Source of the DNA: an uncultured Holophagales bacterium | GTDB lineage: Bacteria; Acidobacteriota; Thermoanaerobaculia; Multivoradales; UBA5704 | NCBI GenBank assembly: GCA_963842525.1 | Contig: CAWJGT010000009.1 | Coordinates: 800,001 to 864,000 of the forward strand | DNA length: 64,000 nt | Reading direction: 5' to 3' | Shown here: positions 1 to 64,000 of the stretch, in pieces | How positions within the stretch are numbered: position 1 is the first letter of the stretch | Layout: each line of letters starts with the position of its first letter | Translations under genes and position numbers: made by a program | Notes under the pieces: model-generated | What the model was told of the DNA's origin: nothing | The model's input: only the letters and a program-made list of their open reading frames with translations | Databases searched by the model: none

Positions 1-132
1 GATCTTCTTCGCTCCGCTGTCCAGAGCATCGTGGACCGCCTCGCGCAAGGCGAGATCGCTCTGCCCGATGGTGAGCTTCCCCTTGAGGTCCAGAATCGTC
101 ACGTCATCCCGTTGCCGCACGTTCACTGCCAT
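1..132 (-). CDS. STAS-domain anti-sigma factor antagonist (N-terminal part; runs off window)
   Basis: Manual translation from ATG at 132: MAVNVRQRDDVTILDLKGKLTIGQSEIALREAVHDALDSGAKKI. Directly downstream of the RsbW-like gene. Confidence 0.8.
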   Translation of the reverse strand, partial: MAVNVRQRDDVTILDLKGKLTIGQSDLALREAVHDALDSGAKKI

Positions 133-134
133 GT

Positions 135-596
135 TCAAAACCCTCCTGGTTCGCTCGCCGCGGACTTCTCCTGCGGACCGCCGAGACGTTTGCGCAACGT
201 CACCACCGTTCCGCCCCCTGGCCGAGCACCGTACTGAATCTGGTCCATGAAGCTCTTCATATAGAAAATGCCACGGCCGCTGGGCCGCAGCAGGTTCTCC
301 GGAGCGAGCGGATCCTCCAGGTTCGTGGGGTCGAACCCCGCGCCTTCGTCCGCGACCCGCACGACGAGGTCGTTCCCTTCGAGGAACAGGTCGATGTGGA
401 CCTGCTTCCCCGGGTCCTGGACGTTGCCGTGCTTGATGGCATTGGCGAGCGCCTCGCGCACCGCGAGGTCGACCCAATGGCGGCCGTCCTCGTCCACGCC
501 GAGCCGCTCCAGAGCGTCCCGGAGGACCACCTGGACCAGCTCGATGTTCTCGAAACGGCTGCCGACGTCCAGATGGAAGCGGTGATCTTCGGACAT
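135..596 (-). CDS. RsbW-like anti-sigma factor / HATPase_c serine kinase
   Basis: C-terminal 153 aa of ORF 135..1736 from ATG 596. Motifs EALANAIKHGN, DEGAGFD, SGRGIF. Confidence 0.88.
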   Translation of the reverse strand: MSEDHRFHLDVGSRFENIELVQVVLRDALERLGVDEDGRHWVDLAVREALANAIKHGNVQDPGKQVHIDLFLEGNDLVVRVADEGAGFDPTNLEDPLAPENLLRPSGRGIFYMKSFMDQIQYGARPGGGTVVTLRKRLGGPQEKSAASEPGGF

Positions 597-634
597 GCCT
601 TGCGGGCGCTCCAGTTCCTCGGGTGCGGAGTCTA

Positions 635-1696
635 TCAGAACCCCAGGAAGGCCGTGACCTTCGACCCCTGGGTTTCGAGGAGCTTCAGGACTCCGGGAAT
701 GATGACCAGGAGCTGCACGCCGTCGAACAGCACATGGGCCGCGATGGCCGGCCAGATGTTCTGCCGCCATTTCACCACGAAGGCGTAGATCAGCGACAGG
801 ATCGTGATGCCGATCAGCATGAAGGGCTGGCCGTAGGAGAAATGGGCGAGCACGAAGAAGCCGGTGGACAGCAGGATGCCCACCCGGGGCTGCAGGAAAC
901 CGCGGAAGAACCACTCCTCGACGAAGCCGGCCGAGAGGCTGATCAGCAGGCGCGCCACGATCGGCAGGCCGGCGATCCAGGGGACCAGGGCCGGCGGCTG
1001 CTTCGGCAGGGCCTTCTCCCCGCCCAGGGCAAGGATGAGCAGGCCGATCAGGATCACCCCGACGAACACGGCCGCCCAGGCCCCGATCCCCAGCACCAGC
1101 CCGAGCCCGATCTCCCGCGGCGCGCTCGGCGCCACGAAACCGAACTGGAGCGCGAACTGGCGGGCCAGAGAGGCGGGCGGCGGCGGGGGAACAGAGGCGG
1201 AGACGGGAGCCGCGAGCTCGGCCGGAGCCTCGGAGCCCCTCACCCCCGACCCCTCTCCCATCTCCCTCCCTTCCCCCGGGAGAGGGGAGAAAAACTGTCC
1301 ATCCTCCCTGCTGTCTCTCGTGTCGTCTTCCCCCCTCTCCCGGTCGGTGGGAGGGAGATGGGAGAGGGGCCGGGGGTGAGGGGCCCCCGCAAACCCGAGG
1401 GCGAACCAGATCAGGGTCACCACCACCATCACGGCATGGAGAAGGAAGAGCTGCGGCACCGTGAGCTGCGCGACGTCGATCTCCACCTCGCGCCCGATCA
1501 TGCCCAGGGGGCCGGTGATCCCCACCCAGAACATGACGGTCATCAGCAGGAAGGCGGTCATCCGCCGCCAGGGCTGGCGGAATCCGGGAGGGGTCAGCCC
1601 CTTGGCCTCGGTCATCCGGTCCAGCGCATAGGCCGCCAGGAGCGCGAGGATGCCGGGAACGCCGAACCGGAGGGAATCTTCGAGGACGGGGGACAT
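635..1696 (-). CDS. CPBP (CAAX/Abi) family intramembrane metalloprotease with in-frame palindromic-repeat insertion
   Basis: EEWFFRG, FVLAH and AHVLFD motifs; multiple TM segments. Confidence 0.85.
   Translation of the reverse strand: MSPVLEDSLRFGVPGILALLAAYALDRMTEAKGLTPPGFRQPWRRMTAFLLMTVMFWVGITGPLGMIGREVEIDVAQLTVPQLFLLHAVMVVVTLIWFALGFAGAPHPRPLSHLPPTDRERGEDDTRDSREDGQFFSPLPGEGREMGEGSGVRGSEAPAELAAPVSASVPPPPPASLARQFALQFGFVAPSAPREIGLGLVLGIGAWAAVFVGVILIGLLILALGGEKALPKQPPALVPWIAGLPIVARLLISLSAGFVEEWFFRGFLQPRVGILLSTGFFVLAHFSYGQPFMLIGITILSLIYAFVVKWRQNIWPAIAAHVLFDGVQLLVIIPGVLKLLETQGSKVTAFLGF
1236..1383. repeat. GC-rich palindromic repeat element (double, inverted) inside the CPBP gene
   Basis: CCCCTCACCCCCGACCCCTCTCCCATC...GATGGGAGAGGGGCCGGGGGTGAGGGG. 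Related copies at 4375, 15136, 42496, 43561. Confidence 0.85.
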
Positions 1697-1962
1697 CAGA
1701 TCCTCTGCTTCGACCGGAAGTTGCGCAGCACGACACCCGCCTGGTTGAGGCGCTGCATGCGCCGCTGCCGGAGCTGGATGCCCGGCTGGTCGTCGAGGCT
1801 CGGCTGGTCGCCCCGCAGCTCGCGCATATGGCGGTCCATCTCGAAGGTGAGCTGGTCGAGGTCGGCCTTGGTCAGGGTGCGGAAGGTCCGCTCGGTGACG
1901 AGCGAATAGCCCTCCGCGATGTCCCGCGCCATGGCCCAGGCACTGCCGCCGGGAAACGCCAT
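1696..1962 (-). CDS. small hypothetical protein (88 aa)
   Basis: MAFPGGSAWAMARDIAEG...RSKQRI. Stop overlaps the CPBP start; GC-rich coding-like codon usage. Confidence 0.65.
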   Translation of the reverse strand: MAFPGGSAWAMARDIAEGYSLVTERTFRTLTKADLDQLTFEMDRHMRELRGDQPSLDDQPGIQLRQRRMQRLNQAGVVLRNFRSKQRI

Positions 1963-2124
1963 GGCGGGGATCATACCGTGGAGAAGGACAGCCCCGCGAG
2001 GGGCCAGGTGCACGATGTTACCTCGTGCTATTATTTCCCCCGCGGTTCCCCGACCGCTAAAATTCTGCCCGCAAACGATCCCTCGGATCGTTCCGAGCCC
2101 ATAGAAGAGAAGGAGGAGTCCCTC

Positions 2125-3366
2125 TTGAGCCGCTTCCCAGGCGTCGATCTCATGGATCTCGACGCGCTCCTCACGGAAGAGGAGCGGCTGGTGCGCGATA
2201 CGGTGCGCGCCTTCGTCGACGACAAAGTCAAGCCGATCATCGAGGAGTGCCACCGCGACGCGCGCACCCCTCTCGAGCTGGTCCCCGACATGGGCGCCTT
2301 GAACCTGTTCGGCGCCAGTCTTTCTGAATATGGCCTCCCCGGCCTGGGCGGCGTCGCCTACGGCCTCATCATGCAGGAGCTCGAGCGCGGCGACTCCGGC
2401 CTGCGCAGCTTCGTGTCGGTCCAGAGCTCGCTCGTCATGTATCCGATCCACGCCTTCGGTTCCCAGGAGCAGAAGGACCGTTGGATCCCGGCCCTGGCCA
2501 GCGGCGAGGCCATCGGCTGCTTCGGCCTCACCGAGCCGGACTTCGGCTCCAACCCCGGCGGCATGCGCACCACCGCCCGCAAGGCCGGCAACGAGTGGGT
2601 CCTCAACGGCTCCAAGCAGTGGATCACCAACGGCACCCTGGCCGACGTCGCCGTGGTGTGGGCCAAGACCGAGGACGGCGTACGAGGCTTCGTCGTCGAG
2701 AAGGGGACCCCCGGCTTCACCTCCTCCGACCAGCACGGCAAGTTCTCGCTCCGCGCCTCGACCACCTCCGAGCTGGGCTTCCACGACTGCCGCATCCCGG
2801 CCGACAACCTGCTGCCGAAGACCACCGGGCTCAAGAACGCCCTGATGTGCCTCAACCAGGCGCGCTACGGCATCGCCTGGGGCGGCATCGGCTCGGCCAT
2901 GGAGACCTTCCACACCGCCCTGGAGTACTCCAAGCAGCGGATCCAGTTCAACGGCCAGCCCATCGCCTGCCACCAGCTCGTCCAGGAGAAGCTCGCCTGG
3001 ATGGCGACCGAGATCACCAAGGGCCAGCTCCTCAGCTACCAGCTCGGCCGCTTGAAGGACAACGGCAAGCTCAAGCACTGGCAGATCTCCATGGGCAAGC
3101 GCAACAACGTCTGGGTCGCCCGCGAATGCGCCAAGCTCGCCCGTGAGATCCTCGGCGCCAACGGTATCGTCGACGACTACCCGGTGATCCGCCACATGCT
3201 CAACATCGAGTCGGTCTACACCTATGAAGGGACCCACGACATCCACGCCCTGATCCTCGGCGAGGCGCTGACCGGCATCCCGGCCTACAACGCGCCCGAA
3301 CGGCCGGAGCGGGCGCCGCAGCATCAGGAGCAGCCGGAAACCGCGTCGGCAGGAGGCGCCCGGTAA
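2125..3366 (+). CDS. acyl-CoA dehydrogenase (glutaryl-CoA dehydrogenase-like)
   Basis: [25 protein letters not shown] motifs. TTG start after AGGAGG (2111). Confidence 0.9.
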
Positions 3367-4367
3367 TGGCCCTCGACCACCTCCTCGAGCAGGACTTCAT
3401 CCGCGTGACGGAGCAGGCGGCCATCGCGGCCGCCCGCACCATGGGGCTCGGCGACCGCCGCCACTCCGACCAGGTGGCGGTCGAGGCCATGCGCCGCGAG
3501 ATGGAGACCCTCCCCATGGATGGCCGCGTGGTCATCGGCGAGGGCGAGCGCGACAAGGCGCCCATGCTCTACGTCGGCGAGGAGCTGGGCTCGCTGCGCG
3601 GCAAGGACGGCGCCGCCGCGGTCGACATCGCGGTCGACCCTCTGGAAGGGACCAACCTCTGCGCCACCGGCTCGCCCGACGCCATCGCCGTGCTCGCCGC
3701 CTCCGAGCGGGGCGGCCTGCTCCACGCCCCGGATGTCTACATGGACAAGATCGTCGTCGGTCCCACGGCCCGCGGCCACATCCATATCGACGCCCCGGTG
3801 GCCGAGAATCTGCGCAATATCGCCTCCGCCTTCGCGCGCAAGGTGACCGACCTGACGGTCGTCGTGCTCGACCGTCCCCGGCATGCCCAGCTCATCGCCG
3901 ACATCCGCACGGCGGGAGCACGCATCCGGCTCATCTCGGACGGCGACCTCTCGGCCGGCGTCTCGGCGGCGGTGCGCGGCACGGGCGTCCACGCGGTCAT
4001 GGGGACCGGCGGCGCCCCGGAAGGAGTGATCACCGCCGCCGCCATGCGCTGCCTGGGCGGCGAGATCCAGGCGCGGTTCAGCCCGGAGGACGCTGGCGAC
4101 GACAAGCGGGAAGAGCAGGTCGAGCGCCTGAAGAAGCTCGGCTTCACCGACCTCAACAAGATCTACCGGACGGAAGAGCTGGCGCCGGGCGATGAGATCC
4201 TGTTCAGCTCGACCGGGGTGACCGACGGCGAGCTGCTGCGCGGCGTCCGCTTCTTCGGCGGCGGCTCGCGCACCACGACGCTGTTCATGTCGCTCTCGCG
4301 CAAGATCATCCGGTTCGTCGACACCATCCATCGCGAGCAGGTGACGACGCCGGTCCGATTCATTTGA
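3366..4367 (+). CDS. glpX: class II fructose-1,6-bisphosphatase
   Basis: [37 protein letters not shown] motifs. Confidence 0.95.
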
Positions 4368-4374
4368 TCCCGTT

Positions 4375-4420
4375 CCCTCACCCCCCGGCCCCCTCTCCCG
4401 TGCCGGGAGAGGGGGAGAAA
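4375..4420. repeat. palindromic repeat element (single unit, intergenic)
   Basis: CCCTCACCCCCCGGCCCCCTCTCCCGTGCCGGGAGAGGGGGAGAAA. Confidence 0.8.
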
Positions 4421-4445
4421 AGCAGGAGAGGCAGGAGAGACGCGT

Positions 4446-4934
4446 ATGATCAAGCCGGACCGCTGGATCCGCGAATGGGCCAGGAACGGCGGGGTGACGC
4501 CGTTCGAGGAGAGCCAGGTCAACGCCGCCAGCTACGACGTGCGGGTGAGCGACCACTGGATCTGCCCCACCCGCGACCCCGAGGAGCTCTGGGCCCCCCG
4601 CATCAAGCTCTTCCCCGGCGAGGTCGTCCTCGCCTCCACCATGGAGCACGTGCGCATCCCGCGCGACGTGGCCTGCGACCTCAAGCTCAAGTCGACCCTC
4701 GGCCGGGTCTGGATCAACCACTCCCTGGCCGGCTGGTGCGACCCCGGGTTCGAGGGCAACATCACCCTGGAGCTCCAGAACCTCGGTCCGCAGCCGTTCG
4801 TCCTCGAAGCGGGCAGGCGGATTGCACAACTGATCTTCATCGCGATGGAGTCCGAGCCCGAGGTCGCCTACGGCGAGCCCGGCTCGAGCAGCCACTACCA
4901 GGGCCAGAGAGGGACGACACCGGCCCGCGACTGA
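4446..4934 (+). CDS. dcd: dCTP deaminase
   Basis: ASYDVR, KSTLGR, DPGFEGNITLE, IAQLIF, YQGQ motifs. Confidence 0.9.
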   Translation: MIKPDRWIREWARNGGVTPFEESQVNAASYDVRVSDHWICPTRDPEELWAPRIKLFPGEVVLASTMEHVRIPRDVACDLKLKSTLGRVWINHSLAGWCDPGFEGNITLELQNLGPQPFVLEAGRRIAQLIFIAMESEPEVAYGEPGSSSHYQGQRGTTPARD

Positions 4935-5014
4935 AGCGCCTGAGATTGCTCCATGGTCATTGCAACCGTCGGCAGGACTTCCCCACCAGTCCCACCAGAT
5001 CATTCACGAAGCCC

Positions 5015-5020
5015 TATAAT
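5015..5020 (+). promoter_or_regulatory. putative sigma70 -10 box
   Basis: Perfect TATAAT 14 nt upstream of ATG 5034 in a GC-rich background. Confidence 0.4.
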
Positions 5021-5033
5021 TCCTCGGACCATT

Positions 5034-6176
5034 ATGGGGATCGTCGGGAACCTGCGAACGATGCAGCTCGAAGAGCTGCTGCAATGGCTCTCTCTGAGCA
5101 AGAAGAGCGGCACGCTGGAGGTCAATGCCGAGAAGGTGGCCAAGAAGGTCTACTTCAAGGACGGCCTGATCGTCGCCTCCTCCTCCAGCCGCCCCGAGGA
5201 GCACCTGGGGCACTTCCTGGTCAGCCACGGCCTGATCAACGAGGGCACCCTCTCGAAAGCCATCGAGCTCCAGGAGGCCTCCGGGATGCTCCTGGGCAAG
5301 ATCCTGGTCACCCGCGGCTGGCTGACCGAGAAGGACCTGCACGAGATGCTCCGCCTCAAGACCGAGGAGAGCATCTACGACATCTTCGCCTGGGAAGAGG
5401 GGGACTTCCAGTTCCTCGACGACGTGCTGCCCGATGGCGCGATGGTGCCGATGGCGCTCGACGTCACCGGCATCGTCATGGAGGGGGTGCAGCGGGTCGA
5501 CGAGCTGCGGCGGATCCGCAAGCTGATCCCCAACGAGAACGTGATCCCGGTGCAGATCGCCGAATTCATCACCAAGGGGCTGGACGCGGGCGAACGGCAG
5601 ATCCTCGACCTCGTCAACGACGAACGGACAGTCGAGGAGATCCGGCTGCAGACCCACTCGGCCGAGTTCCACGTCTGCCGCGTGCTCCACCGCCAGTGGC
5701 AGGAGGGGCGGCTCAAGGTCGTCAAGCCGCGCTGGCGGCAGGAGACCGGGGCCCATCCGGTGGCTGTCGTGGCGGCGGGCCCCCTGACCGCCGACACACT
5801 GGTCGAGGCCGGCCGCAAGTACATGGAGCAGGGGGACTTCGAGCCCGCCCTGCGCCACATGCGGGCCGCCCGCAGCCTCGAGCCGGACAACCACGATGTC
5901 CAGGACGCACTGGCCCAGGCCGAGAAGGCGATCCGCAACGAGATCGAGAAGTCAGGCGTCAGCTTGGCCGCGGTGCCCCAGCTCGCCGTCGCCGTCGAGC
6001 AGCTCACCGGCTCGAAGCTCTCCCCGCAGGAAGGCTTCCTGCTCACGCGCATCAACGGCAGCTACGACATCCAGTCGCTGCTCAAGATCACCCCCATTCC
6101 CCAGCTCGACGCCCTCCTCTCCTTCTGGAAGCTCACCCGCCAGGGGTTCATCCAGCTCAAAGCGGGGAAGAAGTAG
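5034..6176 (+). CDS. DUF4388-domain protein with TPR-like repeat
   Basis: GNLRTMQLEELLQWL..KKSGTL N-terminus, IFAWEEGDFQF, TPR-like helix pair, C-terminal LSPQEGFLLTRING. Confidence 0.8.
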   Translation: MGIVGNLRTMQLEELLQWLSLSKKSGTLEVNAEKVAKKVYFKDGLIVASSSSRPEEHLGHFLVSHGLINEGTLSKAIELQEASGMLLGKILVTRGWLTEKDLHEMLRLKTEESIYDIFAWEEGDFQFLDDVLPDGAMVPMALDVTGIVMEGVQRVDELRRIRKLIPNENVIPVQIAEFITKGLDAGERQILDLVNDERTVEEIRLQTHSAEFHVCRVLHRQWQEGRLKVVKPRWRQETGAHPVAVVAAGPLTADTLVEAGRKYMEQGDFEPALRHMRAARSLEPDNHDVQDALAQAEKAIRNEIEKSGVSLAAVPQLAVAVEQLTGSKLSPQEGFLLTRINGSYDIQSLLKITPIPQLDALLSFWKLTRQGFIQLKAGKK

Positions 6177-6243
6177 GGGGCGGACCGGCGGCCCATCAAC
6201 TGGGACGAGCGCCGGCCCGGGTTCGGATAAAATTGCGCAATAG

Positions 6244-7441
6244 CTATTGACAGAGATCGCCGCGGAGATTCTCGAAGCGGAATCTTTCGGAGGGAATCAG
6301 ACGGACCTGCTCCAACTCGTTTCGGAAGTCTCTCACAGCCGCTTTCACAAGCACAGCCCAATGGTCGGGGCCAGGTACGATCGTCAGATCGTTCGCCCGG
6401 GTCATCAAGACCGCTGTACCGACGACCCGCTCCTGCCCCGGCTTAGGATCGATCCTGCTGATCATCCAGCGGGACCCTTCACGCTCCGGAACTCGGAAGA
6501 CAAGATACAGATAACCGTCCCAGCCGAAGAGGCCGGCCGGCATCAGCGACTTCTCGATAGCCTGCATTACGACAGGTACATCCGCGCGGCTGAGCAGGTC
6601 CGGCAGGAGCGGCGCCGGCCTGCCCGCGAGTTCTTTCGGAAAGGCCTTTAACGGCTCGGCAGGCTGACCGGCCGAGGCGAAGCGGTAGATGCCCATCCCT
6701 TTGTCCACTGTCACAGCATAGGCAGTCTCGCCTACGGCAGCGATCATGGGATAGCCGAGTCGGTAGAAGATCCGCTCTGGAGCGCGCAACTTCCTCTGCG
6801 AGAGTATCTGAACCTCGGAGGGAATTCCCGGCGAAGAGCTTACGGGGAAACGCATGAACCCGCTGCTCCAGTTCGTCAGCTCGTCTTTGTTACCTCTGTA
6901 GAAATCGCCATACGCGACCACAAAGTCGCCTGCCATCTGCCAATCGAAGATACCCCCGACGTGAACCCACCCCCCCTTCACCGGCAGATCGACCGCACCC
7001 GCGCCTTCAACCATCTTCATCTGCCTCCGTTGGTCGACGGTCGCGAAGCGGTTCATGTCCATCTCGATGACCAGCGCTCGCTCCGGAGAGCCGCCGGCCT
7101 GAATCCGCCTTGGAAAGGAGTTGGTGAGTCCTACGGAAAACACCCGCGGAATCGCGACCTCGGCGCCAGGTTTCATCCTATAGTCGAGAATCTTGCGCTG
7201 AAAGGAGTCGGAGAGGAGCAGGTTTTCTGGGCCGTCCCACGCTCCGGAGACAACCCACTGAGGTGGGTTCTTCAGCTGGATCGACCGGCACGACCGCGCT
7301 GGCGCGCCCGCAGAAGTCCTCCCTTGCGCCAAAAGGGAGGGAGTCTCCGATCCAGAGCAACACCAAACACAGCAGCACGGCTAATGCTGCATAAGACCGC
7401 AATCGTTCACGGGAGCCGCCTCGCAGGCCGGTGGAAACCAC
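6244..7441 (-). CDS. probable secreted beta-rich hypothetical protein, apparent +1 frameshift near 7333
   Basis: 362-aa ORF 6244..7332. A signal-peptide-like segment (YAALAVLLCLVLLWIGDSLP) lies in the adjacent frame from GTG 7441; removing one T from CTTTTGG joins them. Confidence 0.5.
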
Positions 7442-8356
7442 ATGCTGACGGTTCCCCTCGAACCCGCCGTACAGAGGCGGATCTCTTCGCCGACGACCTG
7501 GGCCCTCCTCGTGACGATGCAGGGGCTCGAAGCCTCGCTGGGAAACATACCGATCAGGGAAACGAAAATGATGCCCCCCCCCGTTTTCTTCATCCTCTGC
7601 GAACAAAGCTTCATTCTCTCTCCTCCCTTCAGAGCGCATAGGTTTGCCTCCTGTTTCGGGACAGGTAGACCCCATCTCCGGTGGATTTGTTTAGATCGGG
7701 ATCGATTCTGGTCTGTGGGGAGGAGATTGAGAACAAGCCTCACGGCCGAAGAGGAGAGCACCACAGCAGCGGAGACAGCAAGCGAGGAGGCTTTCTGCTC
7801 GGCTTCACCGTTCGGAGCATACACGGTTCGGCTTCCTTTCCGATCCACACGCATGATCGCCGCCATCTACCCGACCGTCGCGTCGGCGGAGAGCCGTCTA
7901 TAGGCATCTGCTCCGATTCGCGAAGTACCTACCTCCTGACGAGCTCCCAGAACTGGGTCGACGACGACATCACTCTAAAGCTTAAAGGAGCAGGGCAATT
8001 TTAGTCAATGGCCCCTTTCAAGTCAAGAGCGCTCCTCCGGCGCTCCAACACAACGGAACAAGCGGTGGGCGGAGGGGATACTCGGGGCTAAATAAAGCCG
8101 TGACAGTAACTTACGCGCATAGTGGCAAGAGACAAATCACCTTAACGCGAGAGAGTTTAGTGAGCTACGGATGCGCATTTCTGCATCCAGGTTCAAGTCC
8201 AGTTCAAGCGCCGAGGCTCTAGGCGTTCTCGATGTCTAGCTCCTACACTCTTCGGAGAGTGCTATCCTAGCAGGCTGAAGTATAGCCCATGGGGCCGCCA
8301 GTGCCGCGAGAACCGGCGCCGGCTGCTCTTTTTTGAACGCCCCAGGAGGTCACCGC

Positions 8357-9877
8357 GTGTCGACCGAGCGAAGCGCAGCATGTTCCATAGCTGCTCTCAT
8401 GGTCTTTGGGGTCTTCCTGCTCCTCAGCTCATGCAAACCCAGCGCGGACGAATTACTTAGCTGGTCGCTGCCCACCGACCTGCCTGAGCACCAGACCCAT
8501 CTCAAGTTCCTCTACCTGCCGTCTGGGGTGAAGCGCCTCGACTGGCTGGCCCCAAACCTCGAGCACCTTGTCGCCCGGGGGGCTACCGCCGAAGGCCTCG
8601 CGGGCCTGCCCGAGGGACTCATCAGCCTCGATGTCGCTTATAGCCAAGTCCGGCAAATCGGGGCCCTTCCTCCCTCTTTGAGAAGGCTGGACCTCCGGTT
8701 CTCCGACGTCACAGACCTGCACGGCCTCCCAGTTGGAATCCAGTGGCTCGCTCTAGGAGGACCTCGCATCAAGTCTTTGGCAGGGGTCTCATCGTCAGTA
8801 CGCGAGCTGGTCTTGGAGGAGGCGCCCGCCTTACGGGGCCTCGAGAACCTTCCCCGCTCCCTCGAGGCCCTAACCCTGATCGGAGCGAGCTTCAACGATA
8901 TGATCGGAGCGCGCTTCAACGACCTCGGCGGCCTCCCGCCATCTCTGCGTAACCTTGAGCTTGATGGGACCCGCATTACGGAGCTCGCCGCCCTCCCGAA
9001 CTCTCTGCATCGTCTTGTGCTCAGAAACAACAGCCAGCTCCGTGGCGGCTCTGTATTACCTCGGTTTTTGACCAGCTTGACCGTTGACAATTACAGCGTC
9101 GGCAATCTTGCCAGCCTGCTTTATCTCACCGAGCTGGAGGTCAGCGGCAGGCCACTAGAGGAACAGCCGCTGCCGCCCTCCCTTCGCTCGCTCCGCCTCC
9201 ATAGGGTGCCTCTACCGCAAGACTTGCAAGAGCTTCGATCGCTCCGCAGCCTCGCGGTGGTTTGGCGCGGGGTGGACGATTTCGCCTCTCTGCCCCCCGC
9301 GCTCGAAACCCTGGAGCTGGAGTGGTCGAGCCTGCCCGAGCTCTCGGAATGCCCAGAGACGTGGAAACGTTTGAAGCATCTGAATCTCAGCTCCTCCGTT
9401 TTGAAGAGTCTCCCTCCGCTCCCTCTGGGGCTGGAGAGCCTTGACCTCAGCGCGACCGGCATTGCACAACTCGACGCCTTGAACGTAACGAAAATCAAGA
9501 ACCTCCGTTTCCGACAGGCGCCCTTCTCCATGCTACCCGAATTGCCAGAGACTCTTGAGTCTCTTGATCTGGCATATTCGCCAGACCTGCAGCAGGTCGC
9601 AAAGTGGCCGAATCGATTGGAAACACTGAACATCAGTTATACCAGAATCACCAGCCTGCAGGGTCTGCCATCATCGCTCAAGGTCCTCGACATCCGAGGA
9701 ACTCCGATTCACTCCCTTGCGGAGCTGCCTCAAGATCTCGGACTCGAGCGACTCATCCTGAGTCCGGGACAGTTTACGAAGCTCGATGGGCTGCCGGAGT
9801 CCGTCACCGCTCTCTGCTTTTTCGATCCTATTGGCACGGAGGAGGAGCAGTCGGAACCCGATTGCGGCCGGGAATGA
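8357..9877 (+). CDS. leucine-rich repeat lipoprotein (short bacterial LPxSLxxL type LRRs)
   Basis: About 20 LPxSLxxLxL repeats; lipobox LLSSC; AGGAGGT RBS before GTG 8357. Confidence 0.82.
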   Translation: MSTERSAACSIAALMVFGVFLLLSSCKPSADELLSWSLPTDLPEHQTHLKFLYLPSGVKRLDWLAPNLEHLVARGATAEGLAGLPEGLISLDVAYSQVRQIGALPPSLRRLDLRFSDVTDLHGLPVGIQWLALGGPRIKSLAGVSSSVRELVLEEAPALRGLENLPRSLEALTLIGASFNDMIGARFNDLGGLPPSLRNLELDGTRITELAALPNSLHRLVLRNNSQLRGGSVLPRFLTSLTVDNYSVGNLASLLYLTELEVSGRPLEEQPLPPSLRSLRLHRVPLPQDLQELRSLRSLAVVWRGVDDFASLPPALETLELEWSSLPELSECPETWKRLKHLNLSSSVLKSLPPLPLGLESLDLSATGIAQLDALNVTKIKNLRFRQAPFSMLPELPETLESLDLAYSPDLQQVAKWPNRLETLNISYTRITSLQGLPSSLKVLDIRGTPIHSLAELPQDLGLERLILSPGQFTKLDGLPESVTALCFFDPIGTEEEQSEPDCGRE

Positions 9878-9884
9878 TACCCTG

Positions 9885-11904
9885 ATGAGCGACTTGGACA
9901 AGACGACTGAGGAGCTGATCCCCTCGATCAACGACTCAGCCAAGCACGTCACCAACATCACCATCACGTTTCTAGCGACCTGTATCTACATCGCGATCGC
10001 AGTGGCCTCGACTCGTAACGAGATGCTGTTGCTGGGGAGCGACATCACGCTGCCTCTGCTCAATGTCAAGGTGCCGCTCCTGCAGTTCTACTGGCTGGCT
10101 CCGTTCCTAATCGCGCTCCTGCACCTGCATCTTCGCCTGCAGGAGTACTTTCTCTTCTGCAAGCTCGAGCCGCTCGAGCTACTTGAACCTTCCTCGATCC
10201 GAAAGGTCGCTCTGCATCTCTTCCCGGCCCTGCCGGTGAACAGCTATCTCGGATACGCGGCCAAGACCTATCGTTCGAGCGTGCGGATCATTCTACGCAT
10301 TCTCCGATATCTGGTCCAGCAAGTCTTGCCTCTCGCCCTCCTCTGTGGAATCCAACTGCGGTTCCTCCCCTATCACTCAACCGCGACAACCGCCGTTCAC
10401 CAGATGCTGGTGATCGCGGATGTCTTGCTGATCTCCTACTATGCACGCAAGCTCTCGCTGCTCCGCAAGGTCCATCCCCCGGCGGATGGACGCATGCTGT
10501 CGCACCTGCGAAACTGGGTGCGACGGATCTTTCTCTCCACAGTTTCGGTGTTCTCGCTCCTCTTAGCCGTCGTCCCGGGGACTTCGATCGAATCGCTGCT
10601 TGGACGACCGCTGCCCTTGGCTCACCGGCTTCCACGCAACCTCTCCCTCTCCGAGAGCCGGTTTCCTGAAGGGATCAACCTAAGAGGGCGTGACCTTCGG
10701 GGCGCTGATTTCACGGAGGCCTACTTGGTCGGAGCCGACCTGCGGGGGGCCGATTTGCGGGATGCCATCCTCGTCCATGCCGATGTGCGTGGGGCAAAGC
10801 TCATGCCTGCTGGCCTTTCGTCGAGCGACAGGAGCCTTCTATCGATCAAAGAAGCTGCCCAAGATATGGAAAGCCACACCCGACTCGACGGTGCCCAACT
10901 CCGTGAGGCCGATCTACGTGGAGCGAATCTGATCCTGGCCAATCTGTCGCACGCTCAGTTTGACGACGCCAACCTCGCTGAGGCCGTGATGATCGGCGCC
11001 ATGATGTCCAATGCCTTGCTTCGCCGCACTGACTTGCGCGGTGCAGAGCCTCTCCCGCAGCCAGCTCGATTTCGCCCAACTCATGGGGGCTGATATGGCC
11101 GGAGCCAGTCTTCCCTTCGCCTCGCTTGTGGGAGCCAATTTGAGAGATGCACGTCTAGAGGGTGCCGATCTGCGCAACGCATTCCTTCAGGGTACGAATT
11201 TTGCGCGCGCCCATTTGGAGGCGGCTTTGTTCGAGACACCCAACAACGAAGCGGCCGATCCTGGGGGGCCGAAGACCACGGGAGCGGATTTCCGTGATGC
11301 TTGGCTTCAGGGGGCTTCAGGGTTGTCTCTGAACGGTTCCAGCCTACGCTTCGCCAGACTCGCCGGCATCGACTTCTGCAAGCCCGCGGTCCTGCTGGCA
11401 CTCACCGACTTGCGGGGGGTCAATTTCGAAGCGCCGGCTAATTGGGACACTATTTGGAAGAGGGTGCCTGCCGGCCCAGCGCTCCAGCGAATCCGGAGAG
11501 CACGCCAACACTTCCAGAAAGAGGGAGCTGCACCCTGCCTGCCGTCGGAGGTTGCTCACCGGCGCCTGCTCTATGACGAGAAGCCTCGTCCCGACCCGAT
11601 AAAAGATTGGCCTCCCTTAAGCGAGGCGGGGGTCGGGGATACCTCTATACCCTGGAATGAAGACACATTCTTCTCCCAACTGGCCGAGTTGCTGACGAAG
11701 GAAGCGTGCACCAACCAAGGCCTTGCCCTAGCGATGGCCCTTCGCGCAATCGAAGGCTACGATCCTGCCGACGATCTCCTCAATTGGTACTTGGCAAAGG
11801 AGCTTCAACAGAACGCAACGAACCCGAGCTGCAAAGCAGTCGCTGAGCTGCCGGAGCTTCACAAGGAGCGGATCGCCGAGAAGGCGGCAGAGACAAGACC
11901 TTAA
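9885..11904 (+). CDS. membrane-anchored pentapeptide-repeat protein, apparent +1 frameshift near 11046
   Basis: N-terminal TM helices followed by A(D/N)LxG repeats that continue in ORF 11011..11904. Deleting one base restores DLRGASLSRSQLDFAQL. Confidence 0.78.
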
Positions 11905-11954
11905 TTCATATCAGGCCTGGGGCAGTTCGTCATATGCCTTGAGGCGAAAGACCG

Positions 11955-12215
11955 ACCTTCAAGTGGACCGCCAGCGGCTTCACCGCCAGAACATGGTTGC
12001 AGAACGCCCGGGAGGCTTTCTCAAGCTCCGCGTTGGTACCCTCCGATCCAGAGTGGGGCACGGCCGGCCTCGGCCGAGATCTGCTCGAGATCCTTGTGGG
12101 TCACGGTCTAAACGGCGAGGCTCGCGATTCGGATCCTCCCTTCGTCCTAGAACTCGTCGAGCCAGTTCAGATCGGCCCGCCTCCCGAACAACTCGCTCCC
12201 GGTGGCCCGCGCCCA
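11955..12215 (-). pseudogene. degraded fragments of a STAND/NB-ARC-like NTPase gene
   Basis: Fragments ATGSELFGRRADLNWLDEF*, HKDLEQISAEAGRA and GTNAELEKASRAFCNHVLAV, with stops and frameshifts. Confidence 0.45.
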
Positions 12216-12452
12216 TTGCGGCCCTTGACCCAGGGGCTGGCACGGATCTGGTATACGCCTTCCCTCCGGAGGTAGAATTCGCTTCTCACTCCTGAGTGTG
12301 GCCGGCTCAAGGTTGGGGGGAATTTGAGTCTCGGGGACTCGGTTTTCTTTCGCGCAGGACCAACAAGCCACTTGGCGTCCCAGGGTCCGGCACCGTGGCG
12401 GATCGGCGCGTGCCGCTCCCTCCCGGAAGTCCAGAGGGACAGGAGAACTGAA

Positions 12453-15035
<2,583 letters not shown>

Positions 15036-15061
15036 TCGGGCAGAGCTACTCCAGACACACC

Positions 15062-15094
15062 AACGGCCGGCGCCTCACAGCGCCGGCCGTTTTT
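15062..15094 (+). terminator. rho-independent terminator
   Basis: AACGGCCGGCGC-loop-GCGCCGGCCGTT followed by a T run, just after lon. Confidence 0.8.
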
Positions 15095-15135
15095 GTATGG
15101 AACGTGGGCTCTCACCACGGAAGCTTGCTCTTGCG

Positions 15136-15190
15136 TTCCCCCTCTCCCGGTCGGGGGGAGAGCGATGGGAGAGGGGGCCAGGGGGTGAGG
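15136..15190. repeat. palindromic repeat element (reverse orientation, intergenic)
   Basis: TTCCCCCTCTCCCGG...GATGGGAGAGGGGGCCAGGGGGTGAGG. Confidence 0.8.
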
Positions 15191-15191
15191 T

Positions 15192-15920
15192 TTACATGTT
15201 CCAGGAGATCCCGAACGCGTACTCCCGGCCCGACAGGTCGATCTCCCCCCCGAAGCTCTCGAAGTCGCCGCTCAAATCATCCTTGGCTGTCGTCCAGCGC
15301 CCCTCCGCATAGAGCGACACCCGATCCGTGATCGGCGCCTCCAGGCCGGCCATCCAGTAGTGGCCGAAAGCGACTCCGTCCGACTCCAGACGGGCCGAGA
15401 AGACCTCGTCCGGATTGGGACCGAAGTCGATGAAGTCGCCGTCCTCCTCCAGAGTCCAGAAGTAAGCGCCACCGCCGAATCCCAGATACGGATTGATCAC
15501 CCCGTCCGGGGAGAACTGGAAGACCACGCCGACAGTCGCCGAGGCGATGCCGAACGTGGTGTCGTGCTGGATGCGGTCGCCGAAGTTGTCGAGGAAGCCC
15601 CGGTAGGACTGGGTGTTGTCCCCCTCGTAGACGCTGCCCGAGAAGAGCAGGCCGGTACGGCGGTTGAGGCTCAGCAGGTAGTCGGCGCCGAAGGAGACGT
15701 TCTCGAAATCGTCGACGTCACCGGTGAAGTCGAGCTCCTTGTCGAACCAATACTCCGAATCCCCTTCCGGCAGGAACGATCCCAGCCGCAGGCGGAAAGC
15801 CGCGTCGCGGTCGCCGACCCCGCGGCTGCGGTACGACTGTCCCCAGGCCGGCGCTACAGCAGCAAGCAGGCCCATCAATACGATCGTCATGCGTAGAGTT
15901 CTTGCCGTTCTCATTGTCAT
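15192..15920 (-). CDS. outer membrane beta-barrel protein
   Basis: Signal peptide, amphipathic beta strands (INPYLGFGGG), aromatic-rich C-terminus. Confidence 0.75.
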   Translation of the reverse strand: MTMRTARTLRMTIVLMGLLAAVAPAWGQSYRSRGVGDRDAAFRLRLGSFLPEGDSEYWFDKELDFTGDVDDFENVSFGADYLLSLNRRTGLLFSGSVYEGDNTQSYRGFLDNFGDRIQHDTTFGIASATVGVVFQFSPDGVINPYLGFGGGAYFWTLEEDGDFIDFGPNPDEVFSARLESDGVAFGHYWMAGLEAPITDRVSLYAEGRWTTAKDDLSGDFESFGGEIDLSGREYAFGISWNM

Positions 15921-16111
15921 CTCCTCTAAGAGCCCAATGCTCTACATGGCGCTTTGAGCAACGAGGATGCCAGGACCGGGAATAATTCCGGCTGAGCTGC
16001 CAAGTATCTTTTTTTTCAGAAGGATGGACCGAAGGGCTGGCGCCGGTGACCCGAGGGAGGAGTCGCGAAGTGACCTCTCCAGAGGACGGCGTCCTCCTCG
16101 ATTCGCACAGC

Positions 16112-17695
16112 CTACGGGCGGTTCGGGGCCAGCACGGCGTGACGGCCGTTCCTGGTGCTCAGCGCACTCAACAGCGAGCCTGCCAGCGTCAAAACGACGC
16201 CCCAGAGCACGGCGCTTTCCAAACCCAGCCCCATCCTGGAAACGACGATCGCAAGAGCACCGGCGCCGGCCAGATAAAACCCGCTCATTCGACGCGTCGA
16301 GCGCCCTCGGAGCCAGACGCTGGCAAGGTTGATCAGTAGCACGGCGACGAGCACCGGCTGCAGCCACGGAGAGTACGGAATCTGCTCCAGGCCTGCGATG
16401 CCGAACATGCTCAGATATGCGGCCCAACAGATCGGGCACTTCGGGAAGAACGCCACGCCGAGGGACGCGAGCGTGCCGAGCAACGGCGAGGCTGCCTTGG
16501 GGCGGGCCGGAGGGTCTGCTCGCTCCGGAGCACTTTTCTCCTTCAGCACCTCGATGGCGCGATCCACAAGCTGCTGCTCATCCCAGTGGATGCGTTCGAA
16601 GGATGCAGCGATCCGGCCCTCGGCATCAAGGATGTAGGCCTCGATGCGGTGCCGGTTCACCAGCGACTCGATGAAGTTGACTCCGAGCTTGAAGTGGCTG
16701 CGCAGTGCGCCGATACCATCGGTCGCTCTCAGTATTCGATGACAGGCGTCCATGTGGACGCCACGGCCCTGCCCATAGCGGCGAAGACGTTCGGGGAGGT
16801 CGTACGTGGGATCGTAGGTGATCGCCGCTGTGTGGATCTGGTCGGCCAGCCCCTGTTCCTCCAATAGCTTCTGGACCCGTGCCAGCTTCGTGACCGTGAG
16901 CGAGCACTTCAGCGGGTTGTCACAGCGGGTGTAGAAAAAGACGACGATGGAAGGATGCCCTCGGAAGAAATCCTTGAAGATGATCGACGCACCCTCGTGA
17001 TCCTCGAAAACGGTCGCCTCGATCGGCTCACAGCCGCGGCGGGAGCCGAGCGCCCATGAAAACGTATTGCTGAGACCGCCCGGCAGCGTACAGCACGAGC
17101 CGGCGCCGAGCTCATCCACTTGATCGCCGCCGCGGATTGCCTCCACGGCCCGGTCTACATCCACCAGCAGCTTCCTGGAGAGCCCTCCAGGTTGTGCGCG
17201 CAGCGACTGGACCTCAGGCAAGACTTCCCGTGCGTGCGGACCGAGCCATGCCAGCGTCGCGAGCAATTCACGAACAGGGCTCGTGCCGGTGGACGAGACG
17301 GCGTATTCACCATACGTCTCGAAGGCCACCGGCTCGTCGTGATAGCGGATGTTGTTGAGCGCGCGCATCACGAAGGGAGCGAACGCCACGGCAGGATTTG
17401 GATAGGACCGCAATGCGCGCGCGGCTGCGGCGACAAGATACGCATCAACTCCGGCGTCGAGCTCTTCGAGCACGAAGAGGAGAGCGGCGTCCGAGAGCCC
17501 GGCGCGCGCCAGGGCGAGCAGGACCCAGCCGCGCATTCGGACGGTCGTTGCTGTGCCGCGCTGGTCGTAGAGCGGATGATCTTCGCGCAACAGGTCTGTC
17601 AGTTGCTCGCGTCGATCCGGATCCGCGGCGAGCGCGTCAACCAGTGCCGCAAACTGCGCCTCTGACTGCGCGCCCGTCGCTGCTACGTCCTTCAT
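16112..17695 (-). CDS. HEAT-repeat / SCO-like / MerC-like membrane domain fusion protein
   Basis: SCO-like FFYTRCDNPLKC and ITYDP..D motifs; C-terminal TM region with PKCPICWAAY. Confidence 0.75.
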   Translation of the reverse strand: MKDVAATGAQSEAQFAALVDALAADPDRREQLTDLLREDHPLYDQRGTATTVRMRGWVLLALARAGLSDAALLFVLEELDAGVDAYLVAAAARALRSYPNPAVAFAPFVMRALNNIRYHDEPVAFETYGEYAVSSTGTSPVRELLATLAWLGPHAREVLPEVQSLRAQPGGLSRKLLVDVDRAVEAIRGGDQVDELGAGSCCTLPGGLSNTFSWALGSRRGCEPIEATVFEDHEGASIIFKDFFRGHPSIVVFFYTRCDNPLKCSLTVTKLARVQKLLEEQGLADQIHTAAITYDPTYDLPERLRRYGQGRGVHMDACHRILRATDGIGALRSHFKLGVNFIESLVNRHRIEAYILDAEGRIAASFERIHWDEQQLVDRAIEVLKEKSAPERADPPARPKAASPLLGTLASLGVAFFPKCPICWAAYLSMFGIAGLEQIPYSPWLQPVLVAVLLINLASVWLRGRSTRRMSGFYLAGAGALAIVVSRMGLGLESAVLWGVVLTLAGSLLSALSTRNGRHAVLAPNRP

Positions 17696-17706
17696 GGATC
17701 GCCAGC

Positions 17707-18552
17707 TTACCGGCCGTACTTGCTGAGGAACCGGCGAGCGCCCTGTTTGACCTTCGTCGAAGCTTCGCCCTTCAGGCGATCGACGCGCTTCAGCAACGCC
17801 TCGTCCTTGGCAACCGCTTCGTCGTCGCCGAACTGTGTGAGCGCTGTCAGGCTCATCGCTTGAACCTCGTCCTGCTCCGACGTGTCGAGCAGGATTTCGC
17901 GCGCATGCGCCTGAAGCTTCTCCGGCTTGAGAGCATGCAGCGCGGAGGCCGAGATCTGCCGGATCTCGGGCGATTCGTCTTTGTCGAGCAAGATCTTCTC
18001 GAACATCGGCGCGGCGGTGGCGTCCGCCGCGAGCAATCGCAAGGCCTCTCGCCTGGCGGTGGCGTTGGGTGGCTTGCTGACGATCTCACGCGCGACCGGA
18101 TAGGCGTCCGCGTGGATGTCATAGCTGAGGAGCTGCAGTGCCTTCTCGGGCGGGACCAACGCTTTTTCCGGGTTCTGCAGCCCCTCGAGGAGTTTCTTCT
18201 GCGCGAAGCCGTCGTTCTCCCGGGCGAGGATGCCGAGCACGCGCTGACGCAGTTCCGGATCCGGGTCTTTCACGATCTCTCGTAAGGTCGCGATGTAGTC
18301 GCCGCGGCACGATTCGAACACAAGGACGCTGAAGCTCGCCGCCTGGAGCGCTTGCAACGCCGCAAGCCGCACCTCCACGGGCTCGTCCTGATTGCGCAGG
18401 ACACCCAGTGTCGCCTGGAGGTTCTCGTCGTTCTCACACACGGCCAGGGGCGCTTCCACCATGGCCGCGACTCGTTCCTTGACAGACCTCCCTGCACTTG
18501 TCGGCTTGCGTGCCGGTTTCGAGCTCTTTACAGCTTTACGTTTCGTGGCCAT
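17707..18552 (-). CDS. HEAT-repeat protein
   Basis: Repeated DxxPEVRxxAxxAL-type helices. Confidence 0.75.
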   Translation of the reverse strand: MATKRKAVKSSKPARKPTSAGRSVKERVAAMVEAPLAVCENDENLQATLGVLRNQDEPVEVRLAALQALQAASFSVLVFESCRGDYIATLREIVKDPDPELRQRVLGILARENDGFAQKKLLEGLQNPEKALVPPEKALQLLSYDIHADAYPVAREIVSKPPNATARREALRLLAADATAAPMFEKILLDKDESPEIRQISASALHALKPEKLQAHAREILLDTSEQDEVQAMSLTALTQFGDDEAVAKDEALLKRVDRLKGEASTKVKQGARRFLSKYGR

Positions 18553-18578
18553 GGTGCAATCTCCTCGTGCAAGGCACG

Positions 18579-19811
18579 TCAGGCAAATGCCACATCATCG
18601 TAGTCGAATCCCAGGCGGGAGACGGCGCTCACGGAGCCTTGGAAATCCAGGCAGTCCCGCACTCGCGGTTGTGGCCCCGGCGCAGTGGCGCCTGGCGACG
18701 CGGCCATCGCGCCGCCGGGGGCCGTCGGAGGACGTGTGCCTCCGGTCAGACCGTTCCATGGCCACATCGTGTCGGGCAGGTTGTGTCCGAGCCGGCTTGG
18801 GGGGGTGGTGCTGTCGTAGGAGGCCGCCAGCGCCGGATTGAAGCGGCCATTCTGTCGCTGCCACTTCGCCCAGAGCCGATCGACGTTGCAGTGAAGCAGG
18901 AAGAACAGCGGATCTCGCGCGGCGGTCGGAATACTGGAGATGGAGCCGCCGAAGCTGACGTGTGCTGATCCGTGCGGGTTGCCTTCCAGGGTCCGGAACA
19001 ATCTGTATTGAGTGCCGAGAGCCAGCGTCTGCGCCTCGGTCCGGAGGCCGGGCGGTGCCACGGTGGTGCTGAAGAAGGGCCGGCGGTTGATCCCCTGAAC
19101 GCCGTCGGTCCGCCAGAACTGCAGCGGGTTGGTGGCGCTGAACTGGACGGTGCCGATCGAATCGGAGACGCCGAGGAACTCGCGCCTGAAGATATTTGGC
19201 GCGGCCTGGTCGAAGCGCCAGTAAGGCAGCGACACGCTCGGGTCGATCGCTTGCAACTCGCGCTCGAGGTCGAGCAGATAGGCGCGGTGCCAGGGCAGAA
19301 ACCCCGGCGCGCCATGGGCCTGCGGCGAGCTCACGGACGTATGCATCTCGCGGAAGTCCACGAAACGACCCAGACCCTGGTTGTTGAGCTGCGCCAACGC
19401 CGCCACGAAGCGGTCGCGCTCTCCGGGCGTCAGTGCGTTGGCGTTCTTCCGGACGCGCACCATCACCTGGACCGAGCCGACCAGGGTGGTTCCAACGCGG
19501 GCTTCGATTCTCACGTCTCCGTTGTTGACGCTGGGACGCCCGAACCTGCCGGCACCGAAGAACGGAACGGAGGCGCCGGTAATTGGGATCGGCACTGTCA
19601 CATTATTGGAAAACGATCCCGTCGCGGTCCTGCGGAACACGACCGCGCCAGCGCTCGCCGCCGAGACCCCGGTGATCTGCACGTTGACAACAGGCGAGGT
19701 GGCGCCGGACGGGTTGGTCATGCGGATCCGGCATGGAGACGGAGCCCACGAGACGAAGCGCGCTGCGGGGCTCGTGCTGTTGTTGATCTGCAACTCGACA
19801 TTCATGATCAT
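18579..19811 (-). CDS. tyrosinase family protein with N-terminal beta-rich domain
   Basis: CuA (H..AHGAPGFLPWHR) and CuB (PHGSAH...DPLFFLLHCNVDRLW) motifs. Confidence 0.9.
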   Translation of the reverse strand: MIMNVELQINNSTSPAARFVSWAPSPCRIRMTNPSGATSPVVNVQITGVSAASAGAVVFRRTATGSFSNNVTVPIPITGASVPFFGAGRFGRPSVNNGDVRIEARVGTTLVGSVQVMVRVRKNANALTPGERDRFVAALAQLNNQGLGRFVDFREMHTSVSSPQAHGAPGFLPWHRAYLLDLERELQAIDPSVSLPYWRFDQAAPNIFRREFLGVSDSIGTVQFSATNPLQFWRTDGVQGINRRPFFSTTVAPPGLRTEAQTLALGTQYRLFRTLEGNPHGSAHVSFGGSISSIPTAARDPLFFLLHCNVDRLWAKWQRQNGRFNPALAASYDSTTPPSRLGHNLPDTMWPWNGLTGGTRPPTAPGGAMAASPGATAPGPQPRVRDCLDFQGSVSAVSRLGFDYDDVAFA

Positions 19812-20065
19812 GCCCTCCTATCCGCTGTTGCTGTAAGGGGATCCGCGTCGGCGCGAGCGGCGAAATCTACCTCAGCAGGCCTCAGCAGGCCCTGTCCAGT
19901 GAGACCAAACCTTTGCTATACGGGTCGATATGTGCATGTTGGCTTTGTGTTTTAGGCTATACAAATACTAGCAGGCCAGGAAAGAAGAGGTCAAGCTCTT
20001 GGGGACGCGACTGATACTGAAGCGCCCTGGCCCCTCTGGCTGTTGTTCGGAGGTATGATCGACGC

Positions 20066-21397
20066 ATGGGCTGCCGCGCCTTCCTGCCCGGCCTCGTCGC
20101 ATTGGGCCTGACCCTGGTTTCGGCTGGTGGTTCCGTCGAGGCCAAGGGTCCCTCGGAGGACCGGCGGGTGGACTGGTTGCGCAACGAGGCCATCGCGCTG
20201 CGTTCGATCGAGCCCGGCGACGAAAACTTCTCGGACCTCGAGCCGCTACGCTCCCTGCTCGCCAACAAGCGGGTCGTCGTCCTGGGGGAAGCCACCCACG
20301 GCGACGGTGCCACGTTCCTTGCCAAGAGCCGCCTCATCCGCTTCCTGCACCGGGAGCTGGGTTTCGACGTGCTCGCCTTCGAGAGCGGCTTCTACGATTG
20401 CTGGAAGGCCTGGCAGCGGATCGAGGCCGGAGATGACCCGGCGGCGGCGTTCCGTCAGTCCGTCTTCCCGATCTGGACGCGGAGCGCTCAGGTGCAACCC
20501 CTGATCGCCTATTTCGCGGCGACGGCCCGCTCGCAGCGGCCCCTGGAGCTGGCCGGAATCGACTCCCAGTTCACCGGCGAGATGTCCCACCGTTTCCTGC
20601 TCAGCGACCTGGTGCGGGTCGCCGAGGCCGCGGGACTGCCGGGGGACAAGTGGGCTGCACGGGTCTCCGAGCCCCTGGCCAATCTCGTCGAGGGTCGCTA
20701 CGAGAACGGCGAGATCCCGCCGCCGGCGGCCCGCGCCGAGCTTCTCCAGGCGCTCGACGAGCTCGCCCGGCGCCTGCGCGAGAGCGGAGGCGGCATTCCC
20801 GACCAGGGCTTCTGGCTGCGCTTCCTCGAGAACACCCGCCAGCTCGCCACGACGTCGTGGTCCTTCGACTGGAAACGGCCGGTGCTGGAAAATCCGGAAA
20901 ACCACGCGGTCCGGGATCGCCTCATGGGAGAGACCCTGGCGTGGCTGGCCCGGCACCGCTTCGCCGGCCGCAAGATCGTGGTCTGGGCAGCGAGCGGCCA
21001 TGCCGCCCGGGAGGTCGCCGGGATCGATGTCCCGTCGGCGGTCCACACCCGGCTTTACCGCACCTTGCAACCGATGGGCGCCGTGGCCCGAGGCGAGTTG
21101 GGGGAGGATCTGTACACCGTCGCGGTTCTCGCCTACCAGGGCAGGTACGGCTCGGTCCCCCAGCGCCAGCCTATCGAGCTCCTGCAACCGAGCGCCGGCT
21201 CCCTGGAGGATCTCTTCCACCGCACCGGCCTGCCGTACGCCTTTCTCGATCTCAGCCGGACCCGCCGCCTGCCCGGATGGCTTCGGGAACCTCTGATCGC
21301 CCGCCCGATCGGGTACAAGGAGATGAAGGCCCGATGGGGACGGGTGTTTGACGCCATCCTCTTTCTCGACCGGATGGCGGTGAGCGAGCGGCCGTAG
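20066..21397 (+). CDS. erythromycin esterase family protein (secreted)
   Basis: VVVLGEATHG, LAFES, RDRLM, KIVVWAASGH, FDAILF motifs; signal peptide. Confidence 0.85.
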   Translation: MGCRAFLPGLVALGLTLVSAGGSVEAKGPSEDRRVDWLRNEAIALRSIEPGDENFSDLEPLRSLLANKRVVVLGEATHGDGATFLAKSRLIRFLHRELGFDVLAFESGFYDCWKAWQRIEAGDDPAAAFRQSVFPIWTRSAQVQPLIAYFAATARSQRPLELAGIDSQFTGEMSHRFLLSDLVRVAEAAGLPGDKWAARVSEPLANLVEGRYENGEIPPPAARAELLQALDELARRLRESGGGIPDQGFWLRFLENTRQLATTSWSFDWKRPVLENPENHAVRDRLMGETLAWLARHRFAGRKIVVWAASGHAAREVAGIDVPSAVHTRLYRTLQPMGAVARGELGEDLYTVAVLAYQGRYGSVPQRQPIELLQPSAGSLEDLFHRTGLPYAFLDLSRTRRLPGWLREPLIARPIGYKEMKARWGRVFDAILFLDRMAVSERP

Positions 21398-21446
21398 CCT
21401 GGATTCATCACGGCTGCTCTTTTCGGCTGGACGGGGACGATATGAT

Positions 21447-21950
21447 GTGTGGATGTCCTATCTGCGCCCATCCGCCGGTCAGGGGACCAAGCTCGCGATC
21501 TGCGTCCAGGGGATTCAGTGGGGATCAGCCATCGAGGTCTATTTCAAGACCGGCGACGTGGAGGAACAACCGGAATGGGCTGCCGAGCTCGATCGAATGC
21601 GGGCAGCACTTTCCAGAGATGAGAACCAGCCTGGCGAGACGCCAGCCATGGTGAGAAAGAGGCTCGACGAGCTGCGCTTGCGCGTTGAGCTCCCGGCACA
21701 CTGGCTCTTCGATCAGCGACTCCCTGGATGGCGCTCGCGTAGCACCGGGCAGGGCCAACTTGCCGAGATCCATGACTACGCTGAGATGTTGCGGAGCTGC
21801 GCCGGCGATCTGCTGAGTGGTGACTTGAGCGCATTGCCAGGCCTGTTCGCCGGCTATGCCCAACATCGTCGCCAACAGGACATCCGCGATCGCCAGGAGT
21901 TTTCGGATCGGTTAGCCCAGGACATTGACCGGGTGTCCGGCGTCAACTAG
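21447..21950 (+). CDS. hypothetical protein, 3' end replaced by the IS21 terminal repeat
   Basis: 167-aa ORF whose last codons and stop lie inside the IS21 end (from 21934). Confidence 0.35.
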   Translation: MWMSYLRPSAGQGTKLAICVQGIQWGSAIEVYFKTGDVEEQPEWAAELDRMRAALSRDENQPGETPAMVRKRLDELRLRVELPAHWLFDQRLPGWRSRSTGQGQLAEIHDYAEMLRSCAGDLLSGDLSALPGLFAGYAQHRRQQDIRDRQEFSDRLAQDIDRVSGVN

Positions 21951-22174
21951 ATTTGAGGGTCGGCGACAATTAGAACTGCGGGATCCTCCTCCAGTTCGTG
22001 TCAACACTCCTACGGGGGGCGGGGGGGCTTCTTTTAGGGGGCCAGGTGGGGGCTGGTCGGCTTTTGACCTCCTTCCGGGGGCAGGGACTTAGCAGGGAAG
22101 GATGCCCGCAGCTGCGGGCATCCTTCAGCGATTGCAATTATGCGCCGTAACATGGCCTATCCAAGCTCCGGAGC

Positions 22175-22951
22175 TCATGCCCCGCGGGCCCCCTTGGCTC
22201 CTGCAGCTCTCTCCTTGGCCGCCTGCGCCCGGTAGCTCTCGATGCTCAGCTCCAGGATCACCGAATGATGGACGATCCGATCCACCGCGGCCGCCGTCGT
22301 CATCGGGTCCTTGAAGATCTGCTCCCACTTGCTGAACACCAGGTTGCTGGTGATCAGCACCGAGCGCCTCTCGTACCGCTCGGCGATCAGGGTAAACAGA
22401 ACCTCCATCTCCTCGCGGCTTTGCTCGACGTAGCCGAGGTCGTCCAGGATCAGGGCTTCGAATCGGTCCAGCCGCTTCAGCTCGGCCGCCAGACGCAGAT
22501 CCCGCTTCGCGGCCAGAAGCCGCTGGACGATCTGATACGTCGGGGAAAACAGCACCGTCCGGCCCCCGCGCACCAGCTCCTGGCCCAGACCGCAGACCAG
22601 GTGCGACTTGCCCGTCCCAGGGTTGCCAAACACGATCAGATTGGTGGCTTGGTCCAGAAACGAGCCGTCCTGAAGAGCGGCCAGGGCCGCCCTGGCCTTG
22701 GGCGGAAGCCGGCCTACCTCGAAGCCCGCCAGGCTCTTTTCCCGCGGCAGCCTGGACTCCTGAAGCAGTCTCTCGACCCGGCGCTCGCACCGTTCGCTGG
22801 CCTCTTGCTCGGCAAGGGCCAGAAGATACCCCTCGTGGGTGAGCCCCCCACGCACCGCCTGAGCGGCCACCGTCGCGTACTCCCGGGCGAAGGTCGGCAG
22901 GCACAACGACTTCAGCAGCAGCGGCAACCCCGCCTCGCTGGCCGGCTTCAC
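22175..22951 (-). CDS. istB: IS21 helper ATPase
   Basis: GNPGTGKSH Walker A, LILDDLGY, ITSN, AAVDRIVHH. Confidence 0.93.
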   Translation of the reverse strand: MKPASEAGLPLLLKSLCLPTFAREYATVAAQAVRGGLTHEGYLLALAEQEASERCERRVERLLQESRLPREKSLAGFEVGRLPPKARAALAALQDGSFLDQATNLIVFGNPGTGKSHLVCGLGQELVRGGRTVLFSPTYQIVQRLLAAKRDLRLAAELKRLDRFEALILDDLGYVEQSREEMEVLFTLIAERYERRSVLITSNLVFSKWEQIFKDPMTTAAAVDRIVHHSVILELSIESYRAQAAKERAAGAKGARGA

Positions 22952-24423
22952 AGGCCACCTCCTGCCGCGGCGATGCACTCGTCGTAGACCCGCAGGTCCG
23001 GAGGATCGATCCGGCACACCGGCGGCTCCAGGCGCACCGGCCGAAGGGCCGTCTGTACCTGCGCGAAGTCCCGCAGCTCGCCGCCCTCCAACAGGGCCGA
23101 AAGCGCACCCTCCACCGCGCTTTCTCCCGTGCTCGCCGCCAGGTGCAGAATCCGCACATACTCCACGTCCGCCCGCGCTCCGTGACGCCCCTCCAGCGCA
23201 TCATAGGTCTGCCGGAAAACCAAGCTCGGAAACAGCGCCTCCCGGTACCGGTAGCGCGCGAACGCTCCCGGCTTGCGGATCAACGACCAGATCAGGTGGC
23301 GATAGTCGATGGCGGCGTGACCGCGGCCCCGCAGGCGCTCCATCTCGGCCACCCGCTCACCGGCAAAGTGCACCTCGATCCGCTCCGCATACAGCCGAAT
23401 GTCCACCCACTCGCCGATCAGCCGCGAGGCCACCGAGTAGACGTTGTTGGCCACCCGCAGGGTCGAAAACACGCTGACCCGCACCCGCTCCCGCCGGAAG
23501 TCGTCCAGGCGCGACAGCGGCAGATCCCTCATCCGCTCCAGCTCCTCGCGCAGCTTGACGGCTCGGCCACGGTTGCGCCCCGAAAAGATCTCACCCAAAA
23601 ACACCTCGTACGCGGCGCGGCTCGAAAACTCCCGGCCCCCCCGCAGCAGAAGCGCCTGCTGGACAGCCCGCTTGAAGCGGTGGTGCGCCTGCTCCACATC
23701 GCCGTTTTCGTGGCCACGCCCAGGGGTGTTGCAGTCGGGCTGGACCTGGTAGTGCGCCAGCGCACCCAGGTAGCGCTCGTTGAACGTCCGGCCCCCCTCG
23801 CCCAGCTCGTGGGTGGCCGCCGAAAGGTTGTCCGTCCGGTGTAGCTTCGGCACCTTGCCCAACTCCCAGACGGCGGCCTGGAAACCCCCGATGAGAGCCT
23901 CGAAACTCTCCGAAAAGCAGATCCCGCCCGTCTCCCAGTTCGAATACGGCAACACGAAGTGGAACATCAGGTGGTCGAACGGCTCGCCCCCGAGGCAAAT
24001 CCCCAGCTCCGTCATGCTCGTGAAGTCGCTCTGGGCGTACTCCCCCGGCCGGTGTTCCTGCGCGAACATGACCTCCCGCTCGGGACCCTGCGACGCCCGC
24101 CAACGGCGGATCCGCCGCTGCAATGTACGCAGCTGACCGTCCGAAAAGCTCAGCTCCGGCCGCCCCCTCAGCAGCTCGAAGATCGTCACCGCCTCCAGGC
24201 CGGGCGCCTGCTTGAGCATCCCTTCGATCTCCGGCCACACCCCGGCAAACGGGTCCGGCCGGGTCCGATACTGCCGCATGACCTTGCGCTGGCCCGGAAG
24301 CGCACCCTCGCGATACCGCCGTGCCGTGTTCTCACTCATCCCAGAGCGCAGAGCTGCGCTCGACAGCGACTCTCCCTTGCCAAGTTCCATCCTCAACCTC
24401 CTTACCTGCTTATCCGTCAACAT
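22948..24423 (-). CDS. istA: IS21 transposase
   Basis: QSDFT, HRTDNLS, HENGDVE DDE motifs; stop overlaps istB start. Confidence 0.93.
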   Translation of the reverse strand: MLTDKQVRRLRMELGKGESLSSAALRSGMSENTARRYREGALPGQRKVMRQYRTRPDPFAGVWPEIEGMLKQAPGLEAVTIFELLRGRPELSFSDGQLRTLQRRIRRWRASQGPEREVMFAQEHRPGEYAQSDFTSMTELGICLGGEPFDHLMFHFVLPYSNWETGGICFSESFEALIGGFQAAVWELGKVPKLHRTDNLSAATHELGEGGRTFNERYLGALAHYQVQPDCNTPGRGHENGDVEQAHHRFKRAVQQALLLRGGREFSSRAAYEVFLGEIFSGRNRGRAVKLREELERMRDLPLSRLDDFRRERVRVSVFSTLRVANNVYSVASRLIGEWVDIRLYAERIEVHFAGERVAEMERLRGRGHAAIDYRHLIWSLIRKPGAFARYRYREALFPSLVFRQTYDALEGRHGARADVEYVRILHLAASTGESAVEGALSALLEGGELRDFAQVQTALRPVRLEPPVCRIDPPDLRVYDECIAAAGGGL

Positions 24424-24533
24424 CAGCCCCCCAATTCATGAGGGGCAAGAGCCTACGGGACAAGCGTTTACGAGGACTGGAACCCCGCAATTCTAATTGT
24501 CGTCACCCCGCAGTTCTAATTGTCGCCGAACAA

Positions 24534-24758
24534 CCTGCGGACGATCTCGAACAAGCTGTCTCGTGCCGCGTTCTACATCCTGCGCGACCAGGTGCCGTTC
24601 CGGTCGGCGCAAGCTTTCGGTTGATTCAGGTGGGGACAGGGAGCCTGCAATAGGTGCTGGGCGAAAGAACCCTCCGTGGCTGATTGGCCCTTGTCCCCCA
24701 CCGTTTTTGGCTCTTTTATTGGGGATGCGCCCAGGTCGTGAGCCCGAATGTGCTGGCA
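24534..24758 (+). mobile_element. IS110/IS1111 remnant: last transposase codons plus 3' non-coding region (final bases at 30178-30184, after the intron)
   Basis: Near-identical to the reverse complement of 54117..54350 (LRTISNKLSRAAFYILRDQVPFRSAQAFG* and downstream region). Confidence 0.88.
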
Positions 24759-25533
24759 GTGCGACACGAAGGGAGGTCTGATGTGAGCTGATTTGCCGAT
24801 TACAGAGAGACCTCCTGGGTCTCGAAGGCCAGCGGGTGGAAGTCCCGCCCGGGGAATTGTCGGTTCGCCCGGTAGCCACTGGAGCAGCCGAGCTCGAGCA
24901 ATCGTCCGGCTGAAGCCTCCGGGGAAGTCCTCGGTGCAACCGAGGTGCAAATGCGCAGGCCGAAAAGCACGTGAACCCTGAGCAGGCCTCGATAGTTTCT
25001 CGCTGGAGCCGACCCTCCTGCCATAAGGGGAAGGCCGTCGGGGGGTGGGGGAGCAACCGACCGAAGAACCCGTCCTCTCCAGCCGGGGTAGTGGGGTCAG
25101 CATGCGCAGACAAGGTCTTTGAGGCAACGTGTGAGATCCACATAGGTGGTGGGTCGCGGCCACCAACCGAGGTGATCTGAAATGGTCAGCCTCGGGCCGT
25201 GTGGAAGTCGGAGGGGCCCATGGTACCGAGGAAGCCGGGTAATGCCGGTGGAGGGACGGAGCCCTGGTTCGGGCATGCTTCTCAACGAGAAGGAGACCGG
25301 GAATTGACGATGAGTCTAGAACCCGATCAAGTCGAGTGTAGACGCCCGCCTTATTTCGTGACCGCCGCCTGAGTTTTTCCCAGTTTTCAGCGTGGTCAGG
25401 TAGATTCGTCGGCGCAGGAGTGCGGGACGATTTTGCCTGTGGAGAGGTCGGGCAAGGCAAGCGAAGCCCGCCGGGCTCTCCTTGTGTCTTTTGGCGGACC
25501 GGGGATGACCCGACGGGCTTCCGAGAGGAGGCC

Positions 25534-26097
25534 ATGTTAAGTCTGAAGGGCGTGGGCTGCAAGCAGTATCGAGAGCAGATGGACGGCGGGGCGGTTCCCG
25601 AGCTGAGCTGCCCGGATCCGGATTGTCAGAGGACCCGTCTGCGGGGCCACGGCTCCTACAAGCGCTTCCTCGCAGGAGTGCTTCAGGCCTTGCGGCGGGT
25701 GCGGTGCCCGCGTTGCAGGGTCAGCCATGCGGTGTTGCCGGAGGACGTGTGCGCCTATCGCGATTTGACCTTGGCGGCCGTGGAGGCGGGTCTGGCTGCG
25801 GGGAGTCCGAGCGAAGGCGCCGAGGTTTCAGGGCAGTGCGGCAGTTCGGGGGTGCGGCGGGTGCGGGGTTGGCTGCGCAGCGCGCACGAGCCCTTTGCCG
25901 CCAAGCTGCAGGCGCTGCTGGGGCCAGTGCCGGCTCCGTGGTGGCGGGGGGCGCAGGAGGTGGTGGGCCAGGCGGCGGGTTGGTTGACGCGGCTGCGGCA
26001 CTTTCTGTGGTCGTCCTGGGGCTGCTTTTTCGGCGGAGTGAGCGGACTGTTCCGCCACGGCCGGCCGTCCTGGCGGTCAGGGGAGGCCTCTCCATAG
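25534..26097 (+). CDS. Zn-ribbon protein (DUF6431-like) of the transposon
   Basis: CPDPDC, GHGSYKR, CPRCRVSHAVLP; RBS GAGGAGG. Confidence 0.7.
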   Translation: MLSLKGVGCKQYREQMDGGAVPELSCPDPDCQRTRLRGHGSYKRFLAGVLQALRRVRCPRCRVSHAVLPEDVCAYRDLTLAAVEAGLAAGSPSEGAEVSGQCGSSGVRRVRGWLRSAHEPFAAKLQALLGPVPAPWWRGAQEVVGQAAGWLTRLRHFLWSSWGCFFGGVSGLFRHGRPSWRSGEASP

Positions 26098-26188
26098 GTT
26101 GGTAACTACCCATCGCAGGGTTCTGCCACGAAGCTACTGGCGGGGGCTGTGGGATGGTCCCAGAGCCCGATTGCGGAGACTTCGTGCG

Positions 26189-27517
26189 ATGGATGAGAGC
26201 CAAAGAGAGCAGATTGCGTTGTTTCGCCACAGCGTCATTGCCGAGCTGATCAGCCGGCCGTTGGCGCCACGCGAAAAAGAGAAGCTGTTGTGTGCGATCG
26301 CGGAAAAGACGTGGACGATCCCGGGCAGCGCGCGCAGCCACGTCGGCCGTTCGACGGTGCGAGATTGGCTCGAGCTGTACCAGATCCATGGGTTTGAGGG
26401 GCTCAAGCCGGGCCCGCGTACCGATGCCGGGCGCTCGCGGGCGATCCCGGAGGAGGTGCAGGATCTGCTGCTGGCGCTGCGGGCCGAGCGGCCCGGTGCT
26501 TCGCTCGACAGCCTGATCCGCGCCGTGCATCTGTGCGGCCGCTTTGCGCCCAATCTGCGGCTGTCGCGCAGCAGCGTGCACCGCTTCTTCGCCGCCCAGG
26601 CGGTGCCGGCCCGCCAAGGGTCCAGCGCCGAGCCGGACGCTTTGGCTTTCACCTTTCCGCATGTCAACGACCTGTGGACCTCCGACCTGATGCACGGGCC
26701 CCGCCTGCTGGTGCCGGGGCGCAAGGACGGCGGCAAGACCTACCTCTACGCCTTCCTCGATGACGCCTCGCGCATGGTGCCGTTTGCCGCCTTCTACCTG
26801 GCCGAAAACGCCGCCTGCTTCCAGGACGCTCTGAAGCAGGCTCTGCTGCGCCGCGGCCTGCCGCGACGGCTCTACTGCGACAACGGCGCCACCTTCCGCA
26901 CCCACCACCTGCAGGTCATCTGCGCCACGCTGAACATCTCCCTGGTCCACTCCCGGCCCCACAAGCCGCGCGGTCGCGGCAAGATCGAGCGCTTCTTCCG
27001 CCACGTCCGCACCGCCTTTGTCCCCCACCTCACCAGCGAGGTCCTCGCCGATCTGGCCCAGCTCAACCGCGTCTTCTGGGCCTGGCTGGAGGGCGAGTAT
27101 CACCAGACTGCCCACGGCGGCCTGGACGGGCAAACGCCTCTGGACCGCTTTCTGAAGGACCAGGCCCTGATCCGCCCGGCCCCCGAGCACCTGGAGGCCT
27201 GGCTGCGCATGAAGGTCACCCGCCGGGTCGGCCGCGACCGCACCGTCCACCTCGACGGCCGTCTCTATGAGGCTCCCGATGGCTATGCCGGTGAGACCGT
27301 CGACGTCCTCTACGATCCCTATGACCCCGCCCGGCCCGTCCACTTTTGCCGCAAAGGCCAGAGCGCCGAGCTGCCTCTGCGCCGGCTCGACCTCGCCACC
27401 AACGCCACCCTGCGCCGACTCGAAAGAAACAGCGAGCCGGCCAGAGAAGCGCCCACCACCGGCATCAGCTACCTCGAGCTCATCGCCAAGAAGTTCTATC
27501 AGGGGGAGCCCCAGTGA
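26189..27517 (+). CDS. DDE transposase/integrase (rve + Mu-type C-terminal domain)
   Basis: WTSDLM, FLDDASR, YCDNG, GKIERFF. Confidence 0.9.
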   Translation: MDESQREQIALFRHSVIAELISRPLAPREKEKLLCAIAEKTWTIPGSARSHVGRSTVRDWLELYQIHGFEGLKPGPRTDAGRSRAIPEEVQDLLLALRAERPGASLDSLIRAVHLCGRFAPNLRLSRSSVHRFFAAQAVPARQGSSAEPDALAFTFPHVNDLWTSDLMHGPRLLVPGRKDGGKTYLYAFLDDASRMVPFAAFYLAENAACFQDALKQALLRRGLPRRLYCDNGATFRTHHLQVICATLNISLVHSRPHKPRGRGKIERFFRHVRTAFVPHLTSEVLADLAQLNRVFWAWLEGEYHQTAHGGLDGQTPLDRFLKDQALIRPAPEHLEAWLRMKVTRRVGRDRTVHLDGRLYEAPDGYAGETVDVLYDPYDPARPVHFCRKGQSAELPLRRLDLATNATLRRLERNSEPAREAPTTGISYLELIAKKFYQGEPQ

Positions 27518-28320
27518 ACCTCTATACCACCGCCTTCGGCTTCACCCGGCCGCCCTTCCACGGCCCCCTCACCGCCGACTCTCTGTTTCGGCCTCAGGGG
27601 CTCGAAGAGCTCCACAGCCGTCTGCGCTACCTGGTCGACTCCAGGGCCATCGGCCTGCTCACCGGCGAGCCGGGCAGCGGCAAAACCACCGCCCTGAGGC
27701 GACTGCGCGACGATCTCCACCCCGACCAGGTGCGCGCTGTGTACCTGCACGACACCCTGGTCAACCCCGCCGACTTCTGCCGCCAACTCGCCCTTGCACT
27801 CGGCCTCCAGCCCGAATGGTCTCGCGCCATGACCTTCCGCCTCGTCCAGCAAGAGATCCAACGCCTCGTCAAAGACCGCCACATAACCGTCCTGCTCATC
27901 GTCGACGAAGCCCACAACCTCAGGCCCGACGTCCTCGCCCTCTTCCCCCTGCTCGCCAACTTTGAATGGGACGCAGAAGGACGGCTTGCCTTTCTCCTGG
28001 CCGGTCAATCCGGATTGCGACAGATCCTGCGCCTGTCGCATCTGGAGGCCCTCGCTCAGCGCATCACCATCCGCTTCACCCTGCGCGGCTTCGACCGAGA
28101 CACCACCTGCTGCTACCTCGAACATCGCCTCAAGATCGCCGGCCTGGATCGACCCCTCTTCACCGCCCCCGCCCAGGAAGCCCTCTTTGAAGCCTCCCAG
28201 GGCATCATGCGCAGAATCGACACCCTGGCCCACCACGCCCTGGCCGCCGCAGCCACTTCCAGAGCCAAGCTCGTCGAGCCCGAGCACGTCCTGCAAGCCG
28301 CCGAGGAGATGCGCTCATGA
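27514..28320 (+). CDS. AAA ATPase (ExeA/TnsC/MuB-like)
   Basis: GEPGSGKTT, LIVDEAHNL, LAGQ; GTG overlaps the transposase stop. Confidence 0.88.
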   Translation: MNLYTTAFGFTRPPFHGPLTADSLFRPQGLEELHSRLRYLVDSRAIGLLTGEPGSGKTTALRRLRDDLHPDQVRAVYLHDTLVNPADFCRQLALALGLQPEWSRAMTFRLVQQEIQRLVKDRHITVLLIVDEAHNLRPDVLALFPLLANFEWDAEGRLAFLLAGQSGLRQILRLSHLEALAQRITIRFTLRGFDRDTTCCYLEHRLKIAGLDRPLFTAPAQEALFEASQGIMRRIDTLAHHALAAAATSRAKLVEPEHVLQAAEEMRS

Positions 28321-28559
28321 ACACACCCGAACCCATCCTCGACTACCTGCAAAACCAGGTCCCCGAGTACCCGTTCGATCGCAAGCTCGACGAAGAGTTT
28401 GTCGACGAGCTGATCGCAGACTTCCAGGATCTCAACATTCTCGAGGAGACCAAGACCTTCAGGTGGTATCACAACAACCGGCCGGCCGCCCGTTTCAAGA
28501 ACGTCCGTGTCGGCCTGCGGCGCTGGATTGCCAACTCCTGGGCGCGAAGACCAGAATGA
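28317..28559 (+). CDS. small transposon-encoded protein (80 aa)
   Basis: ATGA overlap with ATPase stop, GGAG RBS, lies within the IRs. Confidence 0.7.
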   Translation: MNTPEPILDYLQNQVPEYPFDRKLDEEFVDELIADFQDLNILEETKTFRWYHNNRPAARFKNVRVGLRRWIANSWARRPE

Positions 28560-30335
28560 ATCAAAGCAACTGCTGAAAACTCGGCCCCTTCGGTCAAAAA
28601 CAGTCCCGGATTCCACCGCCACCCGGCCCAATCCGGGACTGCTCTCTTCCCCCTTCTGTCCGCCACGAAATATTTCGAAAAGGTGGCCACGGAATTACGC
28701 GGGACTCGACATCGAGCGACTCCGGAAGAAGCTGTATGAGAAGGCCAAGCGGGAGCCAGACTTTCGGTTCTACACGCTGTACGACAAGGTGTGCTGGGCG
28801 GAAACCCTGGAGAGGGCCTACCGACAGGCGAAAGCCAACGACGGAGCGCCCGGAGTCGACGGGGTCCGGTTTGAGGACATTGAGGCGTACGGTGTAGAGC
28901 GGTGGCTGGCCGAGCTTCGGCAGGAACTGGTGGAAGAGACCTACCGCCCCCAACCGGTGCGGCGGGTGATGATCCCGAAGCCCGGCGGAGGCGAGCGTCC
29001 CCTCGGAATCCCGACCATCAGGGATCGGGTGGTGCAGACCGCCGTCGTGCTGATCCTTGAGCCGATCTTCGAAGCTGATTTCGAGGACAACGTCTATGCC
29101 TACCGGCCGGAGCGCAGTGCGCACGGCGCACTGGCCGAGGTGCAGGGGCGGTTGTATGGAGGCCAGCAGCACGTCGTAGATGCCGACGTGACGAAGTACT
29201 TCGACACCATCCCCCACGCCGAGCTGTTGCAGAGCGTGGCCCGGCGGGTGGCCGACGGGAAGATCCTGCATCTGCTCAAGCTGTGGCTGAAATCCCCGGC
29301 GGAAGAGAGGGATGAGAGGGGAAACCGGCGGATAACAGGCGGCAAGAAGAGCAAGCGGGGGACTCCTCAAGGCGGAGTTGTTTCACCTCTGATGGCTAAC
29401 ATCTACATCAACCGTCTTCTGCGCCACTGGAGGAAGACCGGGGCGACGCAACGGTTGGGACAGATCGTCTCCTATGCCGATGACTTCGTGATTGTCTGCG
29501 CAAGCCGCCGCCAGGCCGAAGAAAGTCTGGCGCTGGTATCGCGCTGGTTGGCGAAGCTCGGGCTGACGCTTCATCCCACCAAAACGCGCCTCTGTCACGC
29601 CCGAGAAGAGCCGTTTGACTTCCTGGGCTACACCTTCGGGCCGGTGCGGCACTGGCTGAGCGGGAAGAGATTCATCTCGGCTCGGCCATCCAAGAAGGCC
29701 CAGAAGAGGCTCAAGGAGAAGATCAACATCCGGCTACGCCGGGGAAACCCAACCCCTTGGCCCAAGCTGCGAGACCGGCTCAACCGACTCCTGTCGGGGT
29801 GGGCCGAGTACTTCAGCTTCGGTTTTACGGGCCAAGCTGACACAGCCATCAGCTGGCACGTGCGGGCACGGGTTCGGCGATTCCTCTGCCGGCGGCATAA
29901 GCTGCGCGTCAGCGGAACCAGCCGATTCAGCTACTCTGAGATCCATGGCAAGGCGGGAGTGATCGACATCCGCCAGAGGCGTCTGCAAGGAAGTCCCGTG
30001 CATGCCCTCTCGTGAAGCCCGTCCGAGAGCCGGATGCGGGAGATCCGCAAGTCCGGTTCGATGAGCGGCGGTGGGAAACGGAGACACGGCCGAGACTGAG
30101 GCACCGGCGAGTGGCGAAAGCCGCCGGAAACAGCTACTCCCTCGACCTACAGACACCGCGCCCGCCGCCGACTCTACCCTCTGAAGCGGGCACTTATTCG
30201 GCTCAACCAAAATCCGCCCGAGCGTGTCTATTCATGTAAAGGCAAGGAGGGACTCAGTGGATCACGGGTCGGGATCGATGTGTGACGATTGCACGCAAGA
30301 GCTTCTCTACAGATCGATGACCGAGAGGAGCGAAG

Positions 30336-31118
30336 ATGGCAAGCGATGACCCTAAGACCGGGAAGCCTGCCCCGGGCTCCGGTCAGAACGTGGTTCGTGG
30401 GGACAACTTCGGCTTGATCAACGTGGGTGGCAGCATCGGCGGCAGTGCCACCGTGGTTCATGCGCAGTCTCCGCCTCGGGTAGAGACCGCGCTCCCGTCC
30501 GGGGCGGCAGGGAGCAACTCCGTCATGCGCATTCTGTTCTTGGGAGCCAATCCGGAGGGCGCGCCATCCCTGCGCCTCGATCACGAGGTCCGGGAGATCG
30601 ACCTCGCGTTGCGCCAAGCCGACTTCCGGGATCGCTGCGACCTGCGCCAACAGAATGCCTTGCGGGTGACCGACCTGCAGAACGCGCTGCTGCGCCACCG
30701 GCCGCAGATCGTCCACTTCAGCGGCCATGGAGTTGCGGACGGGCTCTACCTGGAGGATGAAGCGGGGATGGTCCGCAAGGTCGAGGGGAGCGTCATAGCC
30801 AGGATTCTCGCCGTGTTCAAGAAACAGATCCGCTGCGTAGTGCTGAACGCCTGCTATTCCCGGGACCAGGCCGAGGCGATAGCCAGCGACATCGATTGCG
30901 TCATCGGCATGTCCACGGACATCGGAGACTTGGCGGCGGTCCGTTTCTCTACGGCCTTCTATGGAGCTCTCGCTTTTGGAAGCAGTGTCGCGACGGCCTT
31001 CGATTTGGGCTGCTCGCGGATCGATCTCGACGGCTTGGGGGAGGGAAACACTCCGCAACTGATCGCGTTCCGGCAGAAACCTGAAGAGGTCGTCTTCATC
31101 AAGGAGGAACTGAGATGA
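30336..31118 (+). CDS. CHAT-domain (caspase-like) protease with short N-terminal G/N-rich motif
   Basis: ILFLGANP, IVHFSGHG (His) and VVLNACYS (Cys): dyad intact. Confidence 0.88.
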   Translation: MASDDPKTGKPAPGSGQNVVRGDNFGLINVGGSIGGSATVVHAQSPPRVETALPSGAAGSNSVMRILFLGANPEGAPSLRLDHEVREIDLALRQADFRDRCDLRQQNALRVTDLQNALLRHRPQIVHFSGHGVADGLYLEDEAGMVRKVEGSVIARILAVFKKQIRCVVLNACYSRDQAEAIASDIDCVIGMSTDIGDLAAVRFSTAFYGALAFGSSVATAFDLGCSRIDLDGLGEGNTPQLIAFRQKPEEVVFIKEELR

Positions 31119-32104
31119 ACAGCCGAATGTCCGGACGACGTGCCTTTATCCTTGCGGTCTCGGTCCCCCTCCTCTCGCTCTCCTGCCAGCAGGTGCGGAT
31201 GATCGATCTCACCGGCGGTACCTATCTGAAGATCCAGTACAACGAGACAAGGCCGACCATGGCTCTCTTGACCACATCGGATCAGCCGTCCCTCAAGCAG
31301 GAGCGAATCGTCTCGGCCATCAGTACCTATCTCAGCCGCTGGTCCGAAAGCGAGAGCATCGAAGCACATGGCAGTATCATCGAGTTCTCGACCGTCTCCC
31401 AAGACAGGCGTCTCTCCCAGGCCTTCTCCGAAGAAGACATCCTGCAGTTTGTCATTGTTCCAGCGGCTCCAGGACCCGCCGCACCACCACCCATCGCTGA
31501 CCCTATCCTCGTTCCCTCCGATACGTGCACGTATGCTCTCGATGATGAGTGCGACGAACCGCGCCTCTGCTCTGCGGGTACCGACGCAACAGATTGTGGC
31601 AGCATTCAATCTTACACCGAGCAGATTGATGACAGTTGCACCTATGCAAACGATAGTGTCTGTGACGAACCAGCCCCCTGCCAGGTGGGAACCGATTCCA
31701 CAGATTGCAGAGAGACCATCCGTACGTCAGTCTCCCTTCCGACCTTCGAAATAGTGGTCATCCCGTTCTCTTGGATTCACAGCGTCAGAACCTCCGGGAA
31801 AGGCGATCTGACGCTCACCATCGAGGATGAGTTGAGGGAAAAGCTCGAGACAATCCTGAATGTGGATCCCGAAGCAGTTTTGCAGGTCCATCAGGACGGC
31901 ACCATTCTGGCCAGTGGACTTCTCAGAAACTACTACCAGCGCGGCTCTTTGCGTCTCCCGGCCGACGATCTGGACCTGCTGCCGTTCGTTGGAGAAGCGA
32001 TCCGGGTCGAGGCTCTGAAGAAGGATGGAGCCGTTCAACTCCTGGAAGCCATGAAGCTCGATCCGCCTTCCACCAGACCCGGAAGCTCGAAATATCCCTG
32101 GTAG
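31115..32104 (+). CDS. lipoprotein with two Cys-rich repeats, weakly SecD-periplasmic-like
   Basis: Lipobox LSLSC; IDLTGG; CTYAxDxxCDEPxxCxxGTDxTDC twice; ATGA overlap with the CHAT gene. Confidence 0.7.
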   Translation: MNSRMSGRRAFILAVSVPLLSLSCQQVRMIDLTGGTYLKIQYNETRPTMALLTTSDQPSLKQERIVSAISTYLSRWSESESIEAHGSIIEFSTVSQDRRLSQAFSEEDILQFVIVPAAPGPAAPPPIADPILVPSDTCTYALDDECDEPRLCSAGTDATDCGSIQSYTEQIDDSCTYANDSVCDEPAPCQVGTDSTDCRETIRTSVSLPTFEIVVIPFSWIHSVRTSGKGDLTLTIEDELREKLETILNVDPEAVLQVHQDGTILASGLLRNYYQRGSLRLPADDLDLLPFVGEAIRVEALKKDGAVQLLEAMKLDPPSTRPGSSKYPW

Positions 32105-32126
32105 GCCCGACTCAAGGAGATTCAAG

Positions 32127-33665
32127 ATGAACAGGATTACCCGGCTGATCTGTGCAAGGGTCTACTGCTTCGGCCTCTTTGCCAGCATTCCTACCCTTCA
32201 TCGTCTGATGGGCCTGCCATTTCGGGGATTCGACCGGGATCCGGGAATCGATCGCCGGCTCGCGCTCTTCCACACGATCCAATCTCTGCTGCTGTCCTTG
32301 ATGTTCCTGATCCCTGCCACGCTGATCTATTTCTTCGCTCCGGCTACATCCCGAGCCGCCGCGATCGTCCTGTTCCTCCTCTGCTTCCTGAAGATCGCCG
32401 TCCTCAATTTTTGGATTGCCCGCCGCTTTTTCCAGAAGCCGGCGAGCGCAGCGAGGTTCAAGCTGCCTTTGCTCGCGCGCCTGGCGGGATACTTCAGCGA
32501 AAGACTACATCCCCTGTCTGTCTCCGATGGAATCGAGAGCCCTGGGGAGGCAGTCTACTTCCGCGGTTCGCGCCCTTTTGTCGGGTTCGGTTCAGAGATC
32601 AATGCCTGGACCCTCGCCATCGATACGACAAGCCGGTCGCATGTAGAGTCCGCTGCCCTGGACTCGCCGCATCAGGCCTCCGATTTGGAGATCGAAGACC
32701 TCTACCGCGCGATCGAGAAGAAGGTCGAGACCGTCGAGGTCGATGGAGTCACCACTCGTCGCATCTTCTTCATGGACGGCGACATTCCGGACGAGGAGCG
32801 GTACCTTCGGGGAGGCAGGTACGGGCGGCCATCTCCCTACCTGCCGGAAAACCTCCTGAAGAACCTGGACAAGCCTGGAGAGCGAGGGCGCCAATACCTG
32901 GTGCTCTCCGTACTCAACTCCGCCCGCGACCTTATGGTGAGTCAGTTCATCCGTTTCTCCCGCTCCGGTAAATTCATCTTCTGCGAGTTTGCATCGCACG
33001 TGATCCCACCTGGCAAGTCGAAGTTCTATACCTTCGACGTCCTCTTCCAGTATCACCCGGCGCTCTATGCCCTGATGGGACCACTCGTCTTATTTGCGAT
33101 CGGCCTCCTCGCGACCCTTGTCGCTCCTTTCACCGAAAGCTGGTTCTGGCTTGGCCCGGGCGTAGGCCAGAAGTACCTGGAAATGCTGAGTGTAGAAGGA
33201 TATGTCGAGTATGTGTTTGAGCAGATGCTGGGCGGATGGTTCGCTTATCGGATAACGGGCTTTTCTATCTTCCTGCTGACTGCCTTCGTCCTTTGGAGAG
33301 GAGTGCTCTGGTTGAGCAATGTCGTCGGGGTTTTCCTTCGGCTCAGGCACAACTTTGGGATCGACGTCTCCTGCCGGGAGCGCTGGGCTAGCGGTACCCG
33401 GCTTGCCTACTTTGACTTACAGGAGACGGTTCGGGCGCTGAAGATCCAGGAGAGGATCATCACGGGAGGCCTGATCGATTGCCTAGAGGGGCACGGGATC
33501 GATACGTCGGACCTAAAGCAGAGCATCACGGCGTTCATCAATCAGGGCGTGATCAATTCAGGGGAGATTCGCGGCAATGTATCGAACAAGATCGCCTCCA
33601 TCGTCTTCAGGCGGGATCGGAAGCGCAGGGCGCGCCGCGGGCTTCACCCCTTGATGGCTCCATAG
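32127..33665 (+). CDS. multi-pass membrane protein with C-terminal G/N-rich motif
   Basis: Several TM segments; C-terminal LEGHGIDTSDLKQSITAFINQGVINSGEIRGNVSN; AAGGAG RBS. Confidence 0.75.
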   Translation: MNRITRLICARVYCFGLFASIPTLHRLMGLPFRGFDRDPGIDRRLALFHTIQSLLLSLMFLIPATLIYFFAPATSRAAAIVLFLLCFLKIAVLNFWIARRFFQKPASAARFKLPLLARLAGYFSERLHPLSVSDGIESPGEAVYFRGSRPFVGFGSEINAWTLAIDTTSRSHVESAALDSPHQASDLEIEDLYRAIEKKVETVEVDGVTTRRIFFMDGDIPDEERYLRGGRYGRPSPYLPENLLKNLDKPGERGRQYLVLSVLNSARDLMVSQFIRFSRSGKFIFCEFASHVIPPGKSKFYTFDVLFQYHPALYALMGPLVLFAIGLLATLVAPFTESWFWLGPGVGQKYLEMLSVEGYVEYVFEQMLGGWFAYRITGFSIFLLTAFVLWRGVLWLSNVVGVFLRLRHNFGIDVSCRERWASGTRLAYFDLQETVRALKIQERIITGGLIDCLEGHGIDTSDLKQSITAFINQGVINSGEIRGNVSNKIASIVFRRDRKRRARRGLHPLMAP

Positions 33666-33701
33666 CCGCTGACGCCTTGTTCATGAAGACGGAGGCCGGC
33701 C

Positions 33702-34148
33702 GTGACGATCAATACAGGGATCCTCAACTCCGGGAAGATCGGAGGTAACGCGAGTGTAAGCAACCTGGCAGGACACTTTGGCAATGACGTTCATGTGACG
33801 TCCACCGCCTCTGTGGTGGACATCCAAGGGCTGATAGAGCGGGTCCGTGTGCAGATCCAGGGGAAACTCGGTTTCCCCGGTCGGGATGCGGAGATCCGAC
33901 AAAAACTGGACCAGTTACTTGGCGAATTAGAAAAGCTAAGGGAACGCTACCCTGCGGAAACCAGGCGGGTCGTGAGCGCGCTCGAGTTGGTGATCCAGGA
34001 GCTGGGCACAGAGAAGCCAAACCAGGACTTCCTGGCATCTTCTTGGGAGCTTACCAAGCAGGCCTTGGGTAATATGGTCCAGTTGGAACCGGCCATTGCG
34101 GTCCTCGGAGAGAAGTTCGCTGAGAGCGTTTCGCAAACCCTGGCCTGA
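33702..34148 (+). CDS. small protein: N-terminal G/N-rich motif plus helical bundle
   Basis: MTINTGILNSGKIGGNASVSN followed by amphipathic helices; GGAGG RBS. Confidence 0.75.
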   Translation: MTINTGILNSGKIGGNASVSNLAGHFGNDVHVTSTASVVDIQGLIERVRVQIQGKLGFPGRDAEIRQKLDQLLGELEKLRERYPAETRRVVSALELVIQELGTEKPNQDFLASSWELTKQALGNMVQLEPAIAVLGEKFAESVSQTLA

Positions 34149-34190
34149 GGAACCGTATGCGGTAATTCTGCACGTACGGGTCTGTGAGGC
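34147..34190 (+). ncRNA. group II intron domain V remnant
   Basis: GAGGAACCGTATGCGGTAATTCTGCACGTACGGGTCTGTGAGG fits the D5 consensus; no upstream RT. Confidence 0.65.
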
Positions 34191-34286
34191 CTGGGTGGGC
34201 AGACTGAGGCCGAGGGTATTCGAAGAGCCCGAGGCGGAACCTGTGCGACGGATTATGGACGCCAAAAACAGAGTAAAGGAGAGATC

Positions 34287-34766
34287 ATGAGAGCGCAAGC
34301 GATCACAAGGATGCTTTTTGGGAGTGCAATGCTATTCTTGTTTACTGCACCTGCCTATTCAGCGCCTGTATTCTATTCGTGGGGCGGCGAGAAAATAATC
34401 AAGATAATGGACTTTCCCGACAGTTCTGACCTTCAAAGGTTGGACGGAAACTATGTAGATGCAGGGTATCGATATCAACAGGTGACCATCTTCTTTATTC
34501 CTGTCTGGAATTATAATGAGAAATGGTGTGGATATATTGGTAATGACAACGAATATCTCGACCTTGACAGACAAAGCTTGTCAGAATTGGCAGAGGCGGC
34601 AGGTTTAAGCTTGCCTGAAAGCCCTTCGTTGCCCTTTTGGGATTCCATTGGGGGAAAACTCTTGCTTGGAGTTATTTTATTAATGTATTTTGGCTACAAA
34701 GGGAGTGGCGCTGAGAAGAAAGGAGAAGAGATAGGCCAACCACAGGGAGGCAGCATGAAAGCCTAA
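34287..34766 (+). CDS. hypothetical exported/membrane protein (low GC)
   Basis: Signal peptide, C-terminal TM helix, AAGGAG RBS, AT-rich codons. Confidence 0.7.
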   Translation: MRAQAITRMLFGSAMLFLFTAPAYSAPVFYSWGGEKIIKIMDFPDSSDLQRLDGNYVDAGYRYQQVTIFFIPVWNYNEKWCGYIGNDNEYLDLDRQSLSELAEAAGLSLPESPSLPFWDSIGGKLLLGVILLMYFGYKGSGAEKKGEEIGQPQGGSMKA

Positions 34767-35433
34767 GCCCCAGGGGGAGTTTCCCCAGCTCTGCCGGGGT
34801 GGCAGTAGAAGTTTTACATTTCAGGGAGTGTCCATCGCGGAAACTTCCCTCGTGAGCTGCCAAGCACACGAGAGGAGAGGAAACCACGATGGACAAGTTT
34901 GACAGTTTGAACCACACGACGTGGGAGTGCAAATAACACATCGTTCATCCCAAGTGCCGCCGGAAGGTGCTGTACGGCCAGTCGCGGTCGGATTTTGGGG
35001 AGGTGTTTCGCAAACTGGCAGCTCAGAAGGAGAGCCGGATAGAGGAAGGACACTTGATGCCCGATCACGTCCATATGCTGGTGTCGATCCGACGAAGTAC
35101 TCGGTGCCGCAGGTCGTGGGGTTCATCAAGGGCAAGAGCGCCATCCATCTGGCGAGGGTGTATGGGGAGCGCAAGCGCAACTTTGTTGGGCAGCGCTTCT
35201 GGGCGCGGGGATACTTTGTCTCGACAGTCGTTCGGGATGAGGCTGCGATTCGGGAGCACATCAAGAAGCAGGAAAAAGAGAACGAACGATCGCACCAGCT
35301 CAGTCTCTGGCGATGAGTCGCCACCGGAACGGTGTCGCAAACCCCGAGGGGTCGCATTAGCGACCTTCCAGCCGCTTTGAGCGGCTCACAGATTTAAAGC
35401 CCGGCTCTGCCGGCTCTGCCGGGGATACTTACT
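34767..35433 (+). mobile_element. decayed IS200/IS605-family element (boundaries approximate)
   Basis: CTCTGCCGGGG-containing hairpin-like motifs at both ends of a tnpA pseudogene. Confidence 0.7.
34889..35316 (+). pseudogene. tnpA: IS200-type Y1 transposase pseudogene
   Basis: HTTWECK*H, DHVHML (HUH), IKGKSA, FWARGYFVSTV; internal stop and frameshift. Confidence 0.85.
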
Positions 35434-35450
35434 ACCCAAAGGAGGGACCA

Positions 35451-35843
35451 ATGAACCCAATAGTCCTCGGAATCGTGATGTTCAGCTGGTACGTGTTCCT
35501 AGTTGTTGCCGGCATTCGCCGTGACAAGAGCATGAAAGGTGACCCGAAAGAGGTAATGGCAAGCAAAATGCGTGGGTTCTTGCTCGTCTGCTTTTTGGCA
35601 GCGATCGTTCTCGTAGTTGGCATGGTTTTTAAAGTGGCTTTCGCTTTCCCTCTAATGGCCATTGTGGTCGGCTCCTATTCAACATGGGCAGGGGTAGCCC
35701 ATCTCAGAAACCCGGACAACTTGATTGGCGCGATTCCCGGTCTGGGAGAAAAGACATTTAGTGGCGTTTTTGCCCGCGTGTTCGGGGCATTTGCGCTAGG
35801 TGTCGCCTATCTTATCCTATTACATCCATTTGTGCCGGAGTGA
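35451..35843 (+). CDS. hypothetical membrane protein
   Basis: 130 aa with about 4 TM segments; AGGAGG RBS. Confidence 0.6.
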   Translation: MNPIVLGIVMFSWYVFLVVAGIRRDKSMKGDPKEVMASKMRGFLLVCFLAAIVLVVGMVFKVAFAFPLMAIVVGSYSTWAGVAHLRNPDNLIGAIPGLGEKTFSGVFARVFGAFALGVAYLILLHPFVPE

Positions 35844-35990
35844 TCGCAGGAAGCGTATTAGGCAAGAGAAAGGCGTATCTGACTTTGGAGGCACCGCCAG
35901 GCTGAGGTTCGTTGCTTGCAACGAGAAAATGCAGGTCGCGGAGTCCATCCGCTGCGGGAGGCCCTATCCGGCTGGCACTTCTGGACCGGC

Positions 35991-36563
35991 ATCCGGTACT
36001 ACCGCCGTCCCCTCAATCTCCACCAACGCCCGGTCTTCCAGCAGCGCCGCGACGACCAGCAGAGACATCGGCGGATAGTGGCGGCCGATTACCTCGCGGT
36101 AGATGCGGCCGATGTCGCGGCGGGTGGCGAGGTAGGCGGGCTTGTCGGTGATGTACCAGGTCAGGCGGACGAGGTGCTCCGGTCCGGCTCCGGCCTCCTT
36201 GAGGACGGCTACGATGTTTTCCAGAGCCTGACGGACCTGCTCGGCGAGGTCGTCGTCTCGAACTGGCAGGTGGCGGGATTCCAGCCCACTTGGCCGGCCA
36301 CGAAGACCTGACGACCCTGGACGGCCATGCCGTTCGCATAGCCCACCGGGGCTGCCCAGCCAGGAGGCTGGAGCTTCACGCTTCGCGCTCCCTCAGGCGG
36401 AAGCGCTGGAGCTTGCCGGTCAGGGTGCGGGGGAGGGCCTCGACGAATTCGATCTGGCGCGGGTACTTGTAGGGAGCGATCTGGCTCTTGACATGGGTCT
36501 GCAGCTCCTTGACCAGCTCGGGGCCGCCCTCCGGGCCGCCCTCGTTGCCGGGACGGAGGACGA
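35991..36563 (-). pseudogene. degenerate duplicate of the RidA gene and 3' end of the CoA ligase (copy of 39445..40005)
   Basis: Highly similar direct repeat, with a 1-bp deletion in the RidA copy and a 12-bp tandem duplication in the ligase copy. Confidence 0.85.
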
Positions 36564-37196
36564 CTTTCCTTACCCTCGGTCCCAGACGACGCCCCTGCAG
36601 GCCCTTCTCGCCGATCAGAAGATCAGATTTCGACGGTTTTAGGTGAGCGTTAACAGGCGGTGACCCTGGTGATCCTGTCGCTGGTGTCGCTGTTGGGCCG
36701 CGACCGGCAGGCGATCGCGATCGGGCGCACGGCCTACGCCGGGCGGCGTCCTGTTCTGTCCTGTTCGGCTGGCACCTCTGCCTGGGGAGGTGCCAGATCT
36801 TTTGCGGTTGCCCCCATCGGAAGGACAAGAAAGCCCTGGCACCCACCGCGGAATACGTGAATCGATACCCGTCATCCGGGATCTCATTCAGGCATCCAAG
36901 GAACTGGGACAACATGCGTATGGCGTCCCTGGTTGTCTTCGACCGTCCGAGGTTTCAGAATTTTTCCGAAGCCCTCCAGAATCGTCCGAAGGCGCCTCGA
37001 GACTTCCCCTCCCGACGCTTCTCCACTGCATCGAAAGACGGGATAAGAACCTGAAACCCCGTCAACTGGGCCGCGCCTGTCCGAAGCGGATAAACAAGTG
37101 TCTCCACTTCAGTGTCACAAGGAGAAGATCTCATGCGGTAGACGTCAGGTATGCAGCACCTCCCTGCCTGCTCAATGCGAAAAAGGAGTCTGAACC

Positions 37197-38642
37197 ATGA
37201 AAACCCTCAGTCACCGCACCCTTTCCAGCGTCCTGGCGCTGGCTATCGGCGTGGGTATCTTGATGCTGGCGTGCGCTGACCAGGTCAAGGCCATGCCGGG
37301 GGACAAGACCGGCGGGAGTACCCAGGTGCTCGCCGTGGTCAACGGCGAGTCCGTTACCGATGCTGATGTAAGGGGGAACGCCGCCGCCCAGCTTACACAG
37401 CTTGAGCGCGATTACGAGCAGAAGAAGCACCAACTTCTCCAGAGCCAGTTGGAGCAGATGATCGAGGATCGTCTGCTGGAGGTCGAGGCCGCTGCCCTCG
37501 GCGTGACCAAAGAGCGGATCCTCGCCGACTTGAAGCCGGCGGTGGTGACCGACGCCGCTGTCGACGCATTCTACGAAGAGAACAAGGCGCAGATTCCGCA
37601 GCCCAAAGACCAGGTTCTTCCGCAGATCAAGAAGTATCTGGAGCAGCGCGGGCAGCTCGAAGCACGCAAGAAGTTTTTTGCCGACTTGGGCAACAAGCAT
37701 AAAGTCGAGATAAAACTGGAACCTATGCGCGTCGAGGTCGCCGCCGCGGGTCCAGCCAAGGGTCCGGCGACCGCGCCGGTGACGATCGTCGAGTTCTCGG
37801 ATTTCCAGTGCCCGTTCTGCTCGCGCCTCGTCCCGACCCTGGATCAGGTAAAGACGAAGTATGGCGACAAGGTGCGGGTGGTCTATCGTCAGTTTCCCTT
37901 GGCTATGCATGCGCAGGCGCGGAAGGCCGCGGAGGCTTCGCTCTGCGCCAACGACCAAGGCAAGTTTTGGGAAATGCACGACGCCATGTTCAAGAGCCAG
38001 CAGCAGTTGGCCATCGAGAACCTGAAGACAATGGCCATCGAGTTGAGCTTGAATGACGAGAAGTTCAACTTCTGCCTCGACTCCGGAAAGCACGCCTCGA
38101 AGGTAGCTGAGGATCTGCAGGCGGGCACGGCCGCAGGGGTCAGTGGCACGCCGGCGCTCTTCATCAATGGCCGCTTCATCAACGGTGTGGTGCCGCTCGA
38201 GCAGATCACCGAGGTGGTCGACGACGAGCTGCGGCGCAAGGACCTCCCCTCTGTCGGAGTCGCCAGCCAAACCATCGTGTCACCAGCTGGAGCAGATACG
38301 ATAAAAGCGATCGGTGACGAAGTTCAGTGGACTGAGTATCACGACATCGAATCTGATGATTGTATATCCATTATTTTCGTAGGCGCGGTTTGCCATCACG
38401 TGACTTACAAGTTCGAATTCCGGGGTAGGATCGCCAGCATCAATCACCAGCACAAAGAATACAATGTCTCTCTGACTAGTCGGAAAGTCATTCCGCAAGA
38501 ATTGGTTTCTCCGATGTATTGGAGCTACAAGGATCGAGCTCAACAATGGGCCGGCCATGAATCTGACCGTTCTAGACATTTGCTTGCAAGATTGGCAAAG
38601 CTATTCAATATCGCTCTGATTGCACCTGTCTCCACCAGCTAA
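37197..38642 (+). CDS. DsbA/thioredoxin-fold protein with SurA-like N-domain and atypical C-terminal extension
   Basis: EFSDFQCPFC, GVSGTPALFING; signal peptide. Last ~130 aa are lower in GC and look unrelated. Confidence 0.82.
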   Translation: MKTLSHRTLSSVLALAIGVGILMLACADQVKAMPGDKTGGSTQVLAVVNGESVTDADVRGNAAAQLTQLERDYEQKKHQLLQSQLEQMIEDRLLEVEAAALGVTKERILADLKPAVVTDAAVDAFYEENKAQIPQPKDQVLPQIKKYLEQRGQLEARKKFFADLGNKHKVEIKLEPMRVEVAAAGPAKGPATAPVTIVEFSDFQCPFCSRLVPTLDQVKTKYGDKVRVVYRQFPLAMHAQARKAAEASLCANDQGKFWEMHDAMFKSQQQLAIENLKTMAIELSLNDEKFNFCLDSGKHASKVAEDLQAGTAAGVSGTPALFINGRFINGVVPLEQITEVVDDELRRKDLPSVGVASQTIVSPAGADTIKAIGDEVQWTEYHDIESDDCISIIFVGAVCHHVTYKFEFRGRIASINHQHKEYNVSLTSRKVIPQELVSPMYWSYKDRAQQWAGHESDRSRHLLARLAKLFNIALIAPVSTS

Positions 38643-38663
38643 TGTGCTGCGCCTAAGCGAGGC

Positions 38664-39189
38664 ATGCTGCCTCTTCAAATGTTACCGCTGAACCGATTTG
38701 GGCGAGCTATACTTGCGGCATTCGCTTTAGCTTCATTGCTACCATGTTCACTGCGTTCTCAAACGGAAGAGGTCAAGATAAAGGTCAATGCAGCTCTAAA
38801 GGCTGCGGACGAAGGGCGGCCCGAGGAGGCTTACCGAATTTGGATGGAACTCCTGGCGTTGGGGCGGCCAATCGGTCTTGGTGAAGAAGGTCTCTCTTTT
38901 GTGCGCGCGCACGTATACCATGCCTCGGAACGCAGATCAGTATCTTGATGCTGTGAACGAGCATGTAATTTCGGAGGGAGATTACGTCACTAATAAAGGC
39001 GTTCTGCAGGCCTGGATTGGCTGGGTAGTCAGTCGATCGGGAGACGCCATCGAGGTGAAGATCACCTATATAAATAAGGATCTCGCTGCGGGTTTAATGA
39101 AGGGTGCTCGAGCTAGATTTTCTGTATCTGAATGCAAGGAGCTAGGTGCCATTAGCGCAGATGCCGCGCTCAAAGGATGGAAGGAGTAA
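38664..39189 (+). CDS. hypothetical exported protein, probably broken into two ORFs
   Basis: Signal peptide and TPR-like helix in 38664..38948, overlapping ORF 38878..39189; low GC. Confidence 0.35.
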
Positions 39190-39441
39190 TCACGCAAGAA
39201 TTTGGCAACTAGAGATGGTGTACTGGCGCACCTCGCGGGGAGCCTGGGCTGGCTCGGGCTTCTTCGGATCGGTCCTGCTGTGGCTGGCCAGCAGGGAAGC
39301 CGTCAGCAGGATGAGGGGGAGGAGGCATGGAGGGCTCCTGGGATTTGGGCCAGGACGGGGCTGATGAGCGAAATGTCAAAGGCCGGCGGATCTATGAGGT
39401 AGTCCAGAGAGGTCAAAGGATACCACCGCAGGCAGTATCTA

Positions 39442-39834
39442 TTAATCCGGCACCACCGCCGTAGCCTCGATCTCCACCAGCGCCCGGTCTTCCAGCAGCG
39501 CCGCGACGACCAGCAGAGACATCGGCGGATAGTGGCGGCCGATCACTTCCCGGTAGATGCGGCCGATGTCGCGGCGGGTGGCAAGGTAGGCGGACTTGTC
39601 GGTGATGTACCAGGTCAGGCGGACGAGGTGCTCCGATCCGGCCCCGGCTTCCTTGAGGACGGCGACGATGTTTTCCAGGGCCTGACGGACCTGCGCGACG
39701 AGGTCGTCGGTCTCGAACTGGCAGGTGGCGGGATTCCAGCCTACCTGGCCGGCTACGAAGACCTGACGACCCTGGACGGCCATGCCGTTCGCATAGCCCA
39801 CCGGGGCTGCCCAGCCAGGCGGCTGGAGCGTCAC
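39442..39834 (-). CDS. RidA/YjgF-family protein
   Basis: [21 protein letters not shown]; GTG overlaps the ligase stop. Confidence 0.88.
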   Translation of the reverse strand: MTLQPPGWAAPVGYANGMAVQGRQVFVAGQVGWNPATCQFETDDLVAQVRQALENIVAVLKEAGAGSEHLVRLTWYITDKSAYLATRRDIGRIYREVIGRHYPPMSLLVVAALLEDRALVEIEATAVVPD

Positions 39835-41468
39835 GCTTCGCGCTCCCTCAGGCGGAAGCGCTGGAGCTTGCCGGTCAGGGTGCGGGGAAGGCTCTCCACG
39901 AGCTCGATCTGGCGCGGGTACTTGTAGGGAGCGATCTGGCTCTTGACATAGGTCTGCAGCTCCTTGACCAGCTCGGGGCTGCCCTCGTTGCCGGGACGGA
40001 GCACGATGAAGGCCTTGACCACTTGGCCGCGCTCGTCGTCGGGCACCCCGATGACCCCGCACTCCAGCACCTTGGGATGCTCCAGGAGCACGTTCTCCAC
40101 CTCGACGCCCGAGATGTTGATCCCCGCGGAGATGATCATGTCGTCCGTGCGCGCCTGGTACCAGAAGTAGCCGTCGTCATCCATCAGGAAGGAGTCGCCG
40201 GTCAGGTTCCAGCCGTTCTGCACGTAGCCGCGTTGCCGCTCGGGATCGTCCAGGTAGCGGCAGCCCGTGGGACCCTTGACCGCCAGCTTGCCGACAGTTC
40301 CGGGAGGCAGCGCGCGGCCGTCCTCGTCCACGATCTGTGCCTGGTAGCCGGGCACCACCCGGCCCGTTGCGCCGGGACGGATACCGTCCCCGGACTCGCT
40401 GATGAACATGTGCAGCATCTCGGTCGAGCCGATGCCGTCGATGATCCCGAGGCCGGTCGCCTCCTTCCAGGACTCCCAGGTGGGACGCGGCAGGTGCTCG
40501 CCCGCCGATACGCAGGCCCGCAGGCTCGAGATGTCGTGCTTCGGGAGCATCGGGAGCATCGCCCGGTACGCGGTCGGCGCCGTGAACACGACCGTGGCCC
40601 GGAAGTCCTGGATGCCCTGGATGAGCTGCGGCGGCGCGGCCTGCTCCAGCAGCACGGCCGAGGCGCCGATCCGCATCGGAAACAGGATCAGGCCCCCGAG
40701 CCCGTAGGTGAAGGCGAAGGGCGGCGAGCCGGCGAAGATGTCGTCGCGGTCGGGCTTGAGCACGTAGGGCGGGAAGCAGTCGCAGGCCGCGATCACGTCG
40801 CGGTGGAAGTGGACCGTCCCTTTTGCGTTGCCCGTGGTGCCCGAGGTGAAGGCAATGAGGGCGATGTCGTCCGCCGCGGTGTCGCAGTTGTCGAAGGTGG
40901 GGGGCTTGTCCCGCATCAGGTCTTCGAGCGACCCCGGCTTGCCGGAGCTCAAGTGGACGACCCTCGCCCCTTCCCGCGGCCGGCCGTCGCCGGTTTTTGC
41001 CATGGCCTCCTCGCACTCGCCGCAGATGCGCGCGTCGGTCAGGGCGAGGCGGATGGCTGCCTTGTCGGCCATGTAGACCAGCTCCCGCGAGCGCAGCAGC
41101 GGCATGGTGCAGACCACGATGCCGCCGGCCTTCAGGATCGCGAACCAGCAGGCCGCCGTCATCGGGTTGTTGTAGCCGCGCAGGAGCACGCGGTTGCCCG
41201 GGACGAGGCCGAGGTCTTCCACCAGGACGCGAGCGATGCGGTTCGCGGTCTCCAGCAGCTCGCGGTAGGTCCAGCGTCCGCCGGAGAAGTGGAAAACGGT
41301 CCGGTCGCCGTCGCCCGCGGCGATCCGCGCGTCGAGGAGCTCGGCCGCGCAGTTCATCCGGTCCGGGTAGGCGAGCTCCGGGATGCCGCTGTAGTCCATC
41401 TCGGGCCATTGCTCGGGCGGGGGCAGGAGATCGCGGCAGAAGGTATCCACATGAGCTGATTCAGGCAT
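39831..41468 (-). CDS. 2-aminobenzoate/benzoate-CoA ligase family protein
   Basis: Starts [10 protein letters not shown]; FTSGTTG, DGIGSTE, TGKLQR motifs. Confidence 0.9.
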
Positions 41469-42675
41469 CTGGCGTCTCCTTGAGGAGCTGACCGGCGATG
41501 ACCAGCTTCTGGACCTCGCTGGTCCCTTCGTAGATCCGCAGGGCACGGACTTCGCGGTACAGGCGCTCGACCGGCGCGCCCGCGAGCACGCCGCGCCCGC
41601 CGAGGAGCTGCACGGCGTCGTCGATGACGCGCTGGGCTGTCTCGGTGGAGTAGAGCTTGGCCATGGCCGCCTCGCGCGTGACCCGCGGCGCGCCCGCGTC
41701 CCGCGTCCAGGCCGCGCGATAGACCAGGAGCGCGCTGGCGTCCACACCGACGGCCATGTCCGCCAGCCGCGCCTGGGTGAGCTGCAGGTCGGCGAGAGGC
41801 TTGCCGAAAACCTTTCTTTTGCGCGCGTGGCTCACCGCTTCGTCCAGGGCGCGGCGGGCGAAGCCGAGCGCCGCGGCCCCTACGGTGGAGCGGAACACGT
41901 CCAGCGTGCCGAGCGCGATCCGCAGCCCGCGGCCGGGCTCGCCGATCAGGGCCGAGGCGGGCACACGGCAGCGCTCGAAGCGGATCGTGCCCAGCGGGTG
42001 CGGCGCCATCAGGTCGAGCCGCGCGGTCACGGTCAAGCCGGGGTTGTCCGCTTCCACTACGAAGGCTCCGAAACCTTTTTCTCCCAGCTCGGGCATGCGG
42101 CAGAAGGCCACGTAGACGTCCGCGAGCCCCGCGTTGGAGATCCAGGTCTTCTCGCCATCGATCACATATCCCGCCCCGTCGCGGTGGGCGGTCGTGGTCA
42201 TGGCGCCGACGTCGGAGCCGGCCTCGGCCTCGGACAGCGCGAACGCCGGGATGGCTTCTCCGGAGGCGACCTTCGGCAGCCACTGCCGGCGCTGCTCCTC
42301 CGAGCCGAAGAGGGAGATGGGACCGCTGCCCAGGCCCTGGAGAGCGAAGACGAAGTCGGCGAGGCCGGAGGTCCGGGCCAGGGTCTCGCGGATCAGGCAG
42401 AGCGAGCGGACGTCGAGCCTGTTCCCGACTGCATACCGCAGCCAGCCGCCGGATGCGAGACGGCGGACGAGCTCGCGGCAGGTGCCGTCGAGGGACCCCT
42501 CACCCCCCTGGCCCCCCTCTCCCATCCCCTCCGCCTCCTTTTCTCCTCCCGGGAGGGGGGGCGATGGGAGAGGGAGGGGTCCGATCTCGCGCTCCGTCCA
42601 CTCCGCCAGCTCGCGGGCGAGAACGCGGTGCGCCTCATCGAAGAACGGCCAGGAAAGAAAGGTTTCGTCTGCCAT
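41461..42675 (-). CDS. acyl-CoA dehydrogenase with in-frame palindromic-repeat insertion
   Basis: [26 protein letters not shown]; insert [28 protein letters not shown]. Confidence 0.88.
42496..42579. repeat. palindromic repeat element inside the acyl-CoA dehydrogenase gene
   Basis: CCCCTCACCCCCCTGGCCCCCCTCTCCCATC...GATGGGAGAGGGAGGGG. Confidence 0.8.
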
Positions 42676-43508
42676 CAATCGCCCTGGAAGACCGGCTTTT
42701 CCCTGGCAACGAACGCCCGGTAGGCGCGGGCGAAATCCTCGGTCTGCATGCAGATCGCCTGGGCCTGGGCCTCGGCCTCGATGGCCTCGTCGACCCCCAT
42801 CGACCACTCCTGGTGGAGGGCCTTCTTGGTCATGGAATGGGCGAAGCTGGGGCCCTTGGCGAGAGAGGCGGCCAGGGTCTGGGCTTCCGCGAGGAGCTGC
42901 TCCGGCTCCACCAGCCGGTTGTAGAACCCCCAACGCTCCGCCTCGGGTCCCTCCATGAACCGCCCGGTATAGAGCAGCTCGCTGGCCCGGCCCTGTCCGA
43001 CGATGCGTGGCAGCATGGCGCAGGCTCCCATGTCCGCGCCGGAGAGGCCGACCTTGACGAAGAGGAAAGCGACCCGGCTGCGCGCCGTGCCAAGCCGCAT
43101 GTCCGAGGCCATGGCAAGGATTGCGCCCGCGCCCACGCACATGCCGTCGATGGCCGTGATGATCGGCTGCGGGCAGGCGCGCATCGTGCGGACCAGCTCG
43201 CCGGTCAGCCGCGTGAAGGCGAGGAGCTTGTCCATCCGTTTCTCCTCGCGCCATTGGACCAGCGGGCCGATGATGTCGTGGACGTCGCCTCCCGAGCAGA
43301 AGTCTTCACCTGCGCCGGTCAGCACCACGGCCCGCACCTCGTCCACACGGCGAAGACGGTCGAACGTGTCGGACAGCTCGCGGTAGGACTCGAAGGTGAG
43401 CGGGTTCTTGCGTTCCGGACGCGACAGCGTGATGGTCGCGACCCGCCCCTCGACGCTCCAGGCGAAGCTCGTCGGGCGGATGTCTTCTACAGGGATGCGG
43501 TCTTGCAA
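42675..43508 (-). CDS. enoyl-CoA hydratase/isomerase family protein
   Basis: [21 protein letters not shown]; TTG start after AGGAGG. Confidence 0.88.
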
Positions 43509-43560
43509 AGGTGGTCCTCCTGTCTCAGAGGATATCTGGAAATTCCTGCGCGAGCCCTGG

Positions 43561-43703
43561 CCCCTCACCCCCGGCCCCTCTCCCATCCGCACTCCCTTCC
43601 CCCGGGAGAGGGGAGAAATGCATGATCAGGAAGCTCCTGGGTGGGGGCTCCCCTCGCCCGGGCGGGTGTGAGTGCGGATGGGAGAGGGGCCGGGGGTGAG
43701 GGC
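43561..43703. repeat. palindromic repeat element (double, inverted, intergenic)
   Basis: CCCCTCACCCCCGGCCCCTCTCCCATCCGCACTC...GAGTGCGGATGGGAGAGGGGCCGGGGGTGAGGG. Confidence 0.85.
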
Positions 43704-43737
43704 CCTGCCGGCCGCCTCAACCTTTCCAAACACCCTC

Positions 43738-46035
<2,298 letters not shown>

Positions 46036-46163
46036 GGCGCGGAGTCTAGCAAAGGGGGGCTCATCCTGGTAGGCCGGCTTGTCGCCTTTATGTCAACACA
46101 AGTGGCGTGGTTGACTGCCATCTCCACGCGGGCTAACCTGTAGGCGGCCTGAGGACTCTAAAG

Positions 46164-46653
46164 ATGACGAAGCGCGCCGCAGCCGAATTCATCCCACTGG
46201 AAGCCGACTCGCAGGGGGTTCTGCGAATCTCTGGGACGCATGTGACTCTGGAGTCGGTGGTGGCGGTGTATAGGACCGGCAGAACGGCCGAGCAGATTGC
46301 CGAGCTGTACTCGTCTCTCCAGCTAGCGGATATCTATGCCGTGCTGACCTATTACCTGCGCCACCAAGAGGAGGTCGAGACATACATCCGGCGGCATCAT
46401 CGCCAAGTCGATCCCGCCTTTATGATTGATCAGGTAGCGAGCGAGCGATCAGAGCCTCCTAGCCCGTAAATACGGGGGTCAGGAGCTTTCTGCTAATGAT
46501 CAGGAGCGGCTTGAAGCGCTCACCGCAAGACTCAAGGATGCTTTACCGCCTGTCTCCTTTGACGACCTCAAGGTCCTCCTGGAAATGACGGAAGAAGTGG
46601 AGAGCATCCGCGAGCGCGCCCGCGAGCGTCGGCAGCGTCTCGGGTTGAGATAG
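46164..46653 (+). CDS. DUF433-domain protein; C-terminal helical extension after apparent +1 frameshift near 46455
   Basis: ISGTHVTL..GRTAEQIAELY..L.LADIYAVLTYY. The shifted frame continues LLARKYGGQELSANDQERLEALTARL to TAG 46653. Confidence 0.65.
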
Positions 46654-46659
46654 GCGGAA

Positions 46660-47304
46660 ATGGACGATCTTATCGAGTCGCTGCTCTTTCCGAGACAGCG
46701 CCAGGAGCGGGGTCACGATCCAGGCCCTTTCAGCGACCATCGCCTCTACAAACCACATCTCCAGAGGGGATTCCGAAGGAAGTGCGTTTATTGCCGCGTC
46801 TCGGATGGGCTGAAAGGTTATGAGGGTTTCGGCGTCGATCACTACCTACCCAAATCCAAGTTCCCCGCTCTCACAGCAGAATGGTCAAACCTCTTGTATG
46901 CCTGTAACGTCTGCAACACCTGGAAGGGTGAGTCCGTATCCACTCCTGAACGATTCCTTCCCAACCCTTGTGTGCATACAATGGCGGATCACCTCCAATA
47001 CCAAGGAGCCGATATCGAGACCTACACGCCGCATGGAGAATGGCTGGCGGAGTTGCTCCATCTCGCGGAGCGACGAGAGCTACGAGAGCTTATCTTCGCC
47101 ACCCTCGGCCAGTTCCTCAGGACTCGCAACGAGCTCCTTCGGGATCTGACTACCTATGAAGCCCAGCTCGATGAGGATCCGGACGCAAAGGAGCGGAGCG
47201 CAATTCAGGTCGCAATTCAGGAAAGTACGGAAGAACTGGCGCGGGTGAGCCGATATATCGAGCTCATCACCGGAGAGCCGGTTGCTGCGGAACGGGGCGG
47301 CTGA
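46660..47304 (+). CDS. HNH endonuclease family protein
   Basis: CVYC, VDHYLPK, NLLYACNVCN.K. Confidence 0.85.
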   Translation: MDDLIESLLFPRQRQERGHDPGPFSDHRLYKPHLQRGFRRKCVYCRVSDGLKGYEGFGVDHYLPKSKFPALTAEWSNLLYACNVCNTWKGESVSTPERFLPNPCVHTMADHLQYQGADIETYTPHGEWLAELLHLAERRELRELIFATLGQFLRTRNELLRDLTTYEAQLDEDPDAKERSAIQVAIQESTEELARVSRYIELITGEPVAAERGG

Positions 47305-47539
47305 CGGGGCCAGATCCAGCGGCGGACACGCGCCGGAGAATCGTCTGGCGCCTCCACCGCCTGGCCTGCCTACCGCAGTGGGGGTATAATAAGGGCGCGA
47401 TGAAACGGGAAAAAGAACAGATCCTCGCTATCCTGCCTACACGGCCGGCTTCACCTTTCCCCAGGCGATCGGCTGACGTTCTGAACGGTGCTGCGCCAGA
47501 AGCGGCTGCGGCGTTGTCGCTCGAGGAAATTGGGGGCCC

Positions 47540-47850
47540 ATCCAGAGTCCGTGGAACCACGCCAGGAAATTTGGACCGCGTCCAGAGCTCTGTGGAACCG
47601 ATTCAGGGTCACGCTGCATCGATCCAGGAAATTTGGAAGGCGTACAGAAATTTTGGAAGCGATCCCAAAAATTTGGAACGGGTCCAGAATTTTTTGGAAC
47701 CGCTTCCGCGTTTCGCTGTATCGATCCAGAAAATTTGGAACGCGTACAGAAATTTTGGAAGCGATCTCAAAGATTTGGAACCGGTCCAGAAAATTTGGAA
47801 CGCGTCCAGAACCCCGGGAATCGATCCCGCGTCATCCGGATCTCGTTCAG
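47540..47850. repeat. tandem array of 20-21-bp palindromic units (TCCA-N7-TGGA)
   Basis: About 15 degenerate units such as CCAGAAAATTTGGAACGCGT, with a 102-bp higher-order repeat (47618 vs 47720). Confidence 0.85.
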
Positions 47851-47887
47851 GCACCCTCCGAACGATGAAATGTAACGCCTCTTCGGA

Positions 47888-49270
47888 TCACGGAGTTCCC
47901 GATCCAGAGAAGAGGAGCGGCTCGGCATCTTCCGCAACTCCGGGGAAGCGCGCGTCGGGATCGTGGCGTGCCCTCAGGAGGAAAGCGGCAACCTGGCGGG
48001 CCAGACCGGCGTTGGCCGCCTCGGTGAGCGCCGCGTTCTGGAAGACCGCCAAGGCGGCGAGCGCCTCGCGGTGCACCTCCTGGGAGAGGAAGATCGGGAC
48101 CATCCCACGGACAAGGTCCTTGACCTCGGCGGTCTGCCCTTCCTCGTCATAGAGGGCTGCCAGCTCCAGCGCCGCGAGGGAGGCATCATAAGCCATCCCC
48201 CTGTCCAGAAACGCGCGCCAGACCTCATCGAGCATCCGGACCGCCTCCCTCCGCTCGCCGGTGCCAGCCGCGACCCGCCCCTCCGTCCATCTCAACCGGG
48301 CCAGATCCAGGGCATTTTCCAGCTCCCGACAGAGCCCCTGGACGCCGGGAAGAAGCTCCCTGGCTTCTTCGAACCGGCCAAGCGTTGTCAGATTCCAGAC
48401 GAGGTTGTGCCGGCAACACAGGAGGAGGCGAGGATCACGGCCTGGGTCTATGAGGTGGACAGCCTCCTTCAACAGCTCGACCGCCGCTTCCGGCTGCTCG
48501 GCGTCCGCGAAGGCGAATGCCTTCTTGACCATGGCCCGCCCTGCCAGATGTGGATCTCGCTGCTCCGGTCTCCCTTCCTTATAGATATGGATCACGCGGT
48601 CCAGCAGGCCCAGAGCCTCGGGAAACCGCCGCTGAGCGATTCGTAGCGAGGCTTGCAGGTCCCAGAGGACCGGCCGATAGCCGAGGGCATCCTCTTCCCG
48701 ATCAGCCCAGAATCGGTCCGAAACGGCGTCAGCCTCTTCGGCGCTCCGGAGCTCGCCAAGCACCCGGCGGGCGTTAGCGAGGTAGATCCAGGCGAGAGAC
48801 CGGACCTCGTCGAGCCAATCTTCCTCGAAGGGTTTGCCCGCTTCGAGGCGATCAGCAACAGCCACCGCCAGCTCCGCGATCTCGACTGCCAGGACGACCT
48901 CGCTAGCTGCGATGGCTTCGCTCTTCTGAGCGAGAAGCTCGCACAAGCCCAGGCTTCGGAACCGGGGCTCGTGATCGATCCGGACGAGTTGCTCGTTCAA
49001 AGAGAGGCCGGAGAGTTCCTCCCAGAGGGTCGGCGCCTCAGCTCTCGATTGCGCGAGTTCCACATCGAGCCGCCCGAAGACGGCCGGGAGGTGACCCGCC
49101 CGATGGAGGTCCAGGATGTAGCCGCCCACCTCCGAGCACTGCGGGCAGACCTCCAGTCGGTGCAACAGGGACGCACAGCGATCCGCCTCGGTCTCCTCGC
49201 CGGCCAGCCATTGCTCCAGAGCCTCCGGGCTCAGGTGCCGCTCGTTCACGCGCTTCTCCTTTCGGACCAA
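47888..49270 (-). CDS. TPR-repeat protein with N-terminal anti-sigma-like zinc finger
   Basis: HL...HRLEVCPQC, tandem TPR-like helices, C-terminal EVHREALAAL. Confidence 0.8.
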   Translation of the reverse strand: MVRKEKRVNERHLSPEALEQWLAGEETEADRCASLLHRLEVCPQCSEVGGYILDLHRAGHLPAVFGRLDVELAQSRAEAPTLWEELSGLSLNEQLVRIDHEPRFRSLGLCELLAQKSEAIAASEVVLAVEIAELAVAVADRLEAGKPFEEDWLDEVRSLAWIYLANARRVLGELRSAEEADAVSDRFWADREEDALGYRPVLWDLQASLRIAQRRFPEALGLLDRVIHIYKEGRPEQRDPHLAGRAMVKKAFAFADAEQPEAAVELLKEAVHLIDPGRDPRLLLCCRHNLVWNLTTLGRFEEARELLPGVQGLCRELENALDLARLRWTEGRVAAGTGERREAVRMLDEVWRAFLDRGMAYDASLAALELAALYDEEGQTAEVKDLVRGMVPIFLSQEVHREALAALAVFQNAALTEAANAGLARQVAAFLLRARHDPDARFPGVAEDAEPLLFSGSGTP

Positions 49271-49332
49271 TGCTTACGACACTTCGTATCCTACACCGGA
49301 GTTTGCGCGATACGTCTAGGCATGCCGGCATT

Positions 49333-49605
49333 CTAGCCATGCGGGTCCAACTGGCCGCCGTTGTCGCCCGTCACGCCGCTCGGGTCCAACTGCCCGCCGT
49401 TGTCGCCCGTGATGCCATCGGGATCGAGCTGGCCGCCGTTCTGGCTCCAGACGGCGGTGAGCAGGTTACACACCTGCTCGAAGAAGCCGGGGTCCGCGGT
49501 CCTGCCGGAATCCTGGAAGAGGGGGAGAGCTTGGGCGAGCCCAGGTGAGAGAAGAGCTGCCAGGGCGAGAGCTGCGATCGTACGGCCCGTCTTGGGAGGC
49601 AACAT
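49333..49605 (-). CDS. small secreted precursor peptide with three NGGQLDPxG repeats
   Basis: Sec-type signal (..ALALAALLSPGLAQA), 39-bp/13-aa tandem repeat, AGGAG RBS. Confidence 0.8.
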   Translation of the reverse strand: MLPPKTGRTIAALALAALLSPGLAQALPLFQDSGRTADPGFFEQVCNLLTAVWSQNGGQLDPDGITGDNGGQLDPSGVTGDNGGQLDPHG

Positions 49606-49802
49606 GGCAAGGCTCCTAGGAAGCGGCTGCGCCTCACCGCCGCCACGGCCGCGAGCGAGCCGCCCTCAAGAACGTGAGTGCCCCGGCAGCGCGACAACGA
49701 TCCTCGAAGCAAAGTCATGGAGGGGGCAGTTTTCCGGCGGGGGCGTGGTGAGAGTCCCTGGGAAAGCGGGCGGGGCGCCCGCCCTCCCAAGGAACAAGCA
49801 TA

Positions 49803-49874
49803 TTGATGAATGGCCATGACATCAGGACCGTCCAGGAGCTCCTGGGGCACCAGAGCGTCAAGACGACGATGTAG
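49803..49874 (+). pseudogene. C-terminal fragment of an integron-integrase-like tyrosine recombinase
   Basis: [23 protein letters not shown] matches the box II motif; stop before the catalytic Tyr. Confidence 0.65.
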
Positions 49875-49894
49875 GCCCGCAAGCGTGCTGCGGC

Positions 49895-50334
49895 TTGCGC
49901 GCTTGTTGCAGCGATACGCCATCGTGGTTGAGAAGGGGGGGAGCATTGGCATCATTGATCGAGGTCTCCCCGACGCCATCTCTCGCCTCATTCAGGATGG
50001 AGGCATGACGCTGGCCGACGCAATGGTGTTCGTCAGCGTCGTGATTCCGACTGATTTGCCAGCGTTAAACATTCGCCTCGACATTCAGCCGAAGCTCGCG
50101 TTCGATCGCGTCTTAAGTCGTGGCAAGCAGTTCTCGGCGAGTGAAGCACGCGGAATGTCCTACCTTCAAAATCGTCACGCGGCCCTCAGTGATGTATTTG
50201 GAGTCCTCGATACGCTCGGCCGAGATGTCGCAATTCTCGATGCTCGGCAACCACTCAAAGAGCTACATGCGAGCGCTTTTTCACGTATAGATGCTTGGCT
50301 AAAACGATCCAATTGGGTACCAGCCGAATCTTAA
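49895..50334 (+). pseudogene. truncated thymidylate/NMP-kinase-like ORF (P-loop missing)
   Basis: IIDRG, LDIQPKLAFDRVLSRG, ILDARQP motifs typical of the dTMP kinase C-terminal part. Confidence 0.5.
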
Positions 50335-50457
50335 TCGCACCCAGATGCCTGAATGCCGCGGCGAGATGCGGGAGGGTCGGCCAGCTTGCATTCGCTCTCT
50401 CGGAGCGCTTGGGCGAGCTGCGGGGGCCTCCAGATCTCCAAGAATCCGCTTGGCGGA

Positions 50458-52116
50458 TCAACCTTGAATGGATCTCCCGGGAACATGGTTTCGCAGGACT
50501 AAATCGAGGCATTGGGTAAACTGAGAACGAAAGCTTTCACCCGGTACCGGCGAAAACAAAAAATAATAACGTTCACCGTGTATAGCCTTATAATCGATCA
50601 TGTTGGTGCCGTCTTCGATCAAAACACCATAGGATAGACGCAAGGCGCTGGCGACTCCAAGTTCCCAAAGTAACCAAGGCGAGCACCGACTACTTCCCAC
50701 ATCCTTTTCTGATGGTGCCCAAATTCCTATAAAGTGTGTGGCCTGCGAAATACGGCCTAAAACCTCATCGCGAACTACTGGCTGCTCTTTCGTACCTCGA
50801 ACCAAATCAAATGCGATCCCCCTAGCCTTGCAACATTCACGCGCGATATCTATGCGAGCTTCATTGATTTTTGAAAACTCTACAGACAGAAATACCGTCG
50901 GCCTTATCTGGCCACGAGCCGTGCGAACCTTTCGAATGCCATGAAGCAATGCAGCCTTAGAGACCTGAGCAGCCTCTGCATCTCCCGCCGGGACATCGCG
51001 CTGGGATTGCTCCAAAGAGAGTTCCTTCTCTGCCAACCATTCATGCACTCCTACCTGCCGCGCCAAAAGCCACACAGCCGCAGGCGCATCTTTCCCGGGA
51101 GGAGTACGCATTTCATCCTTCACTATCTCCTTGTCAAAAAATGTAGTTGATGCATAAACCTCAAGAGCCCCCGATTTAAAAAGTGCGGCCACTTCTTTTT
51201 CTCGCCCCCTGTCCTCATCTTCACCTGCGTGTGTCCATTCCTCTCTCGAGAGAATGACCTCGAACCAACTTCTCCCCTGGTGACGCTGGATTCGGTTTAG
51301 AGCAGAAAGTATTGTGATTCCGCCTTGTCTAATCTGATCCGTAATAGCCGACAACGCGCCAGGTCTATCGTTATGTCTGATAGAACACCAAAGAATTTGC
51401 CGATCATTTGGAACTATGGTGATGCGAAATAGGCGTTCCCTTGTATCGGATGAAATGAAATATGTGAGCGGCAAAGAAAGCGCGATAGATCGACCACTTT
51501 GCGGCTGGGTGGACAGCATATGAATTAGCGGCTCCCGGAGAGTTAGGTAGCCATGGTTTGTAAGTTCCTCTTCTTGCACGAGAGTATTGTGACGCGAGCT
51601 GCGCAGTCTCTTGAGCAGTGAGTCTAAGTTACGGAGGGTTGAATTGGGGCGGACGCGAATCCCAAAACCGAACCCCGGTCCCTCCACAATGTGGTCGTTG
51701 CAATCAGCCAAGAGAAGTCCCTCAATTTCACTTGAGAGATCGACTCCAGCTCCTTCGGATTCGCTCAGGCTCGCAAAATCAACTACCAACTCAACGTGAT
51801 GGCGACTCTCTTGATCAGTGGAAGTGCTATCAAGGTTAAGTACATTGCCACCGTGTCGCGAAATGGAAGCCAGGATGGAGTGAAGCACTCCCGGCGCATC
51901 CTTAAGTGCGACAGAGACTAGATATACGGCAGGCCAAGAACTCTGCTGTATAGTTGTCCCAAGAACTTCAGGTAATTGTTTTTTCCCGGTACCGAGTTGG
52001 TGAACTGGAGCTAGAAACACTGTGGTACCTGGAGACAGAGATAGGTGCCCTCGGTGATAAAGCGGTAAGGCAACCTTCCAATCTTCCGTGACTTGCGGCC
52101 AATCTAAAACGAACAT
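50458..52116 (-). CDS. tandem ACT-domain protein with C-terminal TIR/NDT-like domain (low GC)
   Basis: DAPGVLHSIL..HGGNVL and DRPGALSAIT..GGITIL (ACT-like); VFLS...SPWLLWELGVA (TIR/NDT-like). Confidence 0.7.
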   Translation of the reverse strand: MFVLDWPQVTEDWKVALPLYHRGHLSLSPGTTVFLAPVHQLGTGKKQLPEVLGTTIQQSSWPAVYLVSVALKDAPGVLHSILASISRHGGNVLNLDSTSTDQESRHHVELVVDFASLSESEGAGVDLSSEIEGLLLADCNDHIVEGPGFGFGIRVRPNSTLRNLDSLLKRLRSSRHNTLVQEEELTNHGYLTLREPLIHMLSTQPQSGRSIALSLPLTYFISSDTRERLFRITIVPNDRQILWCSIRHNDRPGALSAITDQIRQGGITILSALNRIQRHQGRSWFEVILSREEWTHAGEDEDRGREKEVAALFKSGALEVYASTTFFDKEIVKDEMRTPPGKDAPAAVWLLARQVGVHEWLAEKELSLEQSQRDVPAGDAEAAQVSKAALLHGIRKVRTARGQIRPTVFLSVEFSKINEARIDIARECCKARGIAFDLVRGTKEQPVVRDEVLGRISQATHFIGIWAPSEKDVGSSRCSPWLLWELGVASALRLSYGVLIEDGTNMIDYKAIHGERYYFLFSPVPGESFRSQFTQCLDLVLRNHVPGRSIQG

Positions 52117-52630
52117 AGCTCACCACCTTTCTTATCCAACCTCTGCCTCAAGGATTCACCGGCAACCACCACGCAGGTGTATACGACAAGCCCTGCGATT
52201 GTCTCTACTGCCGGTCCGGGCGTCGGGCTTGCAGGATCTTTAGTCTTAGCTTACAGGAGTTTACACCTCTTCCTTATCCACGTCAAGTCCGTGAGGAGCA
52301 CTAGCCGTGGATTCCACGGGAAGTTATTGGCCTAACAGGCCCCGTCCCGAGAGGCCGTGCCTTCAAAGGGAAGCCATAGGCTTCGGCGGTTAGGTCGTTG
52401 GGTGCTCTGATAGGCCAATATGCGCAGTCCCATCCGGGGCGTTTTGGCCCCAAAACGCCCAATAACTCCGAAGAGGGACCGTGCATGGACGCCTATCAGA
52501 GCACCTATCTGGATAACGCATCTCGGTCTCGAACGGCAGTGCTCGGCCCGTGGGGCCCCCTCTGGCGGCGTTAGACGAACTTCTCGCCGTGGAAATCCAG
52601 GCTAGAATAGCAAGAGGGCGAGACCCTACA

Positions 52631-53797
52631 ATGAAATCACCCATACACATCACCCCGTTCTCGATCCAGATCGAGGCAGAGATCCTGTCTGACCTCCGAG
52701 AGCGTATCCGCGGCACGCGCTGGCCTGATCAGGCACCAGGCACGGCCTGGGAGCAGGGGACTGACCTTGAATACCTTAAACAGTTGCTTGCGTATTGGAC
52801 CGCCGAGTTCGATTGGCACGCACAAGAGCGCAAGCTGAACGCGGTCAAGCAGTTCCGCGCCGAGCTCGACGGCGTCCATATCCACTTCGTCCATGAGCGG
52901 GCCAGACACGGGCACGGCATTCCGCTGATCCTGACCCATGGCTGGCCTAGCACGTTCGTTGAGCTGCTTCCGCTCGTGCCATTCCTGACCGATCCAGACG
53001 CCCACAGTATCGACGGTCCCGCCTTTGACGTTGTCATCCCTTCACTGCCGGGTTACGGGTTTTCCGATCGGCCCGCTCAGGTGGGCGTGAACTATCAGCA
53101 CGTCGCCGGTCTGTGGCATCGCCTCATGCGTGGCCTGGGTTACGAGCGCTACGGGGCTCAAGGCGGAGATTTCGGGGCCGGTGTTGCCACGTTTATGGCA
53201 TTGACCGATCCCGAGCCGATGATTGGTGTCCACCTGAGCAATCTGGAGATTCGGCCCTACACTGGCGCAGGGGCGCGGCCACTGTCCGCGGCGGAGAGAA
53301 CCTATCTCGAGCGCAATGAGGCATTTTGGCAGGAGGAGTACGGTTACAAGGCAATCCAATCCACGAAGCCCCAGACGCTCGGATACGGGCTGAACGACTC
53401 GCCCGCTGGACTCGCCGCCTGGATTCTGGAGAAGTGGCGCTCCTGGGCCGATTCCCGCGGTCATCTCGATCAGCGCTTCTCCCGCGATTTCCTGTTGACC
53501 ACGGTAACGCTCTATTGGGTCACCCAGACGATCACATCCTCGATGCGGGACTACTTCGACAACGACAACTGGCGGTTCCGAGTCACGCTTGGACCACAGG
53601 AGCTCGTCAGCGTGCCAACTGGCATCGCTGTCTTCGCCAATACGTTTGTTGATGAGGGAACACCTCCCCGCGAGTGGGCCGAGCGTCTATACAACGTCGT
53701 CCAGTGGACCTCGATGCCGAGCGGCGGGCATTTCGCCCCGGCAGAAGAGCCCGAGTTGCTCGCCCGCGATATCGCAGCGTTCTTCGCCGGTTTATGA
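52631..53797 (+). CDS. epoxide hydrolase (EHN + alpha/beta hydrolase)
   Basis: THGWP, PSLPGYGFS, QGGDFG, GGHF. Confidence 0.9.
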   Translation: MKSPIHITPFSIQIEAEILSDLRERIRGTRWPDQAPGTAWEQGTDLEYLKQLLAYWTAEFDWHAQERKLNAVKQFRAELDGVHIHFVHERARHGHGIPLILTHGWPSTFVELLPLVPFLTDPDAHSIDGPAFDVVIPSLPGYGFSDRPAQVGVNYQHVAGLWHRLMRGLGYERYGAQGGDFGAGVATFMALTDPEPMIGVHLSNLEIRPYTGAGARPLSAAERTYLERNEAFWQEEYGYKAIQSTKPQTLGYGLNDSPAGLAAWILEKWRSWADSRGHLDQRFSRDFLLTTVTLYWVTQTITSSMRDYFDNDNWRFRVTLGPQELVSVPTGIAVFANTFVDEGTPPREWAERLYNVVQWTSMPSGGHFAPAEEPELLARDIAAFFAGL

Positions 53798-53983
53798 GTC
53801 GCCCCAATTTAGGTGCCACCCATTAGAAGGCTCTTGTCAACGACCCACACGTCTCCCACCCGGGAGTGTTCGTTTCAAGAACGGCTCGTTCCGGCAAGAT
53901 GTGCTCCCGTGTCGGGTTTGCGCGCCCGTAGTCTCGCTGTGCTTCAGGTGCGGAGATCCGCACCAGCCACCCATCGGGATCAA

Positions 53984-54017
53984 GGCGGGTCGGAGCCGGT
54001 GACGGCTCCGACCCGCC
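53984..54017. terminator. strong hairpin (possible terminator)
   Basis: Perfect 15-bp stem GGCGGGTCGGAGCCG/CGGCTCCGACCCGCC, no U tract. Confidence 0.35.
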
Positions 54018-54116
54018 CCTGGCACGGTTTGCGTGCCCCCAGAAAATCTTCGGTTCCAGGTTCGTGTCCAAGGGTTCAGGACAACCAATAAGGCTACCTC
54101 CGCCCCCCCGAAAGGT

Positions 54117-55359
54117 TCAGAGGTGCCAGCACATTCGGGCTCACGACCTGGGCGCATCTCCAACAAAAGAGCCAAAAACGGTGGAAGACAGGGGCCAATC
54201 AGCCGTAGAGGGTTCTTTCGCCCAGCACCTAATTGCAGGCTCCCTGTCTTCCACCTGAATCAACCAAAAGCTTGCGCCGACCTGAACGGCACCTGGTCGC
54301 GCAGGATGTAGTACGCGGCACGAGTCAGCTTGTTCGAGATCGTCCGCAGGGCCACCAACTCGTTGGTCCTGGCCCGCTTGCGCTCGTAGAGACGCTTGGC
54401 GAGGGGCTCGAACCGAATGGCGAAATGTGAGGCCTCCATGAACGCCCAGGACAGGTACGGGTTGCCATTGCGTACGTTGCCGGAGCCCTTGACCTTGCCG
54501 TTGCTGAGGTGCTGACTGGGTACACAGCGGCAGTAGGAGGAGAAGTGGCCCGCCTCGGCAAAGCGAGCGATGGAGCCGGTCTCGTACATGATCGTCAGGG
54601 CAAGGGTCAGACCGATGCCGGGAATGCTCTCGAGCAGCTCGAACTCGGGCCTCAGTCTGGCCTGTTTGAGAACAGTTTTCTCGATGCCAGAGATTTGGTC
54701 TTTCAGCGTGCGGGCGATCGCCAGGCTGCTCGTGATCGTCAAGGCAATATGTGGGTCTGTGAATTGCTCCTCGACCTGCTCGGCAGTCATGCGCTTGAGC
54801 TCGCTGAGAGGAACTTGAGTCTCCGGTGTAGCGCGAGAAGACGTTTTTGACGCTCAGCAAGCTGGCGGTGCGCTGTCGCACCAGAAAGGCTCGACGGCGC
54901 AGTAGATCCCGCACCGCGCGCTCCTTTTTCGGATAGATGTGGCCGGTGGGCAAAATGTTGAGGTGGAGTAGACGCGCCAGCCATCGCGCGTCATGGCGAT
55001 CATCGACGTACTTCAACCCCTCGTACTGGCGAACTGCGGAGGTGTTGACCAAGCGAACCTCGTAGCCGGCCTCCATGAGGCCATCCACCAACCAGTACCA
55101 GTTGAAGGTGGACTCCACGGCGATCGCCTGGATCTGCTCCCGGAAGGGCTCCAGGGCTTCCAGGGCCGCCTCCAGACGGTTGGGCAACCGACGGCTGAGG
55201 ACAGCTTGTAGTTGTTCGTTCATCACCACGAGATAGCTGTTGGTTGAATGCAAGTCGATTCCGCAGTACAGTCCCATACGCTCCTCCTTTCAGGGATTGG
55301 TCTCCCGACGAGCCTATCGCGGCTCGTCAGAAGGGAGGAACCTTCTAGAGGATCATCAG
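54117..55359 (-). mobile_element. IS110-family element (IS1111-like, long 3' non-coding region)
   Basis: IS110 transposase; right end fixed by comparison with the copy at 24534; CTGA candidate core at both ends (left boundary inferred). Confidence 0.75.
54260..55277 (-). CDS. IS110 transposase, apparent +1 frameshift near 54810
   Basis: GIDLH, AVEST, KYVDDRHDA, SIPGIG, GNPYLSWAFMEA, split over ORFs 54141..55277 and 54260..54790. Confidence 0.85.
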
Positions 55360-55598
55360 CCGAATCTTGACCTCCTGAAGAGTCAATCGCACTTCCCAGC
55401 CGCGTTTCGGCGAGAAAACTGGCTGGTAAGTAGCACCTGAGCACGCCTTGAGGCCGTCGCTCACCCTTTGTGTGTGCGTTTTGGATGGCTTGTATGACCC
55501 GTCCGGACTTGAAGTGCACACACCTCTCCCTCTTCCGCGCGCAGGAAGTCGGCGGCCGGAAACTGCGAAGGCTGTCAGCGGCCAGAAACGCCCGAAGC

Positions 55599-55830
55599 CT
55601 ATCCGCTCACCCAGGGTAGGGCCGGTGGGCAGCTGCCCGCCGGGAAGACAACATCACGCATCCCCGCCTTGAGCTTTTCCGCAGCCGTTCGAAAGGCACC
55701 CAGGAATTCGCCGTAGGCCCGGTAGAGCTCGAGGCGGACCTTCTTGCTCGCCGCATGGAAGAGAGGAGCGGGCGATTTCTTGGATGGCTGGCCGGCCATG
55801 TCGCTTCTGGTTTCGGATTGCCTCGGGCCC
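55599..55830 (-). pseudogene. C-terminal remnant of a probable REP-associated (Y1/RAYT-like) transposase
   Basis: PLFHAASKKVRLELYRAYGEFLGAFRTAAEKLKAG.RDVVFPAG; recalled similarity only; adjacent to the REP-like cluster. Confidence 0.5.
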
Positions 55831-56003
55831 GAGAGCCGCCTTTGGCGGGCACCTAGTTCTACTTTGTCAGATTCGCTCGGCTTCGGTTGGAGAGGCCCCG
55901 AAGGGGTCTGGGCATAAAGATGCTATGCAGGGCGAGGGGGTGCAAGAGCGGGGCCGCTGGTTGTATGTTTCGGGGAACTTAGCGTTTGAAAGGGGAACCC
56001 CGA

Positions 56004-57142
56004 TGAACCAGACAGCCCAGAAGGCAGAGTTTACGCGAACGGAGAGAGCATTGCACGTGGCATTGGAGCTGGGCGGTAGCGAGTGGAAGTTGGCTTTTGC
56101 TGCGGAGGCTGGCCCGAAACCTCGGCTGCGCTCGGTGGCGGCCGGGGATCTCAACGGGCTGATGTTGGAGATCGGACGCGCCAAACACCGTTTCGGTTTA
56201 CCGGAAACAACTCCTGTCGTGAGTTGCTACGAGGCAGGCCGGGATGGATTCTGGCTTCACCGGTTCTTGCTGCTGGAGGGTGTGGAGAACGTTGTGGTGG
56301 ACTCCTCGAGCATCGAGGTGAATCGTCGGGCTCGGCGGGCGAAGACGGACCGGGTTGACGCTGAGAAGTTGCTGTCGCTGCTGATCCGCTACGCGGCAGG
56401 TGAAAGAAAAGTGTTCGGTGTGGCGCATGCGCCGACGCCGGAGCAGGAGGATGTGCGCCACCTGGGTCGAGAGTTGGAGGGCCTGAAGCAGGAGCGGACG
56501 GCCCACACCAATCGGATCAAGTCCTTGCTGGTGAGCCTTGGAATCCGGGTGAAGGTAGGCAAGGGGTTTGCGCAGCAGTTGGAGCAGTTGCGGCAGTGGA
56601 ACGGCGAGCCGCTGCTGCCAGTCTTGCGGGAGCGTCTGCGTCGGGAAGTCGAGCGGCTGGAGCTTCTGGAGAGTCAGATCAAGGAGTTGGAGCAAACTCG
56701 GCAGCGGGCCGAAGCCGCGTCCAGAGAGGGCGGGATGGTGCAGCGGCTGAAAAAGCTCAAGGCCATCGGCGACAACAGCGCCTGGTTGTTCGTCCTGGAA
56801 TTTTTTGGCTGGCGGCAGTTCCGGAATCGCCGTGAGGTAGGCAGCTTGGCTGGGTTGACGCCGATGCCCTACAAGAGCGGCACGACGGTGGACCACGAGC
56901 AGGGGATCAGTAAGTCCGGCAATGTGCGGGTGCGTACGATGTCGATCGAGATCGCCTGGGCGTGGTTGCGGTTCCAGCCGCAGAGCCGCTTGAGCTTATG
57001 GTTCCAGGGGCGCTATGGCCCTGGGAACCGGCGCTCGCGACGGGTAGGGATCGTGGCCCTGGCGCGCAAGCTTCTGACCGCGCTGTGGCGCTACTTGGAC
57101 CAAGGGATCATTCCTGATGGCGCTGAGCTGAAGGCCAGGTAA
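56004..57142 (+). CDS. IS110-family transposase
   Basis: VALELG, SCYEAG, RAKTDRVDA, GLTP..SG, GISKSGN, VALARKL. Confidence 0.92.
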
Positions 57143-57193
57143 GGATCAAGAGGCAGAAAGTGTGACCGCAAAATAGGAGATTTCAGGCTGGGA

Positions 57194-57351
57194 GGAGCGT
57201 GCCCGGCGCCAGGCTGGGTTCGGTTTCGAGCCGCCATTAAAGATGGGGCCGCTCCGTTTGCTTGCCCGAGTCGCTCGCAGCGCATGCTGCATTTGGTGCC
57301 CTCTCCAAGAAATTGAGGGAGGTCAGCACGGATAGAAGCTTGACGGGGACT
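57194..57351 (+). ncRNA. putative bridge/seekRNA of the IS110 element
   Basis: Two hairpins with internal loops. Loop 1 holds GCGCCAGGCT and TAAAG (target matches); loop 2 holds ATAGAAG (donor-junction match). Confidence 0.65.
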
Positions 57352-57688
57352 ACGGTTCCTGGCGCAATCGGCAAGCCCCAGACGGGATCGCATTTGAGGT
57401 AGGAGAAACAGCACCTTGCTGCCGGGGGAGCTCCGGGCAACAAACCTCAGGCGGCATTCAGGAAGGAGACGAAACGCAGACCCACTTACCCGAAACGCTT
57501 GACAACGGGGGCCCACATAGAAGCCTGGCGCTTCAGCGCCAGGTTGGCGCCTCCAATTTCCAGGAGCCCTGAAGGGGCGCAGGCATTCCATCCACCCGCA
57601 GCGGGGCTCGCGCACTCGCCCATGCCGTCGCCCCTTCGGGGCTGAGGATTGAATGGGGCCGCGGTCCTGGGGTTGAAACCCCAGGCTT

Positions 57689-59529
57689 GTGCGCCCGTGA
57701 GCGCACACGTTCAGAGAGGTGAAAGTCCTCTTCAGGCATACGCTCTCCGGCCTGTAACCGAAGGTAACTGCGTCGCCCAAAGCGAGGTGGAGAGCAACCG
57801 GAGGTGAGAGACCAGTCCGCAGGAGACGAAATCGATTCGGCCTTGTGACCCCGACGAGCCTGCAAGCCACTGGCGAAGTCTGGACCCTCAAGGGAGACCC
57901 ATCGAGCTGAGGGGTAGCGTGCGAAAGCGGCGATGGGGGGGCGTAGGGTGATTGGATGCAGAATGGTCTCAAAGGACGTGTGACGTGAAGCGGGGAGACC
58001 TCGGTCGGGCAGGAGACTTGCCGAGGAGTCAGAGTCCTCATAGGAGCTGAGAAGCGCCGTAACGGGCGTGGAGCAAAGGGGGACAGGGAGGTGGATGCGT
58101 GACGACTGGACAAGCGGAAAGCAACCGCGCGTCAGTGCCTGTAAGGGCTAAACAAGCCGGAGAAGTCCGGGGCCGGTGGCCCTGGGTGGAACCGCATGTC
58201 TGGACGGATCGCATGTTGACGGCCCTCGAAGCTGGGGTCCAAGGAGGCCAATGGTTCAGTCTGATCGACAAGGTCTATGACTCGCGCAACCTGGACTCTT
58301 CCTACCAGCGGGTCAGGCGGAACCAGGGAAGCGCTGGGGTTGACCACGTGACGGTCGCGCAGTTCAGCGCCCACCTCGGCAAGAACCTGGAGAACCTGGC
58401 GGCTAGTCTGAAAGACGGCAGTTATCGTCCGCAGGCGATTCGCCGGGTGTGGATACCCAAGCCGGGTAGCTCCGAGGAGCGCCCTCTGGGGATTCCGACG
58501 GTTCAAGACCGGGTGGTGCAAGGAGCGCTGCGCAATGTCTTGGAACCGATCTTCGAACGGGAGTTTGCAGCCCAGAGCTACGGATTCCGTCCGGGGAGAA
58601 GTACCAAGGCTGCGCTGCGTCGCGTCTCGGAGCTGCTGGAGGCCGGCTATACCCATGTGGTGGACGCCGACCTGCGCAGCTATTACGACACGATCCCTCG
58701 CCAGGGTTTGATGGCGAGAATCGAAGCGAAGGTATCGGACGGCCGGGTCTTGGACCTGGTGCGTGCCTTTCTCGACCAGGAAGTGATGGTGGGTCTGGAG
58801 CACTGGACTCCTGAGGAGGGAACTCCACAAGGAGCGGTGATCAGTCCCCTGCTGTCGAATATCTACCTGGACCCTCTCGACCATCAAATGGCCGAACAAG
58901 GTTATGAGATGGTGCGGTACGCTGATGACTTCGTGATTTTGTGCCGTAGCCGAGAAGAGGCCGAGCGAGCGTTGGCGGAGGTGGAGGAGTGGACGGCAGC
59001 CGCCGGTCTGCAACTTCATCCCGACAAGACGCGCATCGTGGACGCCACCCAGCCGGGTGGCTTCGACTTCCTTGGGTACCACTTCGAGCGCGGCTATCGC
59101 TGGCCGAGCAAGAAGAGCCTGAAGAAGCACAAGGACACGATCCGTTCCCACACCAAGCGCACGCACGGCATCAGCCTGCGAGAGATCATCCGCCGAGTCA
59201 ACGCAGTCCGTCGGGGCTGGTTTGAGTACTTCAAACACAGTCACGGCACCACGTTCAAGCCTCTCGACCAGTGGGTGCGGATGCGCCTGAGGAGCATCCT
59301 TCGCCACCGGCAAGGGAGACGAGGACGTGGCCGGGGTCAGGACCATCATCGCTGGCCGAACGCCTTCTTTGCTGAGCATGGGTTGTTCTCCTACGTCACA
59401 GCCTATGCTCAGGCCCGTCAATCCTCTAGCAGGTAAAACCACCAACTGGAGAGCCGGATGCGGGAGATCCGCATGTCCGGTTCGGAGGGAGGGGGAGCCG
59501 GGAACTCAACCGGCCCTCCCTACCCCTAT
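57689..59529 (+). mobile_element. group II intron 2 (intact)
   Basis: 5' GTGCGCCCG; domain V GAGAGCCGGATGCGGGAGATCCGCATGTCCGGTTCGG; 3' ACCCCTAT; exons rejoin to a REP-like unit. Confidence 0.92.
58099..59436 (+). CDS. ltrA: group II intron reverse transcriptase/maturase (no endonuclease domain)
   Basis: RPLGIPT, GTPQG, RYADDF, FDFLGY. Confidence 0.93.
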   Translation: MTTGQAESNRASVPVRAKQAGEVRGRWPWVEPHVWTDRMLTALEAGVQGGQWFSLIDKVYDSRNLDSSYQRVRRNQGSAGVDHVTVAQFSAHLGKNLENLAASLKDGSYRPQAIRRVWIPKPGSSEERPLGIPTVQDRVVQGALRNVLEPIFEREFAAQSYGFRPGRSTKAALRRVSELLEAGYTHVVDADLRSYYDTIPRQGLMARIEAKVSDGRVLDLVRAFLDQEVMVGLEHWTPEEGTPQGAVISPLLSNIYLDPLDHQMAEQGYEMVRYADDFVILCRSREEAERALAEVEEWTAAAGLQLHPDKTRIVDATQPGGFDFLGYHFERGYRWPSKKSLKKHKDTIRSHTKRTHGISLREIIRRVNAVRRGWFEYFKHSHGTTFKPLDQWVRMRLRSILRHRQGRRGRGRGQDHHRWPNAFFAEHGLFSYVTAYAQARQSSSR

Positions 59530-61106
59530 TACGCCGTCGCCCCTTCGGGGCAGTCGCAAGCCGGGCTCAGTCTAACAAAGTAGAACTAGGCCGGCGCCCT
59601 TGGGGAAGGGAACGACGTAAACCCTTGATTTGAAGTGAGCAAGAGCCGTGTCCAGTCATTAGGCGGGGTGCCAGATCTTCTGCGGAGGCTCAGAAGGGGC
59701 GCCGGCTCATCGGGTGGAACCTCCTGAGGGGAGGAGCGCGCGCCCCTCCCTGGACCGGGTGTAGAATCGGGTGGAACCTCTTTGGTTCTGCGCCGGCTGC
59801 ATCCAAAACGGCGCGTGCCACCGTCTCAGGCGCAGGAGGGAACGGTGATGATAAGGACCTTCACGATGCTTGCCAGAAGCCTCTTTGCCCTGGCGCTGCT
59901 GGTCAACGCGAGCGGATTGTTATCCCAAACGCTGCCGTCGAGCGATGACAAGAAACGGCTGGAACGTTTCGAGAAGGAGGTCGATGACCTTCGCAACCGC
60001 CTCAAGATCCCCGGCCTGTCCGCGGTCATCGTCAAGGATCAAAAGGTGTTGTGGGTCAAAGGATTCGGTTTCGCGGACCTCGAGAACCGGACCCCTGCGA
60101 CCCCGGATACCCTTTACTCCATCGCCTCAGTGACCAAGACATTCGCGGCGACGCTCGTCATGCAGCTCGTGGAGCAAGGGAAGCTGGACCTCGACGAGCC
60201 GATCTCCCATTACTCGAGCGATTTCAAGGACGATACGGTCAGGATCAAGCACCTTCTCAGCCATACCGCGCATGGAACGCCCGGAGAACGCTTCCAGTAC
60301 GACGGCAACCGCTTCGACTACCTGACGGCAGTCATCGAGAAGAAGACCGGCAAGCGGTTCCTCGAGGTGATCGTCGAAACCTTCTTCGACCCTCTGGAGA
60401 TGTCGAGCAGCGTTCCGTATCACAACGTCGTGGACGATGCGGACAAGTGGGTTGCTTCGCTGGGGAAGAAACACCTCGATCGTTACAGGGAAAACCTGGC
60501 GAGGTTGGCTCAACCCTATACGTATTACGGCGACGGCGAAACCGTTCACGATACCTACCCACCCAAGGATTTCATCGGTGCGGCGGCAGGGTTGCTATCG
60601 ACCGTCCAGGATGTGGCCAAGTACGATATCGCGATCGATCGCCACGTATTCCTGAAGAAGGAGACGCAGGAAAAAGCCTGGACGCCTTTCGTCTCGAACG
60701 GCGGAGAGCGGCTCCCTTACGGATGGGGCTGGTTCGTCACGGATTACCACGGGCTCAAGCTGATCTGGCATTACGGTCACTGGGGCACCGGGTTCTCCGC
60801 GACGTATGTCAAAGTACCGGAGAAGAATGTCTCGATCGTCATGCTCGCCAACAGCGAGGCACTTGCCGACCACGGGGGCGAGGACCTCACAACCAATGTC
60901 TTCGTGTGCAGGTTCCTCGGCCTGTGGGGCCATGCATACGACTGCGAGCGAAATTCCCAAACAGCGCTCGCGAAGTGGATCGAGCAGCGTAGGGCGAAGG
61001 GGCGCGTCGCCGTGCGTGTAGCCCCCAACATCCTCGAAGCCTATGTTGGACTGGAGTTGCCCCGGTTTCGTGGACACTTTATCCTTTGGGATAATAGGAG
61101 TGTCCG

Positions 61107-61427
61107 ATGCCCAGAACCCGTCCCCCGTACAGTCCTGAGTTCCGGCAACAGATGGTGGAGTTGGTGCGAGCAGGTCGCACCCCGGAGGAGCTGTCGCGAG
61201 AGTTTGAGCCATCGGCTCAGGCGATCCGCAACTGGGTCCAGCAGAGCGGCGGGAACGTCGAGAGTCGTCGCGAGGCCGGCGGCCTGACGAGCGCAGAGAA
61301 CGAGGAGCTGCGCCGTCTGAGGCGGGAGAACCGTCAACTGCGTGAAGAGCGGGAGATTCTGGCAAAAGCCGCGGCCTGGTTCGCTCGGGAGACCGGATCG
61401 ATTCCGTCGAGGTGTTCAGATTCGTGA
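61107..61427 (+). CDS. IS3 transposase OrfA
   Basis: YSPEFRQQMV HTH; ELRRLRREN..L..EREIL.KA. Confidence 0.9.
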   Translation: MPRTRPPYSPEFRQQMVELVRAGRTPEELSREFEPSAQAIRNWVQQSGGNVESRREAGGLTSAENEELRRLRRENRQLREEREILAKAAAWFARETGSIPSRCSDS

Positions 61428-62269
61428 GCGCCAACCAGGCGAAGTACCCGGTGCGCCGGCTGTGCCGTCTGCTGGGAGTCTCCCCCAGCGGGTACTACGC
61501 GTGGTCGCGTCGATCGATCTCGCAGCATGCACGGTCCGACGCGGAGCTTGTGGCGCGGATCAGAGCCATCCACGAGCGTTCGCGGGGGACGTACGGGTCG
61601 CCGCGGATCCACGCAGAGCTGCGCGCTTGCGGTGTGCTGGTGAGCCGCAAGCGGGTGGCTCGGCTGATGCGCGAGGCGGGGTTGCGGGGAGCCAGTCGTC
61701 GTCGCCCGATCACCACGACGGTGCGGGATGCGAAGAGCCGTCCGGCCCCGGACCTGGTGAAGAGGGACTTCGCGGCCGGCGGTCGCGATCGGCTCTGGGT
61801 GGCCGACATCACCTACATTCCGACCGGGTCGGGGTTCCTGTACCTGGCGGTGGTGGTGGATGCCTGGAGCCGTCGTGTGGTGGGCTGGTCGATGGCCACG
61901 CATCTGCGGACAGAACTGGTTTTGGAGGCGCTGAACATGGCCTTGGGGCAACGCCGGCCGCAGGGAGTGATCCATCACTCCGACCAGGGGAGCCAGTACA
62001 CCTCCATCGCCTTCGGCCAGCGCTGCCGTGAGGCCGGCGTGCGGCCGTCAATGGGGTCCGTGGGTGACTGTTTCGACAACGCGCTGTGTGAGAGCTTTTT
62101 CGCCACCCTGGAGTGCGAGCTCTTGGAGCGCCGTCGGTTCGGCACGCAGGTGGAGGCCCGCCTGGCCGTCTTCGAGTTCCTCGAGGGCTGGTACAACCCG
62201 CATCGTCGTCATTCGGGCCTGGGCTACCTGAGCCCAGTGGAGTTCGAACGACGCGGGGAGGCGGCGTAA
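61412..62269 (+). CDS. IS3 transposase OrfB (DDE; -1 frame relative to OrfA)
   Basis: WVADITY, HHSDQGSQY, DNALCESFF, YNPHRRHS. Confidence 0.92.
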   Translation: MFRFVSANQAKYPVRRLCRLLGVSPSGYYAWSRRSISQHARSDAELVARIRAIHERSRGTYGSPRIHAELRACGVLVSRKRVARLMREAGLRGASRRRPITTTVRDAKSRPAPDLVKRDFAAGGRDRLWVADITYIPTGSGFLYLAVVVDAWSRRVVGWSMATHLRTELVLEALNMALGQRRPQGVIHHSDQGSQYTSIAFGQRCREAGVRPSMGSVGDCFDNALCESFFATLECELLERRRFGTQVEARLAVFEFLEGWYNPHRRHSGLGYLSPVEFERRGEAA

Positions 62270-62683
62270 CGTGACGCCAAACCGCGGCCCGCTACGCGTT
62301 TCCGTAGGACCTTGGTGCTGGGGGGCTCTGCCCCCCAGGCCCCCCGAAGAACGAGTTGAGAACCCAAGCCCTAAACCGTCCACCAAACCGGGGCAGGTCC
62401 AGACAGTACCAATTCGAGACGCTGGACAACCGGATTTTCACCATCACGCGGGAGGGCGACAGGCTATTCATCACCTATCCCACGGGTTCCAAGATCGAGC
62501 TGTTTGCCGAGTCGGAGTCGAGATTCTTCCTGAAGATCAGACCGTATCAGTTGGTATTCACCAAAGGTGAAGGGAAGGCCGCTCAGCTGGAAATTGTTGA
62601 GGGTGACGAGACTTTCCACTCGAAGAGGATCAAGTAGAAACTCCAGCCGTTTTCGGGAAGCTTCGGCGCGATCCAAGGAGGCG

Positions 62684-62790
62684 GAGGCCCTCCTTGACCC
62701 CATGGCTCAGGATGTACGTGAGGCGCTCGATCTGGGCCTGGGGCTCGTCGCTGATCGGGATGGCCTGGAAACGGCGGGTCCAGAGATTTC
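62684..62790 (-). pseudogene. internal fragment of a Y1/RAYT-like transposase
   Basis: LWTRRFQAIPISDEPQAQIERLTYILSHGVKEGL resembles the W..R....Y...NPVK.GL catalytic region. Confidence 0.55.
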
Positions 62791-62884
62791 TGGAAGCCGA
62801 CCAACCCTTCGTGCTTGCCGTGCCACAAAGAGGATGAAGAGTGAGATGACCCGTTCGGCGATGCCGAACAGACAAGGAGGTCTT

Positions 62885-63988
62885 ATGTGGCGATCGATGC
62901 AAGTGACAGTTGGAGCGCTTCTCGTCGCAGCCTGCGCCCTGCCGTTGGAGGCGCAGACTGCGACCGATCCGTCCCAAAGCCCCGGCGGGACCCCGCCGGT
63001 GGGAGGGCTCGGCATCACGAGGCTCTTCTGTGAAGGGGGGCCGTGCCATCCGAAGGCGCCGGACGGCGGCTGGGACCCGCGCTTCCGGGTCGAGCCGGAG
63101 GTCCGTGGCATCGAGAAGGACTGCCCGGCGGACAGCGCTCTTTTCCGCGGCGACGTTCTGGTCGCCATCGACGGGCTCCGTCTCACGACCGCGGAGGGTG
63201 GCCGCCGCTTCTCCCGGCTCCCTGCGGACCACCCCGTGACCCTGACGGTGCGGCGGGACGGGGATCTGCGCGACGTGCAACTGGTGACGAGCAGCGAATG
63301 CCCGCCCCCGCCCCAGCCACCGGCGCCGCCACGCCCGCCGGCACCGCCAAGCCCGCCCGCGCCGCCGAGCCAGCCGGCGGTAGTCCCTGCTCCGGCGCCG
63401 CCACCCCCGCCCCAACTGTCGGCCCCGCCCAAACCGCCGGCCCCGCCCAAGCCGCCGGCCCCACCCAAGCCTCCTATTCCGCAGGCCACGGCTCCGCACG
63501 TTTGGCTGGGCTTCAGCTTCGAGTGCCGGAACTGCAGTTATCGGTCGGGTCCGGGAGGAGAGCAGGGCTGGACGTTCGTCGACCTGCCATTCGTCGACCA
63601 GGTCGAGCCTGGCGGACCCGCGGCCACGGCCGGTCTCCAGACCGGCGATCGTCTGACCCATCTCGACGGCATTCCGATGAATTCCCCGGAAGCGGGGCGT
63701 CGCTTCACGGCCCTGCAGCCGGGCCAGGCCATGGTCTGGACCGTGGAGCGCGGCGGCGAACAGCGGAAGATCCGGATGGTGGCCCAGCCGCGGCGGGATA
63801 AGGCCGGCGCCGCCGTCTCCGGCGACGCAGCGGAGCGGCTTCGCTACACCGGTGCAGTCAAGGGGGCTCAGGTCGAGGTGCGGGGCGCCCCTGTCAATGT
63901 GACCGAGGATGCCCGCAACGGTGAGATCCTGATCCGGAGCCGCGACCTTCTGGTGCGGGTCAAGGTGCCGCCGAAGAGTCAGGGGTAA
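62885..63988 (+). CDS. secreted protein with two PDZ-like domains and Pro-rich linker
   Basis: Signal peptide; GDVLVAIDG and VEPGGPA..AGLQTGD..THLDG; AAGGAGG RBS. Confidence 0.8.
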   Translation: MWRSMQVTVGALLVAACALPLEAQTATDPSQSPGGTPPVGGLGITRLFCEGGPCHPKAPDGGWDPRFRVEPEVRGIEKDCPADSALFRGDVLVAIDGLRLTTAEGGRRFSRLPADHPVTLTVRRDGDLRDVQLVTSSECPPPPQPPAPPRPPAPPSPPAPPSQPAVVPAPAPPPPPQLSAPPKPPAPPKPPAPPKPPIPQATAPHVWLGFSFECRNCSYRSGPGGEQGWTFVDLPFVDQVEPGGPAATAGLQTGDRLTHLDGIPMNSPEAGRRFTALQPGQAMVWTVERGGEQRKIRMVAQPRRDKAGAAVSGDAAERLRYTGAVKGAQVEVRGAPVNVTEDARNGEILIRSRDLLVRVKVPPKSQG

Positions 63989-64000
63989 ACCCAGGGGTAA

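Follow-up and report, generated by a model that had tools for sequence, protein, structure and literature searches.

Can a short motif common to neighbouring proteins couple a membrane protein, standing where amyloid signalling usually has an NLR, to more than one effector? The question is raised by a four-gene operon of an uncultured Holophagales bacterium, located in a window (the whole stretch analysed, one strand of GCA_963842525.1 CAWJGT010000009.1:800001-864000) of 64,000 nucleotides. ORF calling on the window gave four compact, co-directional ORFs on the + strand, as earlier described, with the start of the second overlapping the stop of the first by 4 nt. Their products are referred to here as CHAT, LIPO, TM and SMALL, and the features of the region are as follows.

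28507-30015: RT/maturase ORF of a group II intron (Pfam scan)
30025..30177, + strand: group II intron 3' end, domains V/VI (Rfam RF00029, 40.9 bits)
30336..31118, + strand: CHAT (caspase-like) protease, 260 aa, in the order N-terminal motif, Pro-rich linker, CHAT domain
30402..30458, + strand: CHAT N-terminal motif DNFGLINVGGSIGGSATVV, CHAT residues 23-41 (genome-wide regex match)
31115..32104, + strand: putative secreted protein or lipoprotein (LIPO), 329 aa ORF
32127..33665, + strand: membrane protein (TM), 512 aa ORF
33537..33587, + strand: TM C-terminal motif INQGVINSGEIRGNVSN, TM residues 471-487 (genome-wide regex match)
33702..34148, + strand: small helical protein (SMALL), 148 aa, GTG start
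33708..33764, + strand: SMALL N-terminal motif INTGILNSGKIGGNASVSN, SMALL residues 3-21 (genome-wide regex match)

The operon belongs to an island whose left boundary is set by the group II intron end, 159 nt before the CHAT gene. The GC content of the island is 0.55-0.63 (about 0.67 for the genome), and its flanks contain the intron, transposases and an IS200 remnant. The operon proteins matched no single described anti-phage system in PADLOC-DB 2.0. CHAT alone is recognized there (by the "chat" model at 1.2e-15, and also by SAVED_CHAT models); LIPO and TM have no matches, and SMALL has only PDC-M14B, at E=0.038. From its context, a role of the operon in defence may be supposed.

A motif shared by three proteins of the operon

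CHAT, TM and SMALL were originally noted to carry one short motif, and the three stretches do translate exactly as had been quoted. Written as N-x-G-h-h-N-x-G (regex N.G[LIVMF][LIVMF]N.G) and sought in a six-frame translation of the whole 9.95 Mb genome, a total of 19.9 million residues, the motif has exactly three matches, whereas residue composition predicts 0.63 for the genome; for a longer pattern in the same scan, three matches compare with 0.015 expected. All three lie inside 3.4 kb of the operon. The sharing is far above chance. In gapped local alignments the TM tail and the SMALL N-terminus score 55, against 25.5 +/- 5.2 (maximum 50) for shuffled sequences, and the N-termini of CHAT and SMALL score 41, a value reached in 2 of 500 shuffles. 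The CHAT N-terminus and the TM tail score 27, which is not significant (97 of 500 shuffles reach it), and because of these alignment scores the CHAT copy is considered the weakest and most divergent of the three. A CHAT relative that is 84% identical (P0020) matches better than the window protein, with a score of 48 for the TM tail and of 51 for SMALL. The putative membership of CHAT in a common circuit rests on the regex match, the match to SMALL and this better-matching relative.

By direct count, G (12), N (10), I (8) and V (6) account for 36 of the 55 residues of the three motifs, and P for none. The available text of Dyrka et al. (10.1101/2020.01.06.895854) describes BASS motifs as rich in G, N, Q, V and I and poor in P, K and L. 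The composition of the window motif matches that bias, and it is by description and composition, not by a BASS1-11 profile, that the window motifs are likened to this class. In monomer models the motifs of TM and SMALL fall below pLDDT 50 beside well-modelled domains, low-confidence stretches that are predicted to be disordered.

The membrane protein and its small helical partner

TM belongs to no Pfam family, and Pfam finds in it no NTPase, NACHT, NB-ARC or other domain, which fits the proposal that a membrane protein takes the place of the NLR. Four hydrophobic segments (about residues 50-72, 77-98, 313-336 and 376-400) are accompanied by an alpha/beta domain (about 141-293) and a helical C-terminal region that ends in the motif and a basic tail; hydropathy, charge bias and model topology would place both the alpha/beta domain and the helical C-terminal region in the cytoplasm. 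The AF2 model has a pLDDT of 79.7 and a pTM of 0.79, with motif residues 474-485 below pLDDT 50. Within the TM family of 16 proteins, overall identity is 33-45% and the motif is the most conserved block, with I471, N472, Q473, G474, I476, N477, G479, I481 and G483 invariant in 21 sequences. This family is part of a larger superfamily that has no name, with 1333 cluster representatives (clusters at 50% identity) matching at E<=1e-3 and 784 of them at E<=1e-10; its members occur in Actinomycetota, Pseudomonadota, Desulfobacterota and this genome. The TM family was found in none of 300 other genomes sampled in the phylum. In most of the 143 superfamily C-termini examined, a conserved "...IDTSDLKER..." helix is followed by a G/N/V-rich end that is homologous among them. 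An N-terminal FHA domain is present in some TM relatives and points to phospho-signalling.

SMALL comprises the N-terminal motif, a beta-prone stretch and a five-helix bundle (38-147) with an amphipathic or hydrophobic last helix, which sits C-terminally rather than N-terminally. AF2 places the helices at 38-55, 62-79, 84-101, 108-126 and 130-147, with the bundle modelled at pLDDT 67 and residues 1-36 below 50. In this family, too, the motif is the most conserved block (N4, G6, N9, G11, G14 and G15 are invariant in 14 homologues), so that the anticipated conservation of the motif in homologues is borne out for both TM and SMALL. A Foldseek search with the SMALL model gave no PDB match at E<=1e-3 (best E-value 0.49); NRG1 CC-R and MLKL appear only in non-significant rows, at E about 1, and a likeness to Bell or HeLo domains is not detectable. 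Sub-threshold Pfam matches of SMALL homologues are to DUF4404 and DUF5955.

Of the 22 related TM loci, 19 extend to the 3' end of the TM gene, and 18 of the 19 have a SMALL homologue with the motif directly downstream of TM (one of the 18 is frameshifted, and the remaining locus, L019, is without SMALL), the two genes being adjacent and often overlapping. No CHAT gene was found in any of the 22 loci; the TM genes found with a CHAT neighbour are that of this window and, probably, that of a single metagenomic relative with 84-90% identity (P0020 and P0002, for both of which the longest contig is given as 13282 nt). The co-occurrence expected of the operon genes is therefore seen for TM and SMALL, and the original three-way arrangement does not stand as a unit: the conserved core is a two-gene module, TM with the motif in its C-terminal tail followed by SMALL with the motif at its N-terminus, and does not include CHAT.

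LIPO has no Pfam family. It contains two inserts rich in Cys, ends in a conserved ...SKYPW, and is a putative lipoprotein from its signal-like N-terminus followed by a Cys, the lipobox being non-canonical; this Cys column is invariant in six of six aligned homologues. Eight other loci have a homologue of about 252 aa immediately before the TM gene, and in L001 a weak match (E=1.7e-5) lies downstream. LIPO is a clade-specific accessory part, and the co-receptor function first suggested for it, which would be periplasmic, is only a guess, because both large domains of TM are cytoplasmic in the model topology.

Covariation of the motif within loci had been set as a check, and it is found for TM and SMALL in four distant actinobacterial loci (L054-L057), which like the 18 pairs above show no CHAT gene. 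The hosts of these distant loci are Streptomyces and Nonomuraea; one distant TM locus adjoins OLD/GajA-like genes on a Streptomyces plasmid. In all four, the best match to the TM tail is the small protein encoded just downstream of it (rank 1 of 13), with own-partner scores of 55-113, cross-locus scores of <=43 and shuffle maxima of <=45. The motif varies from one of these loci to another and agrees between the partners of one locus; both L055 partners, for instance, have a GSNFGNAPGS repeat. In the window's own TM clade the motif is nearly constant and the own partner ranks 1 to 9 of 13; because the motif hardly varies there, covariation is seen across the distant loci only.

The CHAT protease and its relatives

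The window CHAT matches PF12770 with 36.5 bits, above the curated cutoff of 24 (E=4.9e-9), and all 120 aligned relatives (120 of 120) retain its dyad of His131 and Cys173, earlier noted as intact. By this match and dyad it is a predicted intact cysteine protease, and it is an effector by its membership of a large effector family. In CHAT kin that carry an N-terminal motif, the best-matching motif is in a neighbouring gene at all six loci examined, where it scores 41-73 versus 29-41 for the next match. Three of the six partners are HEAT-repeat proteins (about 950-1060 aa), two are membrane proteins of some 300 aa that carry the motif C-terminally, and one is a DUF6232 protein. In the two-gene pairs, the ~300-aa membrane protein or the DUF6232 protein comes first and has the motif at its C-terminus, and CHAT comes second and has it at its N-terminus. 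Homology of the window TM to the ~300-aa membrane partners is not demonstrated (hhalign probability 9% and 2%). The suggestion that CHAT is a motif-coupled effector is therefore supported for the family in other genomes.

At the position of the motif, close CHAT relatives have EAD7, TIR or REC instead, EAD7 being present in four of the eight relatives scanned. On cyanobacterial plasmids the CHAT domain lies inside ORFs annotated NACHT, TIR, SAVED and others. None of the four operon proteins matches an EAD family in Pfam.

Known motif-linked systems and candidate mechanisms

Among the closest known systems is Bab/Agp (BASS11), which the available text of Ibarlosa et al. (10.1101/2024.11.07.622273) describes as an abortive-infection system of E. 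coli that has no NLR, with the BASS11 motif class found also on CHAT, TIR, EAD7 and NACHT proteins. NLR-free amyloid signalling had thus already been published, which qualifies the novelty first suggested for a three-way, NLR-free arrangement, and Bab/Agp shows that an NLR receptor is not obligatory for BASS-type pairs. As in Bab/Agp so described, a short terminal motif (of presumed amyloid nature in the window) is common to the products of neighbouring genes, one partner is small and helical with a hydrophobic terminal helix, and the receptor is not an NLR. Unlike Bab, in which the hydrophobic helix is N-terminal and the motif C-terminal, SMALL is the mirror image, and unlike Bab/Agp the window has a second motif-sharing effector, CHAT.

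BASS1-10 are, in the available account of Dyrka et al. (10.1101/2020.01.06.895854), Bell-domain/NLR gene pairs of filamentous bacteria, with CHAT among the alternative effector domains. The window resembles these pairs in a terminal G/N/V/I-rich motif of about 20-25 aa in adjacent collinear genes, which agrees within a pair and diversifies between pairs. It differs in that TM is without NB-ARC or NACHT, and so lies outside the original definition by an NLR/STAND NTPase receptor; the window effector is not detectably Bell-like, and the host is a Holophagales bacterium, not a filamentous actinobacterium or cyanobacterium. In fungal HET-S/NWD2, as the available text relates (PMC13506858), the receptor motif nucleates a fold that templates the effector motif and frees a membrane-targeting helical domain. 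The same logic is proposed for the window operon, although kingdom, receptor and motif are different and the two-rung pseudorepeat of the effector is not evident here. A further parallel is provided by the EAD-coupled effectors of NTP-dependent conflict systems, in which, according to the accessible parts of Kaur et al. 2020 (PMC7159879), an effector is brought to a core component by a small homotypic adaptor that adjacent genes have in common. The same CHAT subfamily does occur with an N-terminal EAD7, but EADs are described as folded, globular and about 60 aa or more, whereas the window element is only 17-25 aa long, of low complexity, and does not match any EAD.

The most likely explanation is a BASS-like homotypic, probably amyloid-type, system that consists of a membrane-anchored sensor and two effectors. 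The fuller proposal, that the operon is a horizontally acquired BASS-like signalling and cell-suicide module in which a membrane-anchored receptor replaces the NLR, is given slightly better than an even chance. TM would reside in the inner membrane through its four helices, with its alpha/beta domain and C-terminal tail toward the cytoplasm. A trigger, for which envelope or membrane perturbation and phage infection are candidates, would cluster TM, and the C-terminal G/N motifs may then stack into a beta-arch or beta-solenoid nucleus that templates the matching N-terminal motifs of the two effectors. SMALL would refold so that its hydrophobic last helix attacks the membrane, and CHAT would be switched on by induced proximity, as with caspases.

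The motif might instead be pictured as a short beta-strand or hairpin "zipper" that docks SMALL (and CHAT) permanently on the cytoplasmic tail of TM, with no templating or prion-like switch, to give a fixed hetero-oligomer such as a membrane scaffold with a regulatory subunit. Near-invariance of the motif in the window's TM clade is typical for a fixed interface, the TM and SMALL genes are always adjacent and often overlap, like those of obligate subunits, and neither protein matches a known defence family. Permanent docking is nevertheless rather unlikely: replacement of the whole motif, yet with matching partners, across distant loci (once as a low-complexity G/N/S/F repeat) is better explained by homotypic stacking, similar motifs link CHAT effectors to very different partners, and a homotypic adaptor, EAD7, occupies the same position in CHAT relatives.

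The polarity of the motifs bears on which partner is the sensor. In the published BASS and Bab/Agp pairs, as far as the available texts describe them, the effector carries the motif C-terminally and the receptor carries it N-terminally (10.1101/2020.01.06.895854; 10.1101/2024.11.07.622273), an upstream membrane-targeting effector preceding a downstream sensor. TM and SMALL have this same order and polarity; the supposed sensor, with its C-terminal motif, is thus opposite to the published receptors, and the polarity of the window system could be the reverse. TM, with its four membrane helices, would then act as executioner by forming a pore or disrupting the membrane once activated through its tail, SMALL would be the sensor or trigger, and CHAT a second output or regulator. 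Such an exchange of roles is quite improbable, since in the kin pairs CHAT, plainly an effector, follows a membrane or DUF6232 protein that has its motif C-terminally, so that the sensor role falls to the membrane protein; the N-terminal FHA domain of some TM relatives is an input-type module, and a helical bundle of 120-150 aa is small for a sensor.

Two explanations dispense with homotypic contact. Terminal motifs with G-G superficially resemble leader-peptide cleavage sites, and as CHAT is a predicted intact cysteine protease, the motif could be its recognition or cleavage site, or a processing or sorting signal, with TM, SMALL and CHAT itself as substrates. This is highly improbable in view of the 18 loci and four distant ones that keep the TM/SMALL motif pair and show no CHAT gene, of motif sequences that differ wholly between loci, which a protease site would not tolerate, and of an operon in which ORF calling and Pfam scanning found no peptidase-ABC exporter or RiPP enzyme. 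A functionless chance similarity or leftover of local duplication, for which the low complexity of short G/N-rich strings and the non-significant match of the window CHAT to the TM tail might speak, is hardly credible against the genome-wide match count and its clustering, the invariance of the motif across homologues at 33-45% identity, and the covariation in distant loci.

For the proposed signalling by homotypic stacking, the implications extend beyond this operon. It is suggested, tentatively and at somewhat less than an even chance, that the four-TM superfamily (at least 1333 clusters, some of them FHA-fused) is a new class of membrane-anchored amyloid-signalling receptors, each coupled by a motif of its own locus to a small helical executioner, with the receptor of this window wired to two effectors. 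If this is true, a receptor wired both to a helical membrane protein and to a caspase-like protease would constitute a branched, prion-like death circuit that operates with no NLR.

The operon and its shared motif

Four tightly packed genes make up the operon, and they encode a caspase-like protease (CHAT), a putative lipoprotein (LIPO), a membrane protein with four hydrophobic segments (TM) and a small helical protein (SMALL):

30336-31118, forward strand: CHAT, 260 aa, first of the four genes
31115-32104, forward strand: LIPO, 329 aa, with an ATG overlapping the CHAT stop
32127-33665, forward strand: TM, 512 aa, starting 22 nt past LIPO
33702-34148, forward strand: SMALL, 148 aa, with a GTG start 36 nt past TM

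The CHAT protein belongs to PF12770 (E=4.9e-9; 36.5 bits vs a cutoff of 24), and it is the one product of the operon recognised by PADLOC; Pfam finds no family for LIPO, TM or SMALL. The His/Cys dyad was originally predicted to be intact, and His131 and Cys173 are indeed invariant in 120/120 aligned relatives (the best 120 of 2356). Matches in a promoter and terminator scan did not rise above shuffle level.

The three motif peptides lie exactly where the original prediction placed them, in the C-terminal tail of TM and at the N-termini of SMALL and CHAT. When the pattern N.G[LIVMF][LIVMF]N.G was run over six frames of the entire 9.95 Mb genome (19.9 million residues), the three matches returned were these three motifs, against 0.63 predicted by composition; for a longer pattern that adds the following I-x-G, 3 were found genome-wide vs 0.015 predicted. 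Local alignment of the TM tail with the SMALL head scores 55 (shuffles, 25.5 +/- 5.2). The weakest copy is that of CHAT, which scores 41 against SMALL, a value reached by 2/500 shuffles, and 27 against the TM tail, equalled or exceeded by 97/500. P0020, a metagenomic CHAT relative of 84% identity, fits both partners better (48 vs the TM tail, 51 vs SMALL). Chance was considered as the source of the sharing and dropped, as was a double-glycine leader or RiPP precursor, for which exporter and modification genes are absent.

The membrane protein and its small partner

TM and SMALL together form the conserved unit. Word-based searching recovers only 16 TM relatives, the window protein included, and at 33-45% identity the best-conserved block of the protein is A-[FY]-I-N-Q-G-V-I-N-S-G-x-I-x-G-N. 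Scanning contigs from genomes and metagenomes brought up 22 TM loci, and 19 of these run as far as the 3' end of TM. A SMALL homologue follows directly in 18 of the 19, often overlapping (that of L022 is frameshifted), and its N-terminus reads M-x-x-[IV]-N-x-G-I-I-N-x-G-x-I-G-G-N-A; locus L019 is the sole exception. BLAST found no CHAT gene in the 22 loci. The motif sharing originally proposed for CHAT, TM and SMALL holds for all three in the window, and in related loci it recurs for the TM/SMALL pair. Because the motif pair exists in loci without CHAT, the idea that the motif is a CHAT cleavage site was dropped. In 8 loci of one clade the gene immediately before TM encodes a LIPO homologue (about 252 aa) that shares the ...SKYPW end, and L001 has a weak LIPO match downstream of TM.

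Searching with a profile of the TM alignment extends the family to 1333 cluster representatives (E<=1e-3), of which 784 reach E<=1e-10; the distant members align over the membrane part at the N-terminus and over the alpha/beta domain. Their C-termini carry a homologous G/N/V-rich tail where the window protein has its motif, and most of the 143 inspected end in '...FLDxHxIDTSDLKERxxxILNSGVIVSGGxxxAxxLAVGxGA...'. An N-terminal FHA domain is present in 4/11 superfamily members scanned. The protein Atlas returns unnamed clusters only, mostly actinobacterial. Among 301 phylum genomes the family occurs in that of the window alone (none in the 300 others sampled), among 300 scored genomes of Massilia's class it occurs in the Massilia genome only, and no TM relative was found in a phage collection.

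Four distant actinobacterial loci (three from Streptomyces, one from Nonomuraea) were found by tblastn against plasmid records, and in each the TM homologue is followed by a small ORF (119-134 aa) whose N-terminus matches the TM tail of the same locus, as in 'NNGIIAGEGAKVESSSVASGEK' vs 'NNGITATGGSSVVGNAVASGKN' and 'GSNFGNAPGSNFGNAPGSSF' vs 'GTNYGNAPGSNFGHAPGSHF'. In an all-against-all motif comparison of 13 loci, the partner from the same locus ranks first in 4/4 distant loci, with own scores of 55-113, cross-locus scores of at most 43 and shuffle maxima of at most 45. Within-locus covariation, which the original prediction had proposed as a check, is present in all four. Inside the window's own TM clade the partner ranks anywhere from 1 to 9 of 13; the motif hardly varies there, so that rank is uninformative.

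Two of the distant loci have features of their own. The Nonomuraea gerenzanensis member (L055:5527-7509) begins with an FHA domain (E=7.9e-14), shares with its partner a tandem GSNFGNAP repeat as the motif, and lies beside translation genes (the EF-Tu region), not in an obvious island. On a mobilizable plasmid of Streptomyces griseorubiginosus, the TM/small-protein module is immediately preceded by a split OLD/GajA-like pair (L057:1615-3548) made up of an AAA ATPase and a Toprim-type "ATP-dependent endonuclease".

In the TM model (pLDDT 79.7, pTM 0.79) four hydrophobic segments accompany an alpha/beta domain (about residues 141-293) and a helical C-terminal region; pLDDT falls below 50 in the basic tail and at the motif (474-485). 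By charge bias, the cytoplasmic parts are the N-terminus, the alpha/beta domain and the tail, with a loop of about 36 aa alone outside, a topology consistent with the cytoplasmic FHA fusions. A Foldseek search with TM gave no match at E<=1e-3, and for the alpha/beta domain a VIA-wide search gave a best Z of 5.8 (RnlA, KA1, START-like, TBP-like), which is in the noise range. The SMALL model (pLDDT 67) is of low confidence over residues 1-36 and then forms a five-helix bundle, the last helix being hydrophobic or Ala/Gly-rich in most homologues. No PDB entry matched SMALL at E<=1e-3, MLKL and NRG1 CC-R appearing among non-significant rows only; its homologues have sub-threshold Pfam matches to DUF4404 and DUF5955, and the protein Atlas gives DUF4404, TCAD2 and DUF5955 as weak leads. 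Complex prediction for TM 430-512 with SMALL, run without controls, gave ipSAE values of 0.00 and 0.01, which speak neither for nor against the pairing.

The CHAT family and the mobile setting of the operon

The CHAT protein is a motif-coupled effector from a large family (2356 relatives). Among the best 120, a related N-terminal motif, N.G-h-h-[AVS]-G, precedes a Pro-rich linker in 39 (typically 'ISGNxNSGIIAGGDIRGGVxLG'), and the form with the second Asn, N.G..N.G, occurs in two, the window CHAT and P0020. It had been supposed that the window CHAT motif was "swapped" to fit TM and SMALL; with kindred motifs in those 39, and with 21 of the 120 scoring at least 40 against the window TM tail, above the window CHAT itself, that view was withdrawn. 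Other relatives have an EAD7, TIR or receiver domain in the motif's place, and on cyanobacterial plasmids the CHAT domain lies inside ORFs annotated as NACHT, TIR, SAVED or metallophosphoesterase. Paralogues are plentiful, with 20 matches in the window's genome and matches in 46/61 related genomes; several CHAT-domain genes of this lineage are broken by stops (e.g., G000:C9:599953-600252, in the same genome). Close relatives with the common motif were found in none of 401 phylum genomes besides that of the window, and among 401 class genomes solely as a TIR-CHAT fusion (genome G009).

In 6/6 kin loci with an N-terminal CHAT motif, an adjacent gene contains the closest match to it in the rest of the locus. 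In three loci this partner is a HEAT-repeat protein (weak HEAT hits) of about 950-1060 aa with a G/N/V motif near its N-terminus, and in two it is a membrane protein of about 300 aa directly upstream, with a C-terminal motif. Partners include:

L043:10027-12867 (genome G024): HEAT-repeat protein
L044:6456-9605 (G058): HEAT-repeat protein
L045:6082-9261 (G023): HEAT-repeat protein
L047:1804-2418 (G029): DUF6232 (PF19744) membrane protein, its C-terminal motif matching the N-terminus of the CHAT directly downstream

The arrangement of a C-terminal-motif membrane protein followed by an N-terminal-motif CHAT therefore exists elsewhere as a two-gene system. Comparing the TM family of the window, or distant members of it, with the partners of about 300 aa (L048, L029), hhalign did not show homology (probabilities of 9% and 2%). 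The HEAT-repeat proteins, in which a hydrophobic segment is seen at the C-terminal end, may represent a further class of receptor, again not NLRs, for CHAT effectors coupled through a motif.

A group II intron ends 159 nt before the operon, which lies in a patch of low GC content (0.55-0.63 vs about 0.67 for the genome). Its surroundings are as follows:

22175-24423, reverse strand: IS21-type pair (IstB-like ATPase; transposase, rve/Mu-transposase_C_2), close to the intron on its upstream side
24830-30177: group II intron (D1-D4, 24830-24970; RT/maturase ORF, 28507-30015; domains V/VI, 30025-30177)
26099-27517 and 27346-28320: Mu-like transposase and AAA_22 ATPase of an element nested in the intron
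34287-34766: 159-aa ORF in the stretch of lowest GC (about 0.51), signal-like at its N-terminus and hydrophobic in a C-terminal segment
34921-35316: remnant of an IS200-type Y1 transposase, matching the C-terminal half of the profile alone
36376-36915: AMP-binding fragment of 179 aa, C-terminal domain only (a full AMP-binding gene lies at 39831-41747)

The intron appears to be interrupted by the nested element, and the region around it and the IS21 pair is a nest of mobile elements. The two downstream remnants resemble debris left at the island's right edge. The 159-aa ORF belongs to no Pfam or PADLOC family, occurs once in the genome and lacks a counterpart in the 22 TM loci. The low GC, the mobile flanks, the absence of the TM family from the 300 other phylum genomes sampled and the OLD/GajA-like neighbour of one Streptomyces plasmid locus point to a mobile, conflict-type module, with a putative role in defence.

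A membrane protein as candidate receptor

The features by which amyloid signalling is defined in sequence are found here: a short G/N/hydrophobic motif at the termini of adjacent gene products, strongly conserved within a lineage and replaced yet matched across lineages, an immune-type effector (CHAT), and low confidence for the motifs in monomer models. One receptor appears to serve two effectors in the window. With a membrane protein as receptor instead of an NLR, and with two effectors, the operon is read as a variant of bacterial amyloid (BASS-type) signalling whose receptor would come from an undescribed superfamily, a reading from sequence to which we give slightly better than even chances. 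Motif covariation, conservation and gene linkage of TM and SMALL support the original interpretation in part, but its claim to novelty as an "NLR-free" system is removed by the published Bab/Agp pair, as described (10.1101/2024.11.07.622273). As far as these accounts go, bacterial amyloid-signalling receptors have been reported as soluble, namely the NLRs (10.1101/2020.01.06.895854) and Agp in E. coli (10.1101/2024.11.07.622273). A literature search found no description of the TM/SMALL module or of such a membrane-protein receptor, and the BASS supplementary tables may list such architectures.

An alternative is that TM is the executioner and not the sensor. The motif polarity of the operon is opposite to that of the Bell/NLR (10.1101/2020.01.06.895854) and Bab/Agp (10.1101/2024.11.07.622273) pairs, as those are described, and TM might therefore act in that role.

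Should the amyloid-signalling reading hold, templated motifs would also be used by membrane-embedded proteins to fire effectors, and the mechanism would be far commoner than thought (1333 clusters), reaching beyond filamentous bacteria. A single receptor could then act on two effectors, including a caspase-like protease, an arrangement that would come near the receptor/adaptor/caspase logic of cell death in animals. Both the four-gene operon and the Streptomyces plasmid pairs are compact, directly testable systems, and the reading suggests a function for the "hypothetical" membrane proteins of this sizeable family and for their small partners.

Follow-up and report, generated by a model that had tools for sequence, protein, structure and literature searches.

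The window analysed here is the whole stretch of 64,000 nucleotides from the 68% G+C genome of an uncultured Holophagales soil bacterium, and all positions below refer to it. On the minus strand, a gene for a small peptide with a predicted signal sequence and three tandem repeats lies directly upstream of a gene for a Zn-finger/TPR protein. The following features were assigned at this locus.

49333..49605, minus strand: pre-pro-peptide gene of 90 aa (ORF list), with AGGAG 7 nt before the ATG
49528..49605, minus strand: predicted Sec signal peptide, residues 1-26, recognised by eye from a K/R n-region, a hydrophobic core and a cleavage site between AQA and L
49447..49485, minus strand: amphipathic Trp-rich helix FFEQVCNLLTAVW, just ahead of core 1, conserved across the family
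49336..49440, minus strand: three tandem cores NGGQLDP[D/S/H]G with xTGD spacers, the last core at the stop (Tandem Repeats Finder)
49250..49332, minus strand: 83-bp spacer from the peptide stop to the GTG that probably starts the TPR gene, after start-codon reassignment
47888..49249, minus strand: cytoplasmic Zn-finger/TPR protein of 453 aa (460 aa from the TTG at 49270), from the ORF list and database protein P0001
49085..49249, minus strand: ZAS-like Zn-finger domain, P0001 residues 1-55 (H5, H30, C35, C38), from ligand conservation and hhalign
47933..49051, minus strand: TPR sensor module, P0001 residues 67-439, common to the HTH-class paralogues (hhalign) and assigned also from fold matches
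49755..49793, no strand: imperfect inverted repeat of 18 nt, lying 150-190 bp ahead of the peptide start, a candidate operator or upstream terminator
47567..47811, no strand: AT-rich tandem array directly past the TPR stop (Tandem Repeats Finder periods 20, 40, 62 and 102)

The peptide begins with MLPPKTGRTIAALALAALLSPGLAQA, continues after the predicted cleavage site as LPLF...FFEQVCNLLTAVWSQ, and ends with NGGQLDPDG-ITGD-NGGQLDPSG-VTGD-NGGQLDPHG immediately before the stop codon. Signal-peptide and transmembrane calls were made by inspection and a simple hydrophobic-window rule. Tandem Repeats Finder returned a 39-bp unit in 2.7 copies at 49336-49440, which corresponds exactly to residues 56-90; position, repeat analysis and reading of the translation all agree with the preliminary description of a 90-aa ORF with a signal peptide and three cores, built on a 39-bp unit, that run to the stop. 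In the NGGQLDP core, repeats 1 and 2 differ by four synonymous codon changes and no non-synonymous ones, which indicates that the peptide frame is under protein-level constraint. The conserved block at the helix reads LWSxLTAxW in the peptide alignment (A2) and in the family peptide lists. No Pfam or NCBIfam family matched the window peptide, and two orthologues of 90 aa, 79% and 78% identical to it, have the same three-core layout. The nearest ESM Atlas clusters to the peptide are unnamed Acidobacteriota hypothetical proteins (0.88-0.89), which we record as a lead only. A weak JetD stretch reported by PADLOC over the signal peptide (E 2.5e-4) was treated as noise.

The TPR gene had been described as encoding 460 aa and starting 62 bp downstream of the peptide gene. 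A GTG at 49249 has AAGGAG 6 nt upstream and agrees with the 453-aa database protein P0001, and it appears a more likely start than the TTG at 49270; the spacer thereby lengthens from 62 to 83 bp. The pairing and common orientation of the two genes stand, while their distance and the protein length are probably to be revised. Pfam assigned TPR models alone to the protein (TPR_10 at 37.2 bits, with 27.5 as the cut-off), and its AF2 model is all-helical with a pLDDT of 91.2 and a pTM of 0.87. Sequence inspection revealed no signal peptide or transmembrane segment in the TPR protein, and PADLOC gave no match for it. A consensus scan, which is uninformative for a non-model phylum, found no promoter-like or terminator-like site in the 83-bp spacer; it returned one unrelated promoter-like site and one terminator-like site within the TPR gene, no more than in shuffled sequences. 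A search for inverted repeats gave none in the spacer. AT-rich arrays such as the one past the TPR stop occur nine times in the genome, four of them within 1.5 kb of a TPR-family ORF, and it is uncertain whether the array belongs with the peptide/TPR module.

The preliminary description had proposed asking whether TPR paralogues adjoin small secreted ORFs ending in x4-DPxG, and when this linkage test was run they did, both in this genome and elsewhere. Profile searches of the source genome recovered 113 TPR-family ORFs and 58 peptide ORFs, of which 53 have a family TPR ORF within 1 kb; in the other direction, the HMM finds a peptide at most 1 kb away for 40 of the 56 full-length TPRs. Such a peptide is missing beside 11 of the 25 Zn-class TPRs, and among 17 TPR ORFs without one that were checked (16 of them full-length), eight are accompanied by a small ORF that bears the motif and had escaped the HMM. 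In other Thermoanaerobaculia (Acidobacteriota) MAGs the peptide is present at 56 of 79 loci, 43 of those times directly upstream on the same strand, and in one set of other genomes it is present at 14 of 25 loci. Peptide homologues formed 106 clusters in one search, and the peptide profile, run against a library of 1.84 billion proteins, matched 2,691 cluster representatives at E<=1e-3 and 862 at E<=1e-10. Two or more DPxG motifs are found in just 83 of 37,886 background ORFs of 60-200 aa; given this rarity and the thousands of profile matches, the pattern is not a product of chance. Sister genera carry 35-49 TPR-family ORFs, compared with the 113 found here. In a sample of 201 genomes of the phylum, the family is present in four, all of them in the order of the window itself, and the named relatives are all Thermoanaerobaculia, Acidobacteriota or 'Holophagales' MAGs, none of them Bacillota. 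Among the genomes searched, the family is restricted to one order of Thermoanaerobaculia (Acidobacteriota).

These counts bear directly on the possibility that the small ORF is a non-functional frame, left open by chance over a DNA repeat in a GC-rich genome of the kind in which spurious ORFs are many. We give this explanation almost no credence in view of the 862 representatives that match at the stricter threshold, the two closely similar three-core orthologues, the Shine-Dalgarno sequence, the purely synonymous differences between core repeats and the position beside TPR genes, which is kept across genomes.

The window neighbours scanned against Pfam and NCBIfam comprise an HNH nuclease, a DUF433 protein, an ACT-domain protein and two ORFs without a match. 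No RiPP-modifying enzyme was found among them, which bears out the earlier statement that none is adjacent, and none recurs in the 4 kb on either side of the 56 full-length TPR genes. The same flanking regions contain no third conserved gene and no recurrent neighbour family; the largest neighbour cluster, 12 HTH-containing ORFs near 14 loci, probably represents further fragments of the TPR family. No importer or processing protease was found linked to the modules. The genome has three OppA-family (SBP_bac_5) genes. Two of them are found 2-4 kb away from TPR loci without an evident transporter operon, and a linkage of Opp to the modules was rejected as too weak.

Multi-core RiPP precursors would offer another account of the small ORFs, with the signal peptide and helix as leader, the DPxG units as cores, an unlinked modifying enzyme, and the TPR protein as a regulator or recognition factor. 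In its favour, the paralogous precursors are numerous, conserved in their N-terminal part and hypervariable in the repeated cores at the C-terminal end, the Cys pairs found in many family cores could be cross-linked, and systems with many precursors and one enzyme exist, for example the prochlorosins. The lack of an adjacent or recurrent modifying enzyme speaks against it, as does the classical Sec signal peptide with its AxA site, which is unusual for a RiPP leader; moreover, every precursor has its own TPR gene, unlike in known many-precursor systems. We consider this account quite improbable.

The N-terminal finger of the TPR protein had been called anti-sigma-like, with a sigma factor as its possible partner. 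In ZAS anti-sigma factors (zf-HC2, PF13490), of which RsrA and ChrR are examples, the canonical spacing is H-x3-C-x2-C; the family resembles them in having an N-terminal helical domain with an upstream His followed by H...CxxC, while the window protein differs in its H-x4-C-x2-C spacing, in being soluble and in being fused to a TPR solenoid of 370 residues. Among 43 relatives, H5, C35 and C38 (P0001 numbering) are invariant and H30 nearly so. Two paralogues pass the Pfam zf-HC2 cut-off of 22.2 bits with 35.9 and 33.7 bits, the window protein has no PF13490 match at E<=1, and hhalign of the finger domain against 16 zf-HC2 regions from the genome gave a probability of 68.7% (E 4.5e-5). Two Zn-class paralogues on another contig (C34) lie directly downstream of ECF sigma genes. 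The window pair has no adjacent sigma gene, the nearest Sigma70_r2 match being at C9:864159, about 14.5 kb off, and only four of the 47 Sigma70_r2 matches lie within 3 kb of any family ORF, on which ground an anti-sigma/sigma operon was rejected as the general context of the family. There is moderate support for a finger of putative anti-sigma type, from the two zf-HC2 paralogues, the profile comparison and the two ECF operons; the window gene itself, however, lacks a neighbouring sigma gene.

Across the family, one TPR module is combined with three N-terminal options, namely the ZAS-like Zn finger, an XRE helix-turn-helix, or no added domain. The TPR profiles of the Zn class (alignment A1) and the HTH class (alignment A3) align with a probability of 100% (hhalign, E 4e-108) over 364 columns. 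The XRE domain precedes the TPR module in a monophyletic third of the full-length paralogues, and all four HTH-class paralogues tested pass the Pfam HTH_3 cut-off. In the TPR tree the HTH class forms a single clade (SH-aLRT 99), and the four-member group that contains the window protein is sister to it with a support of 96. In the HTH modules, one peptide gene is flanked by two receptor genes, tail-to-tail. The TPR domains of receptors that flank the same peptide gene are 69-98% identical, whereas their N-termini share 26-30% identity in five of six pairs; in the sixth pair just 14 N-terminal residues were aligned, with 57% identity. Receptors of such a pair are, as their sequences are best read, a common sensor joined to different outputs.

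To place the TPR module structurally, the AF2 model of the window protein was compared in an unbiased scan with 48,161 PDB representatives. The top match is LGN (Z 22.2, rmsd 4.2, 303 residues aligned, 16% identity), followed at rank 3 by RapI (Z 20.0, rmsd 4.0, 300 residues aligned) and at rank 4 by NprR (Z 18.7), with the phi105 Rap at Z 18.3 and PlcR at Z 15.7. Rap and NprR are the best prokaryotic matches, the best bacterial TPR protein outside the RRNPP group being BtubC (Z 16.1), and an HTH-class model gives the same picture. The fold match is unspecific in that the eukaryotic LGN ranks above Rap and APC/C subunits score merely 1-2 Z units below it. LGN/Pins is comparable to the extent that its superhelical TPR binds extended peptides in the inner groove; it is a eukaryotic scaffold, and no evolutionary or functional link is implied. 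MalT and LAL/SARP-type regulators share the fold as well (MalT domain III, Z 15.0), and TPR_MalT (PF17874) matches occur in paralogues and database relatives; these matches score under the Pfam cut-off, and the family differs further in having no NTPase (STAND) domain and a different class of ligand. Eight polar residues reach a conservation of at least 93% in 83 sequences drawn from both classes, and six of them (N159, R162, R318, W321, R394 and E395) map to the A helices of the TPRs, consistent with a conserved polar groove. At the sequence level no homology to RRNPP receptors was detected, Pfam and NCBIfam giving generic TPR and HTH models alone, and a profile search of PDB sequences returned designed TPR/PPR proteins, KLC and IFIT and no Rap, NprR or PlcR.

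Of the 58 peptide ORFs of the family, 53 contain a hydrophobic window that is free of charged residues and preceded by a start codon. DPxG forms the exact C-terminal end of 20 of 55 family peptides and lies within eight residues of the end in 49, and 38 of the 55 contain two to four DPxG units. The units are set apart by low-complexity spacers, such that 4-25 residues separate the G of a DPxG from the D of the following one. Cores of the same peptide have an identity of 0.66 at their variable positions and cores of different peptides one of 0.33, and the spacers vary freely. Many cores are flanked by Cys in the pattern C-x2-DPxG-x-C, including those of all ten HTH-class pairs with a detected peptide, which suggests that such cores may form disulfide loops outside the cytoplasm, unlike the linear RRNPP pheromones. 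Covariation of peptide and TPR pocket had been proposed as a check. In a Mantel test core distance follows TPR distance with r = 0.455, and with a partial r of 0.40 given leader distance, neither of which was reached in any of 2000 permutations; the test leaves relatedness in, and the division into Cys and non-Cys classes accounts for part of the signal. Covariation between core and TPR columns places A helices in 20 of the top 40 pairs, compared with 119 of 368 background columns, a weak signal that is confounded by phylogeny and on which no conclusion here is based. A simple joint duplication of both genes would also be expected to produce linkage and co-diversification.

Taken together, we propose that the window pair is an RRNPP-like peptide/receptor module, one of roughly a hundred diversified copies in the genome, and belongs to a new family that has undergone massive expansion in a diderm phylum; in this reading we place evenly balanced confidence. 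Directly supported are the anatomy of the pair, its 1:1 genomic linkage, the exchange of N-terminal domains on a common sensor, the resemblance in fold and the joint diversification of cores and TPR domains. In the predicted pathway, Sec would export the 90-aa precursor and the signal peptide would be removed, after which periplasmic or extracellular proteases would cut the short spacers to release up to three near-identical cores of about 9-13 residues ending in DPxG; the last core, with the stop codon directly behind it, would require no cleavage at its C-terminus. The peptide would build up outside and be re-imported, and OppA-type binding proteins exist in the genome. Acidobacteriota are diderm, so that a released peptide must cross two membranes to return. 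Once inside, it would lie in the concave groove of the TPR solenoid, where the invariant groove residues Asn, Arg and Trp may read the invariant D-P-x-G and variable residues may read the variable flanks. Binding would then switch the N-terminal output domain: in the window protein the ZAS-like finger would, in the likeliest case, retain or let go of another protein, for instance an ECF sigma factor, and in the sister clade the XRE helix-turn-helix would bind DNA directly.

The same gene pairs could instead consist of a regulator and an effector, with the TPR protein acting as a DNA-binding or sigma-sequestering switch of its neighbouring gene, and the secreted repeat peptide being a product (bacteriocin-like, adhesive, metal- or Ca-binding, or for kin recognition) that never meets the TPR domain. 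Linkage in a 1:1 ratio and co-duplication are explained equally well by this scheme, which also accommodates a cytoplasmic receptor in a diderm organism, the resemblance of C-x2-DPxG-x-C cores to the disulfide-closed beta-turn loops of extracellular effectors, and the MalT-like fold that TPR pathway regulators share. It leaves unexplained why flanking receptors keep TPR domains of 69-98% identity behind divergent N-termini, why core distance follows TPR distance beyond leader distance, and why about a hundred regulators should serve about a hundred single small genes; furthermore, no immunity, export or modification genes lie beside the peptides. We judge a regulator with an effector to be unlikely, though deserving of serious attention.

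A second scheme keeps the interaction and moves it to the cytoplasm. Here the TPR protein, as a chaperone or partner-switch, would bind the unexported pre-peptide, for example through the Trp-rich helix, and export would then release the Zn-finger or HTH output or bring it into action, so that the module would report secretion capacity instead of cell density. Receptor and newly made peptide share the cytoplasm, re-import across two membranes becomes unnecessary, TPR proteins commonly chaperone secretion substrates, and the amphipathic helix ahead of the cores is the best conserved element outside the cores themselves. However, tandem cores that are kept concertedly and end exactly at DPxG find no explanation in such a switch, and the divergence of the cores follows that of the TPR more closely than the leader's does, as the partial correlation above indicates. 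A secretion-coupled switch is rather improbable in our estimation.

Returning to the RRNPP-like module, the preferred reading, its comparison with characterized systems is one of analogy: the family resembles RRNPP by architecture and is not a member at the sequence level. The preliminary analogy gains from the linkage, the HTH-class clade and the Rap/NprR fold, and it is narrowed by the fact that no RRNPP sequence family was matched, so that the module is better said to work like RRNPP than to be one of its members. In common with the RRNPP(A) quorum-sensing systems of Bacillota, their phages and their plasmids (Rap-Phr, NprR-NprX, PlcR-PapR, Rgg-SHP, PrgX and AimR-AimP), it has a small Sec-type pro-peptide gene next to a gene for a cytoplasmic TPR receptor, a sensor that carries at its N-terminus an HTH, as NprR and PlcR do, or, like Rap, a protein-binding helical domain, and many diversified paralogous pairs per genome. 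In those systems the active part lies at the C-terminal end of the pro-peptide, where the cores lie here, and by analogy the cores would be the active part. The family differs in that the peptide gene is upstream and co-oriented or stands tail-to-tail between two receptors, in the invariant and often Cys-flanked DPxG turn, in the ZAS-like finger as one of the outputs, in its diderm acidobacterial host, and in a copy number that is far higher, in this genome and in its sister genera. Tandemly duplicated pheromone pro-peptides are described for Rap-Phr systems, with copies freed by extracellular proteolysis (PMC11343458). The Phr pro-peptides of the phage phi3T and phi105 Rap systems are alike in holding several putative pheromone copies in one pro-peptide; in the acidobacterial family duplication is the rule (38 of 55), and the copies are separated by low-complexity spacers.

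An RRNPP survey treats peptide signalling through intracellular TPR receptors as a trait of Firmicutes, with Proteobacteria and Actinobacteria typically using small molecules (PMC10075063), large-scale surveys are limited to Firmicutes and viruses (PMC10075063; PMC12700828), and a structural phylogeny of RRNPPA raises the missing outgroup as an open question (PMC12700828). Our full-text literature search found no prior description of RRNPP or TPR-peptide quorum sensing in Acidobacteria/Acidobacteriota. The family described here could be that missing outgroup of the Firmicutes RRNPPA receptors, or an independent convergence on them. The stronger claim, that the modules are true pheromone channels and the first family of exported oligopeptides and cytoplasmic TPR receptors with RRNPP-type logic in a diderm phylum, is one that we advance tentatively and with more doubt than confidence. 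If it holds, dozens to about a hundred private channels would operate in a single cell, with outputs that include direct DNA binding, dual receptors for a shared ligand and, by way of a ZAS-like domain, the control of ECF sigma factors, and peptide signalling of the RRNPP kind would be possible across a double membrane. With about a hundred natural receptor/ligand pairs per genome, built on a fixed DPxG scaffold with variable specificity positions, the family would provide a system for the study of specificity diversification. Acidobacteriota are abundant in soil and hard to culture, and an RRNPP-like family among them would be a candidate cell-cell or kin-recognition language for the phylum.

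We consider it an even question whether the adjacent gene pair of the window constitutes a peptide-receptor signaling module, in which an exported short peptide would be released by proteolysis and would serve as ligand for the cytoplasmic TPR sensor encoded next to it, with the N-terminal domain of the TPR protein as the output. Both open reading frames (ORFs) lie where the preliminary description had placed them, and that description is confirmed and greatly extended here. The pair has the following features:

49333..49605, minus strand: small peptide gene, 90 residues in four parts
Peptide part 1: signal-peptide-like N-terminus, MLPPKTGRTIAALALAALLSPGLAQA followed by LPLF
Peptide part 2: spacer of ~14 residues
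Peptide part 3: amphipathic Trp-containing helix, FFEQVCNLLTAVW
Peptide part 4: three cores, NGGQLDPDG, NGGQLDPSG and NGGQLDPHG, with ITGD and VTGD between them
47888..49270 if read from TTG, minus strand: large TPR gene

The peptide gene has AGGAG 7 nt 5' of its ATG, its stop codon directly follows the last Gly of the third core, and the 39-bp unit found by Tandem Repeats Finder at 49336-49440 corresponds exactly to peptide residues 56-90. Repeats 1 and 2 differ at the x of DPxG and at the first residue of the spacer; within NGGQLDP, four codons differ synonymously and none changes the amino acid, which argues that the peptide frame is read and constrained as protein. The TPR ORF itself stands, but its length of 460 aa and the 62-bp gap proposed earlier probably do not, since GTG 49249 appears the likelier start: it is preceded by AAGGAG at 6 nt, and the resulting 453-aa form is present in the database (P0001, used here for residue numbers). 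This start would leave a spacer of 83 bp between the two genes. Pfam matched nothing but TPR models in the larger of the two proteins and no family in the peptide, and NCBIfam returned nothing meaningful for either. The neighboring genes encode a PtuB-like HNH nuclease, a DUF433 protein, an ACT-domain protein and ORFs without matches. As stated in the preliminary description, no RiPP-type enzyme was found among the scanned neighbors; multi-core RiPP precursors matured by an enzyme encoded elsewhere form one of the further alternatives to a signaling module.

The surroundings of the pair hold several other elements. The 214-aa HNH nuclease at 46660-47304 (plus strand) matches PtuB of the Septu defense system (PADLOC, E 6.7e-19) and, weakly, the NCBIfam models for retron and PtuB HNH proteins; a gene for the PtuA ATPase was not found next to it. 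The DUF433 gene occupies 46164-46469. The 552-aa protein at 50458-52116 (minus strand) has an N-terminal ACT domain (Pfam E 1.7e-7), and its remaining ~430 residues matched no family. An AT-rich tandem array at 47567-47811 (unit approximately TCCAGAAAATTTGGAACGCG; periods 20, 40, 62 and 102) lies immediately 3' of the TPR stop codon; it may be an array of protein-binding sites or else a small mobile element. Upstream of the peptide gene, 150-190 bp before its start codon, lies an imperfect inverted repeat of 18 nt (49755-49793; 83% complementary, 3-nt loop), a possible operator or else a possible terminator ending an upstream transcript.

The window, G000:C9:800001-864000, belongs to a genome (G000) of 9.95 Mb and 67.8% G+C, in which tblastn gave 116 matches for the TPR protein and 38 for the peptide. 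The TPR-family HMM detected 187 six-frame ORFs, 113 of them at ≥100 bits and 56 at ≥300 bits, the latter taken as full-length, and three rounds with a peptide HMM yielded 58 ORFs, 55 of them unique. Every peptide follows a common plan of a signal-like N-terminus, a Trp-rich helix and one to four units x4-D-P-x-G (17, 21, 16 and 1 of the 55 peptides, respectively). DPxG forms the exact end in 20 of 55 peptides and lies ≤8 residues from the end in 49; as background, at least two DPxG motifs occur in only 83 of 37,886 ORFs of 60-200 aa.

A family TPR ORF was found within 1 kb of 53 of the 58 peptide ORFs, and an HMM-detected peptide within 1 kb of 40 of the 56 full-length TPR ORFs. At 17 inspected TPR ORFs without a detected peptide (16 full-length), 8 proved to have a motif-bearing small ORF missed by the HMM. 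The check suggested earlier, that TPR paralogues adjoin small secreted DPxG ORFs, gave the same picture elsewhere: a peptide gene lies beside the TPR gene at 14 of 25 loci from sampled genomes and at 56 of 79 loci from named MAGs, several of the MAG loci without a match having truncated flanks, and 43 MAG-locus matches are directly upstream on the same strand. No third gene family recurred within ±4 kb of full-length TPR genes, and no importer or protease linked to the modules was found. A further alternative is a secretion-coupled switch that binds the pre-peptide.

Two other regions of the genome also hold family genes. A decayed duplicate of the window pair at C1:371804-373304 (loci L002 and L022) retains a TPR gene 85% identical and split across frames, peptide residues 1-37 only (84% identical), and the AT-rich array seen at the window pair; nine arrays of this kind occur in the genome, four of them, including this one, ≤1.5 kb from a TPR-family ORF. 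At C9:424154-441068, at least seven Zn-class TPR genes form a tandem cluster, and a Lys-rich peptide with one core (...GxCIDPxGxPxPC) comes before each of them.

Three architectures were distinguished among 72 TPR ORFs of ≥250 bits. Class A has a Zn-finger-like N-terminus with H...CxxC; in 13 cases its peptide gene is upstream and co-oriented (10 with linear and 3 with Cys-flanked cores), in 1 it is downstream, and 11 cases had no HMM-detected peptide. Class B has an XRE-type helix-turn-helix (HTH) N-terminus, all four tested members passing the Pfam HTH_3 cut-off of 23 bits (32.0, 41.0, 29.1 and 25.3 bits), and in 10 of 10 members with a detected peptide the latter is on the opposite strand, with Cys-flanked cores NGCxIDPxGRC. 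Class C is without an N-terminal domain. Profiles of the class A alignment (A1, 43 sequences) and the class B alignment (A3, 40 sequences) aligned over 364 columns (E 4e-108, 38% identity), corresponding to residues 67-439 of the window protein. A quick maximum-likelihood phylogeny computed from the TPR modules of the 56 full-length ORFs recovers the HTH class as one clade (SH-aLRT 99), implying a single change between HTH and Zn N-termini, with the window protein and three relatives as its sister group (SH-aLRT 96).

The HTH modules are arranged as triplets of a receptor gene, an opposite-strand peptide gene and a second receptor gene (e.g., C31:16620-20548, C9:1870552-1873943, C7:90941-94388 and C14:51570-56005). 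In six flanking receptor pairs, the TPR modules are 69-98% identical; five pairs have N-termini of 26-30% identity (27-97 residues aligned), and in the sixth only 14 residues aligned (57% identical). Two receptors around one peptide gene thus share a sensor and differ in their DNA-binding heads, which suggests, from sequence comparison, either gene conversion or selection for retaining two output heads with a common ligand specificity. These pairs are the strongest indication found, although an indirect one, that TPR-module specificity may be tied to the adjacent peptide. The main rival explanation, that the TPR proteins do no more than control secreted effector peptides, accounts for the linkage and the Cys loops but leaves this conserved shared sensor unexplained.

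The cores vary in a manner resembling that of ligands. Three cores are preserved in the 90-aa orthologues of the window peptide (79% and 78% identical), and the wider NGGQLDPxG subfamily keeps two or three identical cores with S/T/P/G spacers of varying length. For 95 peptides with at least two cores, cores of one peptide share 0.66 identity at their five variable positions and cores of different peptides 0.33; 8-mers are fully identical in 18 of the 95, and successive DPxG motifs are 4-25 residues apart. Core distance rises with TPR distance over 76 TPR-peptide pairs (r = 0.455; partial r = 0.40 controlling for leader distance), a level reached by 0 of 2000 permutations in either case, with shared ancestry left in both values and the Cys/non-Cys split contributing to the correlation. 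In a mutual-information scan of core against TPR columns, enrichment in TPR A helices was weak (20 of the top 40 pairs, compared with 119 of all 368 columns). Among 83 sequences from both classes, 28 columns reach ≥93% conservation; A helices hold 16 of these, including six of eight conserved polar residues (N159, R162, R318, W321, R394 and E395); these A-helix residues could plausibly read the invariant D-P-x-G.

In the Zn finger, residues H5, C35 and C38 show no variation across A1 and H30 almost none; the spacing is H-x4-C-x2-C, and the N-terminus of the window protein had no Pfam match at E≤1. A genome-wide scan with zf-HC2 (PF13490; cut-off 22.2 bits) gave 19 matches, two of them inside family paralogues (C32:4457-4540, 35.9 bits; C3:1685072-1685155, 33.7 bits), and hhalign matched residues 8-50 of the A1 N-terminus to 16 zf-HC2 regions of the genome (68.7% probability, E 4.5e-5). 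At C34:43373-47870, two consecutive operons each hold an ECF sigma gene followed by a class A gene, with no peptide gene, and may represent the ancestral sigma/anti-sigma form of the family. Together, these three observations moderately support a diverged ZAS-like domain. The anti-sigma-like finger proposed earlier is upheld to that extent as homology, but not by an adjacent sigma gene: none lies next to the window pair, the nearest Sigma70_r2 match is ~14.5 kb away, and only 4 of 47 such matches lie ≤3 kb from any family ORF. We infer that the window protein may have an anti-sigma function.

The AF2 model of the window protein (pLDDT 91.2, pTM 0.87) is all-helical. Its top Foldseek matches are LGN/Pins TPR (E 2e-5) and RapJ-PhrC (4gyo, E 3e-5), followed by phage phi3T Rap, pLS20 Rap and RapF. 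An independent VIA scan of 48,161 representatives ranked LGN (Z 22.2) and Pins (21.2) before RapI (20.0; rmsd 4.0, 300 residues aligned), then NprR (18.7), the APC/C subunit Cut9 (18.5), phi105 Rap (18.3) and RapH (17.7), with PlcR at 15.7, MalT domain III at 15.0 and the best other bacterial TPR, BtubC, at 16.1. The HTH-class model (pLDDT 89.9) gave the same order (RapI 20.6; NprR 20.4, rmsd 3.5, 297 residues aligned). Judged from these models, no solved prokaryotic structure is nearer than the RRNPP receptors (Firmicutes peptide-pheromone receptors with a TPR sensor). APC/C subunits trail them by just 1-2 Z units, and fold similarity by itself therefore proves neither kinship nor function. 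A PDB profile search returned designed or generic TPR and PPR proteins only, and no RRNPP receptor.

The RRNPP-like reading of the preliminary description is partly supported: linkage, shared sensor and fold agree with it, and the acidobacterial modules match no RRNPP sequence family. The data fit the logic of RRNPP systems, in which a secreted peptide would act on an adjacent cytoplasmic TPR sensor with an N-terminal output, and phage Rap-Phr systems can carry tandem pheromone copies in one pro-peptide, according to PMC11343458. The acidobacterial modules occur in another phylum, and their gene order, DPxG/Cys features and Zn-finger output are new; they are not members of RRNPP. The RRNPP_detector survey was run on Firmicutes and viruses only (PMC10075063), and the RRNPPA structural phylogeny still lacks an outgroup (PMC12700828). 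In the literature searched, we found no description of such a peptide/TPR system in Acidobacteriota, nor a relevant RiPP report for Thermoanaerobaculia.

All named relatives come from Thermoanaerobaculia, Acidobacteriota or 'Holophagales' MAGs and are annotated as hypothetical, TPR or HTH proteins; the probable affiliation of the window organism follows from these relatives. The family occurs in 9 of 121 genomes sampled from the class (families f1, 3/3; f3, 4/4; f4, 1/1; none of 18 in f5) and in 4 of 201 sampled from the phylum, all in the order of the window; at E≤1e-20, three genera of the same family have 35, 49 and 44 copies, compared with 15 in f4 and 4 in f3. The peptide profile matched 106 clusters in a word-indexed database, all unnamed and lacking a Pfam assignment, and 2,691 representatives at E≤1e-3 in an exhaustive library, 862 of them at E≤1e-10. 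The TPR/peptide family is large, unnamed and, in the genomes searched, confined to an understudied soil lineage, and it is open to direct test with synthetic peptides.

Follow-up and report, generated by a model that had tools for sequence, protein, structure and literature searches.

Integron attC sites attract both IS1111-attC insertion sequences and group IIC-attC introns, which, according to Leon et al. (2010; PMC3001079), insert near the same attC end on a fixed strand. IS110-family elements are also found in REP sequences: Tobes and Pareja (2006) reported that the copies of IS621, ISPpu9/ISPpu10, ISPa11, and ISRm19 all occupied one REP position (7/7, 7/7, 6/6, and 4/4), the hosts being E. 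coli for IS621 and P. putida for ISPpu9/ISPpu10. In the account of Durrant et al. (2024), the insertion of IS621 is guided by a bridge RNA, whose LTG and RTG pair to opposite strands around a CT core: to the left, the LTG with the bottom strand, and to the right, the RTG with the top strand; the bridge RNAs of the IS1111 group are located in the right end. Group IIC introns have their insertion sites downstream of terminators or of inverted repeats of other kinds (Toor et al. 2006; Zimmerly and Semper 2015), and their domain V carries a CGC triad and a distal stem shorter by 2 bp (Toor et al. 2006). In the 64,000-nt window analyzed here, from an uncultured Holophagales bacterium, two unrelated RNA-guided elements, a group II intron that seeks hairpins and an IS of the IS110 family, are each inserted at the same trinucleotide of a multicopy palindromic repeat. 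Their features are listed in Table 1.

Table 1. Features of the doubly invaded locus (positions in the window).
Feature	Position	Strand	Basis or remark
C-terminal 66-codon remnant of a long Y1-like protein, not the cognate RAYT	55599..55799	-	tblastn
CTAG immediately outside the left terminal repeat	55853-55856		
Left terminal inverted repeat TTCTACTTTGTCAGA of the MITE-like carrier enclosing the doublet	55857..55871	+	sequence
REP unit 1, distal half, CTT-TATGCCCAGAC-CCCTTCGGGGCC	55894..55919	-	CTT + TAYGCC box + hairpin B
IS110-family element, IS1111-type layout, 1604 bp	55920..57523	+	83-nt left end, 381-nt right end; AAG at both junctions
Transposase/recombinase ORF, 379 aa	56003..57142	+	Pfam DEDD_Tnp_IS110 PF01548, 29.9 bits; Transposase_20 PF02371, 56.4 bits
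Predicted bridge-RNA target-binding loop	57194..57255	+	10-bp outer stem, 6-bp inner stem, internal loop
RTG-like 7-mer CGCCAGG	57207-57213	+	complementary to right flank
LTG-like TAAAG	57238-57242	+	
Second guide-like region	57332..57365	+	alignment, read from sequence only
Hairpin A of REP unit 1, GCGC type, CCTGGCGCTGAAGCGCCAGG on minus strand	57524..57543	-	
REPIN spacer: two inner hairpins (GCCCTGAAGGGGC type) and central segment	57544..57665	.	alignment to empty doublets
Hairpin A of REP unit 2 (GGGT type, 57666-57685) + CTT	57666..57688	+	final 5 nt GGCTT = IBS1
Group II intron, 1841 nt, GTGCG...CTAT	57689..59529	+	ribozyme ~410 + 93 nt around the ORF
EBS1 AAGCC	57864..57868	+	pairs with IBS1 GGCTT
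EBS3 A	57951	+	pairs with first 3'-exon base T59530
Reverse transcriptase/maturase, 445 aa	58099..59436	+	Pfam RVT_1 and GIIM only; TIGR04416, 389.6 bits
Domains V + VI	59449..59529	+	Rfam RF00029 Intron_gpII, 55.1 bits, aligned
REP unit 2, distal half: TACGCCGTC + hairpin B GCCCCTTCGGGGC (59539-59551)	59530..59551	+	
Right terminal inverted repeat (TCTAACAAAGTAGAA on + strand)	59571..59585	-	sequence, genome motif count
CTAG at the right terminal repeat	59586-59589		

Occupancy of the hairpin-CTT units

The 9.95 Mb genome is represented by a draft assembly in 34 contigs, 96% complete and with 3.4% contamination, so the copy numbers of elements and repeats are lower bounds. Throughout the genome, the near-identical IS copies (4/4; 99.8-100% identity) and the identical intron copies (5/5, one interrupted by another IS) were found at a hairpin followed by CTT, each element in a fixed orientation and with outer flanks differing between copies. 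The earlier note had placed both elements of the window at the same CTT of one repeat family, and its coordinates proved exact. The left flank of the IS ends with GGGCATAAAG (55910-55919), and the IS itself ends with CACATAGAAG (57523), followed by CCTGGCGCTTCAGCGCCAGG (57524-57543); the intron lies between CCTGGGGTTGAAACCCCAGG-CTT (57666-57688) and TACGCCGTC-GCCCCTTCGGGGC (59530-59551). The genome-wide repeat map and occupancy table suggested in that note were compiled, and a strict census yielded 47 hairpin-CTT units, of which 38 were empty, five held the intron, and four the IS. All nine element copies were located at this multicopy repeat, and none of the eight CTA, CTC, or CTG units was occupied. 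No site among the 47 was doubly occupied; with this and the 38 empty units, the proposed competition between the elements is unsupported. By our arithmetic, an element inserting at random into 9.95 Mb would land on one of the 47 oriented sites with a probability of ~2.4e-6, and hence nine of nine would do so by chance with ~1e-51.

When both elements were removed in silico, the hairpin-CTT units were restored, and the sequence aligned gaplessly at either junction to four empty doublets (contig:positions C34:210473-210762, C1:202550-202811, C25:235695-235965, and C3:1845503-1845785). The element copies are 99.8-100% identical versus about 70-93% for the surrounding doublets, so the insertions postdate the repeats. 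Two variants of hairpin A, GGGT and GCGC, differ at two compensatory stem pairs, and both are occupied by the IS and by the intron. The presence of the intron in both (four copies in the GGGT type, one in the GCGC type) suggests that the shape is read and not the sequence. In sister IS lineages, AG is all that the end of the IS has in common with its left flank, and the recombination core is probably AG/CT, with the third base specified by the guide. The IS and the intron thus share a trinucleotide, although the phosphodiester bond that they use is not demonstrably identical. Each element spares part of the recognition sequence of the other after insertion.

The REP/REPIN family and its RAYT-type genes

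The repeat was initially described as REP-like; its multicopy nature held, and the description can be sharpened to a true REP/REPIN family in which inverted units flank Y1 transposase genes of the RAYT type. It matches Rfam RF01687 (Acido-Lenti-1), with 122 matches in the genome (98 above the cut-off); of 91 further genomes from the bacterial family, 74 have matches as well. The 46-nt unit of RF01687 (Weinberg et al. 2010), consisting of hairpin A, CUN UAUGC, and a second hairpin, fits the present repeat. RF01687 is filed in RNA databases as a candidate structured RNA of unknown function; its behavior in this genome is that of a DNA repeat, a REP. The database description of Acido-Lenti-1 reportedly mentions an unexplained proximity to group II introns. 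Four Y1_Tnp genes in this genome are flanked by inverted REP units, the Y1 paralogues share 43-59% identity, and the cognate RAYT gene of the repeat is located at C9:225293-225784. Every subfamily, like the Rfam consensus, has the dinucleotide CT directly after hairpin A. Folding of an empty copy as single-stranded DNA gave z = -4.59.

The locus is very probably a single REPIN-type doublet of two inverted REP units (~284 bp) within MITE-like terminal repeats. Segment 55894-55919 joined to 57524-57543 forms a unit colinear with the empty copies, and the partial units noticed between the IS and the intron correspond, by alignment to empty doublets, to the REPIN spacer with its two inner hairpins. 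The terminal motif of the carrier occurs 22 times in the genome at <=2 mismatches, mostly in pairs that face each other across REP units. A 1.84 kb element with a DDE_5 transposase ORF (C9:1510851-1512694) has these ends as well.

The segment at 55599-55799, taken in the earlier note for a possible RAYT remnant, was rejected as such. It encodes the final 60-66 residues of a long (306-354 aa) family with a weak Y1_Tnp match and is 88-98% identical to ORF tails at C3:734356, C9:1080175, and C9:100857 (tblastn), the first two loci having weak Y1_Tnp matches; a Pfam search of the remnant gave zero matches. A broken Y1_Tnp gene was observed elsewhere in the window, at 34919-35271, 20 kb from the locus.

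Guides of the two elements

The IS ORF was recognized by the NCBIfam model NF033542 for IS110 RNA-guided transposases (193.6 bits, cut-off 140), and the C-terminus of its product resembles the solved IS621 and ISCro4 transposases. The right end of the IS appears to encode a bridge RNA that reads the site, and we infer that it is expressed. In six sublineages with six different targets, a 7-mer (CGCCAGG, CCCAGGG, GGCGGAG, CCCTGGG, CCCCAGG, or CCCGGGG) complements the right flank, exactly so in one or more copies for each 7-mer; the C19 copy, which lies in a GGGT hairpin, matches at 6/7. The left-guide side equals the last five flank bases (TAAAG or CTCAG) in three G000 sublineages, a match of just 5 nt, with an unbroken run of 2-8 nt in other genomes. 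The stems of the target loop were paired in 97.5% of cells and contained two compensatory pairs, with a covariation score reached by 0/500 shuffles. Re-inspection of the IS ends gave a guide-flank match of 7/7 in relatives L041, L042, L043, and L035; in L039, 520 nt were searched and the complement of its own 7-mer was not found, and L040 is truncated where its contig ends. In the minimum-energy fold of 57190-57400, the proposed guide loops were paired differently, and the fold was not better than shuffles (z = -1.38). Within the second guide-like region, ATAGAAG (57332-57338) equals the last 7 nt of the IS and resembles a left donor guide, and CCTGGCGC (57358-57365) agrees in sense with the right target flank; a right donor guide was not identified in the alignment. 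The guide polarity agrees with that given by Durrant et al. (2024).

For the intron, a search against the 5' exon ending in AGGCTT, as had been advised, yielded EBS1 AAGCC. The 5-nt EBS1 and the single-nucleotide EBS3 covary with their exon partners: the EBS1 columns pair with exon positions -1 to -5 in 64, 62, 60, 62, and 61 of 64 intron-target pairs spanning several phyla and in 16, 16, 14, 15, and 15 of 16 family pairs, and EBS3 is paired in 62/64 and 15/16, respectively. All four bases occur at position -1, paired in 64/64. The intron copy of relative L031 has an EBS1 mismatched to its site. The EBS2 sought alongside was not recovered, as the best columns for exon positions -6 to -14 pair in 38-52 of the 64 cross-phylum pairs. 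A hairpin ends 0-7 nt before the site in 61/65 distinct flanks versus 165/800 random positions in the same loci. Both elements are site- and orientation-specific, and both have guides that complement the site and, in sister lineages, change together with the target.

With regard to the suggestion of a non-IIC intron, the observation on domain V was correct: domain V (59451-59483) is of standard length with an AGC triad, which is present in 72/76 relatives. An endonuclease domain was absent from the RT in the Pfam search. The best solved relatives of the RT are the GsI-IIC RT (230 bits) and, with 229 bits, the RT/maturase of entry 7uim, which we take to be that of the Eubacterium rectale IIC intron. 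By its closest RTs, the lack of endonuclease and EBS2, the use of EBS3, and the hairpin, the intron is classed from sequence as IIC-like, not canonical IIC.

Explanations and known systems

It is highly likely that the two REP units of the doublet were invaded independently at hairpin A and CT(T), both invasions being guided by RNA. At the left unit, the IS would transpose as a circle, with the bridge RNA from the 381-nt right end directing its placement and strand exchange occurring at the AG/CT core. Hairpin A is near-palindromic, so the 7-mer site is present on both strands; the orientation would be fixed by the CT core and the adjoining TTA. At the right unit, the endonuclease-less intron would reverse-splice after GGCTT, EBS1 pairing with the last five exon bases and EBS3 with the first 3'-exon T, while the hairpin would occupy the IBS2 position, as in IIC introns, with EBS2 absent. 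The intron particle may recognize the hairpin, cDNA priming may take place at replication forks, and REP units may serve as harmless landing sites.

Alternatively, the elements could have entered a doublet once and then been copied with it, or with its MITE-like carrier, by a RAYT or DDE transposase. The doublets look mobile, their terminal inverted repeats are common to the DDE_5 element, RAYT genes are present, and two intron-bearing doublets (in the window and on C12) have similar inner sequence. Such copying is nevertheless very improbable: the REP adjoining the nearly invariant element copies differs, with 3' exons TACGCCGTC, TATGCCTAT, TACGCCTTT, TATGCCCAG, and TATGCCCAC, both elements occur in both hairpin variants, and the altered guides of relatives match altered targets in other genomes. 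Equally slight is the probability that the recombinase and the RT read the hairpin as proteins, with RNA complementarity incidental. The hairpin is clearly within the intron target (61/65 flanks), and every IS target found sits at a hairpin arm; however, complementarity tracks the target through six 7-mers in the IS and four bases at position -1 in the intron (64/64), and incidental complementarity would not covary. RNA guiding of IS621 has, moreover, been shown experimentally (Durrant et al. 2024).

Somewhat less improbable, though still unlikely, is assistance by RAYTs, whose cleavage site would be the CT after hairpin A and whose nicks or single-stranded hairpins would attract both elements. 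According to Corneloup et al. (2021), cleavage of single-stranded REPs by RAYTs takes place at a CT dinucleotide on the 5' or the 3' side of the hairpin; the constant CT after hairpin A fits this, and a RAYT nick could prime an endonuclease-less intron. However, the same intron clade uses non-REP hairpins in many phyla, and guide pairing alone explains the position. Independent RNA-guided invasion of the two units remains the preferred explanation.

Among known systems, REPIN/RAYT (Bertels and Rainey) and TnpA_REP REPtrons (Ton-Hoang, Corneloup) likewise comprise two inverted REPs with a spacer and Y1 genes between inverted REPs; divergent Y1 paralogues, each with its own REP subfamily, and a CT next to the hairpin are further shared features. 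Unlike in these systems, no GTAG or CGTC head is evident 5' of the hairpin, and each unit has two or three hairpins. The score with the NCBIfam REP-associated tyrosine transposase model is also below its cut-off (24.6 vs 80), and that with the IS200 model is above its own (77.5 vs 55). REP-targeting IS110-family elements resemble the present IS in having all copies at one REP position, but the host phylum and REP family differ, and the predicted guide is encoded at the right end, in keeping with the IS1111 layout, versus the left end in IS621. The IIC introns B.h.I1 and GsI-IIC also have no endonuclease domain and no EBS2, use EBS3 for the 3' exon, and have a stem-loop at IBS2. The present intron differs in a 5-bp IBS1 (vs 3-4 bp), a hairpin followed by CTN (vs a run of T), and an AGC standard-length domain V (vs CGC with a shorter distal stem) in a ribozyme of ~500 nt. 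The closest precedent is that of IS1111-attC elements (ISPa21, ISPst6) and IIC-attC introns, the same two kinds of element at one multicopy structured site. The AGC domain V and 5-bp IBS1 also set the intron apart from IIC-attC introns, and the site, here in a soil bacterium, is no integron recombination site but a REP/REPIN of the RAYT type. Unlike in the attC system, both guide RNAs are readable here, overlapping on the same 6 bases.

Occupancy of one repeat position by two mobile elements

The draft genome of the Holophagales host (9.95 Mb, 34 contigs, 67.5% G+C), in which the window spans C9:800001-864000, was searched with BLAST for further copies of the IS110-family element (the IS) and the group II intron found in the window. 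Four IS copies, 99.8-100% identical, and five intron copies, all 100% identical and one of them broken by another IS, were detected. With ↓ marking the point of insertion, the context of all four IS copies is ...GCATA-AAG↓CCTGG(C/G)G(C/T)TTCA..., and that of all five intron copies is CCTGG(G/C)G(T/C)TGAA(A/G)C(C/G)CCAGG-CTT↓TA(C/T)GCC-N3-GCCCCTTC(G/A)GGGC; each element has a single orientation, and the outer flanks differ. The invaded repeat is a REP unit composed of hairpin A, CTT, TAYGCC and hairpin B, and two inverted units form a doublet. A strict census of the host genome counted 47 hairpin-CTT units, comprising 38 empty, 5 intron-occupied and 4 IS-occupied ones (looser and stricter patterns gave 39 and 36 empty sites, respectively), as well as 8 units with CTA, CTC or CTG, none of which is occupied. 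In silico excision of the IS and the intron yielded a 284-bp doublet that showed no gap at either junction in comparison with four empty copies. The junction sequences proposed in the earlier note were confirmed exactly; the repeat is multicopy, as that note had supposed, and every copy of either element (4/4 and 5/5) lies at a hairpin-CTT unit rather than in unrelated sequence. One contig from a sequencing run (X1), joining 57687 to 59529 with 23 letters on its short side, skips the intron; it is read as coming from a paralogue rather than from an empty allele, because beyond the joint its free end, at 59585, agrees with sequence flanking the empty paralogue C34:210473. Among the sequencing runs found to contain the locus, none is of RNA. 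The coordinates of the features are listed in the table.

Features of the window and of related loci (coordinates without prefix refer to the window; C, contig of the host genome)
Feature	Position	Strand	Details
IS	55920-57523	+	1604 bp; left end 83 nt, right end 381 nt
IS ORF	56003-57142		DEDD_Tnp_IS110 (PF01548) 29.9 bits, cut-off 29; Transposase_20 (PF02371) 56.4 bits; NF033542 'IS110 family RNA-guided transposase' 193.6 bits, cut-off 140
Putative sub-terminal repeat, left	55923-55933		CTATGCAGGGC
Predicted guide loop	57194-57255		in IS right end
Copy of the 7 nt that end the IS	57332-57338		ATAGAAG
Intron	57689-59529	+	1841 nt; 5' GTGCG at 57689, 3' AT
Candidate epsilon-prime motif	57761-57767		AAGGTAA
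EBS1	57864-57868		AAGCC
EBS3	57951		A
Intron ORF	58099-59436		RVT_1 and GIIM only; 35 residues after GIIM
Intron domains V and VI	59449-59529		RF00029, 55.1 bits
Terminal inverted repeats around the doublet	55853-55871; 59571-59589		TTCTACTTTGTCAGA
Intron 1, unrelated group II intron	24830-30177		group-II-D1D4-4 at 24830-24970, 89.8 bits; domain V/VI at 30025-30177, 40.9 bits; long insertion in domain VI
Broken Y1_Tnp (RAYT-type) gene	34919-35271	+	two pieces, TAA inside
Second IS110-family element	53810-55364	-	ORF 54141-55277, DEDD_Tnp_IS110 54 bits; long non-coding end upstream of ORF
Beta-lactamase family ORF (PF00144)	59782-61287	+	194 bits; directly right of the locus
Copies of second IS110-family element	C9:189634; C9:243190; C9:1078375-1080408		the last again just downstream of a long Y1-like gene
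Sister IS copy	C34:528531-530085		76% identical to the IS; within C34:527705-531519
IS interrupting an intron copy	C1:132463-134120
ORF-less intron derivative	C8:45341-46069		729 nt
Element with DDE_5/DDE_Tnp_1 transposase ORF (L144)	C9:1510851-1512694		1.84 kb; same ends as the doublet
Y1 gene between inverted RF01687 units	C9:225293-225784		164 aa; HVHLL and YIRNQEEHH motifs
Y1 gene between inverted RF01687 units	C3:199401
Y1 gene between inverted RF01687 units	C32:133626
Y1 gene between inverted RF01687 units	C14:204236

The terminal inverted repeats enclosing the doublet are usually preceded by TAA or TAG, and their motif occurs 22 times in the host genome. The same ends bound an element with a DDE transposase ORF, so some REP doublets ride in MITE-like derivatives of a DDE insertion sequence.

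Guide codes of the IS and the intron

The IS leaves no target duplication, and its excision gives back the empty site without extra bases. AAG is present at both junctions of all four copies; in sister lineages the flank and the IS end share no more than AG, and the core is therefore probably AG/CT. Sub-terminal inverted repeats of the IS1111 group span 7-17 bp; in the IS a putative one, identified by eye only, begins 3 nt from each end, its left copy agreeing at about 8 of 11 positions with CTATGTGGGCC, the right end read as its reverse complement. Bridge RNAs of the IS1111 group are placed in the right end by Durrant et al. (2024), and the IS resembles this group in having a short left end and a long right end that holds the predicted guide loop.

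The loop was analyzed in an alignment of the four IS copies and two 76%-identical sister lineages sitting in other repeats. A scaffold, GGAGCG-GCCC ... GGGC-CGCTCC, is kept around a small hairpin, and a variable 7-mer on the 5' side of the internal loop is exactly complementary to the right flank. The 7-mer/flank pairs were CGCCAGG/CCTGGCG, CCCAGGG/CCCTGGG and GGCGGAG/CTCCGCC in the lineages of the host genome, and CCCTGGG/CCCAGGG, CCCCAGG/CCTGGGG and CCCGGGG/CCCCGGG in relatives detected in 12 of 91 other genomes of the family. Among relatives that were re-inspected, the 7-mer match was 7/7 in loci L035, L041, L042 and L043, no match was found in L039, and L040 is truncated at the end of its contig. 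A relative in another family genome (G053) occupies the equivalent point of a different REP subfamily, GCATAGAG↓CCTGGGGCG. The left flank and the 3' side of the loop share their final five bases (TAAAG or CTCAG). The guide polarity is the same as in the bridge RNA of Durrant et al. (2024), where one guide is complementary to the right top strand and the other identical to the left top strand. The proposed stems are paired in 97.5% of cells over 15 distinct sequences, with two compensatory pairs; a single-sequence fold of the right end did not recover the guide loops (z = -1.38). With regard to a donor-binding loop complementary to both IS ends, ATAGAAG at 57332-57338 repeats the terminal 7 nt of the IS, and the alignment of copies and sisters revealed no clear right donor guide. 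As judged from these alignments, the IS probably reads the REP site with a bridge-RNA loop specifying CGCCAGG-CT-TTA. The sister copy on contig C34 is located between RAYT-type genes of another REP family; the sister lineage, too, lands in REPs beside their transposase genes.

For the intron, exon positions -1 to -5 are paired with EBS1 in 64, 62, 60, 62 and 61 of 64 distinct intron-target pairs, and EBS3 pairs with the first 3'-exon base in 62 of 64. The earlier note had called for both EBS1 and EBS2; EBS1 was recovered as five contiguous covarying pairs, and no EBS2 was found: for exon -6 to -14 the best columns reached only 38-52 of 64 and were non-contiguous. The family-only set agreed with this. 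A hairpin ending 0-7 nt upstream of the site (mode 3 nt) was found in 61 of 65 distinct 5' flanks vs 165 of 800 positions drawn at random from these loci, and an upstream stem-loop was present at all five insertions of the host genome and, by inspection, at 20/20 complete copies in the family. Taken together, EBS1/EBS3 covariation and the hairpin indicate that the intron specifies GGCTT↓T plus a hairpin. In several relatives, the occupied REP-type hairpin precedes CTA or CTG instead, and EBS1 has become TAGCC or CAGCC.

The 5' part of the ribozyme matches in 24 of 91 other family genomes, and RT relatives 52-81% identical were found in MAGs labelled Acidobacteriota, Planctomycetota, Desulfomonile, Polyangiales, Verrucomicrobiae, Lentisphaerae and others. 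ORF-less derivatives of the intron lineage (729 nt on contig C8, 733 nt in L007 and 191 nt in L027) retain the two intron termini and are likewise preceded by a hairpin with a matching IBS1. In soil-metagenome contigs, a relative 90-95% identical over 57700-59529 carries A>T at 57864 and 57951, a coordinated retargeting of the first EBS1 base and EBS3 to GGCTA↓A; the flank in one such contig is CGGGTTGAAACCCGGGGCTA↓GTGCGCC. The IS that interrupts the intron copy on contig C1 is 1658 bp long, has an 8-bp duplication (GTTATGAG) and is present in at least 17 copies.

The bridge-RNA code CGCCAGG-CT-TTA and the intron code GGCTT↓T overlap on six bases. The earlier note had proposed that the two elements may compete for this position, a reading that the census does not support: no site carries both elements, and four in five carry neither. 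Insertion of the IS leaves hairpin A-CTT beside the IS end, with IBS1 intact and only IBS3 altered, and insertion of the intron leaves the 7-mer site and the AG core.

Class of the intron

According to Zimmerly and Semper (2015), class C introns alone are known to target hairpins. Their domain V carries the triad CGC, with 2 bp fewer in the distal stem, and their IBS1 is 3-4 bp long (Toor et al. 2006). The intron resembles IIC introns in its lack of an endonuclease domain and of EBS2, the use of EBS3, the stem-loop at the IBS2 position and a ribozyme of about 500 nt, but differs from them in the 5-bp IBS1-EBS1 pairing with its five contiguous covarying pairs and in an AGC domain V that follows the full Rfam consensus bar one loop base. 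AGC was also present in 72 of 76 relatives, the remaining four not being parsed. The epsilon-prime bulge of IIC introns has 11 nt and a conserved AGGAA; the candidate motif here reads AAGGTAA, with AAGGAAA in the same column of some relatives. A search of Rfam at E ≤ 1 over 55850-59620 returned no domain I-IV family match for the intron, so Rfam gives it no class.

Comparison of the intron RT with solved chains placed the GsI-IIC RT (230 bits) and 7uim (229 bits) nearest, as against 147 bits for 6me0 and 131 bits for LtrA; 7uim, 6me0 and LtrA are the RTs of the E. rectale IIC intron, the IIB intron T.el4h and a IIA intron, respectively. The suggestion of the earlier note that the intron may be non-IIC is supported by its AGC domain V of standard length, and is opposed by the nearest solved enzymes being IIC ones, the missing EBS2 and the hairpin target. 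The intron is therefore termed IIC-like here, rather than canonical IIC.

Identity of the repeat and comparison with known systems

At a relaxed threshold, the two units of the window, split by the insertions, matched the Rfam family RF01687 (Acido-Lenti-1) with scores of 27.2 and 21.9 bits; its gathering threshold is 37 bits. In the host genome, at least 122 RF01687 matches were obtained at E ≤ 0.001, at least 98 of them over the cut-off and the best with 58.6 bits (150 of 2775 candidates scored). Minus/plus pairs spaced 153-157 nt number at least 13, and RF01687 is present in 74 of 91 other genomes of the host's family. A Pfam Y1_Tnp search of the host genome gave 20 matches, including eight intact near-full domains, four of which belong to genes lying between inverted RF01687 units. 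The 164-aa gene on contig C9 is flanked by inverted CCTGGCGCTGAAGCGCCAGG-CTTTACGCC units of the same REP subfamily as the one invaded in the window. Identity among the Y1 paralogues is 43-59%, so that they do not represent repeated copies of a single IS200; the NCBIfam RAYT model NF047646 scored 24.6 bits, below its cut-off of 80, and the IS200 model 77.5 bits, above its cut-off of 55. REPs carry a GTAG or CGTC tetranucleotide 5' of the palindrome; here, on one reading, the inner hairpins are followed by G(T/C)AGGC, and no GTAG was seen 5' of hairpin A in the REP units. The 'RAYT remnant' of the earlier note, at 55599-55799 (-), was identified by tblastn as the C-terminal remnant of another Y1-like protein, which is longer; a Pfam search of 55599-55852 (-) had no match.

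As in the REPtrons and REPINs of RAYTs (Corneloup 2021), a Y1 gene stands between inverted REPs here too. Acido-Lenti-1 units act as DNA repeats of the REP/REPIN kind, have Y1 transposases of their own, and are used by mobile elements as landing pads. A concrete identity is thereby given to an Rfam family that is abundant but orphan and that a 2026 preprint still describes as one of unknown function.

A broader reading can be offered as a tentative and, on balance, unlikely one: the intron would belong to a clade of many phyla that is not canonical IIC (AGC, 5-bp EBS1 plus EBS3, no EBS2, obligatory hairpin) and that shifts between REP subfamilies by single-base EBS1/EBS3 changes, and the CT next to the REP hairpin would be a three-way hub for RAYT cleavage, IS recombination and, one base on, the intron. 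The phyla named for this clade, at an RT identity of 52-81%, are Acidobacteriota, Planctomycetota, Desulfobacterota, Myxococcota, Verrucomicrobiota and others. Acido-Lenti-1 occurs near group II introns, and such a hub, if true, would explain that proximity.

The occurrence of IS110-family elements in REPs is already well known (Tobes and Pareja 2006; IS621, Durrant 2024), and two of nine group II intron copies lie near REPs in P. putida according to Tobes and Pareja (2006). That paper alone came up in literature searches on REPs with group II introns or RAYTs, and in these searches no earlier description of both elements at a common position was seen. What is new is the REP version of the IS1111/intron pairing with both guide codes readable, the recognition that Acido-Lenti-1 is a REP/REPIN, and an AGC-type clade of introns that target hairpins; this clade is widespread, and its domain V is not of canonical IIC form. 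Two RNA-guided integration target codes can be read in parallel along a single stretch of 12 bases, and dozens of natural retargeting events stand behind both, which makes them useful for deriving the rules of hairpin-dependent introns and IS1111-type bridge RNAs. The closest precedent is that of IS1111-attC elements and IIC-attC introns, which, as noted by Leon et al. (2010, PMC3001079), enter attC near the same end and on the same strand; it is extended here to REPs, and structured multicopy sites may repeatedly draw this same pair of element types.
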